Shown here: piece after piece, positions 1-20,705 of the stretch
How the letters are laid out: every line of letters starts with the position of its first letter
How positions within the stretch are numbered: position 1 is the first letter of the stretch
DNA from: a virus
UHGV virus genome: UHGV-1358007
Reading direction: 5' to 3' (one strand)
DNA length: 20,705 bases
Made by a program: the position numbers and the translations under genes
Notes under the pieces: model-generated
Databases searched by the model: none
The model's input: the letters and a program-made list of their open reading frames with translations, nothing else
Told to the model about the DNA's origin: nothing

Positions 1-396
1 CCTGGCTAACGGGAAATACACCGCACAGGATGCAACGACAGCACAGAAAGGGATAGTTCAGCTCAGCAGTGCGACTAACAGCACTTCCGAGTCACAGGCG
101 GCAACGCCAAAAGCCGTTAAGGCCGCGTATGACCTGGCTAACGGGAAATACACCGCACAGGATGCAACGACAGCACAGAAAGGGATAGTTCAGCTCAGCA
201 GTGCGACTAACAGCACTTCCGAGTCACAGGCGGCAACGCCAAAAGCCGTTAAGGCCGCGTATGACCTGGCTAACGGGAAATACACCGCACAGGACGCTAC
301 GACAGCACAAAAAGGAATTGTCCAGCTCAGTAGTGCAACCAACAGCACATCTGAAACGCTTGCTGCGACACCGAAAGCAGTGAAAGCAGCTAATGA
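1..396 (+). repeat. Three in-frame tandem copies of a 132-bp (44-aa) repeat inside the tail fiber gene; copies 1 and 2 near-identical, copy 3 diverged
   Basis: Sequence beginning cctggctaacgggaaatacacc recurs at 1, 133 and 265; encodes [30 protein letters not shown]...[11 protein letters not shown]. Confidence 0.9.
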
Positions 397-1612
397 CAAT
401 GCGAATGGTCGGGTACCTTCTGCCCGTAAGGTGAATGGTAAGGCGCTTTCAGCGGATATAACACTGACGCCGAAAGATATTGGTACGCTTAACTCAACAA
501 CAATGTCATTCAGCGGTGGTGCTGGTTGGTTCAAATTAGCAACGGTAACCATGCCACAGGCGAGTTCTGTTGTTTCAATTACGTTGATTGGTGGCGCTGG
601 ATTTAACGTGGGGTCACCTCAACAGGCAGGTATATCTGAACTTGTTTTACGTGCAGGTAATGGTAATCCGAAGGGGATTACTGGTGCTTTATGGCAGCGC
701 ACATCGACAGGGTTTACAAATTTTGCCTGGGTCAATACATCTGGTGATACTTACGATATTTACGTTGCAATCGGAAATTATGCGACTGGTGTAAATATTC
801 AATGGGATTATACCAGTAATGCCAGCGTGACGATTCATACGTCACCAGCATATTCTGCTAATAAGCCGGAAGGGTTAACGGACGGTACAGTTTATTCACT
901 CTATACGCCATCAGAGCAGTTTTATCCGCCTGGCGCACCAATCCCGTGGCCATCAGATACCGTTCCGTCTGGCTATGCCCTGATGCAGGGGCAGACTTTT
1001 GACAAATCTGCATACCCGAAACTTGCAGCGGCTTATCCGTCAGGCGTGATCCCTGATATGCGTGGCTGGACGATTAAGGGCAAACCTGCCAGTGGTCGGG
1101 CCGTATTGTCTCAGGAACAGGACGGCATTAAATCGCATACCCACAGCGCCAGCGCATCCAGTACAGATTTGGGGACGAAAACCACATCGTCGTTTGATTA
1201 CGGCACTAAATCCACGAATAACACTGGTGCGCATACCCATAGTTTAAGTGGCAGCACGAATGCAGCTGGTAATCACAGCCATAGAGATGGCCGTCGATTT
1301 AACCCCAGTGTTTTTAAAGATACTTATCAATATGGTTATACAAGCTCAGGTCAAAATACCTGGGGTGTACAAGGCTCAGTAGGTATGTCTACGGGGTGGT
1401 TAGCGAATACCAGTACAGATGGTAATCATAGCCATTCACTGTCCGGCACAGCAGCATCTGCAGGTGCACACGCGCATACTGTCGGTATTGGTGCTCATAC
1501 GCACTCCGTTGCGATTGGTTCACATGGACACACCATCACCGTTAACGCTGCTGGTAACGCGGAAAACACCGTCAAAAACATCGCATTTAACTATATTGTG
1601 AGGCTTGCATAA
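1..1612 (+). CDS. stf: Side tail fiber protein, 5'-truncated by the window edge (reading frame open from position 2)
   Basis: Frame continuous from window start into ORF 380..1612; tail-fiber-type repeats; His-rich C-terminal HxH repeats ([18 protein letters not shown]); followed by tfa with overlapping TAATG. Confidence 0.85.
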
Positions 1613-2196
1613 TGGCATTCAGAATGAGTGAACAACCACGGACCATAAAAATTTATAATCTGCTGGCCGGAACTAATGAATTTATTGGTGAAGGTGACGC
1701 ATATATTCCGCCTCATACAGGTCTGCCAGCAAACAGTACCGATATTGCACCACCAGATATTCCTGCTGGCTTTGTGGCTGTTTTCAACAGTGATAAGGCA
1801 TCGTGGCATCTCGTTGAAGACCATCGGGGTAAAACGGTTTATGACGTGGCTTCCGGCGACGCGTTATTTATTTCTGAACTCGGTCCGTTACCGGAAAATG
1901 TTACCTGGTTATCGCCGGGAGGGGAATATCAGAAGTGGAACGGCACAGCCTGGGTGAAGGATACGGAAGCAGAAAAACTGTTCCGGATCCGGGAGGCGGA
2001 AGAAACAAAAAACAGCCTGATGCAGGTAGCCAGTGAGCATATAGCGCCGCTTCAGGATGCTGTAGATCTGGAGATCGCAACGGAGGAAGAAAACTCGTTG
2101 CTGGAAGCCTGGAAAAAGTATCGGGTGTTGCTGAACCGTGTTGATACATCAACTGCACCGGATATTGAGTGGCCTGCTGTCCCTGTTATGGAGTAA
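1612..2196 (+). CDS. tfa: Tail fiber assembly protein (lambda Tfa-like, 194 aa)
   Basis: Translation [34 protein letters not shown]... matches lambda Tfa as I remember it; start overlaps stf stop. Confidence 0.9.
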
Positions 2197-2675
2197 TCGT
2201 TTTGTGATATGCCGCAGACACGTCGTATGCAGAAACGTGCTGCGGCTGGCTGGTGAACTTTCAATAGTGCGAGTATTGAATGATTTCCAGCTGTTATCGA
2301 TTTTATGTGTTTTTTGCATGAGGGGATTTCCACCACCTCCCACCGACCATCTAAGACTTTATGCCACTGTCCCTAGGACTGCTATGTACTAGGAGCGGAT
2401 GTTAAACTCAGACTCGTTTCAGCTACATTGCGTTTTGAATAATATTCCATCATAATAACTCTTTGAAAAATGTGATCTTTTCATTTATAACACTGATGAC
2501 TTGCTTATCTCATTGGGATATCGGAGGAGAATACTTAACTATGACAAGCCCGATTATTATGACACTGGCTATATTATATAGATTGATATTAAAATGTAGG
2601 ATTAGGTTCTTGCCAAGGTGTCAAGATTTACAGATAGGTTTAAAACCATATAAATATGTTTTACGGTGAGATACA

Positions 2676-2702
2676 ATACATATTGTAAGGCATAAACGCT
2701 TG
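2676..2702 (+). promoter_or_regulatory. Candidate sigma70 promoter for the cargo gene (-35 ttgtaa, extended -10 tggtaaaat)
   Basis: Motifs about 30 nt upstream of the 2734 start; spacing is short (15 nt); AT-rich context makes chance matches likely. Confidence 0.2.
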
Positions 2703-2733
2703 GTAAAATTTTAATTATTGGAAGAAGCTAATC

Positions 2734-5700
2734 ATGGAACCCATATCAATTACAGTGGCAACTTATGTAGCAACTAAACTTATTGATCAATTCATCTCTC
2801 AAGAAGGATATGGTTGTATTAAGAAAGCATTATTCCCCCAAAAAAGATATGTGGATAGATTATATCAACTAATTGAAGAGACGGCAATTGAGTTTGAAGA
2901 AACATATCCAGTAGAAAGTGGAGCAATACCATTTTATCATTCCGAACCATTGTTTGAGATGTTGAATGAGCACATCTTTTTTAAAGAGTTCCCTGACAAA
3001 GAGATATTATTAGACAAGTTCAAAGAATATCCAAGTATCACTCCCCCAACTCAACAACAACTCAGCCTTTTTTATGAGATGTTATCATTAAAAATCAATA
3101 ATTGTTCGAAGTTAAAAAAGCTACATATCGAAGAAACGTATAAAGAAAAAATATTCGATATTAATGAAGAGCTCATTCAAGTCAAACTTATTTTACGGTC
3201 TATAGATGAGAAACTAACTTTTCACTTAAGTGATGATTGGTTAAATGAAAAAAATAGTCAAGCAATAGCTGACTTGGGAGGTCGATACACACCCGAACTC
3301 AACGTAAAGCTAGAAATAGCAGAGATATTTGATGGCCTCGGTAGAACTAATGATTTTTCTAAAATATTTTATTCGCATATAGATAGCTTTCTGGTCGCTG
3401 GAAAGAAATTACATAGTTGCGATGTAATTTCCTCAGAATTATTTGAAATAAACCAGTCCTTAAAAGAAATTTCTGATATATATCAGGAGATTAATTTTTC
3501 TAAATTAGATGAAATCCCTATAAATAAATTTAATAACTATGTTTCTAGCTGCCAGACAGCTATTGGCGGAGCGGTATCAATATTGTGGGAACTCCGAGAA
3601 AAGTCAGAGCAAGTAGGTGAAACCAAGCATTACAGTGATAAGTATTCATCTACTCTGCGAATGCTTCGGGAATTTGACTATGCGTGCAATGAATTACGTA
3701 TATTCATTAATTCAACAACAGTGAAGTTGGCTAACAACCCATTCTTACTTCTCGAAGGAAAAGCAGGAATTGGTAAGTCTCATTTACTGGCTGATGTGAT
3801 TAAAAATCGAATTGCTTCTGGGTATCCTTCACTACTCATACTAGGGCAACAACTTACTTCAGATGAATCTCCATGGTCACAAATCTTCAAGAGATTACAG
3901 CTTAAAATCACTTCTCGTGAATTCCTAGAAAAACTGAATTTATATGGCAAAAAAACAGGAAAAAGAGTCTTAGTTTTTATTGATGCTATTAATGAAGGTA
4001 ATGGAAATAAATTCTGGAATGACAATATTAACAGTTTTGTCGATGAAATCAGATGCTTTGAATGGCTTGGTCTGATAATGTCAGTCAGAACAACATATAG
4101 AAATGTAACAATTTCACATGAGAATGTTGTGCGAAATAATTTTGAAATTCATGAACATATTGGATTCCAGAACGTTGAGTTGGAAGCGGTTAGTCTATTT
4201 TATGATTATTACAATATTGAGAGGCCTTCATCTCCTAACCTTAATCCAGAGTTTAAAAATCCTCTATTTCTTAAGTTATTGTGTGAAGGCATTAAGAAAA
4301 ATGGTTTAACCAAAGTGCCTGTTGGATTTAATGGGATTTCAAATATTTTTAACTTTTTAGTTGAAGGGGTAAATAAATCATTAGCATCGCCAAAAAAATA
4401 TGCATTCGATCCCAGTTTTCCTCTTGTTAAAGATGCTCTCAATGAAATCATAAAATTCAAATTAGAGATTGGTCGTAATAGTATTTCACTTAAAGATGCT
4501 CACTCAGTGGTTCAATCTGTAGTTAATGATTATGTTGCTGATAAAACCTTCCTCAGCGCCTTGATTGACGAAGGATTATTGACTAAAGGCATAGTGAGAA
4601 ATGATGATAATTCTACTGAGGAAGTAGTTTATGTGGCTTTTGAAAGGTTTGATGATCATTTAACTGTTAATTTTTTATTAAATGATGTTGAAAATATCGA
4701 AAGTGAATTTAAGCCTGATGGTCGTCTGAAAAAATATTTTCATGATGAATGTGATTTTTATATAAAATCGGGAATAGTAGAGGCGTTGTCTATTCAATTG
4801 CCAGAAAGGTATGAAAAAGAGCTTTATGAATTTCTGCCGGAGTTCAGCAATAATCTTAAATTACTAGAAGCCTTTATTGATAGCTTGATATGGCGCGATA
4901 TTAAGGCTATTGATTTCGAAAAAATTAGACCTTTCATCAATGAACATGTTTTTAAATTTAAAGATAGTTTTGATCATTTCCTCGAGGCAGTGATCTCTAT
5001 TTCAGGTTTAGTTGGCCATCCCTTTAATGCTAATTTCTTGCATGATTGGCTAAAAGATTATTCTTTGGCAAATCGAGATTCGTTTTGGACTACAGAACTT
5101 AAATATAAATATAGTGAAGACTCAGCATTTAGGCATCTAATCGATTGGGCATGGGCCAGAACAGATAAAAGCTTTGTTTCGGATGAGTCAATCGAGCTAG
5201 TTGCAACTAGTTTATGCTGGTTTTTAACTTCTAGTAACCGAGAACTTCGAGATTGCTCAACTAAGGCTTTAGTGAGTTTACTCGAGCCAAGAATTCCTGT
5301 ATTGAGAAAAATAATTGATAAGTTTTATGGTGTAAATGATCCTTACGTTTGGGAAAGAATATTTGCAGTTGCATTAGGCTGTACATTGCGAACTGATAAT
5401 ATTAAAGAACTAAAATATTTAGCCGAAACTGTTTACCAAAAGGTATTTTGTTCTAAGTATGTGTATCCAAATATATTACTTAGAGATTATGCTAGAGAGA
5501 TTATTGAATTTGCTAATCATCTTGGATTGGAACTTGAAAGCATTGAATTATCCAAGACTAGACCACCCTACAACAGCATTTGGCCTGACAAGATTCCTTC
5601 AAAAGAGGAACTAGAGTCCCTTTATGATAAAGAACCTTATCGGGAACTCTGGAGCTCTATTATGGAAGATGGTGACTTTTCACGATATACTATTGGAACA

Positions 5701-7188
5701 AATTATAATCATTCTGATTGGTCTGGTTGCAAGTTTAATGAAACCCCTGTTGACCGTAAGCAAGTTTTTAAAACTTTCAAATGTAAACTAACTGATCAAC
5801 AAAAAGACTTGTATGATGCCACAGATCCTTTCATTTATGATGATAAATGCGAAGGAATTAAATTTGGTCGTGTGGTCGGTAGAAAAGCACAGGAAGAAAT
5901 AAAGGCGAGCAAGAAATTATTTAAGAATTCATTGTCATACGATCTGTTAAGTGAGTTTGAAAATGAAATAGAGCCATACCTGGATCATAATAATAATCTG
6001 CTGGAAACTGATAAACACTTTGATCTTCGACTAGCTCAACAATTTATATTCAATCGTGTTATAGAGCTTGGTTGGGATCCGGAGAAGCATGGTAATTTTG
6101 ACCAACAAATAGGAACTGGACGTGGACGTAGAGAGGCATTCCAAGAACGGATTGGTAAAAAATACCAATGGATTGCTTATTATGAATACATGGCAAGGCT
6201 AGCCGATAATTTTACTCGTTTTGAAGGTTATGGTGACGAACGAAAGGAAAATCCATACCAAGGGCCATGGGAGCCTTACGTAAGAGATATAGATCCCACT
6301 ATCTTACTTAAAGAAACTGGAACGAAAAAAATAAGCAATAAAGAAATGTGGTGGCTTAATGATGAAGTGTTTGATTGGACTTGCTCTAATGAAGACTGGG
6401 TTAAAAGTTCTACTACTATAACTAATTCATATGCTTTTATTGAAGTTAAAGATGATAATGGTGATGAATGGATAGTATTAGAAAGTCATCCATCATGGAA
6501 AGAACCAAAAATTATTGGAAACGATGATTGGGGGCACCCACGAAAAGAGGTTTGGTATCAGATCAGAAGTTATATCGTTAAAGTTGAAGAATTTGAAAAT
6601 TTTAGATGTTGGGCAATAGCTCAAGACTTTATGGGCAGGTGGATGCCGGAATGTACTGATAGATACCAATTATTTAATAGGGAGTACTATTGGTCCGAAG
6701 CATTTAAGTCTTTTAAATCAGATTATTATGGTGGATCTGACTGGACTTCGGTAACAGACCGGGAGTCTGGAGCTAAGATAGCTGATGTTAGTGTCACTTC
6801 GATTAATTATTTGTGGGAAGAGGAGTTCGACAAATCAAAAATAGAAACTTTGAATTTTTTGAAGCCTAGTAACTTAATCTTTGAAAAGATGGGATTAAAA
6901 AGTGGGGAAGTAGAGGGTAGCTTCAATGATGAAAATGGAACTATGGTTTGCTTTGCAGCTGAAGCTGTATATGCTTCAAAGCCGCATCTACTTGTTAAAA
7001 AAGAACCATTTTTAACAATGTTAAGGGACAATGGTTTTGAAATCGTTTGGACATTATTAGGTGAAAAGGGCGTTATAGGGGGCTCACTCATATCAAGTCA
7101 TCATTATGGTCGACAGGAGTTTAGTGGAGCATTTTATTATGAAGACAGTCAGCTAACAGGAAGTCATAAAACTAGCTTTACGAGATAA
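2734..7188 (+). CDS. Large NACHT/STAND-like P-loop NTPase (1484 aa); candidate single-gene anti-phage defense protein with unassigned N- and C-terminal domains
   Basis: Uninterrupted 4455-nt ORF with RBS ggaagaag upstream of ATG; Walker A GKAGIGKS (nt 3757-3780); Walker B-like VLVFIDAINE; MSVRTT and HIGFQNVELEAVSLFYDYY resembling NACHT sensor and GF motifs; AT-rich versus flanks. Confidence 0.8.
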   Translation: MEPISITVATYVATKLIDQFISQEGYGCIKKALFPQKRYVDRLYQLIEETAIEFEETYPVESGAIPFYHSEPLFEMLNEHIFFKEFPDKEILLDKFKEYPSITPPTQQQLSLFYEMLSLKINNCSKLKKLHIEETYKEKIFDINEELIQVKLILRSIDEKLTFHLSDDWLNEKNSQAIADLGGRYTPELNVKLEIAEIFDGLGRTNDFSKIFYSHIDSFLVAGKKLHSCDVISSELFEINQSLKEISDIYQEINFSKLDEIPINKFNNYVSSCQTAIGGAVSILWELREKSEQVGETKHYSDKYSSTLRMLREFDYACNELRIFINSTTVKLANNPFLLLEGKAGIGKSHLLADVIKNRIASGYPSLLILGQQLTSDESPWSQIFKRLQLKITSREFLEKLNLYGKKTGKRVLVFIDAINEGNGNKFWNDNINSFVDEIRCFEWLGLIMSVRTTYRNVTISHENVVRNNFEIHEHIGFQNVELEAVSLFYDYYNIERPSSPNLNPEFKNPLFLKLLCEGIKKNGLTKVPVGFNGISNIFNFLVEGVNKSLASPKKYAFDPSFPLVKDALNEIIKFKLEIGRNSISLKDAHSVVQSVVNDYVADKTFLSALIDEGLLTKGIVRNDDNSTEEVVYVAFERFDDHLTVNFLLNDVENIESEFKPDGRLKKYFHDECDFYIKSGIVEALSIQLPERYEKELYEFLPEFSNNLKLLEAFIDSLIWRDIKAIDFEKIRPFINEHVFKFKDSFDHFLEAVISISGLVGHPFNANFLHDWLKDYSLANRDSFWTTELKYKYSEDSAFRHLIDWAWARTDKSFVSDESIELVATSLCWFLTSSNRELRDCSTKALVSLLEPRIPVLRKIIDKFYGVNDPYVWERIFAVALGCTLRTDNIKELKYLAETVYQKVFCSKYVYPNILLRDYAREIIEFANHLGLELESIELSKTRPPYNSIWPDKIPSKEELESLYDKEPYRELWSSIMEDGDFSRYTIGTNYNHSDWSGCKFNETPVDRKQVFKTFKCKLTDQQKDLYDATDPFIYDDKCEGIKFGRVVGRKAQEEIKASKKLFKNSLSYDLLSEFENEIEPYLDHNNNLLETDKHFDLRLAQQFIFNRVIELGWDPEKHGNFDQQIGTGRGRREAFQERIGKKYQWIAYYEYMARLADNFTRFEGYGDERKENPYQGPWEPYVRDIDPTILLKETGTKKISNKEMWWLNDEVFDWTCSNEDWVKSSTTITNSYAFIEVKDDNGDEWIVLESHPSWKEPKIIGNDDWGHPRKEVWYQIRSYIVKVEEFENFRCWAIAQDFMGRWMPECTDRYQLFNREYYWSEAFKSFKSDYYGGSDWTSVTDRESGAKIADVSVTSINYLWEEEFDKSKIETLNFLKPSNLIFEKMGLKSGEVEGSFNDENGTMVCFAAEAVYASKPHLLVKKEPFLTMLRDNGFEIVWTLLGEKGVIGGSLISSHHYGRQEFSGAFYYEDSQLTGSHKTSFTR

Positions 7189-7467
7189 AAATGAATCTCA
7201 GAGCTGAATATATAAGTAGTATTAGAAACCGGGTTATACTTAAGAAATCAATCTTAAGTGTGGCAGTCGAATGGTAGCTAATATGCTAGCGGCGCTAATG
7301 CCTGTTTGTTGCTCATAACAGGCATTCACTTTAGTTATGGCAGAAAAGTATACATGCTGGGTTGGGAAAGTGTGAAAGAAAGGAAGATTGCTGCGCCGTT
7401 TGTCGTCACGTTTATCTTCATTGGCTATGCAAGTCGTAATAAAAGGTGGGACAAAACTGAGACACAT

Positions 7468-7500
7468 AAAGCCTCGCAATGGCTTGCAAGGCTTTACATG
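7468..7500 (-). promoter_or_regulatory. Candidate sib/tI-like hairpin distal to int across the att core
   Basis: Near-perfect 10-bp stem agcctcgcaa/ttgcaaggct with loop tggc, about 80 bp from the att core on the b-region side, analogous in position to lambda sib. Confidence 0.2.
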
Positions 7501-7571
7501 TTTTGATGTGGTGGGACGTGTGAGCGCAGTGTTGATGGGGTAATGCTTTGAATTAGAAGCGGATTCTTATA

Positions 7572-7617
7572 ATTCGTAATGCGAAGGTCGTAGGTTCGAC
7601 TCCTATTATCGGCACCA
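7572..7617 (+). other. Phage attachment core (attP): 46 bp matching the 3' end of tRNA-Thr (thrW, anticodon CGU) through CCA; not a complete tRNA
   Basis: attcgtaatgcgaaggtcgtaggttcgactcctattatcggcacca matches the thrW 3' segment as I remember it; upstream sequence does not continue the tRNA; integrase gene adjacent. Confidence 0.65.
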
Positions 7618-7631
7618 TTTAAATCAATAAG

Positions 7632-8795
7632 TTACACATCATTAGTACCTTCCTTATTTTTTGACTGGGACAAATTTGGGACCGATGGGTTCAGGATCGA
7701 GTCTATTTGCCGTGCGTGTTCGGTAAGGTGATTAGGTGCAAGGTGAGCATATCGACGAACCATTTCGATAGACTCCCAGCCTCCCATTTCCTGTAACACT
7801 GACAACGGGACTCCGGCTTGAACCAGCCAACTTGCCCAGGTGTGTCTCAAGTCGTGAAATCTGAAATCATCAATACCAGCCCGTCTCAGCGCCGCTTTCC
7901 AGGCTGTGTTTGCGTCATACCGCATCTTCCTTACTGTTGGCGCTTTCGTTCCGTCTGGTTTGGTACAGCTTTCCTTGTACACAAATACCCAACGGTGATG
8001 ATTCCCGATTTGTTTTTTCAATACGCGACATGCAGTATCATTCAGCGCAACGCCAATTGCGCGGTTTGATTTACTCTCTTCCGGGTTTATCCATGCCACC
8101 CGGCGCTGCATATCTATTTGTTGCCATTCAAGGTTGATGATGTTCGAGCGTCTTAAGCCTGTTGCCAGTGCAAATTCAACAACAGACTTTAATGGCTCCG
8201 GACATTCATCAATCAGCCTTTGTGCTTCATGGGGCTCCAGCCAGCGGATCCGTTTATTCTTTGGTTGAGGCACTTTAATAATTGGTGCCTTATCCAGCAT
8301 TTTCCATTCACGCTCTGCGGCTCTTAGTAGGGCCTTTATAAATGAAAGATGCGTAGCCTTCGTTGCAACGGACGCTGGTTTTGGCGTGTATTCTGGAACA
8401 GGTTTCCCTTTTTTTCTGCATGCTTCTGCCCTGAGTTTCCAGTTTTCCTCATGACGCCGGTTCGTCATTTTCTGCATTGCTGAATAAATTTTTGATTCAG
8501 TAATGTCTCTTAGTTGCATTCCTGCGAAATGTTGAAGCCAGAATCCGATCCGGCTTTTGTCATCGTCCAGTGATTTTTTATGTGCTTTCTCTTCAAGCCA
8601 CCTGACACACGCTTCCTCGAACGTTATATCAGGTATTTCACCAAGTTTGCTGACCCGCCATGCTTCAGCCTTTAGCTTGTCATGGAGTTCTGTCGCCTGC
8701 CTTTTGTCCTTTGTTCCAAGAGACTGTTTAAATCTTTTACCGTTCGGCAATGTGAAACTGGCGTACCATATTTCACCTCTGCGGAAGAGTGACAT
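7632..8795 (-). CDS. int: Tyrosine integrase (P22 Int-like, 387 aa)
   Basis: [33 protein letters not shown]... with C-terminal [15 protein letters not shown]...VRRYAHL catalytic region; RBS aggaaag upstream; next to att core. Confidence 0.95.
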
Positions 8796-9022
8796 TTTCT
8801 TTCCTCTGTTATGCCATCACCCGCGCTCACCTGGACAGTATGCAGCGGAGACTGAAGAGCCGCAATGCAGGCTTGTCGTGTTGTGAGGTAAGGAGATTTA
8901 TTCTTAGTGGGATCTTTGCGTGTTGCCTGAAGACGCCCTGTGCGTATCCAGTTAATGGCAGTCGGTCTGGATATCTTGAGAAAATGACAGGCCTCATCGA
9001 GTGTGAGGCTGTATGGCTCCAT
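8672..9022 (-). CDS. xis: Excisionase (P22 Xis-like, 116 aa), start taken at internal ATG with RBS
   Basis: [36 protein letters not shown]...; agaggtga RBS before ATG at 9022; overlaps int 3' end as in lambdoid int-xis pairs. Confidence 0.8.
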
Positions 9023-9327
9023 TATTTCACCTCTTGTTGTGACATTGTTGAAAAATGGATACCTGCTCGTTGCTGCCAGACGATCCAACCGAGAGTCATA
9101 TCCCATGCCATGTATTCGTTATCGCCGTTTTTTGCTCTCCGACGATCTACTAAGTCACCGAAACGCTTTTCCATGAATAATTCATAAGCTTCGCGTTCAT
9201 CTGGTTCTACTTCCAGAGATAGGAGTGCGATTTCATAAGCACGGCGCTCAATATCGTCTCGCACGTCAAGGCTGCTGATACGCTCTTTAATTTCTTTAAT
9301 CAGTTCTTTGTCGGTAAAAGTGGTCAT
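9022..9327 (-). CDS. Hypothetical early-left protein (101 aa, acidic)
   Basis: ORF translationally coupled to xis and the upstream gene; similar in size and order to yfdT-like genes of enterobacterial prophages (from memory). Confidence 0.6.
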   Translation of the reverse strand: MTTFTDKELIKEIKERISSLDVRDDIERRAYEIALLSLEVEPDEREAYELFMEKRFGDLVDRRRAKNGDNEYMAWDMTLGWIVWQQRAGIHFSTMSQQEVK

Positions 9328-9689
9328 TATGCTCCAGCCTCCGGTGCTTTTGGCATTACTGCCCAGTGAGTGATATTGACGTTTTCAAGGTCCCCGACCT
9401 GAAATGTCCACTGCCATTCTCCGGTTTCTTTTTGTCCCCAGGTGTACCAGAGAGAACGCCAGCCAATTAGCCAGCCTTCTCCGTTAGCATCGAATAACAA
9501 AACACTTTCATTTGCTGGTGGCAGTTCAGTTGACACTGGTATTACTTTGTTTTCCTGTGCTGCACATTTAGCTTCAAGCGCATCGAATTTACGCACCAGG
9601 TATTCAGCATCTGTTTCATTCACTTTCAGATCTCGCGGTACACATCTCCCACGAAGAAACCCTTCCATTTCGAAAACATTCATGCGCAT
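9327..9689 (-). CDS. Hypothetical early-left protein (120 aa)
   Basis: ORF in operon context; ATGA overlap with downstream gene. Confidence 0.6.
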   Translation of the reverse strand: MRMNVFEMEGFLRGRCVPRDLKVNETDAEYLVRKFDALEAKCAAQENKVIPVSTELPPANESVLLFDANGEGWLIGWRSLWYTWGQKETGEWQWTFQVGDLENVNITHWAVMPKAPEAGA

Positions 9690-10216
9690 TTGCGTAACTC
9701 CGATAACTCGTTAAAACGTTCCATAAACATCCCGTAGGCATGGCCCGGTGCCTGTGGAATCACTTTGAACATCTCTGTTGCCGGGATACCTTCCAGTACA
9801 GGCCAGAAAGAGCCATCATCAAGCCCGAGATCGCGGCGTTCGGTTGCCAGCATAATGAGATCGGCATATTTCACTGGCGTGCTCATAACAGGAGGTAACC
9901 CGTATTTCTCACGGATTACGGCGTCTATTTTTTCTTCCATCCGTTTATAGTCAGGAAGAAGTCGTTTCAGTGGTGCGGGGATGTCCTGGCAATATGCTTC
10001 TGTTGCATCATGCATTAAAGCTTCAAAAGCAAATTCCTGTGGCACCAGCTGGCTGCAAAGCACCGCATGTTGGGCGACACTGTAGAAGTGTGAAAGATGT
10101 CCTGCAAAGCGACAGATATTTGAAAGGGAAACCGCGATATCGTTAATAACGATGTCGTCTTTATTTATCCTGTCATAATAAAAATGCTTCCCGGAAAAAG
10201 TTTTAATAAATGACAT
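9680..10216 (-). CDS. HD-domain phosphohydrolase (YfdR-like 5'-deoxynucleotidase family), 178 aa from internal ATG
   Basis: H...HD motif (SVAQHAVLC ... LMHDATEAY); ggagaa RBS 7 nt before ATG at 10216; the ORF track's longer start at 10243 lacks an RBS. Confidence 0.75.
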   Translation of the reverse strand: MSFIKTFSGKHFYYDRINKDDIVINDIAVSLSNICRFAGHLSHFYSVAQHAVLCSQLVPQEFAFEALMHDATEAYCQDIPAPLKRLLPDYKRMEEKIDAVIREKYGLPPVMSTPVKYADLIMLATERRDLGLDDGSFWPVLEGIPATEMFKVIPQAPGHAYGMFMERFNELSELRKCA

Positions 10217-10299
10217 TTTGTTCTCCACGTATATGCGCTGCACCGCGCTGAATTCGGGTAAAAGGAAGCCCTCACCGTCCGGCGATTATTGAGTCAATT

Positions 10300-10690
10300 A
10301 CATTTCCATAAATGCCCCCGCAGGGGCGGTTAGTTTCTCCACAAAACAGAGAAGAACACCTGCGGTAGCAGCCGCCCGGATGGATTGGGTTATAAGCCCG
10401 TCGTCCGGTGATGCTCTTCTCTGTTTTGTAAAAAGGGCGATACCAGCCGGAAGCAAGGGTACAAACTGGTACCGCCAAGACTACACACAGCATAAAGTTG
10501 TGGTGCCGGGTGCCTCCCGGTGCCTGGCGAAGGTTGCACACCAGGCGGGTGGGTATCCACAGAAGGTCGACTGTCAGCCTCAACCTTAACCCGCGTGCGC
10601 TGAGCCGCATTCACCACAACGCTAAGGATTCTCTCTGGTTGAAAATACTTAGCTGTTATGTGCCTGCTTTTAGCCACATCAGGCGAGGTG
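10300..10690. other. GC-rich, hairpin-rich, apparently non-coding block (candidate structured RNA or gene remnant)
   Basis: 15-bp perfect inverted repeat acaaaacagagaaga/tcttctctgttttgt (about 10342-10430) around a GC-rich 59-nt loop; further short stems (ccggg/cccgg, cctgg/ccagg); only overlapping ORFs on both strands without RBS. Confidence 0.3.
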
Positions 10691-10696
10691 GACCTA

Positions 10697-10745
10697 GTTA
10701 TTCCCCAACAACAAGGATTCGGTTAATCTGGTTATCCCCAACAAC
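10697..10745 (+). repeat. Two direct repeats GTTAT(T)CCCCAACAAC about 33 bp apart, just upstream of the 10761 gene
   Basis: Seen directly; the repeat contains TTATCCCCA, one mismatch from a DnaA-box consensus TTATCCACA. Confidence 0.55.
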
Positions 10746-10760
10746 GCAAAAGGAAAAGAA

Positions 10761-11195
10761 ATGTCCGGTAATATCTATACGCTGTACAAATCCCACTGTG
10801 AAAATGTTGGAAAGTATCGGGGCATTGAAATCAGTGGGGTAGTGTCATCAGTCGAAATAAGCAAAGTTGAATCAAGGGCAACATTACTTACTCTTTTGGA
10901 CCTTGTCTTACATGAGCACCGGAAGAAATTCGGCACTCCCTATAATCAGTTGAATGGGAAAAAGGCTCTGGTTCACCTTATTCTGATGAAGCATCACTGG
11001 ATGCCAAAACAGATTAATGAGATGAAATTTGATGAACTTCTTCTTTCAATTCAGGATGAACTCACACTTGATAAAATAAGCGTAACCGCCCAGAAATTTT
11101 TAGATTATCGAGACTGGAGATCACAAATTCATCACTTTGATGATTTTGACGAAAATGAATGGGATCCTAATTTGTCTGCACAATATCTAAAGTAA
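10761..11195 (+). CDS. Hypothetical AT-rich protein (144 aa), convergent with the early-left operon; possible moron
   Basis: ORF with aaaggaaaag purine-rich stretch before ATG; followed on the same strand by an intrinsic terminator; no family recognised. Confidence 0.55.
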   Translation: MSGNIYTLYKSHCENVGKYRGIEISGVVSSVEISKVESRATLLTLLDLVLHEHRKKFGTPYNQLNGKKALVHLILMKHHWMPKQINEMKFDELLLSIQDELTLDKISVTAQKFLDYRDWRSQIHHFDDFDENEWDPNLSAQYLK

Positions 11196-11373
11196 CATCC
11201 TGTGATAAAACCGTGATTTCCTGATCCAGTTTTTTTAAGGAGTCTATTGTTTCCTGTCGATAAGACAGCACTTCACGAAGCTGGTTTATAGCTGCCAGCT
11301 TCTTTGTCATCCACTCATAAATTTCCTCATCTGTGTAGCCAGGCGCGACGATTTTGGGTTCTGTTTTGTGCAT
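11167..11373 (-). CDS. Small early-left protein (68 aa from internal ATG; first gene left of the immunity region)
   Basis: gaggag RBS 7 nt upstream of ATG (MHKTEPK...); the ORF track's TTG start 5 codons upstream is less likely. Confidence 0.5.
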   Translation of the reverse strand: MHKTEPKIVAPGYTDEEIYEWMTKKLAAINQLREVLSYRQETIDSLKKLDQEITVLSQDVTLDIVQTN

Positions 11374-11432
11374 TTCACATCTCCTCAAGTTATCAGTTAC
11401 TTGTTGATGGGGACCAGATTGTTAAAGAGCTA

Positions 11433-11456
11433 AGCGTCCTGTAGGGCGCTTTTTTG
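11433..11456 (+). terminator. Rho-independent terminator (stem agcgtcc/gggcgct, loop tgta, then tttttt)
   Basis: Hairpin plus T-tract seen directly; oriented to stop rightward transcription from the 10761 gene before the immunity region. Confidence 0.5.
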
Positions 11457-11620
11457 TTGCTAACGAATCATCCTGGACTTCATATGCCCCAGGCGGCTAC
11501 TTCGTGGGCGTCCTGCCTGTTCGTTATCTTTGATATAAAATCTAACTTAACTTAGTTATTATGGCAAGAGAAAACACCAAACTTTTCTTAGTTCGGTGCC
11601 TTAGTTAGAGAAGAGAGGTC

Positions 11621-12022
11621 TTAGAGTTCGTATTGAACTCCTTTGACTACACCAATGATAAGGCAATTACCATTGATAGGGATGTTGGGATACCGAGGAT
11701 TTAATGGCACTAAAAACTTTTGAGGGCCATCGATGACTAATTTTTTTACTGTAGCTTCGTTTGTTCCATCAAGTCGAGCGATGACTATTTTTCCATGACG
11801 AGGTTCTGCATCTGGATCTACAATCACTGTTGCGCCTTCTGGTATTGTTGGGAGGCCATTAGGGTTAGTCATGGAGTCACCTTTAACCTCTAATGCAAAT
11901 GAGTTATCACCAATCTTTAATGATGTATCTACCCACTTGTCCACTTCACTAAACACTTCTGCTGCCCTGCACTCAGTAAACTGCCCAGCCTGAACCCACG
12001 ATATTACAGGAACTCTGCGCAT
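11621..12022 (-). CDS. cI-type repressor C-terminal S24 peptidase domain only (133 aa); N-terminal HTH domain absent
   Basis: VQAGQF (Ala-Gly cleavage site), GDSM (catalytic Ser) and VKKL (Lys) conserved; aligns to lambda cI residues about 100-236; only 28 in-frame codons upstream before a stop, none a start codon; no SD. Confidence 0.75.
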   Translation of the reverse strand: MRRVPVISWVQAGQFTECRAAEVFSEVDKWVDTSLKIGDNSFALEVKGDSMTNPNGLPTIPEGATVIVDPDAEPRHGKIVIARLDGTNEATVKKLVIDGPQKFLVPLNPRYPNIPINGNCLIIGVVKGVQYEL

Positions 12023-12072
12023 GTTTGTGACGAGTTTGCCTTCAAACTCAGCACCATAAAGAATGTAATCTA

Positions 12073-12101
12073 TTGACGTATTGAAGAACTTCGCTAATAA
12101 T
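12073..12101 (+). promoter_or_regulatory. Candidate pR promoter (-35 ttgacg, 17-bp spacer, -10 aataat) for cro
   Basis: Motifs read directly about 25 nt upstream of cro RBS ggaggg. Confidence 0.4.
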
Positions 12102-12122
12102 AAAACTTAGTTTGGAGGGCGT

Positions 12123-12323
12123 ATGACAACTGACGATATCGAAAGCTACTTCGGCAGTATTGAGAAAGTTGCTGCTTTTTTCGGCATAACAACTGAAGCC
12201 GTTTATCAGTGGCGAAACCGTCCGGGCCAGTTAATTCCAAAAGGACGTGCAGCAGAAGCTGCATATAGAACTTGCGGACGGTTGCCATTTAAACCTGAGC
12301 TTTATGAAAAATCTAATGGATAA
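12123..12323 (+). CDS. cro: Cro-like HTH regulator (66 aa)
   Basis: Small HTH protein (IEKVAAFFGITTEAVYQWRNRPGQLIP) divergent from the repressor gene; RBS ggaggg. Confidence 0.75.
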   Translation: MTTDDIESYFGSIEKVAAFFGITTEAVYQWRNRPGQLIPKGRAAEAAYRTCGRLPFKPELYEKSNG

Positions 12324-12912
12324 ATCGATTAACAGAAACCACAGAACGATGAGGCTAACCGTGGGTAAGCATCACTGGAAAGTAGAAAAACAGCCTGAGT
12401 GGTACGTGAAAGCTGTCAGAAAAACTATCGCAGCGTTGCCGGGTGGTTACGCTGAAGCAGCTGACTGGCTGGATGTAACAGAAAACGCATTATTTAACCG
12501 CCTTCGTGCCGATGGCGATCAGATTTTCCCGCTGGGATGGGCAATGATTTTGCAACGTGCTGGTGGAACTCACTTCATTGCTGACGCTGTGGCGCAGTCT
12601 GCAAATGGCGTCTTTGTGTCTCTTCCTGACGTCGAGGATGTGGACAACGCCGATATTAACCAGCGCCTGCTGGAAGTCATTGAACAGATTGGCAGTTATT
12701 CCAGACAGATTCGTTCGGCAATCGAAGACGGTGTGGTGGAACCGCATGAGAAGACAGCAATTAACGACGAGCTGTATCTCTCAATTTCGAAGCTGCAGGA
12801 GCATGCAGCACTGGTCTACAAAATCTTTTGCATTTCAGAAAGTAATGACGCCCGCGAGTGTGCAGCTCCGGGCGCCGTGGCGTGTCGTGACTGTGGAGAA
12901 ACTAACGCATGA
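12304..12912 (+). CDS. Hypothetical regulatory protein in the cII position (about 202 aa); start uncertain (12247, 12304 or 12316)
   Basis: ORF directly after cro on the early-right strand; no strong SD at any candidate start. Confidence 0.55.
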
Positions 12913-13247
12913 ACAGTTTAACAACACACTACCGTCGCTCGCAACTGATTGCGCTTCCTGTACCGGGTGGAAAAGCGAAGGTGGAGTATTGCTATGCAGT
13001 TAATGTACCAGGTGACAGGGAAATTGTAACCCACAGCTTTGCTGAGTGGGCTGTGGGTGATTTCAACCGGCAGAAGGAGACAGTCCTTTGCGACAAGTTA
13101 ACCGCTGGTTCAAAGATCACTACGGAGTGCCCGTCAGAGTCATTCGTTGGGAGCCGGAAACACAACGGGTTATCTACCTCCGTGAAGGCTATGAGCATGA
13201 GTGCTTCAGCCCGCTCGAACAGTTTCGTCGTAAATTCAGGAAAATAG
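12909..13247 (+). CDS. Hypothetical protein (112 aa)
   Basis: ATGA overlap with upstream gene, same strand as the operon; no recognisable motifs. Confidence 0.4.
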
Positions 13248-13256
13248 AGGTCGGTC

Positions 13257-14198
13257 ATGAGCACTAAATTAACCGGCTATGTATGGGATGGTTGTGCTGC
13301 GTCAGGCATGAAATTATCCAGCGTGGCAATTATGGCCCGCCTGGCTGATTTCAGTAATGACGAAGGTGTGTGCTGGCCATCAATTGAAACTATTGCCCGT
13401 CAGATTGGTGCGGGGATGAGTACCGTCAGAACGGCTATCGCACGGCTGGAAGCAGAAGGCTGGTTAACGCGTAAGGCGCGTCGCCAGGGTAACCGCAATG
13501 CGTCGAATGTTTATCAGCTTAACGTTGCGAAGCTTCAGGCAGCGGCATTTTCTCAACTGTCAGATTCTGACCCGTCAAAATCTGACGCATCAAAATCTGA
13601 CACGTCAAAATTTGATGCGTCGAAATCTGGCAAAAAAGCGGGTTTTCACCCGTCAGAATCTGGCGGGGATCCGTCAGTAAAATCAAAACATGATCCGTCA
13701 GATAAAAAACCTTCTCGTCCGGACGCTTCGCAACCGGACACGCAGACGGCTGAACAGGATTTTTTAACTCGCCATCCTGATGCGGTTGTATTCAGCCCTA
13801 AAAAGCGCCAGTGGGGAACGCAGGATGATTTGACCTGCGCACAGTGGCTCTGGAAAAAAATCATTGCCCTGTACGAGCAGGCCGCCGAATGTGACGGCGA
13901 GGTGGTTCGTCCCAAAGAACCGAACTGGACAGCCTGGGCAAACGAAATTCGCCTGATGTGTGTGCAGGATGGTCGTACTCACAAACAAATCTGCGAGATG
14001 TACAGCCGCGTCAGCCGCGATCCGTTCTGGTGCCGTAACGTGCTCAGCCCGTCGAAGTTGCGGGAAAAATGGGATGAGCTTTCCCTGCGCTTATCGCCGT
14101 CCGTCAGCACGCACACAGAAAAACGTGAAGACCCGTACTTCAAAGCCAGTTACGACAACGTGGACTACAGCCAGATCCCGGCAGGATTCAGGGGGTGA
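13257..14198 (+). CDS. Replication initiation protein (O-like; N-terminal winged-helix, internal iteron-encoding linker)
   Basis: RBS agagg; N-terminal ...SIETIARQIGAGMSTVRTAIARLEAEGWL... HTH; Ser/Asp/Lys-rich linker encoded by direct DNA repeats; replication-gene position. Confidence 0.75.
   Translation: MSTKLTGYVWDGCAASGMKLSSVAIMARLADFSNDEGVCWPSIETIARQIGAGMSTVRTAIARLEAEGWLTRKARRQGNRNASNVYQLNVAKLQAAAFSQLSDSDPSKSDASKSDTSKFDASKSGKKAGFHPSESGGDPSVKSKHDPSDKKPSRPDASQPDTQTAEQDFLTRHPDAVVFSPKKRQWGTQDDLTCAQWLWKKIIALYEQAAECDGEVVRPKEPNWTAWANEIRLMCVQDGRTHKQICEMYSRVSRDPFWCRNVLSPSKLREKWDELSLRLSPSVSTHTEKREDPYFKASYDNVDYSQIPAGFRG
13561..13700. repeat. Iteron-like direct repeats (candidate replication origin) inside the initiator gene
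   Basis: Repeated 15-16 bp units cgtcaaaatctgac(g/a), ccgtcagaatctgg, tccgtcagtaaaatc, tccgtcagataaaaaac; units partly palindromic (cgtca...tgacg). Confidence 0.5.
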
Positions 14199-14689
14199 TC
14201 ATGAGTCTTTTGAATGACGTTCAGAAATTCATTGAAGCCCATCCGGGCTGTACTTCCGGAGACATTGCGGATGCTTTTGCAGGTTACTCACGGCAGCGCG
14301 TTCTGCAGTCTGTAAGCAAGTTACGTCAGAGTGGGCGTGTGGCTCACCGTTGTGAAGGAGATACACGCAGACATTTCCCGCGCCTGACTGAGAGAGCGCA
14401 GGAGCCGGAACCACAACCAGTTCGTGAAACCAGACCTGTGCGCAATTTCTATGTCGGCACTAACGAGCCCCGGGTGATTTTGTGCCTGACCCGCCAGGCT
14501 GAAGAACTGGAGTCAAGGGGCTTATACCGTCGTGCTGCAACCGTGTGGATGGCGGCATTCCGTGAAAGCCACTCCCAGCCAGAACGAAACAATTTTCTGG
14601 CGCGTCGTGAGCAGTGCTTACAGAAAAGCAGCAAGCGCGCTGCATCGGGTGAAGAGTGGTATCTGTCAGGGAATTACGTGGGGGCGTAA
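14195..14689 (+). CDS. Hypothetical regulator with PerC-like C-terminal motif (164 aa)
   Basis: GTG start overlapping upstream stop; motif AEELESRGLYRRAATVWMAAF resembles the PerC/Pch activator family (from memory). Confidence 0.55.
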   Translation: MIMSLLNDVQKFIEAHPGCTSGDIADAFAGYSRQRVLQSVSKLRQSGRVAHRCEGDTRRHFPRLTERAQEPEPQPVRETRPVRNFYVGTNEPRVILCLTRQAEELESRGLYRRAATVWMAAFRESHSQPERNNFLARREQCLQKSSKRAASGEEWYLSGNYVGA

Positions 14690-15015
14690 TGACGACGTTA
14701 ACTCAATGCCAGCAGCAGGTGCTGGATATGCTGATTTCTTATCAGAAAGAGCGTGGCTTTCCGCCAACCAATCAGGAGGTGGCAACCATGCTGGGATACC
14801 GTTCAGTGAATGCAGCTGTGGAGCACCTCCGCGCACTGGAGAAAAAAGGCGTCATCACGATAAAGCGTGGCGTGGCCCGGGGTATCACTCTTCATACCGC
14901 GGTGAAGGACGACGACAGCGAGGCGGTCGGGATTATCCGCTCACTGCTTGCCGGTGAGGAAAACGCCAGGCTGCGTGCAGCCCACTGGTTACATGAGAGG
15001 GGCCTGAAAGTATGA
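14689..15015 (+). CDS. LexA N-terminal DNA-binding-domain-like protein without S24 peptidase domain (108 aa)
   Basis: LTQCQQQVLDMLISYQKERGFPPTNQEVATMLGYRSVNAAVEHLRALEKKGVITIKRGVARGITL aligns position-by-position with E. coli LexA residues about 4-70; TAATG coupled start. Confidence 0.75.
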   Translation: MTTLTQCQQQVLDMLISYQKERGFPPTNQEVATMLGYRSVNAAVEHLRALEKKGVITIKRGVARGITLHTAVKDDDSEAVGIIRSLLAGEENARLRAAHWLHERGLKV

Positions 15016-15401
15016 AATTGATCCTGCCTTTTCCGCCCAGCGTGAACACGTACTGGCGACACCCCAATAAAGGGGCGCTTGCAGGTAAGAGCCTGATAAG
15101 CGCGGCGGGGCGAAAATTCCAGAGCGCAGCGTGTGCAGCCATCATTGAGCAGTTACGTCGTTTGCCGAAACCAACGTCGGCACCAGCTTCAGTGGAGATC
15201 GTGTTGTTTCCTCCGGATAACCGGATCCGCGATCTGGACAACTATAACAAGGCGCTGTTTGACGCCCTGACCCACGCGGGTGTGTGGGAAGACGACAGCC
15301 AGGTGAAAAGAATGCTGGTGGAGTGGGGACCGGTTATCCAGAAAGGGAAGGTCGAGATCACTATCAGTAAGTATGAGAAACCGGCGGGTGCAGCCGCCTG
15401 A
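15012..15401 (+). CDS. rusA: RusA-family Holliday junction resolvase (129 aa)
   Basis: LPFPPSVNTYWRH ... RIRDLDNYNKALFDALTHAGVWEDDSQV, matching RusA hallmark motifs; ATGA overlap with upstream gene. Confidence 0.9.
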   Translation: MKLILPFPPSVNTYWRHPNKGALAGKSLISAAGRKFQSAACAAIIEQLRRLPKPTSAPASVEIVLFPPDNRIRDLDNYNKALFDALTHAGVWEDDSQVKRMLVEWGPVIQKGKVEITISKYEKPAGAAA

Positions 15402-15420
15402 TTAAGAGGAGAAACGAAGT

Positions 15421-16220
15421 ATGAATAATCTGATGGTCATTGATGGTATTGAAGTTCGTCGTGATGCTTATGGGCGTTACAGCCTGAACGATCTGCACAG
15501 GGCAGCCGGGGGAGAACAACGAAATACTGGCTCTCCAATAAGCAAACCTGTGAATTGATTGAACAACTTTTCACCGAGGGTGGAATTCCGCCTCTGGAAC
15601 AAAATCAACCAGTTAGCGTCATTAATGGCGGAAATAACCAGGGGACGTATGTCTGCAAAGAACTGGTGTATGCCTATGCAATGTGGATCAGCCCGTCATT
15701 CCATCTGAAGGTGATCCGTACTTTCGATATGGTAACCAGCGTACCGGAAAAATTATCCGGGCAGGCTGCTGACAAGATGCAGGCTGGCGTGATTCTGCTG
15801 GACTTTATGCGCCGGGAGTTAAACCTGTCTAACTCATCTGTGCTTGGGGCCTGTCAGAAACTCCAGGAGGCTGTTGGCTTACCGAATCTGGCACCACGCT
15901 ATGCCATTGATGCTCCTGCTGACGCGCCTGATGGCTCAAGTCGCCCTACGCTGTCGCTGAGTGCACTGCTGAAACAGTATGGTATCCGCCTGACAGCTAA
16001 TCAGGTATATCACCAGATGGCGAAGCTGGGGATCGTCGAGCAGCGCGAACGATACAGCCGTACCGCGATTAACAACATCAAAAAATTCTGGTCGCTGACA
16101 GCGAAAGGCTGCATGTTCGGCAAGAACATCACCAGTCCCGCAAATCCGCGCGAGACGCAGCCGCATTTCTTCGAATCCCGATTCCCTGAGCTGTTAAAGC
16201 TGCTCGATACCGTACATTGA
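15421..16220 (+). pseudogene. KilA-N/KilAC antirepressor-like gene interrupted by a frameshift near 15540-15555 (or sequencing error)
   Basis: Short ORF from ATG about 15421 with strong RBS aggag encodes MNNLMVIDGIEVRRDAYGRYSLNDLHRAAGG (KilA-N N-terminus) and stops after about 43-45 codons; the rest of the domain (GTYVCKELVYAYAMWISPSFHLKVI) continues in ORF 15555..16220, which has a TTG start and no RBS. Confidence 0.5.
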
Positions 16221-16221
16221 G

Positions 16222-17217
16222 GTGACCGTGAGAGCACTATTGACCCCTGAAATTGCCCCGCGTATGGGGATCGTATTGTTCAGACCAGGTTCAGAGCTGA
16301 TGCCCCTGTTTATGCAGGGGCGTATCCTGCTGGAGCCTGAGCCGGAACGTTATTCATCTTTCGCCAGTGGTGCCGTTCCGGCGGCATCACAACCGCTGGC
16401 GGATGATCCTGCCGTTCGGGCCGTGTTCCGCAATGAGGCAGTGATCCGTCGTGCTGGTGGCGTGGAATGTCTTGAAAGCTGGTTACTTCGTGAAAAAGGC
16501 TGCCAGTGGCCTCATTCCGACTGGCACAGCGAGAACATGACCACAATGCGACACGCTCCGGGTGCAATCCGTCTGTGCTGGCACTGCGATAACCAGCTGC
16601 GCGATCAGTTCACGGAACGGCTGGAATCAATGGCAACGGATAACTGTGCCCGCTGGGTGTTGTCTGTTGTGCGTCGGGATCTCGGTTTTGATGACAGTCA
16701 CGTTGTGACAATGCCGGAACTGTGCTGGTGGCTGATTCGTAATGATCTGGCGGATGCCTTACCGGAAAGTGCAGCCCGTAAGGCACTGAGATTACCGAAG
16801 CCTGTTGTGCCGTCTGTTACCCGGGAAAGTGACCTTGTGCCTTCGGTTCCTGCCACCAGCATCATCCAGGATAAGGCGAAAAAGGTGCTGGCGCTGAAAG
16901 TGGATCCGGAGTCGCCGGAGTCTTTTATGTTACGCCCAAAACGTCGCCGCTGGGTTAATGAAAAGTACACGCGCTGGGTTAAGACACAGCCGTGTGCATG
17001 TTGTGGAAAGCCCGCTGATGATCCCCACCACCTGATAGGTCACGGTCAGGGTGGAATGGGAACAAAAGCGCATGACCTTTTTGTGTTGCCTTTGTGCAGA
17101 AAGCATCACGACGAGCTGCATGCAGATACCGTGGCATTTGAAGAGAAGTATGGCTCCCAACTGGAGCTGATATTTCGTTTTATCGATCGTGTGCTGGCAA
17201 TTGGCGTACTGGCCTGA
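16222..17217 (+). CDS. Nin-region protein with C-terminal HNH-like Cys/His motif (DUF968/YdfU-like), 331 aa
   Basis: C-terminal CACCGKPADDPHHLIGHGQGG...CRKHHDELH; GTG start 1 nt after upstream stop. Confidence 0.7.
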   Translation: MTVRALLTPEIAPRMGIVLFRPGSELMPLFMQGRILLEPEPERYSSFASGAVPAASQPLADDPAVRAVFRNEAVIRRAGGVECLESWLLREKGCQWPHSDWHSENMTTMRHAPGAIRLCWHCDNQLRDQFTERLESMATDNCARWVLSVVRRDLGFDDSHVVTMPELCWWLIRNDLADALPESAARKALRLPKPVVPSVTRESDLVPSVPATSIIQDKAKKVLALKVDPESPESFMLRPKRRRWVNEKYTRWVKTQPCACCGKPADDPHHLIGHGQGGMGTKAHDLFVLPLCRKHHDELHADTVAFEEKYGSQLELIFRFIDRVLAIGVLA

Positions 17218-17234
17218 TTTTGTGGAGAAAGTTG

Positions 17235-17597
17235 ATGCGTGATATTCAAATGGTTCTGGATCGTTGGGGAGCATGGGCGGCGAGTGATAGTTCAGGAGTT
17301 GACTATTCTCCTATAGCTGCTGGGTTTAAAGGGCTTCTTCCCTATACAAGCAAAACACGTCAGGCTTGTTCAGATAGTGATGCATTAATTCTTGAAGGTT
17401 GTCTTGCTCGTCTAAAGCAAAAAAGGCCGGACGAACATTCGCTTCTTGTTGCCCATTACCTATTCGGTATCTCTAAAAGAAAGCTCGCCAAGGCTCGTAA
17501 AAAGGATGAGAAATTAATACGCATTGAGATACAGATGGCTGAGGGATTTATCGATGGTTGCCTTAGTATGCTCGATATACGTTTAGAATGTGAATAG
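17235..17597 (+). CDS. Q: Late antiterminator Q (short phage-82/DLP12 QuuD-type, about 120 aa)
   Basis: MRDIQMVLDRWGAWAA... resembles QuuD as I remember it; RBS ggagaaag before ATG at 17235; lies upstream of the lysis cassette. Confidence 0.8.
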   Translation: MRDIQMVLDRWGAWAASDSSGVDYSPIAAGFKGLLPYTSKTRQACSDSDALILEGCLARLKQKRPDEHSLLVAHYLFGISKRKLAKARKKDEKLIRIEIQMAEGFIDGCLSMLDIRLECE

Positions 17598-17603
17598 ATA
17601 CAA

Positions 17604-17631
17604 CAACGGCTCTTAGAGAGCCGTTGTTTTT
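17604..17631 (+). terminator. Rho-independent terminator just downstream of Q (stem caacggctc/gagccgttg, loop ttaga, T-tract)
   Basis: 9-bp perfect stem and ttttt tract read directly. Confidence 0.5.
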
Positions 17632-17801
17632 AGAAACTGTTTTTTATGACTGAACCTGTGGTGCAACTTAAAAAGTTACTGTAGCCATTGACGCCATTGT
17701 TGCTTGTTTTTTGAGCAGTGGATGGAATGCTTGCTGGCTTAGGCGCAGCTGTAGTTGTATGCCTGTTAGTATAGACTACAAAGTTACCTGTAGATGATTT
17801 G

Positions 17802-18797
17802 TTATCCATGTCGAGCCCACCCCTCTGAGATAAGGTTATGATTTATGCCGAACTGACCTGGGACGCCTGGAACTTGCAAACGCTGTAACATCCCCTCAGT
17901 GCGGAATTGATATGAAAACGTGTCTGGAGCCTCTAAAATGCTTCTGACAGATACGTACGATGCCTGGTTAACTGTTCCTAAGATAGCATTTGGGTCAAAA
18001 GGTTCACCCAGATGCATCTCAGTTTTGAAATCTTCATAAATTTCTTTGATCAGACCGTAAAGGTGCTCATCTGGTTTTTCCACCGTAAGACCTAAATCGT
18101 TTACCGCTTCAATCCTATTTATAGTGTAGTCATGGCTACCAGAATCACTACAAAGGAAACTTACAATTTTCTCAATGCTTTCACTATCAGTGAGTTGGTG
18201 AGACAGTAGTTTTCTTGCGAGCATTTGAATCTGCGCTTTAGCTCGATAGACTTTTCCAAGTACCAAGGGATGAACCTTTTCACTTAATGCAAGGAGGATC
18301 TGTGCAAGTGAGGCATCATCTTTGATACTCAAATCATGCTTAACTACTTCAAGATAGCCATTGATTTCTTCAACACTGACTGGAAGTTGAAGTGGCTGCC
18401 CATTGATTATGACCGAAGGGTTAAGTGGTGTATTCACACTTGGATCGATTGGCCCTAAGGTTGCCTGCTTGGTCATAACCAAGTTGTTCGCGCCAAGGCA
18501 CATTATCGTCCCAGAACTATGGCATTTTGATGGGATTATGATTTCGAGTTCTTTACAAAACTGACGAAGCAGGTTTACAAGGCTCCATGCTGTTAAAGTG
18601 TCGCCGCCTCGCGTATAGAGCACGAGGCTAATTTTTTGAACATCACCTATCACATCAAGATGATTGACGAACAGATCGAATACATCAGCGCTGATTTGAG
18701 CTTCTTGGTTTGGTCTATCACCTGTTACATAGCATAATACTTTTGAATTGCGTGCTTGTTCCAGTTGCGCATACAGGGCTTTACGCTGCTCAAACAT
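17802..18797 (-). CDS. Clp-fold serine protease of the SDH/S49 (SppA-like) family, 331 aa; moron encoded antisense to late transcription
   Basis: Motifs LVLYTRGGDTLTAWSL, KCHSSGTIMCLGAN and ATLGPIDPS resemble ClpP/SppA/SDH peptidase signatures; lower GC than phage genes; opposite strand between Q and holin. Confidence 0.75.
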   Translation of the reverse strand: MFEQRKALYAQLEQARNSKVLCYVTGDRPNQEAQISADVFDLFVNHLDVIGDVQKISLVLYTRGGDTLTAWSLVNLLRQFCKELEIIIPSKCHSSGTIMCLGANNLVMTKQATLGPIDPSVNTPLNPSVIINGQPLQLPVSVEEINGYLEVVKHDLSIKDDASLAQILLALSEKVHPLVLGKVYRAKAQIQMLARKLLSHQLTDSESIEKIVSFLCSDSGSHDYTINRIEAVNDLGLTVEKPDEHLYGLIKEIYEDFKTEMHLGEPFDPNAILGTVNQASYVSVRSILEAPDTFSYQFRTEGMLQRLQVPGVPGQFGINHNLISEGWARHG

Positions 18798-19251
18798 TCA
18801 GATGTCCTTATGTTAAGAATTTTCAAACCAAGAGGTAACATTCATTCAGAACTTACCACACAAGTGGTTAGATTCTATCGGCAAAAAAAGTCCAAAAATT
18901 AGCGCATTTACAAAACTCAAAGAGAGCAATGAGATTTTGCAAACGTACAGTGTGGATAACTTATGTGCAAAGTGGCGTTGATTTTACTCATTCGCTTCAA
19001 AAAAACCATAGTTTTCCTCACGCGGTCCGCATTTTATCGTGTAATCTGTTAAGAGTGGTTACTTCGCCACACAGCTTAAACCTGCCGTCGAGCGGGTTTT
19101 GTCATTTCTGGGCCTTGGTATTCGTTGGGCTTGGTCTATCTAGCACTTATCCATTGGCTCGGCTTCTTTTACGTTTCCGCTTCTGGTTTGCGGTTCGTGG
19201 TACTCCCTCAATTTGCACCTCCTGTATCGGCGAGGTGAGAGATAACTACAA

Positions 19252-19578
19252 ATGCCTCATAACCCAAATACCTGGCTGGAGTTGGTCCAGAGCTGGTGGC
19301 GTGGAGACACACCGCTGGGCGCAGTGATTATGTCGATCGTTATGGCTGGCTTGCGCATTGCCTATTTTGGCGGTGGTGGTGGCTGGAAACGAAAAACGCT
19401 CGAGATTTTGCTCTGTGGTGCTCTGACGCTGACTTTTGCATCCGCTCTTGAGTATGTCGGATGGCCTAAATCTCTTTCTGTTGCCATTGGTGGCGGCGTT
19501 GGGCTGATCGGGGTCGATGCTATTCGTGGGGCTGCAATGAGAGTAATCGGTAATAAGTTTGGTGGCTCTAAGGAGTAA
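19252..19578 (+). CDS. Holin (class I, three predicted TM segments), 108 aa
   Basis: RBS gaggtga; hydrophobic segments and charged C-terminus; directly precedes endolysin; not identical to lambda S. Confidence 0.8.
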   Translation: MPHNPNTWLELVQSWWRGDTPLGAVIMSIVMAGLRIAYFGGGGGWKRKTLEILLCGALTLTFASALEYVGWPKSLSVAIGGGVGLIGVDAIRGAAMRVIGNKFGGSKE

Positions 19579-19581
19579 TTT

Positions 19582-20058
19582 ATGCAGGTACTAAATTCCC
19601 AGCGTAAAGCTTTCCTGGATATGGTGGCATGGTCAGAAGGAACGGATAACGGGCGACAACCGACACGTAACCACGGTTATGACGTTATTGTCGGTGGCGA
19701 ACTCTTCACTGATTACTCCGATCACCCTCGAAAACTTGTCACGCTAAACCCGAAACTCAAATCAACAGCCGCAGGCCGTTATCAACTTCTTTCACGCTGG
19801 TGGGATGCTTACCGCAAGCAGTTAGGGCTGACAGACTTCTCTCCTAAAAGCCAGGACGCTGTTGCATTGCAGCAGATTAAGGAGCGTGGCGCTTTACTAA
19901 TGATTGATCGCGGTGACATCCGTCAGGCAATCGACCGTTGCAGCAATATCTGGGCCTCATTGCCGGGCGCTGGTTATGGTCAGTTCGAGCATAAGGCTGA
20001 CAGTCTGATTTCAAAATTCAAAGAAGCAGGCGGAACGGTCAGAGAGATTGAGGCATGA
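19582..20058 (+). CDS. R: Endolysin, lambda R-type lytic transglycosylase (158 aa)
   Basis: [47 protein letters not shown]... nearly identical to lambda R as I remember it. Confidence 0.95.
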
Positions 20059-20516
20059 GCAGAGTCACCGCGATTATCTCCGCTCTGATAATCTGCATCA
20101 TCGTCTGCCTGTCATGGGCTGTTAATCATTATCGTGATAACGCCATTACCTATAAAGAGCAGCGCGACAAAAACGCCAGAGAACTGAAGCTGGCGAACTC
20201 GACAATTACTGATATGCAGCTTCGCCAGCGTGATGTTGCTGCGCTCGATGCAAAATACACGAAGGAGTTAGCTGATGCGAAAGCTGAAAATGATGCTCTG
20301 CGTGATGATGTTGCCGCTGGTCGTCGTCGGTTGCACATCAAAGCAGTCTGTCAGTCAGTGCGTGAAGCCACCACCGCCTCCGGCGTGGATAATGCAGCCT
20401 CCCCCCGACTGGCAGACACCGCTGAACGGAATTATTTCACCCTCAGAGATAGACTGATAATAATGCAGAAACAACTAGAAGGGACTCAGCAGTATATTAA
20501 GGAACAGTGCAGATAA
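20055..20516 (+). CDS. Rz: Inner-membrane spanin Rz (153 aa)
   Basis: N-terminal TM segment, coiled-coil rich; ATGA overlap with R; lambda Rz-like. Confidence 0.9.
20275..20457 (+). CDS. Rz1: Outer-membrane lipoprotein spanin Rz1, embedded in the +1 frame of Rz (60 aa)
   Basis: Lipobox LPLVVVGC and proline-rich PPPPPAW; embedded architecture typical of lambda Rz/Rz1. Confidence 0.85.
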
Positions 20517-20547
20517 AGTTGACCATATTGATGGGCAACTCATGCAA

Positions 20548-20705
20548 TTATTGTGAGCAATATACCCGTGCTTCCAGCGGAGTATAAATGCCAAAAGTGA
20601 TGAAACCGAGCAATCCATTTACGAATGTTTGCTGGGTTTCTGTTTTAACCACATTTTCTGCACCACCACAAATTTTTGCTGCATCGACAGTTTTCTTCTG
20701 CCCAA
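20548..20705 (-). CDS. bor: Bor lipoprotein (serum-resistance lysogenic conversion protein), C-terminal part only; start lies beyond the window
   Basis: Reverse-strand translation ...GQKKTVDAAKICGGAENVVKTETQQTFVNGLLGFITLGIYTPLEARVYCSQ* matches the lambda Bor C-terminus; stop at 20548-20550. Confidence 0.8.
   Translation of the reverse strand, partial: GQKKTVDAAKICGGAENVVKTETQQTFVNGLLGFITFGIYTPLEARVYCSQ

Follow-up and report, generated by a model that had tools for sequence, protein, structure and literature searches.

The open reading frame (ORF) 2734..7188 of the 20,705-nucleotide window, the whole stretch of viral DNA that was analysed (genome UHGV-1358007), is almost certainly avs2, encoding EcAvs2 (AVAST type 2), a sensor that works as a single protein by abortive infection and travels as cargo of a thrW lambdoid prophage, at its tfa-attP end. 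This finding is already known, and the gene is the type example of its family. The Avs2 family is said to have been first reported in 2020, and later papers cite Gao et al. (Science, 2020 and 2022) for EcAvs2, or Avast2.

The ORF starts with ATG and encodes 1484 amino acids. The protein WP_063118745.1, called EcAvs2 or Avast2 in two publications, showed 0 nucleotide and 0 amino acid differences from it, and the same DNA constitutes the avs2 gene of strains SCEC020001 and NCTC9087. The curated NCBIfam equivalog model for Avs2 (NF041813) matched aa 178-1476 over its entire length (model positions 1-1317 of 1317) with 1689.6 bits, above the trusted cut-off of 1000 bits, and six Avs2 models in PADLOC also matched, the best scoring 1752 bits across aa 22-1483. 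Chain 9o4e_A of the 2.3 Å EcAvs2 structure (PDB 9O4E; Evans et al. 2026 Nat Commun, PMC13601566) aligned end to end (residues 1-1484, 3445.7 bits). The ten functional residues described in the structure paper were all found at identical numbering, and the ORF has the Avs2 arrangement of an effector, a STAND NTPase with Walker A and B motifs and a long C-terminal sensor. Nothing was found that spoke against the EcAvs2 identity or the terminase-sensing mechanism. The avs2 label was assigned by PGAP in 87 of 5426 complete E. coli genomes.

Searching the whole protein against Pfam gave nothing above threshold, merely P-loop and STAND matches, and a PHROGs search returned no match for the ORF. Pfam alone would have suggested novelty, which was overturned by PADLOC and NCBIfam. 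An earlier note on this DNA had proposed an unrecognised defence candidate; this was rejected, as the sequence is that of the structurally solved EcAvs2 and belongs over its full length to a characterised family. The functional call of that note, a single-gene Avs-type STAND anti-phage protein encoded by a moron that lies between tfa and attP, was correct, and the coordinates and setting given for the 1484-aa ORF agree with ours; its novelty and domain readings were not borne out. A STAND defence gene can be recognised correctly from sequence alone.

Table 1. Features of the avs2 locus and its surroundings (window positions).
Feature	Position	Strand	Basis or remark
Tail fibre	380-1612		PHROG match
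Tail-fibre assembly protein (tfa)	1612-2196		PHROG match
AT-rich intergenic region (37% GC) upstream of avs2, presumed native promoter	2197..2733	+	GGAAGAAG 6 nt before ATG
avs2 coding sequence (EcAvs2, AVAST type 2 anti-phage STAND NTPase)	2734..7188	+	NF041813, PADLOC, WP_063118745.1, 9o4e_A
N-terminal effector module, aa 1-135	2734..3138	+	alignments, AF2 model, profile search
Linker and helical extension, aa 136-335	3139..3738	+	between effector and NTPase
Walker A GKAGIGKS, aa 342-349	3757..3780	+	K348 codon 3775-3777
Walker B-like VLVFIDAINE, aa 412-421 (D417, E421)	3967..3996	+	assignment from sequence
Bridging-ATP and terminase-contact residue span (TPR/C-terminal sensor)	5674..7119	+	published residues at same numbering
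Candidate terminator between avs2 and att core, perfect 18-bp hairpin then T-run	7462..7501	-	-25.7 kcal/mol
attP core, 64 bp: 3' 46 nt of tRNA-Thr (thrW) + 18 nt	7572..7635	+	end of cargo slot
Integrase	7632-8795	-	PHROG match

The AT-richness of the ORF noted earlier was confirmed (GC 0.343, vs 0.492 for 1-2200 and 0.482 for 7632-20705), GC being 0.31-0.37 throughout 2501-7000 in a 500-nt profile. The same held for the AT-rich upstream region, the sequence of which is unchanged in strain CE0011b, and the claim that the gene has its own ribosome-binding site is plausible given the purine-rich GGAAGAAG. A consensus promoter scan of 2100-7700 returned 18 sites vs 20.7 expected, none of them on the plus strand in 2197-2733; since the scan was no better than chance, no promoter position is claimed. 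Downstream of avs2, the candidate terminator hairpin gave z = -6.5 against shuffled sequences. Its placement relative to int resembles that of lambda sib/tI, and it is possibly bidirectional and would then also serve avs2. A plus-strand hairpin past the stop codon (approximately 7297-7327) was dropped as a terminator (z = -1.25). The left arm of the window corresponds to attR of the EC19 prophage and the right arm to EC19 attL, and ARAGORN found no complete tRNA. PADLOC gave no convincing defence match among the remaining ORFs of the window, the lone match elsewhere being weak and partial (PDC-S22, ORF 15555-16220, 22.7 bits over 35 aa).

The motif positions quoted previously were exact; MSVRTT lies at aa 449-454 and HIGFQNVELEAVSLFYDYY at aa 475-493. 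The description of this core as NACHT-like stands at the level of the STAND superfamily but not for Pfam NACHT (PF05729), which scored 13.1 bits (E = 0.085) vs a cut-off of 26.7 bits and covered the P-loop alone (aa 338-357). The Pfam models nSTAND6 (18.4 vs 27.7 bits) and NB-ARC (12.4 vs 23.5) were likewise sub-threshold, and EcAvs2 is placed in STAND because of its solved structure, not Pfam. The 9O4E chain is divided into effector, helical extension, NBD-HD1-WHD, TPR domain and C-terminal sensor (PMC13601566). The first ~340 aa, earlier treated as one unassigned block, are in fact a modular MEPIS effector of ~135 aa followed by a terminase-contacting helical extension. This extension, described as terminase-proximal (PMC13601566), includes an invariant DLGxRYTPELN...GLGRT block at aa 180-205, where the NCBIfam Avs2 model begins, and has AF2 pLDDT values of 81-96 across aa 205-335. 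The C-terminal ~950 aa, said in the earlier note to be without recognisable repeats and rich in Trp and Tyr, form by cryo-EM an elaborate TPR domain and a beta-rich sensor common with Avs3, and the enrichment is modest (W 2.9%, Y 4.9%). Residues D981, T1128, R1130, R1132, W1266, E1362, E1364, E1444 and E1462 are all present in the bridging-ATP and terminase-contact span.

The identical sequence defends against PhiV-1, T7, ZL19 and Pal009 and protects heterologous E. coli K-12 as a single gene (PMC13601566), and defence against T4 was also reported for Avast2 (10.1101/2024.11.07.622273); in the published defence assays avs2 was expressed from its native promoter. Among the proteins of PhiV-1 and ZL19, no activator other than the terminase was found, the ATPase domain of the large terminase alone suffices as trigger, and another activator of EcAvs2 is Ksap1, a small phage protein (PMC13601566). 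Toxicity is terminase-dependent and defence is abolished by K348A, the loss-of-function control that had been proposed from the sequence; a terminase-induced, ATP-bound C4 tetramer was observed by SEC and cryo-EM, and interface and bridging-ATP mutations in combination weakened defence (PMC13601566).

These published experiments on the identical sequence show that the helical extension, together with the TPR domain and the beta-rich sensor, makes up a pocket binding the large-terminase ATPase domain of an invading phage, with a bridging ATP closing the interface. Terminase binding leads to an ATP-dependent flat C4 tetramer assembled via the STAND NTPase domains, a step that requires K348, and the tetramer gathers the four N-terminal effectors, resulting in cell death or arrest before release of phage progeny. 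The clustered, non-enzymatic 135-aa MEPIS effector would probably perturb the inner membrane in a Bell/HeLo manner, a step taking the place of the DNA cutting by the Mrr-type effectors of most Avs2 proteins.

The N-terminus of EcAvs2 reads MEPISITVATYV, and the opening MEPISITV ('MEPIS' motif) is conserved among close homologs. A MEPIS-type motif at residue 1 is a feature of the Bell/HeLo/Hell group, and the motif is listed as common to Hell, Bell, Bab and bNACHT proteins (including 10.1101/2024.11.07.622273). When aa 1-335 and aa 1-135 served as queries, word-indexed homolog searches gave mostly short fragments, and other fusion partners were recovered by an exhaustive HMMER search, in which the effector profile matched 315 representative clusters. 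The module was N-terminal in every one, and was fused to Avs2, NB-ARC/TPR, NACHT-like and TPR-GreAB-C-PIN sensors, confirming its modular nature as an N-terminal domain of numerous kinds of sensor. A MEPIS-type start was present in just 22-29 of 143 module representatives. The N-terminal 19-mer is moderately hydrophobic (mean Kyte-Doolittle 1.09), the invariant columns of the alignment, which include G25, Y26, P66, F67 and S70, are mostly hydrophobic or aromatic, and AF2 modelled the domain as a small all-helical bundle.

Mutations in the MEPIS region of Avast2 lower anti-T4 defence (10.1101/2024.11.07.622273), and the MDPIT motif of bNACHT11 gives rise to membrane-proximal puncta and plasmolysis. 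The effector cannot be seen in the cryo-EM map, the authors of the structure assign it no function (PMC13601566), and a Bell/HeLo-like membrane-targeting death domain is the published hypothesis for it. By analogy with these proteins, the effector probably acts on the inner membrane in a Bell/HeLo-like way and is without enzymatic activity; Pfam gave no nuclease or other enzymatic match for aa 1-177. Fold searches with the effector models found no match to pore-forming domains and did not confirm a Bell/HeLo fold, the first ~30 residues, those that matter to this comparison, having AF2 pLDDT values below 50. Bab (9H9V) was undetected at E <= 10 when the effector profile was searched against a set of PDB sequences in which the presence of 9H9V is unconfirmed. 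Given its N-terminal fusions to sensors, the module occupies in cis the place that the Bell-domain killer Bab holds in trans for a TGP sensor.

The N-terminal domain of the same protein could instead be an adaptor: once the tetramer has formed, it would recruit or activate a protein of the host or of the prophage, with no direct membrane action. In the active tetramer the effector shows disorder or flexibility, and the authors suggest that it may need 'membranes or interacting partners' (PMC13601566); it has no hydrophobic segment of transmembrane grade, its models match no pore-forming fold, and the invariant residues G25, Y26, P66, F67 and S70 could make a binding surface. An adaptor is nevertheless unlikely: the single gene works in E. 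coli K-12, so that any partner must be a conserved host protein, the module is found on many unrelated sensors in distant taxa, and the MEPIS/MDPIT motif is common to fungal HELLP, which favours a universal target such as lipid. Much less probable still is that the domain hides an enzyme, for instance a nuclease like the Mrr type, and that EcAvs2 kills through nucleic-acid degradation. The effector domain holds the position occupied by N-terminal nucleases in most Avs2 homologs and in Avs3, Avs4 and Avs7, but aa 1-177 had no nuclease match in Pfam, PADLOC or PDB sequences, the AF2 model is an all-helical small bundle, the invariant columns contain no PD-(D/E)xK-like pattern, and conserved charged or polar residues are absent according to the authors (PMC13601566).

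That the ORF is a decayed, non-functional copy in a defective prophage, with no present role, is scarcely credible, even though most sampled carriers are defective, with deletions of terminase and head genes and a frameshift in J, and the window has a 221-bp deletion in its own immunity region. The ORF is intact and the same as the allele conferring defence in experiments, avs2 is kept even where the prophage is reduced to int' and 'tfa (NCTC9087), and the sampled carriers differ by 0-6 aa alone, a divergence that suggests retention under selection or recent spread. We favour a functional EcAvs2 with an effector that probably acts on the membrane.

The natural home of EcAvs2 is hereby documented as the b-region cargo slot of a lambdoid prophage integrating at tRNA-Thr (thrW), in which the gene is kept during prophage decay. 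The window represents the circular, or attP, permutation of this carrier, whereas in sampled public E. coli chromosomes avs2 lies at the attR end of the integrated prophage. A phage genome collection contained no avs2 at the DNA level, and tblastn gave two partial, distant matches, so the gene is absent from the deposited phage isolates searched. In at least one strain, CE0011b, the carrier prophage seems to be intact and has a large terminase of its own, a 700-aa protein of gpA type. Two questions are raised by the locus, namely the route by which the MEPIS effector kills and the coexistence of a terminase sensor with the terminase of its own carrier. An intact large terminase was missing in four of the five inspected carriers. 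Tentatively, and with some doubt, the carrier terminase may be a natural non-activator (self-tolerance), or the sensor may select for terminase loss and thereby domesticate its carrier. A non-activator terminase, if real, would be a built-in self-tolerance showing evasion of a very broad pattern-recognition pocket. No discussion of self-tolerance or domestication was found in the part of the EcAvs2 literature that was covered.

EcAvs2/Avast2 (WP_063118745.1, 9O4E) is identical to the protein of the window throughout, validated residues included. KpAvs2 of Klebsiella pneumoniae (Bechon et al. 2024, PMC11564622) shares with it the STAND NTPase, the Avs2-type C-terminal sensor and the sensing of the large terminase and Ksap1, and further senses Ksap2 and some nuclease domains (PMC13601566). 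KpAvs2 carries an N-terminal Mrr-family endonuclease and lies in an operon with two accessory genes, whereas EcAvs2 stands alone and bears the MEPIS helical effector. SeAvs3 (8DGC) is also a terminase-sensing STAND tetramer, with a beta-rich C-terminal sensor on the same terminase ATPase surface, but has another TPR domain, an elongated rather than flat tetramer and a nuclease effector, and binds the folded nuclease domain. With Bab/Agp (Bell-domain killer and TPR-GreAB-C-PIN sensor) and fungal HeLo/Hell, EcAvs2 has in common an N-terminal MEPIS-type motif of ~15 aa, while no full-domain likeness in sequence or fold was detected between its effector and Bab/HeLo; some TGP sensors themselves carry the EcAvs2-type module (P0040). 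Because sensor and effector are joined in cis, in one chain, EcAvs2 is without an amyloid (BASS) relay. bNACHT11 is likewise an NLR-like sensor of phage proteins with a short N-terminal MDPIT/MEPIS-like motif, which is required for death, and its activation leads to plasmolysis. It belongs to the true NACHT clade and assembles as heptamers, and its extension is just ~45 aa long, in contrast to the Avs2-clade tetramer and 135-aa domain of EcAvs2.

Pfam returned only sub-threshold P-loop/STAND matches to the avs2 product (nSTAND6, 18.4 bits; NACHT, 13.1 bits; NB-ARC, 12.4 bits), a result that by itself resembles the novel STAND protein proposed in the earlier note. Identity was settled by the defence-specific libraries PADLOC and NCBIfam. 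The PADLOC Avs2 model matched EcAvs2 with 1752 bits over aa 22-1483, and the equivalog NF041813 ('AVAST type 2 anti-phage system protein Avs2'; trusted cut-off 1000) scored 1689.6 bits with the entire model covered. The window ORF showed 0 nt and 0 aa differences from the copies in E. coli SCEC020001 and NCTC9087 (WP_063118745.1), a protein named 'EcAvs2' or 'Avast2' in two papers, and 87 of 5426 complete E. coli genomes carry the same DNA, which PGAP annotates as avs2. PDB chain 9o4e_A matched across residues 1-1484, and all 10 of the 10 residues named in the structure paper (PMC13601566) were present at identical numbering. The identity of the ORF as EcAvs2 is already known and, since full-length membership in a characterised family is what the earlier note itself had named as refutation, the finding is already explained. 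An Avs-type STAND protein acting as single-gene defence from a prophage cargo slot was right in kind; the implied novelty gave way to identity with WP_063118745.1 within the characterised Avs2 family, and the NACHT label was wrong. The terminal regions treated as unknowns have been described: a helical extension forms the terminase pocket together with an elaborate TPR domain and a C-terminal sensor rich in beta structure (PMC13601566).

Features of the window, of EcAvs2 and of the CE0011b carrier (stretches L004 and L006)
Feature	Position	Strand	Remark
Tail-fibre gene	380-1612		upstream of avs2
Tail-fibre assembly gene	1612-2196		upstream of avs2
avs2 ORF	2734..7188	+	1484 codons, ATG start
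att core, 64 bp	7572-7635		first 46 nt = tRNA-Thr 3' end
Tyrosine integrase (int)	7632-8795	-	downstream of avs2
S24-peptidase-only ORF (repressor remnant)	11621-12022	-	
cro	12123-12323		
Second cargo ORF, 331 aa	17802-18797	-	SDH-type ClpP-like serine proteinase, PF01972 54 bits
GKAGIGKS	EcAvs2 aa 342-349		
VLVFIDAINE	EcAvs2 aa 412-421		
MSVRTT	EcAvs2 aa 449-454		
HIGF...DYY	EcAvs2 aa 475-493		
Structure-paper residues in window protein	K348, D981, T1128, R1130, R1132, W1266, E1362, E1364, E1444, E1462		
CE0011b avs2	L004 20535-24989		1 substitution, S175I
CE0011b large terminase	L006 20585-22687		gpA-type, 700 aa, intact

The earlier description of the ORF was borne out in all checkable details, promoter location excepted. 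GC content was 0.343, against 0.492 (window 1-2200) and 0.482 (window 7632-20705), and the four quoted motifs each lay at exactly the residues claimed. The proposal that avs2 is its own expression unit fits published native-promoter defence assays; the promoter itself was not located, a consensus scan giving nothing beyond chance level. The suggested Walker A control, K348A, is a published mutant that lacks defence (PMC13601566). Evans et al. 2026 (PMC13601566) report that EcAvs2 counters T7-like and T1-like phages as well as Dhillonvirus, and that its activators include the Pal009 terminase and Ksap1. According to the same paper, which credits Gao et al. 2020 with the first description of the family and Gao et al. 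2022 with that of terminase sensing, the terminase ATPase domain by itself suffices for activation and terminase binding induces oligomerisation. In the 2.3 Å cryo-EM structure, each protomer of a flat C4 tetramer binds one terminase, the interface being sealed by a third, 'bridging' ATP (PMC13601566).

In strain EC19, each half of the window maps to one end of a single ~29.5-kb prophage, which sits at thrW with proA on one side and the pao operon on the other; avs2 is its final gene before attR. No complete tRNA was found between avs2 and int in the window. Its att junction has attR as left arm and attL as right arm and is therefore an exact attP; the window is thus a circular (excised) or tandem permutation of the prophage element. 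Across the att core from int lies a hairpin of 18 perfectly paired bp with a T-run (7462-7501, minus strand; -25.7 kcal/mol, z = -6.5), placed like lambda sib/tI, the retro-regulator of int. The hairpin may terminate avs2 transcription too. Rfam IS009 (RF02111) matched at 1955-2153 (+) with 222.7 bits (gathering score 117), a stretch within the tail-fibre assembly gene, in its 3' portion.

The window is mosaic relative to EC19, the nearest chromosomal prophage. The tail-fibre gene is divergent over its 5' portion (1-931), being either 75% identical or unmatched, and a 1.3-kb EC19 segment with YfdQ and YfdP family genes is missing at 10316-10327. A 221-bp deletion (junction 12098, region 11621-12323) takes from a CI/LexA-family repressor gene its 5' 149 nt, encoding the HTH domain, along with most of the cI-cro operator region; in this copy a functional repressor and a functional PR are thus probably missing. 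The second cargo ORF, AT-rich (about 40-42% GC) and oppositely oriented between the Q antiterminator and holin genes, gave no match in PADLOC.

The avs2 gene was not found among 50,697 deposited phage genomes. The only sizeable phage-genome match to EcAvs2, in Staphylococcus phage UPMK_1 (MG543995.1, 102838-104856, minus strand), is a 'hypothetical protein' with 31% identity to aa 635-1428, the sensor region; the alignment suggests an Avs2-like sensor or decoy in this 153-kb staphylococcal phage record.

Carrier prophages are often decayed. The EC19 prophage has neither large terminase nor head genes, the terminase genes of SCEC020001 and NRZ99027-2 are truncated pseudogenes, and the NCTC9087 remnant consists of int', 'tfa and avs2 only. 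Unlike these four inspected carriers, in which the large terminase is deleted or truncated, CE0011b carries an apparently intact prophage of ~44 kb. A terminase sensor and an intact terminase in one prophage raise the question of self-tolerance, which was not addressed in the published work found; terminase loss in the other carriers raises that of possible sensor-driven prophage domestication.

In the majority of Avs2 proteins the effector is an Mrr-type nuclease; EcAvs2 has a 'less common' domain, absent from the cryo-EM map, to which the authors assign no function (PMC13601566). Homolog alignment placed the effector boundary at ~aa 135-178, after which the Avs2 core opens with an invariant DLGxRYTPELN...GLGRT block. 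Modelled with AF2, aa 1-335 and aa 1-135 both came out all-helical; confidence was moderate over aa 35-135 and low over aa 1-34. The N-terminus reads MEPIS, a ~15-aa motif common to fungal Hell domains, bacterial Bell domains, the Bab killer protein and several antiphage NLRs, and mutation of this region in Avast2 weakens T4 defence (Ibarlosa et al., 10.1101/2024.11.07.622273). In bNACHT11, a related MDPIT motif is required for salt-dependent, plasmolysis-like death. As the last step, the clustered helical effector would perturb the inner membrane; this is the best-supported reading, its main rival being that the effector is an adaptor, and it counts as unproven, given an N-terminal helix of only moderate hydrophobicity and MEPIS-type starts in only 22-29 of 143 module representatives.

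The effector profile, run in an exhaustive HMMER search, recovered 315 representative clusters, the match falling invariably at the extreme N-terminus. Avs2 made up only 3 of the 86 long representatives bearing the module; the remainder include TPR-GreAB-C-PIN (TGP) proteins, NB-ARC+TPR STANDs, a NACHT-like protein and several unnamed scaffolds. This survey arrives independently at the published description of a 'modular effector'. A further argument comes from the TGP sensor class, which triggers the Bell-domain killer Bab in trans and bears the EcAvs2-type module in cis.

Follow-up and report, generated by a model that had tools for sequence, protein, structure and literature searches.

The GC-rich block analysed here is not a gene. 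It is the untranslated head of the leftward early operon of a prophage and carries three conserved RNA modules, M1, M2 and M3, all on the minus strand, a strand that the original prediction had overlooked. M1 is a pseudoknotted domain related to the STnc100/PasD small RNAs, M2 a linker followed by an intrinsic terminator, and M3 a long-stem three-way-junction RNA. We propose, with a probability of roughly 0.55, that this leader is best explained by a small RNA terminated at M2 combined with RNase III cleavage of read-through transcripts within M3. The original prediction had regarded the block as a single structured, non-coding RNA or as a degraded foreign gene, and in either case as not phage coding sequence. 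The non-coding, structured reading is borne out: two separate covariance models score 86.7 bits (R1, built on M1, one copy) and 119.1 bits (R2, built on M3) in the window, by which we mean the whole 20,705-nt stretch of DNA, the helices carry compensatory changes, and the largest ORF is broken in relatives. What had been taken for one element proves to be two distinct RNA elements with a terminator between them. The foreign-gene reading is not supported, since the block is native to lambdoid phages and widely conserved among them, with matches in 72 phage records and in 2782 of the 5426 complete E. coli genomes. About half of the complete E. coli genomes therefore carry the block, and once it is recognised as RNA a spurious gene family disappears.

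As a lambdoid prophage, the window is of the SfII/SfV/ST64B type. The genes and ORFs around and within the block are as follows:

380-2196, tail-fibre genes
2734-7188, Avs2 defence gene of low GC content
7632-8795, minus strand, integrase
8672-9106, minus strand, HTH-domain gene homologous to the excisionase annotated in SfII
Between the HTH-domain gene and the YfdR-type gene, two small genes
9680-10216, minus strand, YfdR-type HD-domain 5'-deoxynucleotidase, first operon gene after the leader (PHROG 318, 3.8e-109)
10272-10610, minus strand, ORF in the block
10390-10677, minus strand, ORF in the block
10380-10589, plus strand, ORF in the block
10498-10842, plus strand, ORF in the block
10761-11195, plus strand, ECs1072-family gene
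11621-12022, minus strand, S24-domain repressor remnant of the immunity region
12123-12323, plus strand, Cro-like gene of the immunity region, where a CII-like gene also lies

The Pfam matches of the gene at 9680-10216 to YfbR-like and HD_3 are weak, and its homologue is annotated yfdR in RefSeq; DUF551 and HTH genes come after it in the operon, and then the integrase. In SfII, ST64B, mEp460 and Stx2a_WGPS2, the block is bordered by the immunity region on one side and by the first early-left gene on the other, and its position at the head of the early-left operon is constant. Prophage CPS-53 of E. coli K-12 has lost both M1 and M3. A GC-rich, ORF-poor block is indeed present, with a GC content of 0.557 at 10351-10650 versus 0.39-0.49 in the flanking genes, yet the limits first assigned to it were too narrow, the true extent being approximately 10313-10691. 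The breakpoints of homology at about 10316, 10478 and 10691 coincide with module edges; in many phages homology begins at about 10316, and in some relatives it reaches about 10745. No sigma-70 match is found in the 140 nt upstream of M1, the nearest minus-strand candidates being located at 11007-10980 and 11567-11539. The transcript must therefore start approximately 0.4-0.9 kb upstream of M1, antisense to the ECs1072-family gene.

As predicted, the only ORFs in the block overlap one another on both strands, and none of the four matches Pfam or PHROGs. The strongest case for a small protein gene, real or decayed, is the ORF at 10272-10610, which is annotated in SfII (SfII_35, "hypothetical protein") and several other phages and is open in most close relatives. 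Elsewhere the block bears no annotation or that of a frameshifted pseudogene, as in the RefSeq record of STEC388. The frame is open only above 95% nucleotide identity. In ST64B, which shares 77% identity, a stop occurs after seven codons and indels of 1 nt and 20 nt are tolerated, and two viral contigs carry frameshifts. Additionally, the ORF lacks a Shine-Dalgarno sequence, and its start codon falls within J1/2, a helix junction of M1. A protein-coding origin of the block is thus highly improbable.

The RNA elements of the leader, listed from 5' to 3' along the transcript, are as follows:

10621-10653, minus strand, P0, a 13-bp hairpin directly 5' of M1, GCUAAGUAUUUUC / GAGAAUCCUUAGC, an inverted repeat present in the minimum-free-energy fold
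10499-10618, minus strand, M1, STnc100/PasD-family domain of five helices and about 120 nt
10618-10612 with 10505-10499, minus strand, helix P1 of M1
10608-10593, minus strand, helix P2 of M1
10587-10581 (AAGGUUG) with 10536-10530 (CAACCUU), minus strand, helix P3 of M1, the pseudoknot
10545-10539 with 10529-10523, minus strand, helix P4 of M1
10520-10506, minus strand, helix P5 of M1
10498-10430, minus strand, M2 as a module, consisting of linker and terminator
10477-10498, minus strand, single-stranded linker, candidate seed or RNase E entry region, with the motif UGCUGUGUGUAGUCUU at 10492-10477
10430-10476, minus strand, M2 intrinsic terminator, GGCGGUACCAG (10476-10466) with CUGGUAUCGCC (10446-10436), then C and five U (10434-10430)
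10341-10429, minus strand, M3, three-way-junction RNA
10429-10410 with 10360-10341, minus strand, S1 of M3, a 20-bp stem that includes the 15-bp repeat
10408-10404 with 10380-10376, minus strand, S2 of M3
10399-10387, minus strand, inner hairpin of M3
10375-10372 with 10365-10362, minus strand, S3 of M3
10333-10340, minus strand, conserved GGAGAAAC, adjoining the M3 stem on its 3' side and in part complementary to the U-tract of the terminator
10313-10328, minus strand, small G+C hairpin GCCCC-UGCG-GGGGC followed by AUUUAU, at the mosaic junction with the downstream gene cassette

M1 is a sub-threshold relative of the Rfam family STnc100 (RF02076), with covariation in every helix, and is a new member of this known but functionally uncharacterised family. 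An Rfam scan and a covariation analysis among relatives had been suggested as checks on the block. The scan at gathering thresholds lists no match in it and, for the window as a whole, just IS009 elsewhere, whereas a permissive scan (E ≤ 10) aligns M1 to the full length of the STnc100 model with 42.7 bits (E = 7e-8), below the gathering score of 47. The M1 copies in the Qin prophage of K-12 and in ST64B, scored with the same model, reach 34.4 and 35.1 bits and likewise fall below the gathering threshold. M1 shares with STnc100/PasD the helices P1, P2, P4 and P5, the invariant GGUGAAU and the 22-mer CACCGGGAGGCACCCGGCACCA, which occurs exactly in more than 120 viral contigs, as well as the arrangement in which a linker and then an intrinsic terminator come after the domain. 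It differs in its longer interior and in three C-G to G-C swaps in P2, and these swaps account for the lower Rfam score. M1 also differs in location, lying in an early-left leader without a promoter of its own, whereas the described STnc100/PasD copies are late, near Q, stx or lysis genes, and often have their own promoter. The family thereby gains sub-threshold members, a new genomic position and a pseudoknot.

The "further 5-bp stems" noticed earlier turn out to be helices P2, P4 and P5 of M1, and the covariation analysis shows that the helices of both M1 and M3 keep their pairing through compensatory changes. Of the M1 helices, P1, P2 and P5 are recovered by RNAalifold, the first two with compensatory changes. 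In P4, a C-G pair is replaced by U-A in ST64B, and in P5, GGUGG/CCACC replaces CCGGG/CCCGG in divergent members that were chosen independently of the 22-mer. Representatives for the R1 model were drawn from 76 distinct 22-mer cores, and in most of them the 5' strand of P3 occupies positions 28-32. MAFFT sets P3 out of register, and the pseudoknot was therefore assessed by an alignment-free permutation test on 28 distinct P3 sequences. Each P3 strand scores a mean of 5.92 against its own P4 loop versus 3.86 ± 0.17 against swapped loops, and none of 2000 permutations scores as high. The pseudoknot is a feature beyond the RF02076 model; a word search of a recent Pas/STnc100 preprint for a pseudoknot, DicF or an early-region location came back empty. 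At the position of P0, ST64B carries a shorter hairpin (UAAGAG / CUCUUA). P5 stacks on P1 in the fashion of a tRNA, yet ARAGORN returns no match for M1, and a tRNA-like identity was rejected.

The M2 terminator is placed 22 nt after M1 and is present in the computed fold of the upstream region. Its loop is unusually long (19 nt) and its U-tract comprises just five U; the consensus terminator scan missed it because the loop exceeds 8 nt. At this place the hairpin of ST64B is different and longer, with a 20-nt insertion, but the U-tract is the same, which indicates that the M2 stem is kept by compensation. The linker motif, which the minimum-free-energy fold leaves unpaired, is conserved from the E. 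coli to the Salmonella version although the adjoining terminator is replaced, and it recurs in several loci that otherwise differ.

On these features, termination at M2 would release M1 and M2 together in a small RNA of about 190 nt, arranged in the manner of STnc100 and of the long form of DicF, and such an RNA may act in trans. Expression and association with Hfq are known for family members other than the window copy (PMC5331693; PMC8550237). Specifically, STnc100 copies in EHEC fall into a size class of about 160-210 nt by RNA-seq, with STnc100_4 confirmed by Northern blot (PMC5331693), and the Hfq-dependent Pas RNAs are of comparable size class (PMC8550237). The stretch of the predicted small RNA for which RNA partners would be sought is UGCUGUGUGUAGUC. 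No site complementary to the linker was found inside the window. The duplex between the linker and the ftsZ translation start, at -17.7 kcal/mol versus a shuffled mean of -17.6, does not stand out, in a low-power test that the first 26 nt of DicF also failed (-17.9 versus -18.5). A pairing between the 5' arm of the terminator and the variable hairpin of M3 was considered as well; it is unconserved in ST64B and in mosaic variants, and was judged to reflect shared ancestry or chance.

An aptamer-like conserved fold with a terminator within about 25 nt could also be a ligand- or protein-responsive attenuator, in which M1 acts as a sensor whose fold sets formation of the M2 terminator and thereby switches the early-left operon. 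In line with such a switch, the 5' strand of P3 has two mutually exclusive partners in the window, the local UCGACCUU and the P4 loop. In ST64B, however, the local alternative is weakened while the pseudoknot is still perfect, and M1 was not found to form any conserved anti-terminator pairing with the terminator; terminators are swapped freely while M1 stays constant. Moreover, M1 in Qin comes after a terminator. Attenuation is accordingly an improbable account of the leader.

Downstream of M2, the 15-bp perfect inverted repeat described in the original prediction exists exactly as claimed, with arms acaaaacagagaaga (10341-10355) and tcttctctgttttgt (10415-10429) separated by a 59-nt spacer. 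The chance expectation of such a repeat within 100 nt is about 0.002 per 20.7 kb (20705 × 100 / 4^15). On the minus strand, the repeat helix lengthens to 20 bp once G.U pairs are counted: S1 consists of the 15 Watson-Crick pairs and five more, including two G.U, and the minimum-free-energy fold adds another three pairs. The 128 nt around the repeat fold to -61.1 kcal/mol versus -36.3 ± 3.5 for shuffled sequences (z = -7.07), and none of 200 shuffles folds as well; the 236 nt upstream of the repeat region give a folding z of -3.65.

Covariation supports the M3 structure. In an alignment of 20 sequences, 95.9% of cells pair, against 36-49% in slid controls, nine pairs are doubly changed, and none of 500 shuffles matches this result. 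One pair is C-G in ten of the sequences and G-C in the other ten. The result is reproduced on 31 distinct rows that include other genera. Frequent G.U pairs and the asymmetry of the covariance scores fix the functional strand of M3: on the window, R2 scores only 42.5 bits on the plus strand, and M3 copies in general score 98-123 bits in sense versus 35-47 bits in antisense.

The same evidence bears on whether the block acts as DNA, either as a recombination boundary or as a protein-binding palindrome that drives lambdoid mosaic exchange. Breakpoints do fall at module edges, and module order varies among Qin, lambda and the window. Nevertheless, helices of the block are paired through G.U that would be A.C mismatches on the opposite strand, the models score two to three times higher on one strand, and neither the pseudoknot nor the junction helices are palindromes. 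Strand-specific G.U pairs, model asymmetry and non-palindromic helices are what selection on RNA, not on duplex DNA, is expected to leave, and we regard a DNA-level element as very improbable.

As a conserved RNA motif, M3 is the second in the block; it matches nothing in Rfam at E ≤ 10 and is not described in those STnc100/Pas and DicF papers that were consulted. Its core motif is found in more than 100 further viral contigs and in 23 species-representative genomes from 14 genera of Enterobacterales. The core comprises about 40 near-invariant nucleotides, GCAUCACCGGNCGACGGGCUYAUAACCCAAUCCAYCCGGGC, a degree of constancy that a plain RNase III site leaves unexplained, as it does the pseudoknot of M1. 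In 11 of the 23 species genomes, belonging to several genera, M1 lies 60-200 nt upstream of M3 (E ≤ 0.01), and many of the viral contigs also have an M1 upstream of M3, at times a very diverged one. A CACCGGG...CCCGG helix is common to M1 and M3, and the two elements may share a partner through it. A U-tract is present just 5' of the M3 stem, at a distance of two bases, in 29 of 31 copies.

On the 3' side of the stem, the minimum-free-energy fold pairs UUU (10432-10430) with GGA (10340-10338). GGAGAA follows M3 in nearly all loci, usually succeeded by a small G+C hairpin and then by the first early-left gene. The hairpin at 10313-10328 is listed as terminator-like on the plus strand, and ST64B and many other loci have a hairpin of other sequence in this place (GGCGG..CCGCC).

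The M3 stem probably marks an RNase III cut site. In the mechanism that we favour, most transcripts would end at M2 and yield the small RNA, and those that read through would be cut by RNase III in the M3 stem, freeing the same small RNA. The cut would give the downstream yfdR-xis-int mRNA a new 5' end, by which its stability or translation may be affected. Two predictions follow from the mechanism, a new small RNA of the prophage and an RNase III site, the latter with a possible role in controlling how the excision and integration genes are expressed. A close parallel is the dicF locus of the Qin prophage, whose early-left operon, ydfABC-dicF-dicB, lies beside the immunity region as does that of the window. 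Both loci combine an M1 element with a terminated small RNA, predicted in the window, whose stem base resembles UUGGCGGUAYCAGUUU, and in both an intrinsic terminator inside the operon has long stems beside it.

In Qin, the M1 copy is located between the dicF terminator and dicB (R1, 70.6 bits, E = 5e-19). It has a pseudoknot of its own, CAGUUAA with UUAACUG, and is closed by a long stem, GUGAAUUUUGUGAUG / CAUCACAAAAUUCAU; its low Rfam score explains why it has remained unannotated. Upstream of dicF, R2 weakly matches an M3-like stem (13.4 bits, E = 0.016, L233 2162-2266), whose two arms both have sequence in common with M3 and whose mismatch coincides in position with the one conserved in M3 (column 22-116). 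DicF is known in two species relevant here, a 190-nt species whose 5' end is made by RNase III (10.1101/2023.04.14.536235) and a 72-nt species whose 3' end arises when RNase III cuts the full-length RNA (PMC9438474). Neither paper gives coordinates, and we placed the cut sites from the published RNA lengths. Counted back from the annotated 3' end of DicF, the 190-nt species would be cut at about L233 2246, in the 3' arm of the M3-like stem; counted forward from the annotated 5' end, the 72-nt species would be cut at about L233 2454, within the 5' arm of the closing stem of Qin M1.

The two loci are not identical. The order is stem, DicF, M1 and dicB in Qin, but M1, DicF-like terminator, M3 and yfdR in the window, and the junction core of M3 is absent from Qin. 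The window M3 stem has the position of the second Qin site, right after a terminator, and the sequence resemblance of the first. Nor is the window RNA a DicF: M2 reaches 19.7 bits (E = 0.1) with the DicF model RF00039, against a gathering score of 48 and 76.7 bits for true DicF, its seed is different, and it shows no ftsZ pairing. With this parallel, DicF biogenesis, the STnc100/PasD small RNAs and lambdoid operon leaders are joined as one reusable module set.

Stems processed by RNase III are also found in the lambda N leader and in sib. Like M3, they measure at least 20 bp and separate a regulatory site from the gene that opens a long operon. In lambda, the M3 stem model additionally matches 44775-44871, just after tR' (24.9 bits, E = 5e-6 in 2.5 kb). 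M3 has a conserved three-way-junction core that this post-tR' stem lacks, and we found no documentation of RNase III cleavage of the lambda stem. An M1-like element at 44859-44939 scores 8.2 bits, too weak to claim.

The main functional rival to termination and cleavage is processive antitermination of the kind mediated by the put sites of HK022, in which M1, M3 or both would bind RNA polymerase on the nascent RNA and carry it past M2 and later terminators. putL and putR are cis-acting structured RNAs in the early-operon leaders of an N-less lambdoid phage, where they precede terminators (PMC9378689). No N gene is seen here in this phage family, to which antitermination would offer a means of expressing the early-left genes, and the element lies beside a terminator that must be passed to reach yfdR, xis and int. 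Like putL (PMC9378689), many stand-alone M1 copies begin where a strong promoter initiates transcription, and folds as complex and highly conserved as those of M1 and M3 are typical of RNAs that bind a fixed cellular machine. In lambda, too, tR' is followed by the M3-like stem and then by the weak M1-like element.

However, the parallel with put breaks down at several points. The put sites consist of two stem-loops of about 70 nt and occur twice per genome, whereas the window has a different fold in a single copy: no second M1 was found in the window, including its early-right operon, and no second M3, including its rightward early region. In the whole genome of HK022, neither the M1 and M3 models nor their motifs find a match. 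M3 comes after the terminator, not before it, and the accumulation of the family as terminated small RNAs of about 160-210 nt implies that termination after M1 is efficient (PMC5331693). Antitermination is therefore unlikely, and we retain termination at M2 with RNase III cleavage in M3 as the preferred explanation.

A broader and equally doubtful proposal is that M1 and M3 form a modular, RNA-only control system at the heads of long lambdoid operons, early-left in the window and Qin and late in lambda and Stx phages. The invariant cores, together with the CACCGGG...CCCGG helix that both elements contain, would then bind a host machine such as RNA polymerase, a Nus factor, Hfq or ProQ and decide whether the terminator is passed. 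If this were true, it would add to RNA-mediated antitermination or attenuation a second kind, independent of put, and the abundant STnc100/PasD small RNAs would be terminated by-products of it.

The genes that such leaders precede are diverse, the first early-left gene after M3 being any of at least six unrelated genes across loci. Among the names met in this context, YfdP is a red herring: yfdP of K-12 is a real gene, which lies downstream of M3 in other phages.

An element of the STnc100 family resides in the Qin prophage of Escherichia coli K-12, at positions 2457-2580 of the Qin locus L233 (NC_000913 1649456-1649579, + strand). Our own covariance model of M1, the STnc100/PasD-family pseudoknotted RNA domain, scores this element strongly at 70.6 bits versus 34.4 bits with Rfam, and the K-12 record carries no annotation for it. 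The element lies in the spacer between dicF and dicB, that is, in the 5' UTR of dicB, and is closed by a long stem. Counting from the DicF 5' end places the RNase III cut of the 72-nt DicF species within this closing stem.

STnc100 genes also occur as stand-alone units, and one subgroup of them possesses a consensus promoter whose transcription start coincides with the 5' end of helix P1. The loci concerned, all of which carry the M1 core, are as follows.

L008, L020, L022, L033, L036, L066, L087, L099 and L101: stand-alone STnc100 subgroup, ~60-170 nt 3' of the M1 core

In these genes, ~160 nt more of conserved, stop-rich sequence (e.g. CCUGGUAAAUCGGUAGCUCGGACUAUUAGG) is followed by a terminator. 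This subgroup therefore encodes ~300-nt non-coding RNAs with a second conserved part.

In phage lambda, a long stem, GCACAACAGGUAAGAGCAUUG / CCAGUGCUCUUUCCGUUGUGC, is located immediately 3' of the tR' terminator (lambda 44775-44871; L127 1276-1372, + strand), and it scores 24.9 bits with the stem model of M3, the three-way-junction RNA. Downstream of this stem is a weak M1-like sequence, UGUGCUGAAU...CAGCACA, whose score of 8.2 bits is not significant. Within the window, M1 and M3 have a CA-CCGGG...CCCGG motif in common, found in P5 of M1 (10520-10506) and in S2 of M3 (10408-10376), where it takes the form CCGGA/UCCGG. The M3 junction looks like the P5 hairpin of M1 with a greatly enlarged loop; the two may descend from one ancestor or bind the same partner.

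Just outside the conserved RNA block, and just 5' of the ECs1072-family gene (10761-11195), the sequence TTATYCCCAACAAC occurs twice on the + strand with a spacing of 33 bp (10699-10712 and 10732-10745). These are the only two copies in the whole window when up to two mismatches are allowed, and the pair may represent a regulator-binding site serving either the rightward gene or a leftward promoter. Further along, the repressor-like gene at 11621-12022 (-) encodes 133 amino acids that comprise an S24 peptidase domain only, with no DNA-binding domain in the product, whereas relatives carry a 230-aa XRE/cI repressor at this position. The repressor of this prophage may therefore be truncated, or its immunity region may be built differently.

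The sole Rfam match above the gathering threshold in the window is IS009 (1955-2153, + strand, 222.7 bits). This match falls within the gene for tail-fibre assembly (1612-2196), so the "RNA family" has probably captured protein-coding sequence here. The Rfam search returned no match to isrK or C4 antisense RNA in the window; in phage ST64B, both are present in the rightward early region (L002 6719-6920, + strand), with 64.3 bits for isrK and 79.7 bits for C4 antisense RNA, and together they form an RNA immunity module of the P1/P7 type.

Between the integrase and tail-fibre genes lies an ORF of 1484 aa (2734-7188, + strand), with a GC content of ~0.32 that is much lower than that of the remaining window. 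Pfam gave no matches for this ORF, and PADLOC identified it over its full length as the antiviral STAND NTPase Avs2, with a score of 1752 bits. It has the look of a cargo gene for defence, sited at the end of the prophage with the attachment site, a position that the gtr genes occupy in SfII.

What the first reader, a model, noticed from the sequence alone, without database searches (positions are those of the whole stretch)
10697..11456. Convergent AT-rich gene with upstream direct repeats and its own terminator
A 144-aa ORF (10761-11195) is transcribed against the early-left operon. It is preceded by two direct repeats GTTAT(T)CCCCAACAAC (10697-10745, DnaA-box-like TTATCCCCA) and followed by a rho-independent terminator (11433-11456). 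Its 3' end overlaps the first early-left gene convergently. An autonomous transcription unit embedded in an operon of opposite polarity is typical of lysogen-expressed morons such as superinfection exclusion or abortive infection genes; I recognise no family for the protein.
Basis: partly seen in the sequence, partly recalled or inferred. Interest (0 to 1): 0.45.

Follow-up and report, generated by a model that had tools for sequence, protein, structure and literature searches.

The report
Convergent two-gene cargo cassette in prophage
The flagged gene is real, but it is one half of a conserved pair of head-on, overlapping genes of unknown function that sits in a swappable cargo slot of SfIV-like prophages, and its layout suggests (unproven) a lysogen-expressed protein that the phage's own lytic transcription switches off.

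Summary

The interpretation needs three corrections.

1. The ORF belongs to a catalogued but uncharacterised family (NCBIfam NF033230 "ECs1072 family", phrog_5286). A confident all-helical model (pLDDT 93) has no relative in PDB or BFVD, and there is no Pfam or PADLOC match.

2. The overlapped "first early-left gene" is a dedicated partner. The big gene and a small convergent gene travel together in at least four kinds of slot: next to pL, in the pR operon (O157 Sakai Sp4), between Q and the holin (ST64B, Klebsiella, Serratia, Citrobacter), and after cox. The big gene always runs against the lytic operon and the partner always runs with it.

3. The direct repeats are not DnaA boxes and are not specific to this gene. 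They lie in a ~90-nt leader shared by at least four unrelated cargo types. A third, inverted copy brackets the cargo, followed by a one-way terminator and a boxA.

Function is untested. My best guess (about 0.35-0.4) is a Tha/Ith-like switch: the big protein is on in lysogeny, and lytic transcription silences it and supplies the partner. No promoter could be identified in this window.

The parts
10659..10745 (+). Conserved cargo-slot leader, TGTGCCTG..CCACATCAGGC..GGTGG..(repeat 1)..AAGGATTCGGTTAAT..(repeat 2). It ends exactly where cargo-specific sequence begins.
   Evidence: Nearly invariant across cargo types A-D in a 12-sequence alignment. Homology between the window and PhiR29/R49 stops at 10745. 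36 sequence variants were seen in the loci held.
10693..10712 (+). Direct repeat unit 1 (CCTAGTTATTCCCCAACAAC; family consensus CCTGGTTATTCCCCAACAAC), followed by an SD-like AAGGA.
10725..10745 (+). Direct repeat unit 2, which is also the left arm of the cargo-bracketing inverted repeat (AATCTGGTTATCCCCAACAAC).
Evidence: It matches 8 of 9 positions, the mismatch falls in CACA, and the family consensus is ATATCCCCA.
10761..11195 (+). Big gene: 144-aa ECs1072-family protein (WP_000016389.1). Soluble, pI 6.4, all-alpha.
   Evidence: NF033230 157.8 bits against a cutoff of 70; phrog_5286 E=1.5e-90. AF2 pLDDT 93.2, pTM 0.86. 76 family representatives. Present in 422 of 5426 complete E. coli genomes.
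11167..11373 (-). Partner gene: 68-aa acidic protein (WP_000549623.1, phrog_1744). N-terminal motif MxKxEPxI[IV]APGx[ST][DE]EE[IV]YxWM, then a coiled-coil-like tail. RBS GAGGAG at 11386-11381. Overlaps the big gene's 3' end by 29 nt.
   Evidence: Homologous partners are convergent on big-gene homologues in L098, L090, L009, L092, L131, L180, ST64B and L224.
11400..11420 (-). Right arm of the inverted repeat (minus strand AATCTGGTCCCCATCAACAAG), the third copy of the repeat unit.
   Evidence: 20 nt, 75% complementary. Present in all 13 cassette representatives that had the right-end sequence, and the arms co-vary in type D.
11419..11430 (-). boxA-like GCTCTTTAACAA in the leftward (pL) leader.
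   Evidence: Read. Conserved at the right end of all cargo types. The match to the rrn/lambdoid boxA consensus rests on my own knowledge. No convincing boxB hairpin was found.
11432..11456 (+). One-way intrinsic terminator of the rightward cargo transcript (AAGCGUCC-UGUA-GGGCGCUU + U6). It lies beyond the partner's start codon, so the big-gene mRNA is antisense to the whole partner gene.
   Evidence: Conserved with every cargo type. The conserved U.G wobble becomes a C.A mismatch on the minus strand, which also lacks a U-tract.
11539..11567 (-). Candidate pL (TTGCCA-17-TAGATT) among ACTAAG-type repeats, downstream of cI.
   Evidence: 9 of 12 positions; sequence context. The assignment is inferred, not shown.
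10427..10650 (-). Left neighbour: an STnc100/PasD-like sRNA candidate with its own 3' hairpin and U-run, divergent from the big gene. It accounts for much of the conserved GC-rich non-coding left flank (10316-10691).
   Evidence: Rfam RF02076 42.7 bits (gathering score 47), E=2e-7, full model length. Family background in bioRxiv 10.64898/2026.05.13.724894.

Best explanation
Shown. The 144-aa gene and the 68-aa leftward gene form one mobile two-gene cassette. It sits in a cargo slot of SfIV/SfV-like lambdoid prophages, between pL/boxA and an STnc100-like sRNA. The slot, not the cargo, supplies a ~90-nt leader containing the two 'direct repeats', a third inverted copy of that repeat at the far end, and a rightward-only terminator. 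In other temperate enterobacterial phages the same pair lies in the pR operon, between Q and the holin, or after cox. The orientation rule is constant: the big gene runs against the lytic operon, and the small partner runs with it, placed just downstream of the operon's promoter or regulator. Inferred mechanism. In a lysogen the lytic promoter is silent, so the big gene is transcribed from its own promoter up to the one-way terminator. Its mRNA is then antisense to the whole partner gene, giving big protein ON and partner OFF. When the lytic operon fires, head-on transcription and antisense pairing shut down the big gene and the partner protein is made, most likely as a direct inhibitor of the big protein. 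The most likely role of the big protein is a lysogen-expressed anti-phage (exclusion or abortive-infection type) effector. The partner would be the prophage's own off switch, avoiding self-harm on induction. This is a mirror image of the Tha/Ith arrangement of S. aureus phage 80alpha. The biochemical activity is unknown. In this particular window cI has lost its DNA-binding domain, so pL may be constitutively on and the big gene chronically opposed.
For: The gene is real: NF033230 and phrog_5286 full-length matches; 76 family representatives; a confident fold. The slot and its shared signals: homology breakpoints at 10745 and 11414 against PhiR29; four cargo types behind one leader and in front of one right end in 112 loci. 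The pair is conserved. Partners in window, L098, L090, L009 and L092 are homologous (E from 3e-16 to 5e-4). All three divergent big-gene variants in this slot keep a partner. The reciprocal test also holds: a distant partner (P0155) converges on a 148-aa gene that matches the family profile at 99.9% probability, E=1.9e-33. The pair is present in the isolated phages SfIV, ST64B (sb50 is the partner) and Klebsiella KPP5665-2. The orientation rule held in all 17 phage contexts examined: pL side; pR operon in Sakai Sp4 and L094/95; Q-holin; after cox. Own promoter elsewhere: a TG-extended -10 or a perfect TATAAT lies 20-45 nt upstream of the big gene in most other contexts. The terminator lies beyond the partner's start. 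The big gene occurs alone in a non-prophage chromosomal context, where no off switch would be needed. Precedent: Tha/Ith, where an antisense pair and RNA polymerase collisions couple defence to the phage life cycle (PMC11087260). Weak expression hint: ECs1072 gives a regulated microarray signal in Sakai cultures.
Against: There is no functional evidence of any kind: no PADLOC, Pfam, PDB or BFVD relative for either protein, and no paper names them. No promoter is recognisable upstream of the big gene in the window-type leader. Partners in L095, L096, L097 and L103 are not demonstrably homologous to the core group, and L101 (a phage context) lacks one. In the pL slot no terminator was found between cI and pL, so read-through from pRM could also express the partner in lysogens. 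None of the alternative cargos in the slot is a known defence gene, so there is no guilt by association.
Confidence: 0.38

Rival explanations
1. Reversed roles. The small partner is the active lytic-cycle protein, for example a host-takeover or toxic early protein made first from pL, pR, pR' or Pe. The big gene is the lysogen's safeguard: its mRNA, which is antisense to the entire partner gene including the RBS, and perhaps its protein neutralise leaky partner expression. This resembles a type I or type II toxin-antitoxin module.
For: The partner's N-terminal 25 residues are more conserved than the big protein (window against L098: about 70% against 25%), as expected if the partner contacts a conserved host target. 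The partner is always promoter-proximal in a lytic operon. The big-gene transcript covers the partner's RBS before terminating.
Against: The big gene also exists without any partner in a chromosomal, non-phage context and in L101, which is odd for an antidote. A 145-aa well-folded conserved protein is more than antisense silencing would require. No toxin-like features are evident in the 68-aa acidic, non-hydrophobic partner.
Confidence: 0.2
2. A purely regulatory antisense unit. Convergent transcription from the cargo promoter dampens leaky lytic transcription, as OOP or paQ do in lambda, and so stabilises lysogeny. The protein products are secondary, or are regulators of the lysis-lysogeny decision.
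For: In Sakai Sp4 the big gene occupies the position of lambda's oop, between cII and O and antisense (the position of oop rests on my own knowledge). All slots lie at the start of operons whose leakage is dangerous: replication, lysis and the early-left genes.
Against: Unrelated cargo genes use the same slot, so any antisense effect belongs to the slot. It does not explain why this protein pair is conserved across four different slots down to 25-35% identity with a constrained fold.
Confidence: 0.15
3. One reading: a single-gene moron with DnaA-controlled (or phage-regulator-controlled) direct-repeat operators, encoding a superinfection-exclusion or abortive-infection protein, which merely abuts the first early-left gene.
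For: The features listed are real. One repeat matches the DnaA box at 8 of 9 positions, and four one-mismatch boxes cluster at 10335-10740.
Against: One-mismatch DnaA boxes are common (14 in the window, 5.4 expected by chance). The mismatch is in the conserved CACA. The family consensus has two mismatches. The repeats are shared by unrelated cargos. The overlapped gene is co-inherited with the big gene in other operons.
Confidence: 0.08
4. Ordinary accessory baggage: a selfish or neutral cassette that spreads by recombination at the conserved slot flanks and has no measurable phenotype for phage or host.
For: No function could be assigned. The cassette is absent from close relatives that are viable phages, such as SfV and PhiR29.
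Against: The family persists down to 25% identity with near-invariant residues (L50, R54, L64, G66, A69, H72, W134), and gene order and orientation are maintained across four slot types. That implies selection on both proteins and on their arrangement.
Confidence: 0.12

Closest known systems
Tha/Ith 'noncontiguous operon' of Staphylococcus aureus phage 80alpha (PMC11087260)
   Same: A prophage gene pair on opposite strands with overlapping transcription. Reciprocal expression through RNA polymerase collisions couples a defence protein (on in lysogeny) to a small inhibitor (on in the lytic cycle), avoiding autoimmunity.
   Different: No sequence or fold similarity: Tha is a HEPN RNase and no such domain is present here. 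The geometry is mirrored. There the defence gene sits in the cI operon and the small inhibitor is the antisense gene. Here the large gene is the antisense one and the small gene rides the lytic operon. Function here is untested.
Lambdoid 'morons' and lysogen-expressed exclusion genes (lambda bor, lom, rexAB; P22 sieB; 933W stk) - from my own knowledge
   Same: Compositionally foreign unit with its own terminator, inserted between backbone genes near the immunity region, and present or absent among close relatives.
   Different: The regulatory signals (leader, inverted repeat, terminator) belong to the slot and are shared by unrelated cargos. The cargo is a convergent overlapping pair, not a single gene. 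No promoter is recognisable in this copy.
P2/P4 hotspots of antiviral systems (PMC9122126)
   Same: A fixed position in a temperate-phage backbone with conserved flanks and highly variable cargo.
   Different: A different phage group and position. None of the four cargo types found here matches a known defence family.
BstA-aba self-immunity (PMC8585504)
   Same: A prophage defence locus next to the repressor that carries its own element for sparing the cognate phage (abstract).
   Different: BstA is a large protein with its own characteristic domain (from my own knowledge), and its antidote is a DNA element. Here the candidate antidote is a protein plus convergent transcription. There is no homology.
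Lambda OOP antisense RNA - from my own knowledge
   Same: An antisense transcription unit between cII and O. ECs1072 in Sakai Sp4 occupies this position and orientation.
   Different: OOP is a 77-nt non-coding RNA. Here the antisense unit encodes a conserved ~145-aa protein and faces a dedicated partner ORF.

Membership tests
NCBIfam NF033230 'ECs1072 family phage-associated protein' / PHROG 5286 | Full-length HMM match above the curated cutoff | tested here: met
   157.8 bits against a cutoff of 70, residues 4-144 on profile positions 2-142 of 142. phrog_5286 E=1.5e-90, 1-144 of 144. Both families are of unknown function.
Moron (autonomous inserted transcription unit) | Present or absent between otherwise collinear related phages, with sharp homology breakpoints | tested here: met
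   Breakpoints at 10745/11414 against PhiR29 and R49, and 10691/11462 against SfV. Four cargo types in 112 loci.
Moron (autonomous inserted transcription unit) | Base composition different from the flanks | tested here: met
   GC 0.379 against 0.554.
Moron (autonomous inserted transcription unit) | Own terminator | tested here: met
   Stem 11432-11451 plus T6. It is conserved and strand-asymmetric. It is a property of the slot rather than of the cargo.
Moron (autonomous inserted transcription unit) | Own promoter | tested here: inconclusive
   No sigma-70 consensus on the plus strand upstream of the ORF. The TG-extended -10 of the short-leader form is degenerate here (GGTGGA-CCTAG). Homologues elsewhere do have TGnTATCCT, TATAGT or TATAAT.
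Moron (autonomous inserted transcription unit) | Expression from the repressed prophage | not testable with these tools
   The only evidence is a microarray signal for ECs1072 in Sakai (-2.13-fold at a growth transition), and strand specificity is unknown.
Known anti-phage defence systems (PADLOC-DB 2.0) | HMM match of either protein to a defence-system component | tested here: not met
   No hit for the big gene or the partner, nor for a second big/partner variant. The one sub-significant PtuA hit (E=0.009, 13 bits) to a coiled-coil segment is disregarded.
Tha/Ith-type antisense immunity switch | Antisense gene with its own transcription unit nested in an operon of opposite polarity, with overlapping transcripts | tested here: met
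   Geometry in the window and in 16 other phage contexts.
Tha/Ith-type antisense immunity switch | Homology to Tha (HEPN) or Ith | tested here: not met
Tha/Ith-type antisense immunity switch | The small protein inhibits the large one; reciprocal expression in lysogenic and lytic states | not testable with these tools
   Needs RNA-seq, genetics or interaction assays.
DnaA box (TTATCCACA / TTWTNCACA) | Match to the 9-mer consensus, above chance, conserved among relatives | tested here: not met
   Only repeat 2 matches, at 8 of 9 positions, and the mismatch is in CACA. There are 14 one-mismatch hits in the window against 5.4 +/- 2.4 expected. The family consensus ATATCCCCA has 2 mismatches.
Lambdoid nutL site | boxA consensus downstream of pL | tested here: met
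   GCTCTTTAACAA on the minus strand at 11430-11419, conserved in all cargo types. The consensus itself comes from my own knowledge.
Lambdoid nutL site | boxB hairpin after boxA, and an N-like ARM protein | tested here: not met
   No conserved hairpin follows boxA. The first pL gene, the partner, is acidic (pI 4.8) and has no arginine-rich motif.
Rfam RF02076 STnc100 (left neighbour) | Score at or above the gathering threshold | tested here: inconclusive
   42.7 bits against 47. E=2e-7, full-length match with the terminal hairpin.

The most novel reading that the evidence does not exclude
The ECs1072-type protein and its small convergent partner are a previously unrecognised two-component prophage immunity module. 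It would have a new protein fold and a hard-wired life-cycle switch: the effector is antisense to a lytic operon, and the inhibitor is the first gene of that operon. The module is portable between pL, pR, late and P2-type early operons of temperate Enterobacterales phages. The slot it occupies here would be a general 'plug-and-play' expression socket (leader, cargo-bracketing inverted repeat, one-way terminator) for several other unknown lysogen-expressed functions.
Probability: 0.3. Interest if true: 0.72.

Novelty: new variant of a known kind. Interest (0 to 1): 0.52.

Why it matters
If the inferred switch is real, it would be a Gram-negative counterpart of Tha/Ith with unrelated proteins. 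It would show that antisense nesting inside lytic operons is a general way for prophages to carry weapons without harming themselves. The module is common: about 8% of complete E. coli genomes carry it, and it is present in SfIV, ST64B and Klebsiella prophages, where the big gene is often not even annotated. Its fold has no characterised relative, so it is a well-defined and cheap target for phage-challenge experiments. Separately, the shared leader, inverted repeat and one-way terminator define a searchable cargo socket. That socket already yields three further unknown cargo families. It also shows that the 'direct repeats' should not be read as operators of this gene.

Tried and rejected
- **DnaA boxes:** rejected on statistics and on the family consensus.
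- **Remote homology:** Pfam on the protein and on 44 family members, a PDB sequence profile, PADLOC, and NCBIfam beyond the self-family all found nothing.
- **Literature:** 'ECs1072' appears only in one microarray table. Accession numbers returned no papers. 'sb50' hits were strain names, a false lead.
- **Guilt by association:** the other cargos in the slot have no known families.
- **Promoter hunt in the window:** no sigma-70 consensus was found. By eye I also saw nothing resembling a sigma-54 or sigma-E promoter.
- **nutL boxB:** not found.
- **Leader RNA structure or pseudoknot (GCCTG/CAGGC, CCAC/GTGG):** only one lineage shows compensatory changes, which is too little to claim structure.
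- **The search for related loci with broad alignments:** failed for lack of conserved blocks.
- **SfIV_35 and the long PhiR29 ORF spanning the leader:** judged to be annotation artefacts, because they run through the conserved non-coding leader in a frame unrelated to the cargo.
Full report
**Context**

The window is an SfIV/SfV-like lambdoid prophage of E. coli. The 901 bp around the finding are 100% identical to many E. coli chromosomes and 98.3% identical to Shigella phage SfIV. The gene order on the plus strand is:
- tail-fibre genes;
- a 1484-aa Avs2 gene;
- int and xis, then the leftward early genes (yfdT, yfdR-like);
- the region of the finding;
- cI, cro, the replication genes and Q;
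- a reverse-strand protease;
- the lysis genes.

**1.

The ORF at 10761-11195 encodes 144 aa and has an AAGGA Shine-Dalgarno sequence. The repeats GTTATTCCCCAACAAC (10697-10712) and GTTATCCCCAACAAC (10731-10745) are present. Their exact 11-mer core occurs nowhere else in the window. The terminator (stem 11432-11451 plus T6) is the best rightward terminator-like site in the region, followed by a weaker one at 11277-11302. The 29-nt convergent overlap with a leftward 68-aa gene (11167-11373) is also in RefSeq's annotation. GC content is 0.379 in the ORF and 0.554 in the left flank.

**2. The protein**

The protein is a full-length member of NCBIfam NF033230 ("ECs1072 family phage-associated protein", a hypothetical equivalog) and of phrog_5286. 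Both are of unknown function.

- A word-indexed search found only 14 clusters at 90% identity.
- An exhaustive profile search found 76 representatives at 50% identity, almost all single-domain proteins of 143-157 aa.
- The near-invariant residues are L50, R54, L64, G66, A69, H72 and W134.
- AlphaFold2 with a 44-sequence alignment gives a confident all-alpha model (pLDDT 93.2, pTM 0.86).
- The protein is soluble (pI 6.4, no hydrophobic segment).

Its biochemical activity therefore cannot be inferred.

**3. The overlapped gene is a partner, not just "the first early-left gene"**

The same arrangement recurs in unrelated contexts: a ~145-aa gene with a small gene converging on it and overlapping its 3' end.

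| Locus | Identity to the window's big protein | 3' overlap | Position |
|---|---|---|---|
| Serratia L009 | 35% | 74 nt | between Q and holin |
| L090 | 38% | 95 nt | next to a different cI |
| L098 | 25% | 80 nt | near cI |
| L092/93 | - | 113 nt (L092; the L093 copy is frameshifted) | between Q and holin |
| L097 | - | 101 nt | - |
| L103/104 (P2-like) | - | about 100 nt | after cox |
| O157 Sakai Sp4 | - | - | ECs1072, now ECs_5703, antisense between the cII-like gene and O |

- In Sakai Sp4 a partner-like ORF starts right after the cII-like gene.
- In phages ST64B and Klebsiella KPP5665-2 the annotated sb50 and GP45 are the partners, and the big gene was never annotated.
- The partners of window, L098, L090, L009 and L092 are demonstrably homologous (E from 3e-16 to 5e-4). 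They share M-x-K-x-EP-x-I-[IV]-APG-x-[ST]-[DE]-EE-[IV]-Y-x-W-M followed by a coiled-coil-like tail.
- The partner family has 90 clusters, all "hypothetical", all in Enterobacterales.
- The reciprocal test holds. A distant partner (Citrobacter P0155) converges on a 148-aa gene that matches the big-family profile at 99.9% probability, E=1.9e-33.
- Exceptions: no partner in a chromosomal, non-phage context (L099/100) or in L101; partners of unproven homology in L095, L096, L097 and L103.

In all 17 phage contexts the big gene is antisense to the surrounding lytic operon, and the partner is co-directional with it and promoter-proximal.

**4. The repeats and the terminator belong to the slot**

Homology between the window and PhiR29/R49 stops at 10745, the last base of repeat 2. 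It resumes at 11414. Against SfV it stops at 10691 and resumes at 11462.

I searched viral contigs for the leader segment AAGGATTCGKTTAATCTGG. This returned 120 motif instances, of which 112 were usable. Behind the same leader and in front of the same right end I found:
- **Type A:** three divergent ECs1072-type pairs, each with its partner.
- **Type B:** about 40 instances of a 150-171-aa coiled-coil protein with a CxxC...CxxC motif.
- **Type C:** about 7 instances of a 25-28-aa ORF followed by a ~150-aa membrane protein.
- **Type D:** one secreted LprI-like protein.

None of these matches Pfam or PADLOC.

The leader core (10659-10745 in the window) is nearly invariant across cargo types. The repeat unit is really CTGG[TA]TAT(T)CCCCAACAAC, present twice with a 14-nt spacer, AAGGATTCGGTTAAT. 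A third, inverted copy sits at the far end (11400-11420). As a result, every one of the 13 cassette representatives that had the right-end sequence is bracketed by a 17-22-bp inverted repeat. In type D both arms carry the same variant.

Immediately outside the right arm lie a boxA-like GCTCTTTAACAA on the leftward strand and the terminator. The terminator's conserved U.G wobble becomes a C.A mismatch on the leftward strand, which also lacks a U-tract. It should therefore stop rightward cargo transcripts while letting pL transcripts pass. SfV, L096, the second slot of L098 and Serratia L009 carry a shorter leader with a TG-extended -10 (TGGTATCCT and similar). RefSeq annotates the 81-aa rightward cargo behind it.

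**5. DnaA boxes**

One-mismatch matches to TTATCCACA number 14 in the window, against 5.4 +/- 2.4 expected. Only repeat 2 qualifies. Its mismatch is in the conserved CACA, and the family consensus (ATATCCCCA) has two mismatches. I reject this reading, although four one-mismatch boxes do cluster at 10335-10740.

**6. The promoter**

No sigma-70 consensus lies upstream of the ORF in the window. The TG-extended -10 seen in short leaders, and upstream of most big-gene homologues elsewhere, is degenerate here: GGTGGA-CCTAG. Examples elsewhere are TGGTATCCT in L009, TGATATCCT in L092, TGATATAGT in L097, TGATATTGT in ST64B and L224, and TATAAT in Sakai. In many relatives a strong hairpin isolates the leader from upstream sequence, so the promoter should lie within the ~110-nt leader. 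It remains unidentified.

**7. The leftward side**

A candidate pL (TTGCCA-17-TAGATT, 11567-11539) lies downstream of cI, among ACTAAG repeats. The leftward transcript would read, in order:
1. a conserved leader;
2. boxA;
3. the right arm of the inverted repeat;
4. the partner gene;
5. the antisense of the big gene;
6. the repeats;
7. an STnc100/PasD-like sRNA candidate (10650 to 10427; 42.7 bits against a gathering score of 47) with its own terminator.

**8. Mechanism**

Shown:
- a two-gene convergent cassette;
- slot-borne signals;
- the orientation rule;
- a rightward terminator placed beyond the partner's start, so the big-gene mRNA is antisense to the whole partner gene.

Inferred: reciprocal expression. 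In lysogeny the lytic promoter is off, the big gene is on and the partner is silenced. In lytic growth, head-on transcription silences the big gene and the partner is produced, probably as an inhibitor.

This is the logic demonstrated for Tha/Ith in S. aureus phage 80alpha. There an antisense pair and RNA polymerase collisions keep a defence protein on in lysogeny and let a small inhibitor switch it off on induction (PMC11087260). The partner-less big gene in a non-prophage chromosome fits an effector that needs an off switch only when carried by a phage.

I put about 0.85 on the anatomy and about 0.35-0.4 on the functional reading. The rivals are:
- reversed roles, with the partner as the toxic or host-directed early protein and the big gene as the lysogenic antidote;
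- a purely regulatory OOP-like antisense unit;
- neutral baggage.

**9. Peculiarities of this copy**

The window's prophage has a clean 221-bp deletion at 12098 that removes the cI HTH domain (about codons 1-50), pRM and most of oR. It also has a ~1.3-kb deletion of yfdQ/yfdP at 10316-10327. Without repressor supplied in trans, pL may be constitutively active here and would oppose the big gene.

**10. Novelty**

The protein family is catalogued but uncharacterised. I found no paper describing either protein, the pair or the slot. The kind of thing is known: a moron or cargo hotspot, possibly a prophage defence with self-immunity. The new elements are:
- the conserved convergent overlapping pair with its orientation rule across four operon types;
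- the unrelated fold;
- the cargo socket with a shared leader, a bracketing inverted repeat and a one-way terminator.

I rate this a new variant of a known kind, of moderate interest and readily testable.

Noticed in passing
window 2734-7188 (+): The AT-rich (GC about 0.33) 1484-aa ORF is an Avs2 (AVAST type 2) anti-phage STAND NTPase: NCBIfam NF041813 1689 bits, PADLOC Avs2. It sits beside int, where SfIV carries its gtr serotype-conversion genes.
   Followed up: partly
window 12098 (junction); cI remnant 11621-12022 (-): A clean 221-bp deletion relative to intact relatives removes the cI HTH domain (about codons 1-50), pRM and most of oR. It leaves a 133-aa ORF containing only the S24 domain. 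This prophage cannot make a functional repressor.
   Followed up: yes
window 10316-10327: A ~1.3-kb deletion of yfdQ (DUF2303) and yfdP relative to SfV, SfIV, Kati and PhiR29, with a 12-bp overlap at the junction. RefSeq calls the remnant a frameshifted pseudogene.
   Followed up: partly
window 10427-10650 (-): An STnc100/PasD-like prophage sRNA candidate (Rfam RF02076, 42.7 bits against a gathering score of 47, E=2e-7, full model length) with a terminal hairpin and U-run. A weak DicF-like match lies at 10435-10489. The candidate is divergent from the 144-aa gene and accounts for much of the conserved GC-rich 'non-coding' flank.
   Followed up: partly
window 11419-11456: A near-consensus boxA (GCTCTTTAACAA, minus strand) sits directly beside a strand-asymmetric hairpin that terminates only rightward transcripts. 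No boxB and no N-like protein were found, which raises the question of how, or whether, the early-left operon is antiterminated.
   Followed up: partly
L107, L119, L123, L164, L175, L181, L125; L003 2631-2876; L098 3782-4195: Other cargo families use the same socket: a 150-171-aa coiled-coil plus zinc-ribbon-like protein (about 40 loci); a 25-28-aa ORF (..DYEERHMPPFKRPEPP..) followed by a ~150-aa membrane protein (about 7); and an LprI-like secreted protein (1). SfV also has an unannotated 81-aa rightward ORF convergent on orf33. All are of unknown function.
   Followed up: partly
L229 2845-3279 (ST64B); L230 about 2345-2791 (Klebsiella KPP5665-2): The ECs1072-type big gene is unannotated in the published genomes of Salmonella phage ST64B and Klebsiella phage KPP5665-2. 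Only the small partner (sb50, GP45) is annotated.
   Followed up: yes
window 10659-10692 and homologous leaders: The leader contains two interleaved short complementary pairs, GCCTG/CAGGC and CCAC/GTGG, in a pseudoknot-like or palindromic arrangement. Of 36 sequence variants, one lineage (L098) has compensatory changes in both (GCCTT/AAGGC, CCGC/GCGG), and four have single mismatches. This is too little to call a structure or an operator.
   Followed up: partly
window 10709-10716 and 10750-10754; L090 2-169: The leader contains ACAAGGAU, the core of the CsrA-binding consensus as I recall it. A second GGA lies in the SD about 33 nt downstream. In L090 the module lies next to a phage-encoded CsrA homologue (PF02599). 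No test was possible.
   Followed up: no
window 11148-11162 and homologues: The family-invariant Trp of the 'EWDP' motif is encoded within a GGATCC-centred palindrome. Where the partner extends across it (L009, ST64B, L224), the palindrome is a perfect TGGGATCCCA and both proteins read W-D-P from opposite strands. The partner-less loci L099 and L101 lack the palindrome.
   Followed up: yes
window 17802-18797 (-): Another reverse-strand cargo gene lies between Q (17220-17597) and the holin: a 331-aa protein with a ClpP-like SDH-type serine protease domain (PF01972, 54 bits). A relative genome carries a KAP-family NTPase at the same spot.
   Followed up: partly
L098 and L096: Some prophages carry two tandem copies of the leader, each in front of its own rightward cargo gene. 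The socket can therefore be duplicated in series.
   Followed up: no

Follow-up and report, generated by a model that had tools for sequence, protein, structure and literature searches.

Does the reading frame that faces the cro-like gene in this virus genome encode an immunity repressor that functions with its peptidase domain alone, or is it what remains of an ordinary repressor? We addressed this question for the window, by which we mean the whole stretch of 20 705 nt that was analysed; the features discussed below are collected in the table. The coordinates confirm that the minus-strand ORF and the cro-like gene face each other across a gap of 100 bp. Applying Pfam to the 133-aa product we found Peptidase_S24 as the sole domain (residues 5-126, E=2.8e-28) and no HTH domain. 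Among solved structures the top match is the lambda cI fragment 101-229 (2HO0, E=7.5e-28), and the alignment covers the ORF over its whole length: Ala12-Gly13 (VQAG), Ser50 (GDSM) and Lys93 (VKKL) align with the Ala-Gly site, the serine of GNSM and K192 of lambda cI. The frame spans the linker, in which Ala12-Gly13 lies, and the S24 domain for autocleavage and dimerisation; the domain, the cleavage site and the Ser/Lys dyad are all intact. In these respects the locus agrees with the original prediction, which had described a protein that resembles the C-terminal part of lambda cI, begins 11 residues before the cleavage-site Ala and lacks the HTH domain.

Table. Coordinates of the repressor remnant, the deletion junction and the neighbouring regulatory features in the window
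Feature	Position	Strand	Remarks
Putative PL, TTGCCA-17-TAGATT	11539..11567	-	Promoter-like site downstream of the repressor gene, intact
Operator-like palindrome CTAACTTAACTTAG	11542-11555		Within spacer/-10 of putative PL, intact
Weaker operator-like palindrome	11578-11591		Intact in the window
S24 ORF (133 aa)	11621..12022	-	Codons 76-208 of the 208-aa cI/c2-type parent repressor
Leftover in-frame codons 51-75 (LAKFFNTSIDYILYGAEFEGKLVTN; LAKFF...KLVTN)	12023..12097	-	End of HTH_3 and linker, start codon absent
Sigma-70-like site TTGACG-17-AATAAT	12073..12101	+	Putative promoter, made by the deletion; 10/12 consensus matches
Deletion junction GCTAA/TAATAAAAC	12097..12098		From the alignment with L001
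Proximal operator-like remnant	12097..12110		ATAATAAAACTTAG here, CTAATAAAACTTAG in relatives; 13/14 bp retained, overlaps the new -10
cro Shine-Dalgarno GGAGGG	12114..12119	+	Retained; duplex -9.8 kcal/mol
cro-like gene (66 codons)	12123..12323	+	Pfam P22_Cro, E=4.4e-11; intact, identical to relatives
YmfL/CII-like activator gene	12361..12912	+	Intact; Phage_CP76, phrog_101, E=2.9e-70

Positions 11400-12400 of the window are 100% identical to over 500 complete E. coli genomes except for a gap of 222 bp; each of the matches listed for this 1001-bp query comes in two pieces and spans 1223 bp. Using the locus of E. coli strain ML35 (L001) as reference, the alignment to full-length homologues places the deletion endpoint between 12097 and 12098, where the 222 bp of L001 3699-3920 are missing as a single contiguous gap with perfect identity on both sides and only 1 bp of microhomology at the endpoints. 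The ML35 gene has 208 codons (L001 3222..3848) and is annotated as ‘LexA family protein’. Its product contains HTH_3 (residues 8-62) and Peptidase_S24 (residues 80-201) according to Pfam; the N-terminal domain resembles P22 c2 (1ADR, E=1.7e-9) and the C-terminal domain resembles lambda cI. This parent is an ordinary cI/c2-type SOS-cleavable repressor, and its immunity type is distinct from that of e14 YmfK. The e14 element of E. coli K-12 shows the same order of repressor, divergent cro-like ymfT and ymfL, and RefSeq even calls the gene downstream of our cro-like gene ymfL, but YmfK was rejected as parent because the identity of 42% is limited to the C-terminal domain while the N-terminus is unrelated.

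Because the missing bases are exactly repressor codons 1-50, start codon included, together with 72 of the 97 intergenic bp, the 133-codon ORF corresponds to codons 76-208 of the parent. It is 100% identical to L001 3222-3623, its ATG is the internal Met76, the first internal methionine of the parent, and the 50 lost codons encode most of the HTH_3 domain. The missing part is encoded nowhere else in the window: a tblastn search with the parent N-terminal domain returned residues 51-75 alone (at 12097..12023), residues 1-50 gave no significant match in the whole window, and the deleted 222 bp gave only chance matches of at most 16 bp there. A translocation or inversion of the missing segment was therefore rejected. 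One exact 16-bp match to the deleted operator/-35 stretch (bases 181-196 of the deleted segment) lies at 3968-3983 inside the Avs2 gene and is probably due to chance in AT-rich sequence (E=9e-4). We also asked whether the breakpoint could be a mosaic joint that occurs naturally within this gene and rejected the idea, since partial matches are absent from the E. coli genomes. The lesion is of the classical repressor-null type, a known kind of mutant. Taken together, our findings argue that the 133-codon ORF, which cannot work as a repressor and probably goes unexpressed, is the deletion remnant of a two-domain immunity repressor, and we give this reading a probability of about 0.9.

The translation and transcription signals point in the same direction. 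Upstream of the ATG the frame stays open for 28 codons, in which a frame scan found no ATG, GTG or TTG, as had been described from the sequence; these are the parent codons 51-75 followed by three fortuitous codons that run antisense through the cro leader. A Shine-Dalgarno sequence is likewise missing before the ATG, the 25 nt upstream of which pair with the anti-Shine-Dalgarno sequence at -3.3 kcal/mol compared to -9.8 kcal/mol for cro, and the best candidate for a minus-strand promoter upstream of the 133-codon ORF reaches just 8.8 bits and has a poor -10. Because the ORF has neither a ribosome-binding site nor a good promoter, a silent fragment of a pseudogene is the most likely interpretation, and its product can neither bind DNA nor confer immunity.

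The original prediction had left two explanations side by side, a truncated repressor (in a defective or virulent derivative) and a peptidase-domain protein whose DNA binding is supplied in trans. The first is borne out by the otherwise identical 208-aa allele and the 222-bp gap, whereas the second finds no support. A functional stand-alone S24 protein, i.e. an expressed fragment that acts with a separate DNA-binding partner (Cro or a LexA-DBD-like protein), in the manner of UmuD, or as a dominant-negative partner of the full-length repressor, would be in keeping with the intact domain, Ala-Gly site and catalytic dyad, as well as with the lambda cI fragment of equal extent (101-229) that was crystallised as a folded domain (2HO0/2HNF). 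The window also encodes a stand-alone LexA DNA-binding-domain protein without S24 in the early right operon (14689..15015, 108 aa, PF01726, E=2.9e-19), which might for instance interfere with LexA boxes of the host. However, this protein is a complete, full-length member of phrog_362, a conserved phage family, and coexists with an intact repressor in relatives, and for this reason we rejected it as the in-trans partner. Against a functional fragment also speaks that a Shine-Dalgarno sequence, a canonical upstream start and a good promoter are all missing, that leftover repressor codons lie upstream of the Met76 start, which is nothing more than the first Met past the deletion, and that relatives universally have the full-length gene. 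UmuD is comparable, as it also consists of an S24 domain on its own whose cleavage site is preceded by a short N-terminal arm, but the similarity of the ORF to UmuD (E=1.9e-5) is far below that to lambda cI (E=7.5e-28); moreover, the ORF has no ribosome-binding site and a demonstrable deletion origin, and it is flanked by cro and by a hypothetical gene of phrog_1744, with no umuC beside it. We therefore regard a functional stand-alone S24 protein as highly improbable.

If this family naturally started at Met76 with an overlooked ribosome-binding site, homologues of that form should exist, but none was found: in all 517 complete E. coli genomes with the repressor gene, the gene and the intergenic region are of full length and in one piece. 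The intact allele occurs in four phage records as well (vB_EcoM-689R6, vB_EcoS-569R4, mEp460_4F5 and, across the record ends, Kati). The exact 133-aa product is present on 18 public contigs, of which we examined eight places. These turned out to be contig ends (L004, L007), N-gaps (L002, L003), 1-bp homopolymer frameshifts (L008, L009) and other internal deletions (L005, L006), and none of the eight has the junction of the window. There is thus no evidence among the relatives for a family that starts at Met76, and what we saw at these places counts further against a functional fragment. The internal deletions in L005 (1372-1629) and L006 (443-670) affect the same N-terminal domain but differ from that of the window, with lengths of ~65 bp and ~95 bp as estimated by eye, while in the metagenome contigs L008 and L009 the 1-bp homopolymer frameshifts lie upstream of the ORF. 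These four independent lesions may be genuine repressor-null variants from gut populations, or they may have arisen during assembly.

Within the collections searched, the junction itself was found only in the window. A 90-nt asymmetric query spanning the junction detected it in none of the 512 E. coli genomes with the same cro leader, in which all matches start exactly at the junction; the junction 40-mer was not found in IMG/VR or in GTDB representative genomes, the junction 26-mer was not found in JGI metagenomes, and megablast with 40 bp containing the junction, a query subject to low-complexity masking, gave no match. This absence from the collections searched is what would be expected if the 222-bp gap were an artefact, i.e. 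an error of assembly, circularisation or scaffold closure, or an edit, and the real repressor were intact. Metagenome assemblies do often break here (the N-gap of L002 ends at 12097, a gap of L003 at 12081, and L004 and L007 start at 12023), and the record of phage Kati is linearised within the deleted segment. On the other hand, the endpoints contain no repeat that could collapse, with just the single bp of microhomology, and the flanks are free of errors at 100% identity. The case of L002 deserves a closer look: in this metagenome scaffold of 39.5 kb, a gap of 100 N (5826-5925) runs exactly up to the base that corresponds to 12097, the left endpoint of the deletion. The coincidence has a p of ~0.05 after allowing for selection bias and is weak, because any contig ending at ~12023-12100 gives a 133-aa call; it adds little to the case for an artefact, and the gap could also reflect the same deletion variant coexisting with the intact phage in that sample. 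Overall we consider a sequence artefact improbable, though less so than a functional fragment.

Next, we examined what the deletion removed on the operator side. The 100-bp spacer had been taken for an operator-like region, which does not apply in this form: 75 bp of it (12023-12097) are coding remnant of the repressor and only 25 bp (12098-12122) are cro leader, which carries 13 of the 14 bp of one operator-like palindrome and the Shine-Dalgarno sequence, while most of the real operator/promoter region is deleted. In the intact relative a rightward promoter-like sequence TTGACC-17-TAGCAT at L001 3891-3919 represents the putative native PR. The motif CTAAG-N4-CTTAG (with at most 1 mismatch) occurs three times in this relative compared to 0.12 expected, and 0 of 200 shuffled sequences reached three occurrences. 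The perfect palindrome CTAAGTAATCTTAG is situated immediately upstream of the PR -35 (L001 3871-3884), the palindrome CTAATAAAACTTAG immediately downstream of the PR -10 (L001 3920-3933), and the third, CTAACTTAACTTAG, within the leftward promoter-like site beyond the repressor gene (11542-11555 of the window). In addition, a weaker middle operator-like site, CAAAGATAGATTTG, lies between the PR hexamers. Phages mEp460 (96% identical) and LLS (77% identical) share both rightward palindromes and the -35, and the half-sites of the proximal palindrome are conserved in the two. The P22 c2 operators have the form TTAAG-N4-CTTAA with the consensus ATTTAAGATATCTTAAAT (PMC5175364), and the geometry of the operator-like sites of the parent, with 5-bp xTAAG half-sites at a spacing of 4 bp, is the same, which is consistent with its c2-like N-terminal domain. 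As the motif is enriched, its sites flank PR and overlap the putative PL, it is conserved at 77% identity and it has the P22 geometry, we infer that the CTAAG-N4-CTTAG palindromes are the operators of the repressor. Judging from these motifs, the deletion would have taken the putative PR hexamers, the presumed PRM region, in which the promoter of the repressor gene itself must be situated, and the distal and middle operators, i.e. two of three OR-type sites.

The junction itself offers a candidate replacement for PR. The -35 of the junction site consists of antisense repressor codons. Its -10 spans the junction, lies upstream of the retained Shine-Dalgarno sequence and is separated from the cro ATG by 21 nt. 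In a consensus scan this site is the best of the region, with 10/12 matches compared to 9/12 for the native PR, and a simple weight matrix gave 12.4 bits for the junction site and 11.3 bits for PR; it is the sole plus-strand position that scores this high in the 20.7-kb window. For better evaluation we simulated 8325 deletions in which the repressor start is lost and PR is destroyed while the Shine-Dalgarno sequence is spared. A usably placed site with at least 10/12 matches arose in 12 of the 8325 (0.14%), and the weight-matrix score was reached in 46 (0.55%). This rarity alone is no proof of selection, because it would be equal for a decaying prophage or a phage as the source. From its promoter-like sequence we consider that rightward early transcription may survive the deletion, without the repressor and without two of the three operators. 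True virulence, i.e. insensitivity to a homoimmune repressor, is uncertain because the retained 13/14-bp operator overlaps the new -10, and such a repressor might still act on the putative new promoter.

The proposed course of events is as follows. As the alignment shows, one 222-bp deletion beheaded a normal repressor, with loss of codons 1-50, of the start codon and of 72 of the 97 bp that separate the repressor gene from cro. The scar would set a repressor-derived -35-like hexamer 17 nt upstream of a new -10-like hexamer and so replace PR; cro, the cII-like gene, the replication genes and Q would still be transcribed in the absence of the repressor; and a temperate phage with tRNA-Thr as its integration site would have given rise to an obligately lytic derivative that forms clear plaques. 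On the sequence features we see about even chances that the deletion has produced such a derivative, viable although repressor-null (clear-plaque or lytic) and relying on the junction promoter.

The genomic context bears on this proposal. The window is colinear with SfIV/SfII/mEp460-type phage genomes and 99.6% identical to the prophage at tRNA-Thr beside proA in EC19 and relatives, but it is circularly permuted: positions 1416-7635 correspond to the right end of the EC19 prophage (tail fibre, Avs2) and positions 7572-10327 to its left end (integrase onward). The 64-bp overlap core at 7572-7635, which is the 3' end of tRNA-Thr, joins the EC19-type prophage ends. This attP gene order is expected for a virion, for a circular or replicating genome or for tandem prophages; it fits a free or replicating phage genome, although it could instead come from tandem prophages. 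The attP junction also occurs in two short IMG/VR contigs (L012, L013), which stop before the repressor gene.

Several further differences to EC19 and some cargo genes were recorded along the window. A segment of ~1.3 kb of EC19 that carries yfdQ and yfdP (L011 3257-4548) is not present, and the adjoining segments overlap by 12 bp at 10316-10327; the early left operon thus shows mosaic variation. An Avs2 (AVAST type 2) defence gene of 1484 aa (2734-7188) is flanked by the tail-fibre assembly gene and attP. It was identified by way of the matching EC19 prophage, which RefSeq annotates accordingly; the same protein, without any change, is widespread and found in 436 blocks of the public collection. 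In SfV/SfII-type phages this slot holds cargo genes for O-antigen modification. At 17802-18797 on the minus strand, in a moron-like position between the Q antiterminator and the lysis cassette, we observed a gene of 331 aa, whose EC19 counterpart is named ‘SDH family Clp-fold serine proteinase’ in RefSeq. The KilA-N gene (15421-16220; 269 aa in EC19, phrog_129) has a 10-bp deletion, AAAAACCGCC, at ~15520 that causes a frameshift after 33 codons and constitutes a second private lesion in the same phage. Its junction had no match in complete E. coli genomes in a short megablast query without positive control, and the 45-aa frameshift product is not on record.

Instead of a viable lytic phage, the window could derive from a defective or tandem prophage in which the lesion is neutral or host-protective, the early right operon is silenced and the promoter-like junction is a coincidence. 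A lysogen would survive the loss of its repressor best if PR were lost too; the 10-bp KilA-N frameshift fits general decay equally well; the closest relatives, e.g. the EC19 prophage, are degraded in their head and tail genes; and tandem elements are common at the tRNA-Thr att site (L015). However, the junction is the best plus-strand sigma-70-like site of the window and is correctly placed before cro, which was matched by only 12 (hexamer count) to 46 (weight matrix) of the simulated deletions. Apart from the 222-bp deletion, one SNP and the 10-bp KilA-N deletion are all that sets the right operon, from the junction through the lysis genes, apart from EC19, and the attP order is unlike that of a single integrated prophage. 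Inert decay is thus in our view rather unlikely, with a good deal less in its favour than a viable derivative with a junction promoter but clearly more than an artefact.

We compared the locus with known systems. The ORF aligns end to end with lambda cI 101-229, a member of the LexA-like MEROPS S24 group that also includes P22 c2, and the parent combines a P22 c2-like HTH domain with the P22 operator geometry; the copy in the window differs from these repressors in lacking the HTH domain, the start codon, the promoter and two operators, and cannot be a repressor. Like the clear (cI-) mutants of lambda, it has lost the repressor, a loss that leads to clear plaques. In lambda, c17 (a 9-bp duplication) and ri^c create rightward promoters that are independent of the repressor, while lambda vir is due to operator mutations (PMC3349717). 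The candidate junction site TTGACG-17-AATAAT, which is identified by its consensus match, would serve the same role as c17 and ri^c. The latter arise downstream of an intact pR, whereas in the window a single deletion destroys the repressor and would at the same time replace the putative PR. Ultravirulent derivatives of a prophage have been described in gut communities for the Roseburia phage Shimadzu, which changed in the cI-operator-cro region (bioRxiv 10.1101/575076). In that case the changes are point mutations in operators and cro and the repressor is kept, in contrast to the 222-bp deletion and the putative lytic change proposed here.

With regard to annotation, what looks like an immunity repressor made of S24 alone is a common repressor that has been beheaded and not a new regulatory architecture; annotating or counting it among stand-alone peptidases or repressors would therefore be wrong. 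One possibility is that the leftover C-terminal domain, produced at a low level, poisons the full-length repressor dimers of resident homoimmune prophages. More generally, the locus suggests a one-step route, in which beheading the repressor and rewiring PR coincide, from a widespread temperate tRNA-Thr/Avs2 phage of E. coli to an obligately lytic one; we put this forward tentatively, as a reading whose chances fall somewhat short of even. If the junction promoter works, the window would be a compact natural example of a temperate coliphage turned lytic in one mutational step. It would then bear on prophage-to-virulent transitions in gut communities and on the choice and engineering of lytic derivatives, and since the phage carries the Avs2 defence gene, a lytic variant would differ from the lysogenic parent in the way it spreads or kills.

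Follow-up and report, generated by a model that had tools for sequence, protein, structure and literature searches.

The window analyzed here, a stretch of 20,705 nucleotides from the virus genome UHGV-1358007, encodes a small protein that joins a LexA-type DNA-binding domain to a conserved helical tail and carries no S24 domain. The reading preferred here is that this LexA-like protein acts as a LexA-type repressor that cannot be cleaved and is produced at an early stage of lytic growth, a tentative proposal given a probability of about 0.4. As a sequence feature the gene is ordinary and not new. An identical sequence is already annotated in RefSeq as a "LexA family transcriptional regulator" (WP_000210164.1), some family members carry the automatic name "Rrf2 family", and literature searches recovered no functional study of the LexA-like family.

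A LexA-type winged helix without a protease domain

The LexA-like gene lies on the plus strand at 14689..15015, with an ATG start, 108 codons and a TGA stop, and its product belongs to PHROG 362. The profile of that group, described as "transcriptional repressor", aligns residues 1-108 with positions 1-106 of 106 (E=1.4e-59). Residues 1-69 (14689..14895, plus strand) constitute a LexA-type winged helix-turn-helix, as indicated by Pfam, an ungapped alignment to PDB entries, AlphaFold2 models and Foldseek. The Pfam family LexA_DNA_bind (PF01726) matches residues 1-65 over its entire length (profile positions 1-65 of 65; E=2.9e-19, 69 bits against a cutoff of 23.7). A phmmer search of the PDB aligned residues 2-69 with residues 2-69 of Escherichia coli LexA without a gap (1lea, E=7e-16), with 34 identities in 68 positions. 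The original prediction that the protein follows the LexA N-terminal domain residue by residue is thereby borne out. Two AlphaFold2 models, with pLDDT values of 75.7 and 82.5, depict a three-helix winged helix-turn-helix, with helices at residues 6-22, 28-35 and 40-52 and wing strands at 56-58 and 66-68. In Foldseek, the first of these models fits the LexA-DNA complex 3jso with an rmsd of 1.2 Å across 67 aligned columns, of which 51% are identical.

The resemblance to LexA does not extend to the protease domain. The LexA equivalog model TIGR00498 scores 70.8 bits, under its cutoff of 110.95, and only positions 1-91 of its 203 are matched. No Pfam match to Peptidase_S24 (PF00717) is present in the LexA-like protein, whose chain ends at residue 108, whereas the same family does match the phage's own CI remnant. 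Because the S24 domain is missing, RecA*-stimulated self-cleavage cannot inactivate the protein, and the predicted absence of this domain and the non-cleavable character both stand.

The winged helix is followed by a flexible linker (residues 70-74, 14896..14910, plus strand), with pLDDT below 50 in the AlphaFold2 models, and by a two-helix tail (residues 75-108, 14911..15012, plus strand) delineated by conservation, the models and hhalign. The tail had been described as short and unrelated. It is instead a conserved module with the family pattern EA..ϕϕRxLLA....AR.RA..ϕL...G, retained among members down to about 37-49% identity. The models place its helices at approximately residues 74/75-87/88 and 93-103, within a block of pLDDT about 86-89. 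The conserved hydrophobic residues are spaced i/i+3/i+4/i+7, and a helical hairpin tethered by the floppy linker is predicted, making the tail a candidate module for dimerization or partner binding. The first tail helix aligns weakly in hhalign with the LexA linker and the Ala84-Gly85 region. Beyond the winged helix, Foldseek returned matches to MarR/MepR and BlaI/MecI proteins at rmsd 7-13 Å, which are uninformative on the tail.

DNA-contact residues and SOS boxes

The helix-3 residues of LexA that contact DNA are Ser39, Asn41, Ala42, Glu44 and Glu45 (PMC3091678). In the LexA-like protein, the recognition helix (residues 39-47, 14803..14829, plus strand) reads SVNAAVEHL, compared with SPNAAEEHL in E. 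coli LexA, and is of the gammaproteobacterial LexA type, SxNAAxEHL. Four of the five contacts are kept (Ser39, Asn41, Ala42 and Glu45), as are the wing residues Arg64-Gly65-Ile66, while Glu44 is replaced by Val; Pro40 to Val and Arg28 to Asn are further changes relative to E. coli LexA. Across the family, Ser39 is invariant and Asn41 nearly so, with Tyr in one member. Glu45 gives way to Leu, Ile, Gly, Asp or Thr in some members, and Glu44 is absent from every member examined, with V, A, F, T, L, Y or Q in its place. In the comparison set, 12 of 21 full-length LexA-like representatives possess Glu44. In one subfamily the helix, SPNAAAEHL, differs from SPNAAEEHL at a single residue. The one apparent full-length LexA with the same recognition helix (P0121) proved to be a gene-calling fusion to an upstream dam fragment and was set aside. 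The expectation that the LexA contact residues would be conserved thus holds for most of them in the window protein but fails at Glu44 throughout the family and at Glu45 and Asn41 in some members. Binding to SOS boxes is consequently not assured, and the substitutions, judged from sequence, point to an altered DNA specificity.

The search for SOS boxes covered the window and the whole of the EC19 prophage, a relative with 99.6% identity. Neither contains an exact match to CTGT-N8-ACAG. With one mismatch allowed, 14 sites were counted against an expectation of 7.4±2.7, a number reached in 4 of 100 shuffles. A 20-bp matrix representing E. coli SOS-box sites gave a best score of 11.5 across the window and the whole EC19 prophage, which is below the weakest reference site (12.6) and no better than shuffled sequence; as a positive control, the matrix recovered the experimentally proven SOS box of Gifsy-2. 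One single-mismatch site just downstream of the Q gene, at 17637-17652, scored below 8 and was dropped. The suggested search for SOS boxes in the phage thus found none, and any SOS-box target of the protein must lie on the host chromosome.

Operon context and distribution

The LexA-like gene is part of a lambdoid prophage's early-right (nin-region) operon, and translational coupling links it to both neighbors. Upstream, a PerC-family gene with a MarR-like N-terminus (14195..14689, plus strand) overlaps it by one nucleotide at the stop/ATG junction TAATG. Downstream, the ATG of the gene for the Holliday-junction resolvase RusA (15012..15401, plus strand) overlaps its stop as ATGA, a junction that is conserved, as is the neighborhood of the two genes throughout the family. 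A DUF968/HNH-like gene (16222-17217, plus strand) and the Q antiterminator gene (17220-17597, plus strand) form the downstream end of the conserved nin-region block. The order LexA-like gene, optional small ORF, RusA and/or DUF968 gene and Q persists among relatives at 37-49% identity, and rusA adjoins the LexA-like gene in all 24 of the spread full-length matches listed from E. coli genomes, as it does in 20 listed phage records. In window-type phages, no intergenic region precedes the LexA-like gene. A consensus scan found no promoter-like site on the plus strand from 12101 to 15402; the closest upstream match on that strand in the region scanned, TTGACG-17-AATAAT at 12073..12101, spans a deletion junction at 12098 and is probably the source of rightward transcription in this genome. 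The overlapping starts and stops, together with the lack of a directly upstream promoter-like site, suggest that the protein would be produced only under rightward early transcription, after induction or infection.

The gene is widespread: of 5426 complete E. coli genomes, 2233 (about 41%) carry it, and it is also found in SfV, SfIV, mEp460 and Stx2a/Stx2c phages. It evolves under purifying selection, with dN/dS of 0.11 relative to SfV and 0.07 relative to mEp460. When genome contigs were scanned with the alignment of a sister lineage, nearly all hits were lexA genes of hosts, the majority of them in Halomonas, and one true family member was recovered, in Buttiauxella (L014).

SOS-controlled operons in a sister lineage

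The sister lineage provides the link between the family and the SOS response. A strong canonical SOS box (17-30 bits) covers the promoter in all 28 of its viral-contig loci, which represent at least five sequence groups, and L006, L009, L010 and L012 share this SOS-box promoter arrangement. Phages of Enterobacter, Cedecea and Klebsiella (L006 and L009 among the loci) belong to this lineage. The operon runs from dinI or a RecA_C-like ORF through a small GUG-initiated ORF to the LexA-like gene, and many of the loci have no RusA gene. Residence in SOS-box-controlled operons with dinI ties the family to SOS biology. Host LexA alone explains these boxes, and binding of the phage protein there is not required.

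The layout resembles the dinI-antirepressor operon of the Gifsy phages, for which regulation by LexA was proven experimentally (Lemire et al., 2011, PMC3121763). Both contain, in order, a terminator/SOS box, dinI, a GUG-initiated small ORF, a gene X, an ORF of 66-67 aa, a NinG, RusA or DUF968 gene, and Q. Identity to the Gifsy-2 counterparts amounts to 63% for DinI and 45% for the 66/67-aa ORF. The two differ at gene X, which in Gifsy-2 of LT2 (STM1020) encodes a DUF1367 protein termed "irsA homologue" and not a LexA-like protein; an identification of the family with that "irsA homologue" was rejected on this ground. Similarly, BLASTP detected no similarity between the small ORF of the sister lineage (phrog_1813) and the antirepressor GftA, which it matches in position and GUG start alone, and this candidate equivalence was rejected as well. 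The window phage itself has no SOS box, dinI or phrog_1813 ORF, and thus departs from the Gifsy-type dinI operon layout. Deletion of the gene in the equivalent slot, the irsA homologue, left induction of Gifsy-1 and Gifsy-3 unchanged (Lemire et al., PMC3121763).

Relationship to known regulators

A phage precedent is gp6 of GIL01, a tectivirus of Bacillus thuringiensis, which is 44% identical to the host LexA domain, binds GaCACAnnTGTGaC and activates transcription (Fornelos et al., 2018, PMC6182141). Like gp6, the window protein is a phage-encoded LexA DNA-binding domain without S24; expression from an early operon after SOS induction is shared as well, presumably so for the window phage, and in both cases phage biology is tied to host LexA. 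gp6 has 66 aa, no helical tail and the recognition helix SHKTAHRYL of a Gram-positive LexA lineage, whereas members of the window family are carried by lambdoid phages that infect Enterobacterales and end in a conserved tail of 35 aa. BLASTP gave no alignment between gp6 and the window protein at E<=100, and the two are probably independent captures of the 5' half of a host lexA gene.

In comparison with E. coli LexA itself (TIGR00498; 1lea, 1jhh, 3jso), the protein shares 50% identity over the gap-free residues 2-69, the fold to within 1.2 Å and the type of helix and wing, but has neither the Ser119/Lys156 dyad nor the LexA-type dimer interface and ends in a different C-terminal module. The comparison also takes in the N-terminal cleavage fragment of LexA and its non-cleavable alleles; insensitivity to RecA* makes the protein reminiscent of an Ind- repressor such as that of lexA3(Ind-). 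The BlaI/MecI-, MarR- and Rrf2-type repressors, in which an N-terminal winged helix-turn-helix is followed by C-terminal helices that form the dimer, offer an analogy of architecture only and have no sequence relationship to the LexA-like protein.

Proposed function and alternative explanations

If the protein is an uncleavable LexA-type repressor, the tail would provide the dimerization that the S24 domain confers in LexA. The dimer would then sit on LexA-type (CTGT-like) palindromic operators of the host chromosome, either once host LexA has been destroyed or irrespective of RecA*, and would restore repression during lytic growth, to the SOS regulon as a whole or to a part of it. Feedback of the protein on the SOS-box promoter of its own operon would be expected in the sister lineage as well. 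This reading is favored by the identity of the domain, with four of five contacts and the wing kept and a recognition helix of gammaproteobacterial type, and by the conserved tail with its predicted hairpin and floppy linker. It is favored further by the coupled start/stop overlaps and the stretch free of promoter-like sites that precedes the gene, by the SOS-box operons of the sister lineage and their Gifsy-like layout, and by purifying selection on a gene that 41% of the complete E. coli genomes carry. Against it stand the family-wide loss of Glu44 and the Glu45 and Asn41 variants, which point to altered specificity as far as sequence can indicate, as well as the absence of SOS boxes from the phage and the neutral effect on induction of deleting the Gifsy-1/-3 slot gene. 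The precedent of gp6, which uses another palindrome and activates, also argues by analogy against it. A more elaborate version, advanced with somewhat greater reserve, holds that the family comprises widespread RecA*-proof LexA mimics that dimerize through the helical tail and re-close SOS operators after induction. The Gifsy-like relatives would co-transcribe these mimics with DinI and an ORF in the antirepressor position from an SOS-box promoter, forming an "SOS off-switch" with negative feedback.

The main alternative is a LexA-derived but retargeted phage transcription factor. Such a factor would act on a palindromic operator of its own, in phage or host, and would repress or activate as gp6 does at the late promoter P3 of GIL01. 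This explanation is possible but rather doubtful. In addition to the loss of Glu44, positions 41, 42 and 45 vary between subfamilies, and the LexA-like protein has diverged faster between the window and L003 (45% identity) than RusA (76%) or the DUF968 protein (64%), as expected of a regulator evolving in specificity. However, no candidate operator was found, the window-type gene is not preceded by an intergenic region, late-gene activation in lambdoid phages is already performed by Q, and the subfamily with SPNAAAEHL stands a single residue away from LexA.

The recurrent association with rusA, the gene order preserved at 37-49% identity and the conserved ATGA overlap would suit a DNA-binding accessory of RusA and the DUF968/HNH protein, for example one that targets or modulates the resolution of branched phage DNA. 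This is nevertheless improbable: RusA is missing from many sister-lineage loci, lambdoid nin modules typically keep their gene order whether or not the products interact, and a recognition helix of LexA type implies that the protein binds specific sequences in duplex DNA rather than junctions. RusA and DUF968 genes are likewise encountered in prophages that lack the LexA-like gene. A protein decoy, in which the tail hampers RecA* or the S24 active sites of LexA or CI without involving DNA, is very unlikely. It draws on hmmer and hhalign, in both of which the match to LexA continues to about residue 90 and Ala88-Gly89 falls on Ala84-Gly85 of LexA (LLAGEE versus VAAGEP), but the alignment is of low confidence in that part, the models predict a helix here, in contrast to the cleavage loop of LexA, and the Ala-Gly pair is not conserved beyond an enterobacterial subgroup (VERES, IDDQP, MADTP, LACNV and others elsewhere). 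Least credible of all is the unusual induction switch originally proposed because the LexA-like gene shares the window with a repressor fragment consisting of S24 only and with a KilA-N antirepressor-like gene. All three ORFs are indeed there, but the S24-only ORF (11621-12022, minus strand) corresponds to residues 76-208 of a normal 208-aa HTH+S24 CI. The window lacks positions 7832-8052 of L001, and this 221-bp deletion takes away roughly the first 50 codons of cI together with the cI-cro intergenic region, stopping 25 nt short of cro. The KilA-N gene is likewise split by a 10-bp deletion at window position 15520. Both genes are intact in prophages of 99.4-99.9% identity, intact copies being present in EC19 and in the phages vB_EcoM-689R6 and vB_EcoS-569R4, and thousands of genomes carry the LexA-like gene without these lesions; the apparent circuit is an artefact of deletions specific to this genome.

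Implications

Should the uncleavable repressor bind SOS boxes, many lysogens of E. coli, Shigella, Salmonella and Klebsiella would carry a damage-proof repressor that appears as LexA disappears. Models of the SOS response, of prophage cross-induction and of Shiga-toxin phage induction would be altered, and a small uncleavable LexA-type repressor would be available as a natural tool. An SOS off-switch of the kind described above, if real, could shape induction kinetics, the cross-talk of prophages that share a host, the release of colicins and toxins, and mutagenesis. [quoted passage not shown]

The LexA-like protein and its tail

The LexA-like gene (14689-15015, + strand) is an ATG-initiated open reading frame of 108 codons. 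In its product, all 65 positions of the Pfam profile LexA_DNA_bind (PF01726) align with residues 1-65 at E=2.9e-19, scoring 69 bits against a cutoff of 23.7. Peptidase_S24, the LexA autocleavage domain, has no Pfam match. A PDB search aligned residues 2-69, ungapped, with the same-numbered stretch of E. coli LexA (1lea, E=7e-16), identical at 34 of 68 positions; full-length LexA chains gave E values of about 2e-15. Two AlphaFold2 runs, based on a shallow (pLDDT 75.7) and a more diverse alignment (pLDDT 82.5), returned the same topology: helices at residues 6-22, 28-35, and 40-52, a two-stranded wing (56-58 and 66-68), a linker of pLDDT <50 at about residues 70-75, and two tail helices (74/75-87/88 and 93-103; mean pLDDT of these blocks about 86-89). 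The LexA-operator crystal structure 3jso superposes on the first model at 1.2 Å over 67 columns (51% identity). These comparisons bear out, far beyond chance, the original observation of a LexA N-terminal domain lacking S24. The NCBI LexA equivalog model scores 70.8 bits, below its cutoff of 110.95, and matches over positions 1-91 of 203 only; judged by sequence, the protein is a relative of LexA, not a LexA. Its identity as an uncleavable LexA-lineage winged helix-turn-helix protein with a private C-terminal helical module, produced as a delayed-early product, is close to certain.

The tail, originally described as unrelated, proved instead to be a conserved module, kept at 37-49% identity. 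In close relatives (66-98% identity), Ile82, Arg84, Leu86, Leu87, Ala88, Glu90, Glu91, Ala93, Arg96, Ala97, Trp100, Leu101, Glu103, and Arg104 show little or no variation. An exhaustive profile search retrieved 11,151 proteins at E<=1e-3, mostly true LexAs, together with short proteins of 37-49% identity in which the profile match continues through the tail. All short members share the pattern EA..ϕϕRxLLA....AR.RA..ϕL...G, and the conserved hydrophobic residues are spaced to occupy a single face of each helix. As a candidate role, the tail hairpin would substitute for the missing S24 domain in dimerization or bind a partner. Alignments to LexA (hmmer, TIGR model, hhalign) reach about residue 90, where confidence is low, and place LLAGEE opposite LexA VAAGEP (Ala84-Gly85). 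The segment is possibly a vestige of that region; the Ala-Gly pair is missing from other subfamilies. Separately, several library proteins of 140-350 aa (P0126, P0129, P0130, P0136, P0137, and others) contain two tandem LexA_DNA_bind-like stretches, perhaps forming "pseudo-dimers" of the LexA N-terminal domain within one chain.

DNA recognition and SOS boxes

Helix 3 of LexA contacts DNA through Ser39, Asn41, Ala42, Glu44, and Glu45 (PMC3091678). The corresponding helix reads SVNAAVEHL in the window protein versus SPNAAEEHL in LexA, so that four of the five contacts (Ser39, Asn41, Ala42, and Glu45) are conserved and Glu44 is Val. Arg28 is replaced by Asn, and the wing retains Arg64-Gly65-Ile66. 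All family members have Ser39 and nearly all have Asn41. Glu never occurs at position 44, which is V, A, F, T, L, Y, or Q; most members have Glu45, the others Gly, Asp, Leu, Ile, or Thr. Among 21 parsed full-length LexA-like representatives, 12 have Glu44, and the dominant motif is SxNAAE(E/D)HL. The recognition helix is therefore clearly a gammaproteobacterial LexA-type helix, with one contact systematically altered. Because the helix type is kept while one contact is changed, SOS-box binding by the window protein is plausible but unproven.

No SOS box was found in the phage itself: the window has no exact CTGT-N8-ACAG match, and one-mismatch sites are not enriched (14 versus 7.4±2.7 expected; >=14 in 4 of 100 shuffles). 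A symmetrized 20-bp matrix, built from 20 known LexA sites of E. coli that themselves score 12.6-27.1, reached at best 11.5 in the window and in the whole near-identical prophage of E. coli EC19, which equals the shuffled expectation and leaves both free of SOS boxes. The matrix is sound, since it recovered the experimentally defined Gifsy-2 box beside dinI (PMC3121763) at 24.4 bits. An SOS-type target for this protein would therefore have to lie on the host chromosome.

SOS boxes do occur elsewhere in related phages that carry the LexA-like gene. A strong canonical box of sequence (T/C)ACTGTAAAAATAAACAGTG (20.5-22.5 bits) lies at or just before the methylase/orf48 start, between Q and holin, in SfV (23907-23926), mEp460 (24597-24616), and the sister-lineage locus L012 (7739-7758). 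mEp460 also has a 25.8-bit box within its cI-type repressor gene (15546-15565) and two boxes ahead of a dinI-like gene (6831-6850 and 6859-6878).

Early-right operon and window architecture

The LexA-like gene lies in an early-right operon comprising cro (12123-12323), a CII-like gene (12247-12912), an O-like replication gene (13257-14198), a PerC-family gene (14195-14689), the LexA-like gene, RusA (15012-15401), DUF968 (16222-17217), and Q (17220-17597), with a split KilA-N gene between RusA and DUF968. Its ATG overlaps the upstream stop codon (TAATG) and its stop codon the rusA start (ATGA); distant relatives show the same 4-nt overlaps. Consensus scans found no promoter-like site on the + strand of 12101-15402 and no + strand terminator-like site ahead of the gene. 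Because of these coupled junctions and the lack of such sites, we infer delayed-early expression and silence in a repressed lysogen.

The translationally coupled upstream protein (164 aa) has a PerC-family C-terminus (residues 100-151) joined to an N-terminus (12-59) that weakly resembles a MarR-type winged helix; other relatives have a Dam or PAPS-reductase-like gene in this slot. Between Q and the lysis genes, the window carries a gene for a 331-aa protein named "SDH family Clp fold serine proteinase" (17802-18797, - strand), where SfV, mEp460, and L012 have the DNA methylase preceded by an SOS box. In Stx phages, this moron slot holds stx.

An S24-only repressor fragment and a KilA-N gene had been taken to indicate an unusual induction circuit, an idea we abandon: both are lesions of genes that are intact in relatives. 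Relative to EC19 (L001 7832-8052), the window has a 221-bp deletion with its junction at 12098, flanked by a 5-bp CTAAT microhomology, which removed about the first 50 cI codons and the cI-cro intergenic region up to 25 nt before the cro start. The prophages compared are 99.4-99.9% identical to the window, and the deletion is absent from all matched phage records. The 133-aa S24-only frame (11621-12022, - strand) corresponds to residues 76-208 of a standard 208-aa HTH+S24 CI. Given the lambdoid layout, the lost segment probably held PRM, OR, and PR, and the junction created a hybrid promoter-like site, TTGACG-17-AATAAT (12073-12101), just upstream of cro. With the cI start and the cI-cro region lost, this phage may be a virulent-type derivative that has neither repressor nor operator. 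The KilA-N gene is frameshifted by a 10-bp deletion at 15520 (AAAAACCGCC missing versus EC19) into 15421-15558 and 15555-16220; it is intact (269 aa) in EC19, SfV (orf44), and mEp460. Both cI and the KilA-N gene are intact in EC19, vB_EcoM-689R6, and vB_EcoS-569R4.

The gene order of the window is that of an excised or circular (attP) form. An Avs2 (AVAST type 2) defence gene (2734-7188, 1484 aa) and tail-fibre genes lead up to a 64-bp att overlap (7572-7635), which in EC19 belongs to the 3' part of tRNA-Thr, and the integrase (7632-8795, - strand) comes next; in the EC19 prophage, the Avs2/tail-fibre end and the integrase end lie at opposite prophage ends. The first ~930 bases of the window, in the tail-fibre region, have no match to EC19.

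An SOS-linked sister lineage

A sister lineage from Enterobacter, Cedecea, Klebsiella, and Salmonella has an N-terminal extension of roughly 30 aa, and its LexA-like gene lies outside the replication operon, behind a strong canonical SOS box on or abutting an upstream promoter-like -35/-10 pair. For example, L009 has TTGAAC-17-TATACT with box TACTGTTTATTTATACAGTA (27.1 bits), L006 and L012 have boxes of 20.5 and 26.5 bits, and L010 has tandem boxes (26.3 and 17.7 bits). Downstream of the box lie, in order, dinI or a RecA_C-like 95-aa ORF, phrog_1813 (a small ORF with a GUG start), the LexA-like gene, phrog_1212 (an ORF of 66-67 aa), RusA and/or DUF968, and Q. A sister-lineage query, P0135, retrieved 34 viral-contig loci. 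The 28 with the small ORF (47-97% identity to P0135; about five sequence groups) all have an SOS box (17-30 bits) within 2.4 kb upstream, 25 of them within 1.2 kb; the six organized like the window have none. Among the circumstantial evidence that the family has an SOS-related role, this layout is the strongest, although host LexA alone is enough to explain the boxes.

The same layout is found in the LexA-regulated operon that triggers Gifsy induction (Lemire et al., PMC3121763), and the Gifsy-2 DinI and 66-aa ORF are 63% and 45% identical to their sister-lineage counterparts. However, in Gifsy-2 of LT2, the slot of the LexA-like gene is occupied by a DUF1367 protein, which rules out equating the family with IrsA. 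That protein, STM1020 (L128 11768-12370, after the GftA antirepressor gene; full-length DUF1367, E=4e-98), seems to be what Lemire et al. called the "irsA homologue". In L010 (4242-4597; also L110, L118, and L119), tandem overlapping SOS boxes precede the 95-aa ORF, whose match is confined to the C-terminal domain of RecA (PF21096, E=9e-10). Because it occupies the dinI position of related phages, it may be another RecA-directed modulator.

Candidate mechanisms

The most likely mechanism, to which we assign a probability of about 0.4, is that the protein would dimerize via its tail, that the dimer would bind LexA-type operators of the host chromosome and, in the sister lineage, also its own promoter, and that SOS-gene repression would be restored regardless of RecA*. 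Somewhat less probable is a regulator retargeted to a private operator, a reading favoured by the invariant loss of Glu44 and by the faster divergence of the LexA-like protein (45% identity) versus RusA (76%) and DUF968 (64%). Its precedent is GIL01 gp6, which shares 44% identity with the LexA domain of its own host, recognizes GaCACAnnTGTGaC, and switches on the late promoter P3 (PMC6182141). As a phage-encoded truncated LexA homologue, gp6 is also the closest functional precedent; however, it is a tail-less protein of 66 aa whose helix is of the Gram-positive type, BLASTP finds no similarity between it and the window protein, and the two probably arose independently. The conserved adjacency to RusA and DUF968 would fit an accessory of these recombination genes, which we consider improbable, and more improbable still is that the protein serves as a decoy by means of its Ala-Gly-like segment.

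Prevalence and significance

The window protein has the same sequence as WP_000210164.1 ("LexA family transcriptional regulator") of E. coli EC19, whose prophage, between tRNA-Thr/proA and pao genes, matches the window minus its first 934 bases at 99.6% identity. Over its full length, the protein also matches PHROG 362 ("transcriptional repressor"; E=1.4e-59). At >=95% nucleotide identity, 50 phage records carry the gene, including SfV (orf42, "unknown"), SfIV, mEp460 ("LexA DNA binding domain protein"), 1720a-02, and Stx2a/Stx2c-converting phages. Among 5426 complete E. coli genomes, 2233 carry it, with up to four copies each and with rusA beneath or beside the match in all full-length E. coli matches listed. 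Its dN/dS is 0.11 versus SfV and 0.07 versus mEp460; this purifying selection and the deeply conserved architecture rule out a dead remnant.

The family is thus already catalogued by its RefSeq name, PHROG 362, and the mEp460 annotation, and a literature search found no experimental work on it. These uncharacterized phage-encoded truncated LexA homologues are ordinary as a sequence feature. Their prevalence, carriage by Stx phages, and linkage to SOS boxes and dinI in the sister lineage make an experiment worthwhile, and it would be cheap.

Follow-up and report, generated by a model that had tools for sequence, protein, structure and literature searches.

In TAC (toxin-antitoxin-chaperone) systems, as the papers concerned describe them, a portable third component recognises a short extension on the antitoxins of several unrelated toxin-antitoxin (TA) families, and these systems act in anti-phage defence (PMC5105189, 10.1101/2024.02.24.581848, PMC11618068). 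In the HigBA/MqsRA/HicAB-type TACs and in CmdTAC, the third component is a SecB-like chaperone and the extension is a C-terminal ChAD. Another TA and anti-phage module, IetAS, combines a toxic serine protease, IetS, with the AAA-ATPase IetA as its antitoxin (PMC13069673). The PanAT systems are built on Panacea (DUF4065) antitoxins, and SocA is known to be a ClpXP adaptor (PMC8832971); the main text of PMC8832971 and of PMC10440598 does not mention a Clp-fold or SDH protease among Panacea partners.

The locus analysed here lies in a 20,705-nt stretch of viral DNA (UHGV-1358007; hereafter, the window) that belongs to an E. coli lambdoid prophage, with the gene order integrase, early genes, RusA, KilA-N, DUF968, Q, holin, GH104 endolysin and Rz. 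Between Q and the holin gene, and antisense to both, it carries a two-gene module encoding a Clp-fold serine protease and a partner of about 60 aa. This module is analogous to TAC, not a member of it: where TAC has a SecB-like chaperone we find a Clp-fold protease with an intact active site, the extension (hereafter, the tag) is N-terminal instead of C-terminal, and, unlike TAC, protease and tag mostly form a two-gene unit without a classical toxin. If the protease is read as the toxin, the module resembles IetAS in having a serine protease as the toxic effector. However, IetS is subtilisin-like and its antitoxin is a large ATPase, whereas the window encodes a Clp-fold protease and a very small partner, and no sequence relationship between the window protease and IetS was found (no PADLOC match). 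In the same way, four of the loci described below have a partner with a Panacea domain, but the window partner lacks this domain. We found no precedent for the module in PADLOC, in the PHROG functions or in the literature searched, and the open-access literature yielded no paper in which an SDH or Clp-fold protease is part of a TA or defence system. The partner gene, the tag-antitoxin fusions and the Q-pR' hotspot reported here appear to be undescribed in the open-access literature that we searched.

A protease gene and its overlapping partner

The first-pass annotation of the window had placed a 331-aa gene antisense between Q and the lysis genes, and this arrangement was confirmed. The ORF occupies positions 17802-18797 on the minus strand and starts with ATG. 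The left flank of the cargo slot is the Q gene (17232-17597, plus strand), which encodes a short antiterminator and was identified by PGAP and by alignment with the Q proteins of SfII, Stx2a_1447 and cdtI; to the right of the slot, the first late gene encodes a lambda-family holin (19252-19578, plus strand). The ORF does contain every motif previously noted, with YTRGGD spanning residues 61-66, SSGT 94-97 and LGPIDP 114-119, and the GC content is indeed lower than that of the neighbouring genes, about 0.40-0.43 across 17500-19250 versus 0.50-0.57 in the flanks.

The assignment to the SDH-type Clp-fold serine proteases also held. In the Pfam profile search that the annotation had proposed, the SDH family PF01972 scored 54.2 bits, above its gathering cut-off of 31.3, with a good alignment only at profile positions 91-167 of 286. 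The NCBIfam equivalog NF047768 reached 69.5 bits against a cut-off of 250. Because this score is so far under the cut-off and PF01972 is aligned only in part, we assign the protein to a distinct, related SDH subfamily and do not regard it as an equivalog. Its name is not new, since PGAP already assigns it: a 1.9-kb stretch with the protease gene is found, identical, in 47 of 5,426 complete E. coli genomes, where the product is called 'SDH family Clp fold serine proteinase'. PHROG 11747 lists the protein as 'unknown function', and PADLOC-DB v2 has no family matching it at E<=1.

The protein adopts the alpha/beta fold of ClpP/crotonase peptidases (clan SK), and its nucleophile Ser occupies the conserved turn, the same position as in ClpP, SppA and the NfeD/STOPP protease 1510-N. 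In the predicted structure, about 130 aa form a helical insertion and the C-terminus folds into a three-stranded beta unit; the loop 219-221 has a pLDDT below 50. The candidate catalytic triad is S94/D118/H222, in the order Ser-Asp-His. These three residues are invariant in 153-155 of the 155 sequences compared, while H176 and K110 are less strict, each being replaced by Asn in 4 sequences. The invariant Ser-Asp-His order sets the protease apart from ClpP, which has the order Ser-His-Asp and an AAA+ unfoldase. hhalign against ClpP aligned only residues 7-97, and on a manual reading D118 would correspond to ClpP His122 and H222/D223 to ClpP Asp171. Unlike the membrane proteases NfeD and SppA, which use a Ser-Lys dyad, the window protease is soluble. 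There is a further likeness to NfeD, whose 1510-N cleaves stomatin, the product of its operon partner: the window protease has an operon partner as well.

Weak similarity to ClpP-related head maturation proteases was seen in PHROG and NCBIfam (E 1e-3 to 1e-6). A role as a head-maturation (prohead) protease is excluded, because an HK97 or ClpP-MCP prohead protease is already encoded elsewhere in the carrier phages; in addition, the gene lies antisense between Q and holin, away from the head genes.

At E<=1e-3 the protease has 4102 homologs. Its full-length relatives share 50-65% identity across phyla, with hosts among Proteobacteria, Bacteroidota, Firmicutes, Spirochaetes, Chloroflexi, Planctomycetes and Patescibacteria and in one Methanofastidiosum MAG. 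Together with a dN/dS of 0.02-0.08, this indicates that the ORF is not a chance frame. We identified 75 protease loci in IMG/VR proviruses, and a tblastn search of 50,697 deposited phage genomes gave no homolog. Two circular E. coli 'plasmids' of 43.7 kb turned out to be complete SfII/P27-type phages that carry the protease gene in the same slot and encode their own HK97 prohead protease. The module occurs in prophages, in defence islands beside R-M genes and on large plasmids, and a Pseudomonas homolog is located directly 3' of a cI-like repressor gene, on the same strand.

When the neighbours of 155 loci were clustered, no conserved large neighbour of the protease emerged. The outer neighbours are heterogeneous and include R-M enzymes, Vsr, RadC, portal, Mu and other phage genes, and integrases. 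The clustering did reveal many small clusters of 55-80-aa ORFs directly downstream of the protease and on the same strand. The corresponding gene in the window, which PGAP leaves unannotated, spans 17630-17809 on the minus strand and encodes a protein of 59 aa; it starts inside the protease gene, so that partner start and protease stop overlap by 8 nt (cATGGATAA). The protease has a nearly invariant EGW motif at its C-terminus, and the codons of E325-G326 contain GAGGGG (17820-17825, minus strand), 10 nt 5' of the partner ATG, which is a probable Shine-Dalgarno sequence for translational coupling of the partner.

A partner ORF is present in 138 of 138 diverse loci. The automatic criterion (an ORF of 55 aa or more on the same strand, with its start no more than 60 nt from the protease stop) detected 135 of them, and the other 3, which start further upstream, were found by inspection; the mode of partner length is 60-79 aa. 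The protease is thus no standalone peptidase, as had been supposed at first. A partner HMM was cross-validated by building it on genome-derived loci and running it on viral loci. The protease overlap was trimmed beforehand, because an alternative-frame reading of the EGW codons could mimic similarity. Among about 12,500 ORFs, 42 of the 60 matches fell on the downstream-adjacent position, and the window partner was the best-scoring ORF of its locus (E=0.018), aligned to the family HMM at motif 1.

The gene pair is universal in the loci compared and is under purifying selection. Within the E. coli group the partner has a dN/dS of 0.07-0.10 (one comparison shows 15 synonymous versus 6 non-synonymous changes), and outside it 0.06-0.33; measured by dN, the partner evolves about 5 times as fast as the protease. 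The partner family has no match in Pfam or PHROGs. Its consensus reads ..ETGSdvnYLNstSSSAp...SSaDPdSLsNImKNsIIIieN.., in which motif 1 is Phi-x-Y-x4-[ST][ST][SA] and motif 2 is SL-x-x-[IL][IM][KR]N; in the window partner, these are VVYTNRHTTTAAP and SVIKNSF, respectively. The product is rich in S, T and N and has no signal peptide and no TM or hydrophobic segment.

A prophage defence hotspot next to Q

The feature had originally been delimited as 17802-19251. This interval does contain the protease gene and its upstream non-coding region, but it omits the partner gene and a hairpin beyond it. Comparison of empty sites with filled slots places the cargo at about 17598-19021.

The right-hand boundary is a conserved, Q-linked element at 19022-19103 on the plus strand, probably comprising a Q-binding site, pR' and tR'. 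It consists of a palindromic GCGGTCCGCA box (19022-19031), -10-like hexamers, a 35-mer that does not vary (19048-19082) and, at 19078-19103, a hairpin with a T-run that resembles a terminator. The element is identical in the window, SfII, Stx2a_1447 and cdtI, while the Q proteins of these phages are only 49-90% identical to that of the window. A scan of IMG/VR with the 35-mer retrieved at least 119 contigs, and in 91 of the 93 that have at least 1.5 kb of upstream sequence, the same Q family is encoded upstream of the element. The site is empty in 24 contigs, where the element follows Q by about 30-65 nt, and filled in 77, where an insert of 0.5-3.8 kb separates the two. In SfII, Stx2a_1447, cdtI and phiP27, other genes lie between Q and the element.

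We propose that the element is the qut/pR'/tR' arrangement of lambdoid phages, since it adjoins Q, is strictly tied to one Q family and ends in a hairpin. We regard this as likely and rate it no higher because the -35 stayed indistinct when the -35/-10 candidates around 19011-19047 were inspected by hand and the hairpin is weak in the window (-10.3 kcal/mol, z -0.7). A simple scan gave no consensus sigma-70 promoter for pR' or for the module, and the papers on pR' of Stx phages and Stx2e do not map the promoter for this type of Q.

The other boundary lies close to the end of the module. A hairpin with a perfect 12-bp stem (17602-17628) lies 5 nt from the stop codon of Q, just beyond that of the partner; it folds with -18.2/-18.7 kcal/mol (z -5.6/-6.6) and is missing from empty sites. 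It is predicted to be a bidirectional terminator or insulator that belongs to the cargo. At the opposite end, 18798-19021 (minus strand) is a cargo-specific upstream region with the 5' UTR and the presumed promoter of the protease operon, and it has no counterpart in SfII, Stx2a_1447 or cdtI. Within it, 74 nt upstream of the protease ATG, lies the conserved box TTTTTTTGCCGATAGAAT (18872-18889, minus strand), made up of a T-run and GCCGATAGAAT. The box occurs in 8 of 27 related enterobacterial loci, compared with 0.43% of control windows, and may be the promoter of the module. No Rfam family was found in 17200-19700.

This architecture bears on two earlier suggestions. The first was that late, Q-dependent transcription runs antisense through the protease gene and silences it during lytic growth. 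However, the Q-linked element lies on the holin side of the cargo, a placement backed by the 91 of 93 contigs and the 24 empty sites described above, and late transcription most probably starts 3' of the cargo and is directed away from it. If the pR' assignment is right, the Q-dependent start is downstream of the cargo and the antisense-silencing mechanism fails. Early read-through from pR and Q, antisense into the cargo, is possible, with the strong 17602-17628 hairpin in its path. The second suggestion, that the cargo sits in the classic moron site of stx, also had to be given up: in Stx2a_1447 and phiP27 the stx operon is downstream of the element and the cargo here is upstream of it, in a different sub-slot.

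The inserts of the slot comprise 25 cargo architectures and 38 ORF families, 36 of which are antisense to Q. PADLOC models are matched by 6 of the 10 slot representatives. The matches include KwaB of Kiwa (2e-150), located beside a KwaA-like membrane partner, PDC-S20 (3e-177), PDC-M53A, PDC-M68A, PDC-S33 and an ATPase-Toprim/HEC-04 protein. The slot between Q and the late-promoter element is, therefore, a prophage defence hotspot. An OmpC-like porin was also seen among the cargos. Known prophage hotspots (P2/P4, and lambda rexAB behind cI) likewise consist of a fixed slot with interchangeable, mostly antisense defence cassettes. In contrast to those of P2/P4, this one lies between a short Q and the late-promoter element of SfII/P27/cdtI-type lambdoid phages, and the papers searched contained no description of it. 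The position of rexAB behind cI is matched by the Pseudomonas protease module behind its cI-like repressor. Since other prophages carry Kiwa and further PADLOC families in this slot and the Pseudomonas homolog follows a cI-like repressor, a defence or lysogen-expressed role of the protease module, which the first-pass annotation had raised, is plausible. Overall, what that annotation had observed was confirmed, and its interpretation was supported in part.

Third genes and fusions from toxin-antitoxin families

The protease and its partner are arranged like a type II TA gene pair: they are adjacent, co-directional and overlapping, co-occur in 138 of 138 loci and reside on mobile elements. A longer partner, of 83-205 aa, is encoded in 16 of the 138 loci, and behind it comes a third co-directional gene at a gap of -35 to +17 nt; about 88% of loci, the window included, have no third gene. 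Several of the third genes belong to known Pfam families, all above the gathering thresholds and separated from the partner by -16 to +3 nt. They encode PemK/MazF (91.6 bits in locus L087 and 45.7 bits in L132), PIN (46.5 bits, L055), YafQ (91.1 bits in L058 and 103.7 bits in L085) and Fic/Doc (70.6 bits, L078) proteins, and in L128 the third gene is closely homologous to the L087 toxin. In addition, the partner of four Clostridia and Succinivibrionaceae loci contains a SocA_Panacea antitoxin domain (68-74 bits), and the next gene in these loci encodes a conserved protein of about 107 aa without a Pfam family.

The long partners are related to the short ones through their N-termini. An HMM of the tag, trained only on the 110 short partners of two-gene loci, recognises the N-terminal 45-65 residues of long partners, with E-values of 3.8e-11 and 7.5e-9 in MazF loci, 3.1e-7 in the PIN locus, 3.3e-4 in the Doc locus and 3.3e-8 in L037. 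It gave no significant match in the YafQ, Panacea or L038-type partners. Apart from Panacea, no Pfam antitoxin domain was detected in the long partners. Their antitoxin role is suggested by position, because the partner is the sole ORF between protease and toxin. By eye, L038 and L044 appeared to have a HicA-like third gene and a HicB-like partner, and other long partners appeared to have antitoxin-like C-terminal tails; neither impression was borne out by Pfam.

The catalytic residues of the protease are intact in all 16 three-gene loci. The module exchanges components with established TA families, as seen in the toxins encoded by the third genes, in the Panacea domains and in the tag carried by the MazF, PIN and Doc partners.

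Possible functions of the module

We hypothesize, with a probability of about one half, that the module is a type II-like TA or abortive-infection system, with the protease as its toxin and the partner as its antitoxin. Its two genes, with their overlapping start codon, would encode a Ser-Asp-His Clp-fold protease and a small, fast-evolving, presumably disordered partner, and would come with their own upstream box and hairpin terminator. Inserted antisense, past the stop codon of Q and ahead of the late-promoter element, they are probably transcribed independently in the lysogen. In the mechanism that we propose, the conserved N-terminal tag of the partner, with motifs 1 and 2, would bind the protease and hold it harmless. 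The presumably labile partner could then be depleted or displaced, for example by phage host shut-off or by a supplied trigger, and the freed protease would cleave cellular or phage proteins, so that the infection is aborted. In the three-gene relatives the tag would be fused to a toxin-neutralising tail, and a single partner would connect a toxin of the MazF, PIN, Doc or YafQ family with the protease. We prefer this reading because it explains the self-sufficient, predominant two-gene form. Several points weigh against it: no precedent was found, Pfam recognises no antitoxin domain but Panacea in the long partners, the tag HMM gave no significant match in the YafQ, Panacea and L038-type partners, and the promoter scan yielded none for the module. 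Lacking an unfoldase, a protease of the ClpP fold may be restricted to peptides or disordered segments as substrates, so broad toxicity is less evident, and the three-gene loci fit a different explanation at least as well.

In that explanation, which we consider doubtful as a whole although it accounts best for the three-gene loci, the protease would be a dedicated trigger and the tag a degron or cleavage site, so that a signal leads to cleavage of the tagged partner. In the three-gene loci this would destroy the antitoxin and free MazF, PIN, Doc or YafQ; in the two-gene form, the cleaved partner, or a target in trans, would be the effector or regulator. The tag has been grafted at the antitoxin position of several unrelated toxin families, and in those loci the catalytic residues of the protease are fully conserved. 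There are parallels with TAC, in which one third component serves antitoxins of several families by recognising an extension that they carry, and with SocA/Panacea as a ClpXP adaptor (PMC8832971). The protease also has a relative, NfeD 1510-N, that cuts the stomatin encoded in its own operon. However, about 88% of loci have no third gene, and in the window the operon ends at the hairpin; under this explanation, the minimal form would have no evident effector and yet it spreads across phyla. Cleavage as a trigger and a toxic protease are compatible, because a pseudo-substrate inhibitor can also be slowly consumed.

A more general idea, which we put forward tentatively, is that the protease and the tag of about 45 residues make up a portable, ATPase-free 'plug-in' proteolytic switch, found in what could be called toxin-antitoxin-protease (TAP) immune modules, a new class with three components. 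Any protein bearing the tag might become a substrate or an inhibitor of the dedicated Clp-fold protease. The tag would then have been grafted onto the antitoxins of MazF, PIN, Doc and YafQ and onto Panacea-domain proteins, and the timing of toxin release could be set by the protease instead of host Lon or ClpXP, perhaps in response to a phage protein that it senses. The ancestral core might be the two-gene form seen in this E. coli prophage.

Other roles fit the data much less well. Counter-defence genes are commonly encoded by phages in accessory slots, and the module is carried by temperate phages; it could serve the phage, with an anti-defence or host-takeover protease and a small protein acting as its regulator or chaperone in lytic growth or establishment. 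We find this improbable. The module is antisense to the early and late phage transcription units and insulated from them, occupies a slot that also houses bona fide defence systems, has links to TA toxins, and occurs outside phages, beside R-M genes and on large plasmids, but in none of the 50,697 deposited phage genomes. It is slightly more improbable still that the small protein is a precursor from which the protease releases a signalling or antimicrobial peptide, as the presence of a small, conserved-motif protein beside a dedicated protease might suggest: it lacks a signal peptide and a TM segment, no exporter or modification genes are nearby, and the fusions to intracellular antitoxin modules and toxins favour a cytoplasmic regulatory role. 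Finally, a stand-alone moron protease or displaced head-maturation protease with the small ORF as a by-product, to which the weak similarity to head maturation proteases lends some colour, is scarcely credible and already contradicted, since the carriers already possess a prohead protease, the gene runs antisense at a distance from the head genes, and the partner is universal and under purifying selection.

If the reading of the protease as toxin and the partner as antitoxin is true, a function would be gained for a family of thousands of proteins, represented in the majority of bacterial phyla and in one or more archaeal MAGs, whose current labels are 'serine protease' or 'unknown function' only. 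As the small gene is universally missed, annotation pipelines drop half of the module. A self-encoded Clp-fold protease would also be an added mode of TA control and would bear on how antitoxin proteolysis is triggered, a question that the three-gene versions with MazF, PIN and Doc make testable. Moreover, a defence hotspot would be defined in SfII/P27/Stx-type lambdoid prophages, between Q and the late promoter. Several of its cargos have no known function and are candidate new defence genes, and the hotspot lies immediately 5' of the promoter region from which some Stx2 phages express stx.

Possible signals in and upstream of the protease-partner module

Inspection of the module, which comprises the SDH-type Clp-fold serine protease gene (17802-18797, minus strand) and its 59-aa partner gene (17630-17809, minus strand), revealed two short sequences of possible regulatory significance. 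The first, the box TTTTTTTGCCGATAGAAT, lies on the minus strand at 18872-18889, 74 nt 5' of the protease start codon. It was found in 8 of the 27 related enterobacterial modules, compared with 0.43% of the controls, and in the enterobacterial modules that share it the remaining upstream sequence is unrelated. This box is possibly a promoter or an operator. The second sequence, GAGGGGTGG (17820-17828, minus strand), encodes the E-G-W motif, which is almost invariant at the protease C-terminus. The same nucleotides are also the likely ribosome-binding site from which the overlapping partner gene is translated. The conservation of the E-G-W motif may stem partly from constraint on the RNA.

The conserved element after Q and the cargo of its slot

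Beyond the module lies a non-coding element (19022-19103) whose nucleotide sequence does not vary across more than 119 viral contigs (loci L164-L282), although the Q proteins adjoining it share just 49-90% identity. An Rfam search of window positions 17200-19700 returned no family for this element. The element is probably the qut/pR'/tR' of a short-Q family. Transcription from it could be terminated early to give a leader RNA some 50-60 nt long, analogous to StxS, an sRNA of other Stx phages (PMC7547250).

Several recurrent cargos of the slot between Q and this element in the same contigs had no match among the PADLOC models: a TM protein together with a 313-aa protein, of the cdtI orf53/54 type, in 18 contigs; a protein of 427 aa in 6; a zinc-ribbon protein of 391 aa in 5; and one of 339 aa in 2. 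We regard these PADLOC-negative recurrent cargos as candidates for new defence genes. Further slot cargo includes a 1,060-aa metallophosphatase/NTPase-like protein and an OmpC-like porin.

Third genes following long partners

Where long, tag-bearing partners precede a third co-directional gene, Pfam contained no family for the third genes of L062, L075, L077 and L086, of L037 and L080, of L038 and L044, or of L049. A conserved protein of 105-110 aa is the third gene 3' of the Panacea-fusion partners, and the third genes without a Pfam family measure 183 aa in Chloroflexi, 96 aa in Spirochaetes and 104 aa in Brachyspira. Judged by their position, the Pfam-less third genes are candidate new toxins.

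Genomes carrying the module and a second defence hotspot

In E. coli EJN001, downstream of the window-type prophage (L001, 25715-36109), an inserted element of about 10 kb splits the large-terminase gene of the prophage. Because it carries its own integrase, primase, SSB and a ClpP-like prohead protease/major capsid fusion, this element looks like a phage satellite. Two E. coli 'plasmids' of 43.7 kb, NZ_CP081794.1 and NZ_CP081704.1 (L283), are complete circular SfII/P27-type phage genomes, probably an excised or replicating prophage assembled as a plasmid; their additional cargo comprises a type II R-M pair and an acyltransferase. In one Ketobacteraceae genome (L013), a 286-aa protein is encoded at 9261-10118, 252 nt 3' of the protease-partner pair. 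It looked trypsin-like by eye (...GTGFFY...NYHVL...GMSGSP...) and would be a second protease beside the module.

In the window itself, next to the integrase gene (380-1612), a low-GC ORF (2734-7188, plus strand) encodes a 1,484-aa Avs2 antiviral STAND protein (PADLOC, 1752 bits). At the equivalent position the related prophage of EJN001 carries Dsr1 instead of Avs2; thus, the integrase-proximal end is a second defence hotspot of the window prophage.
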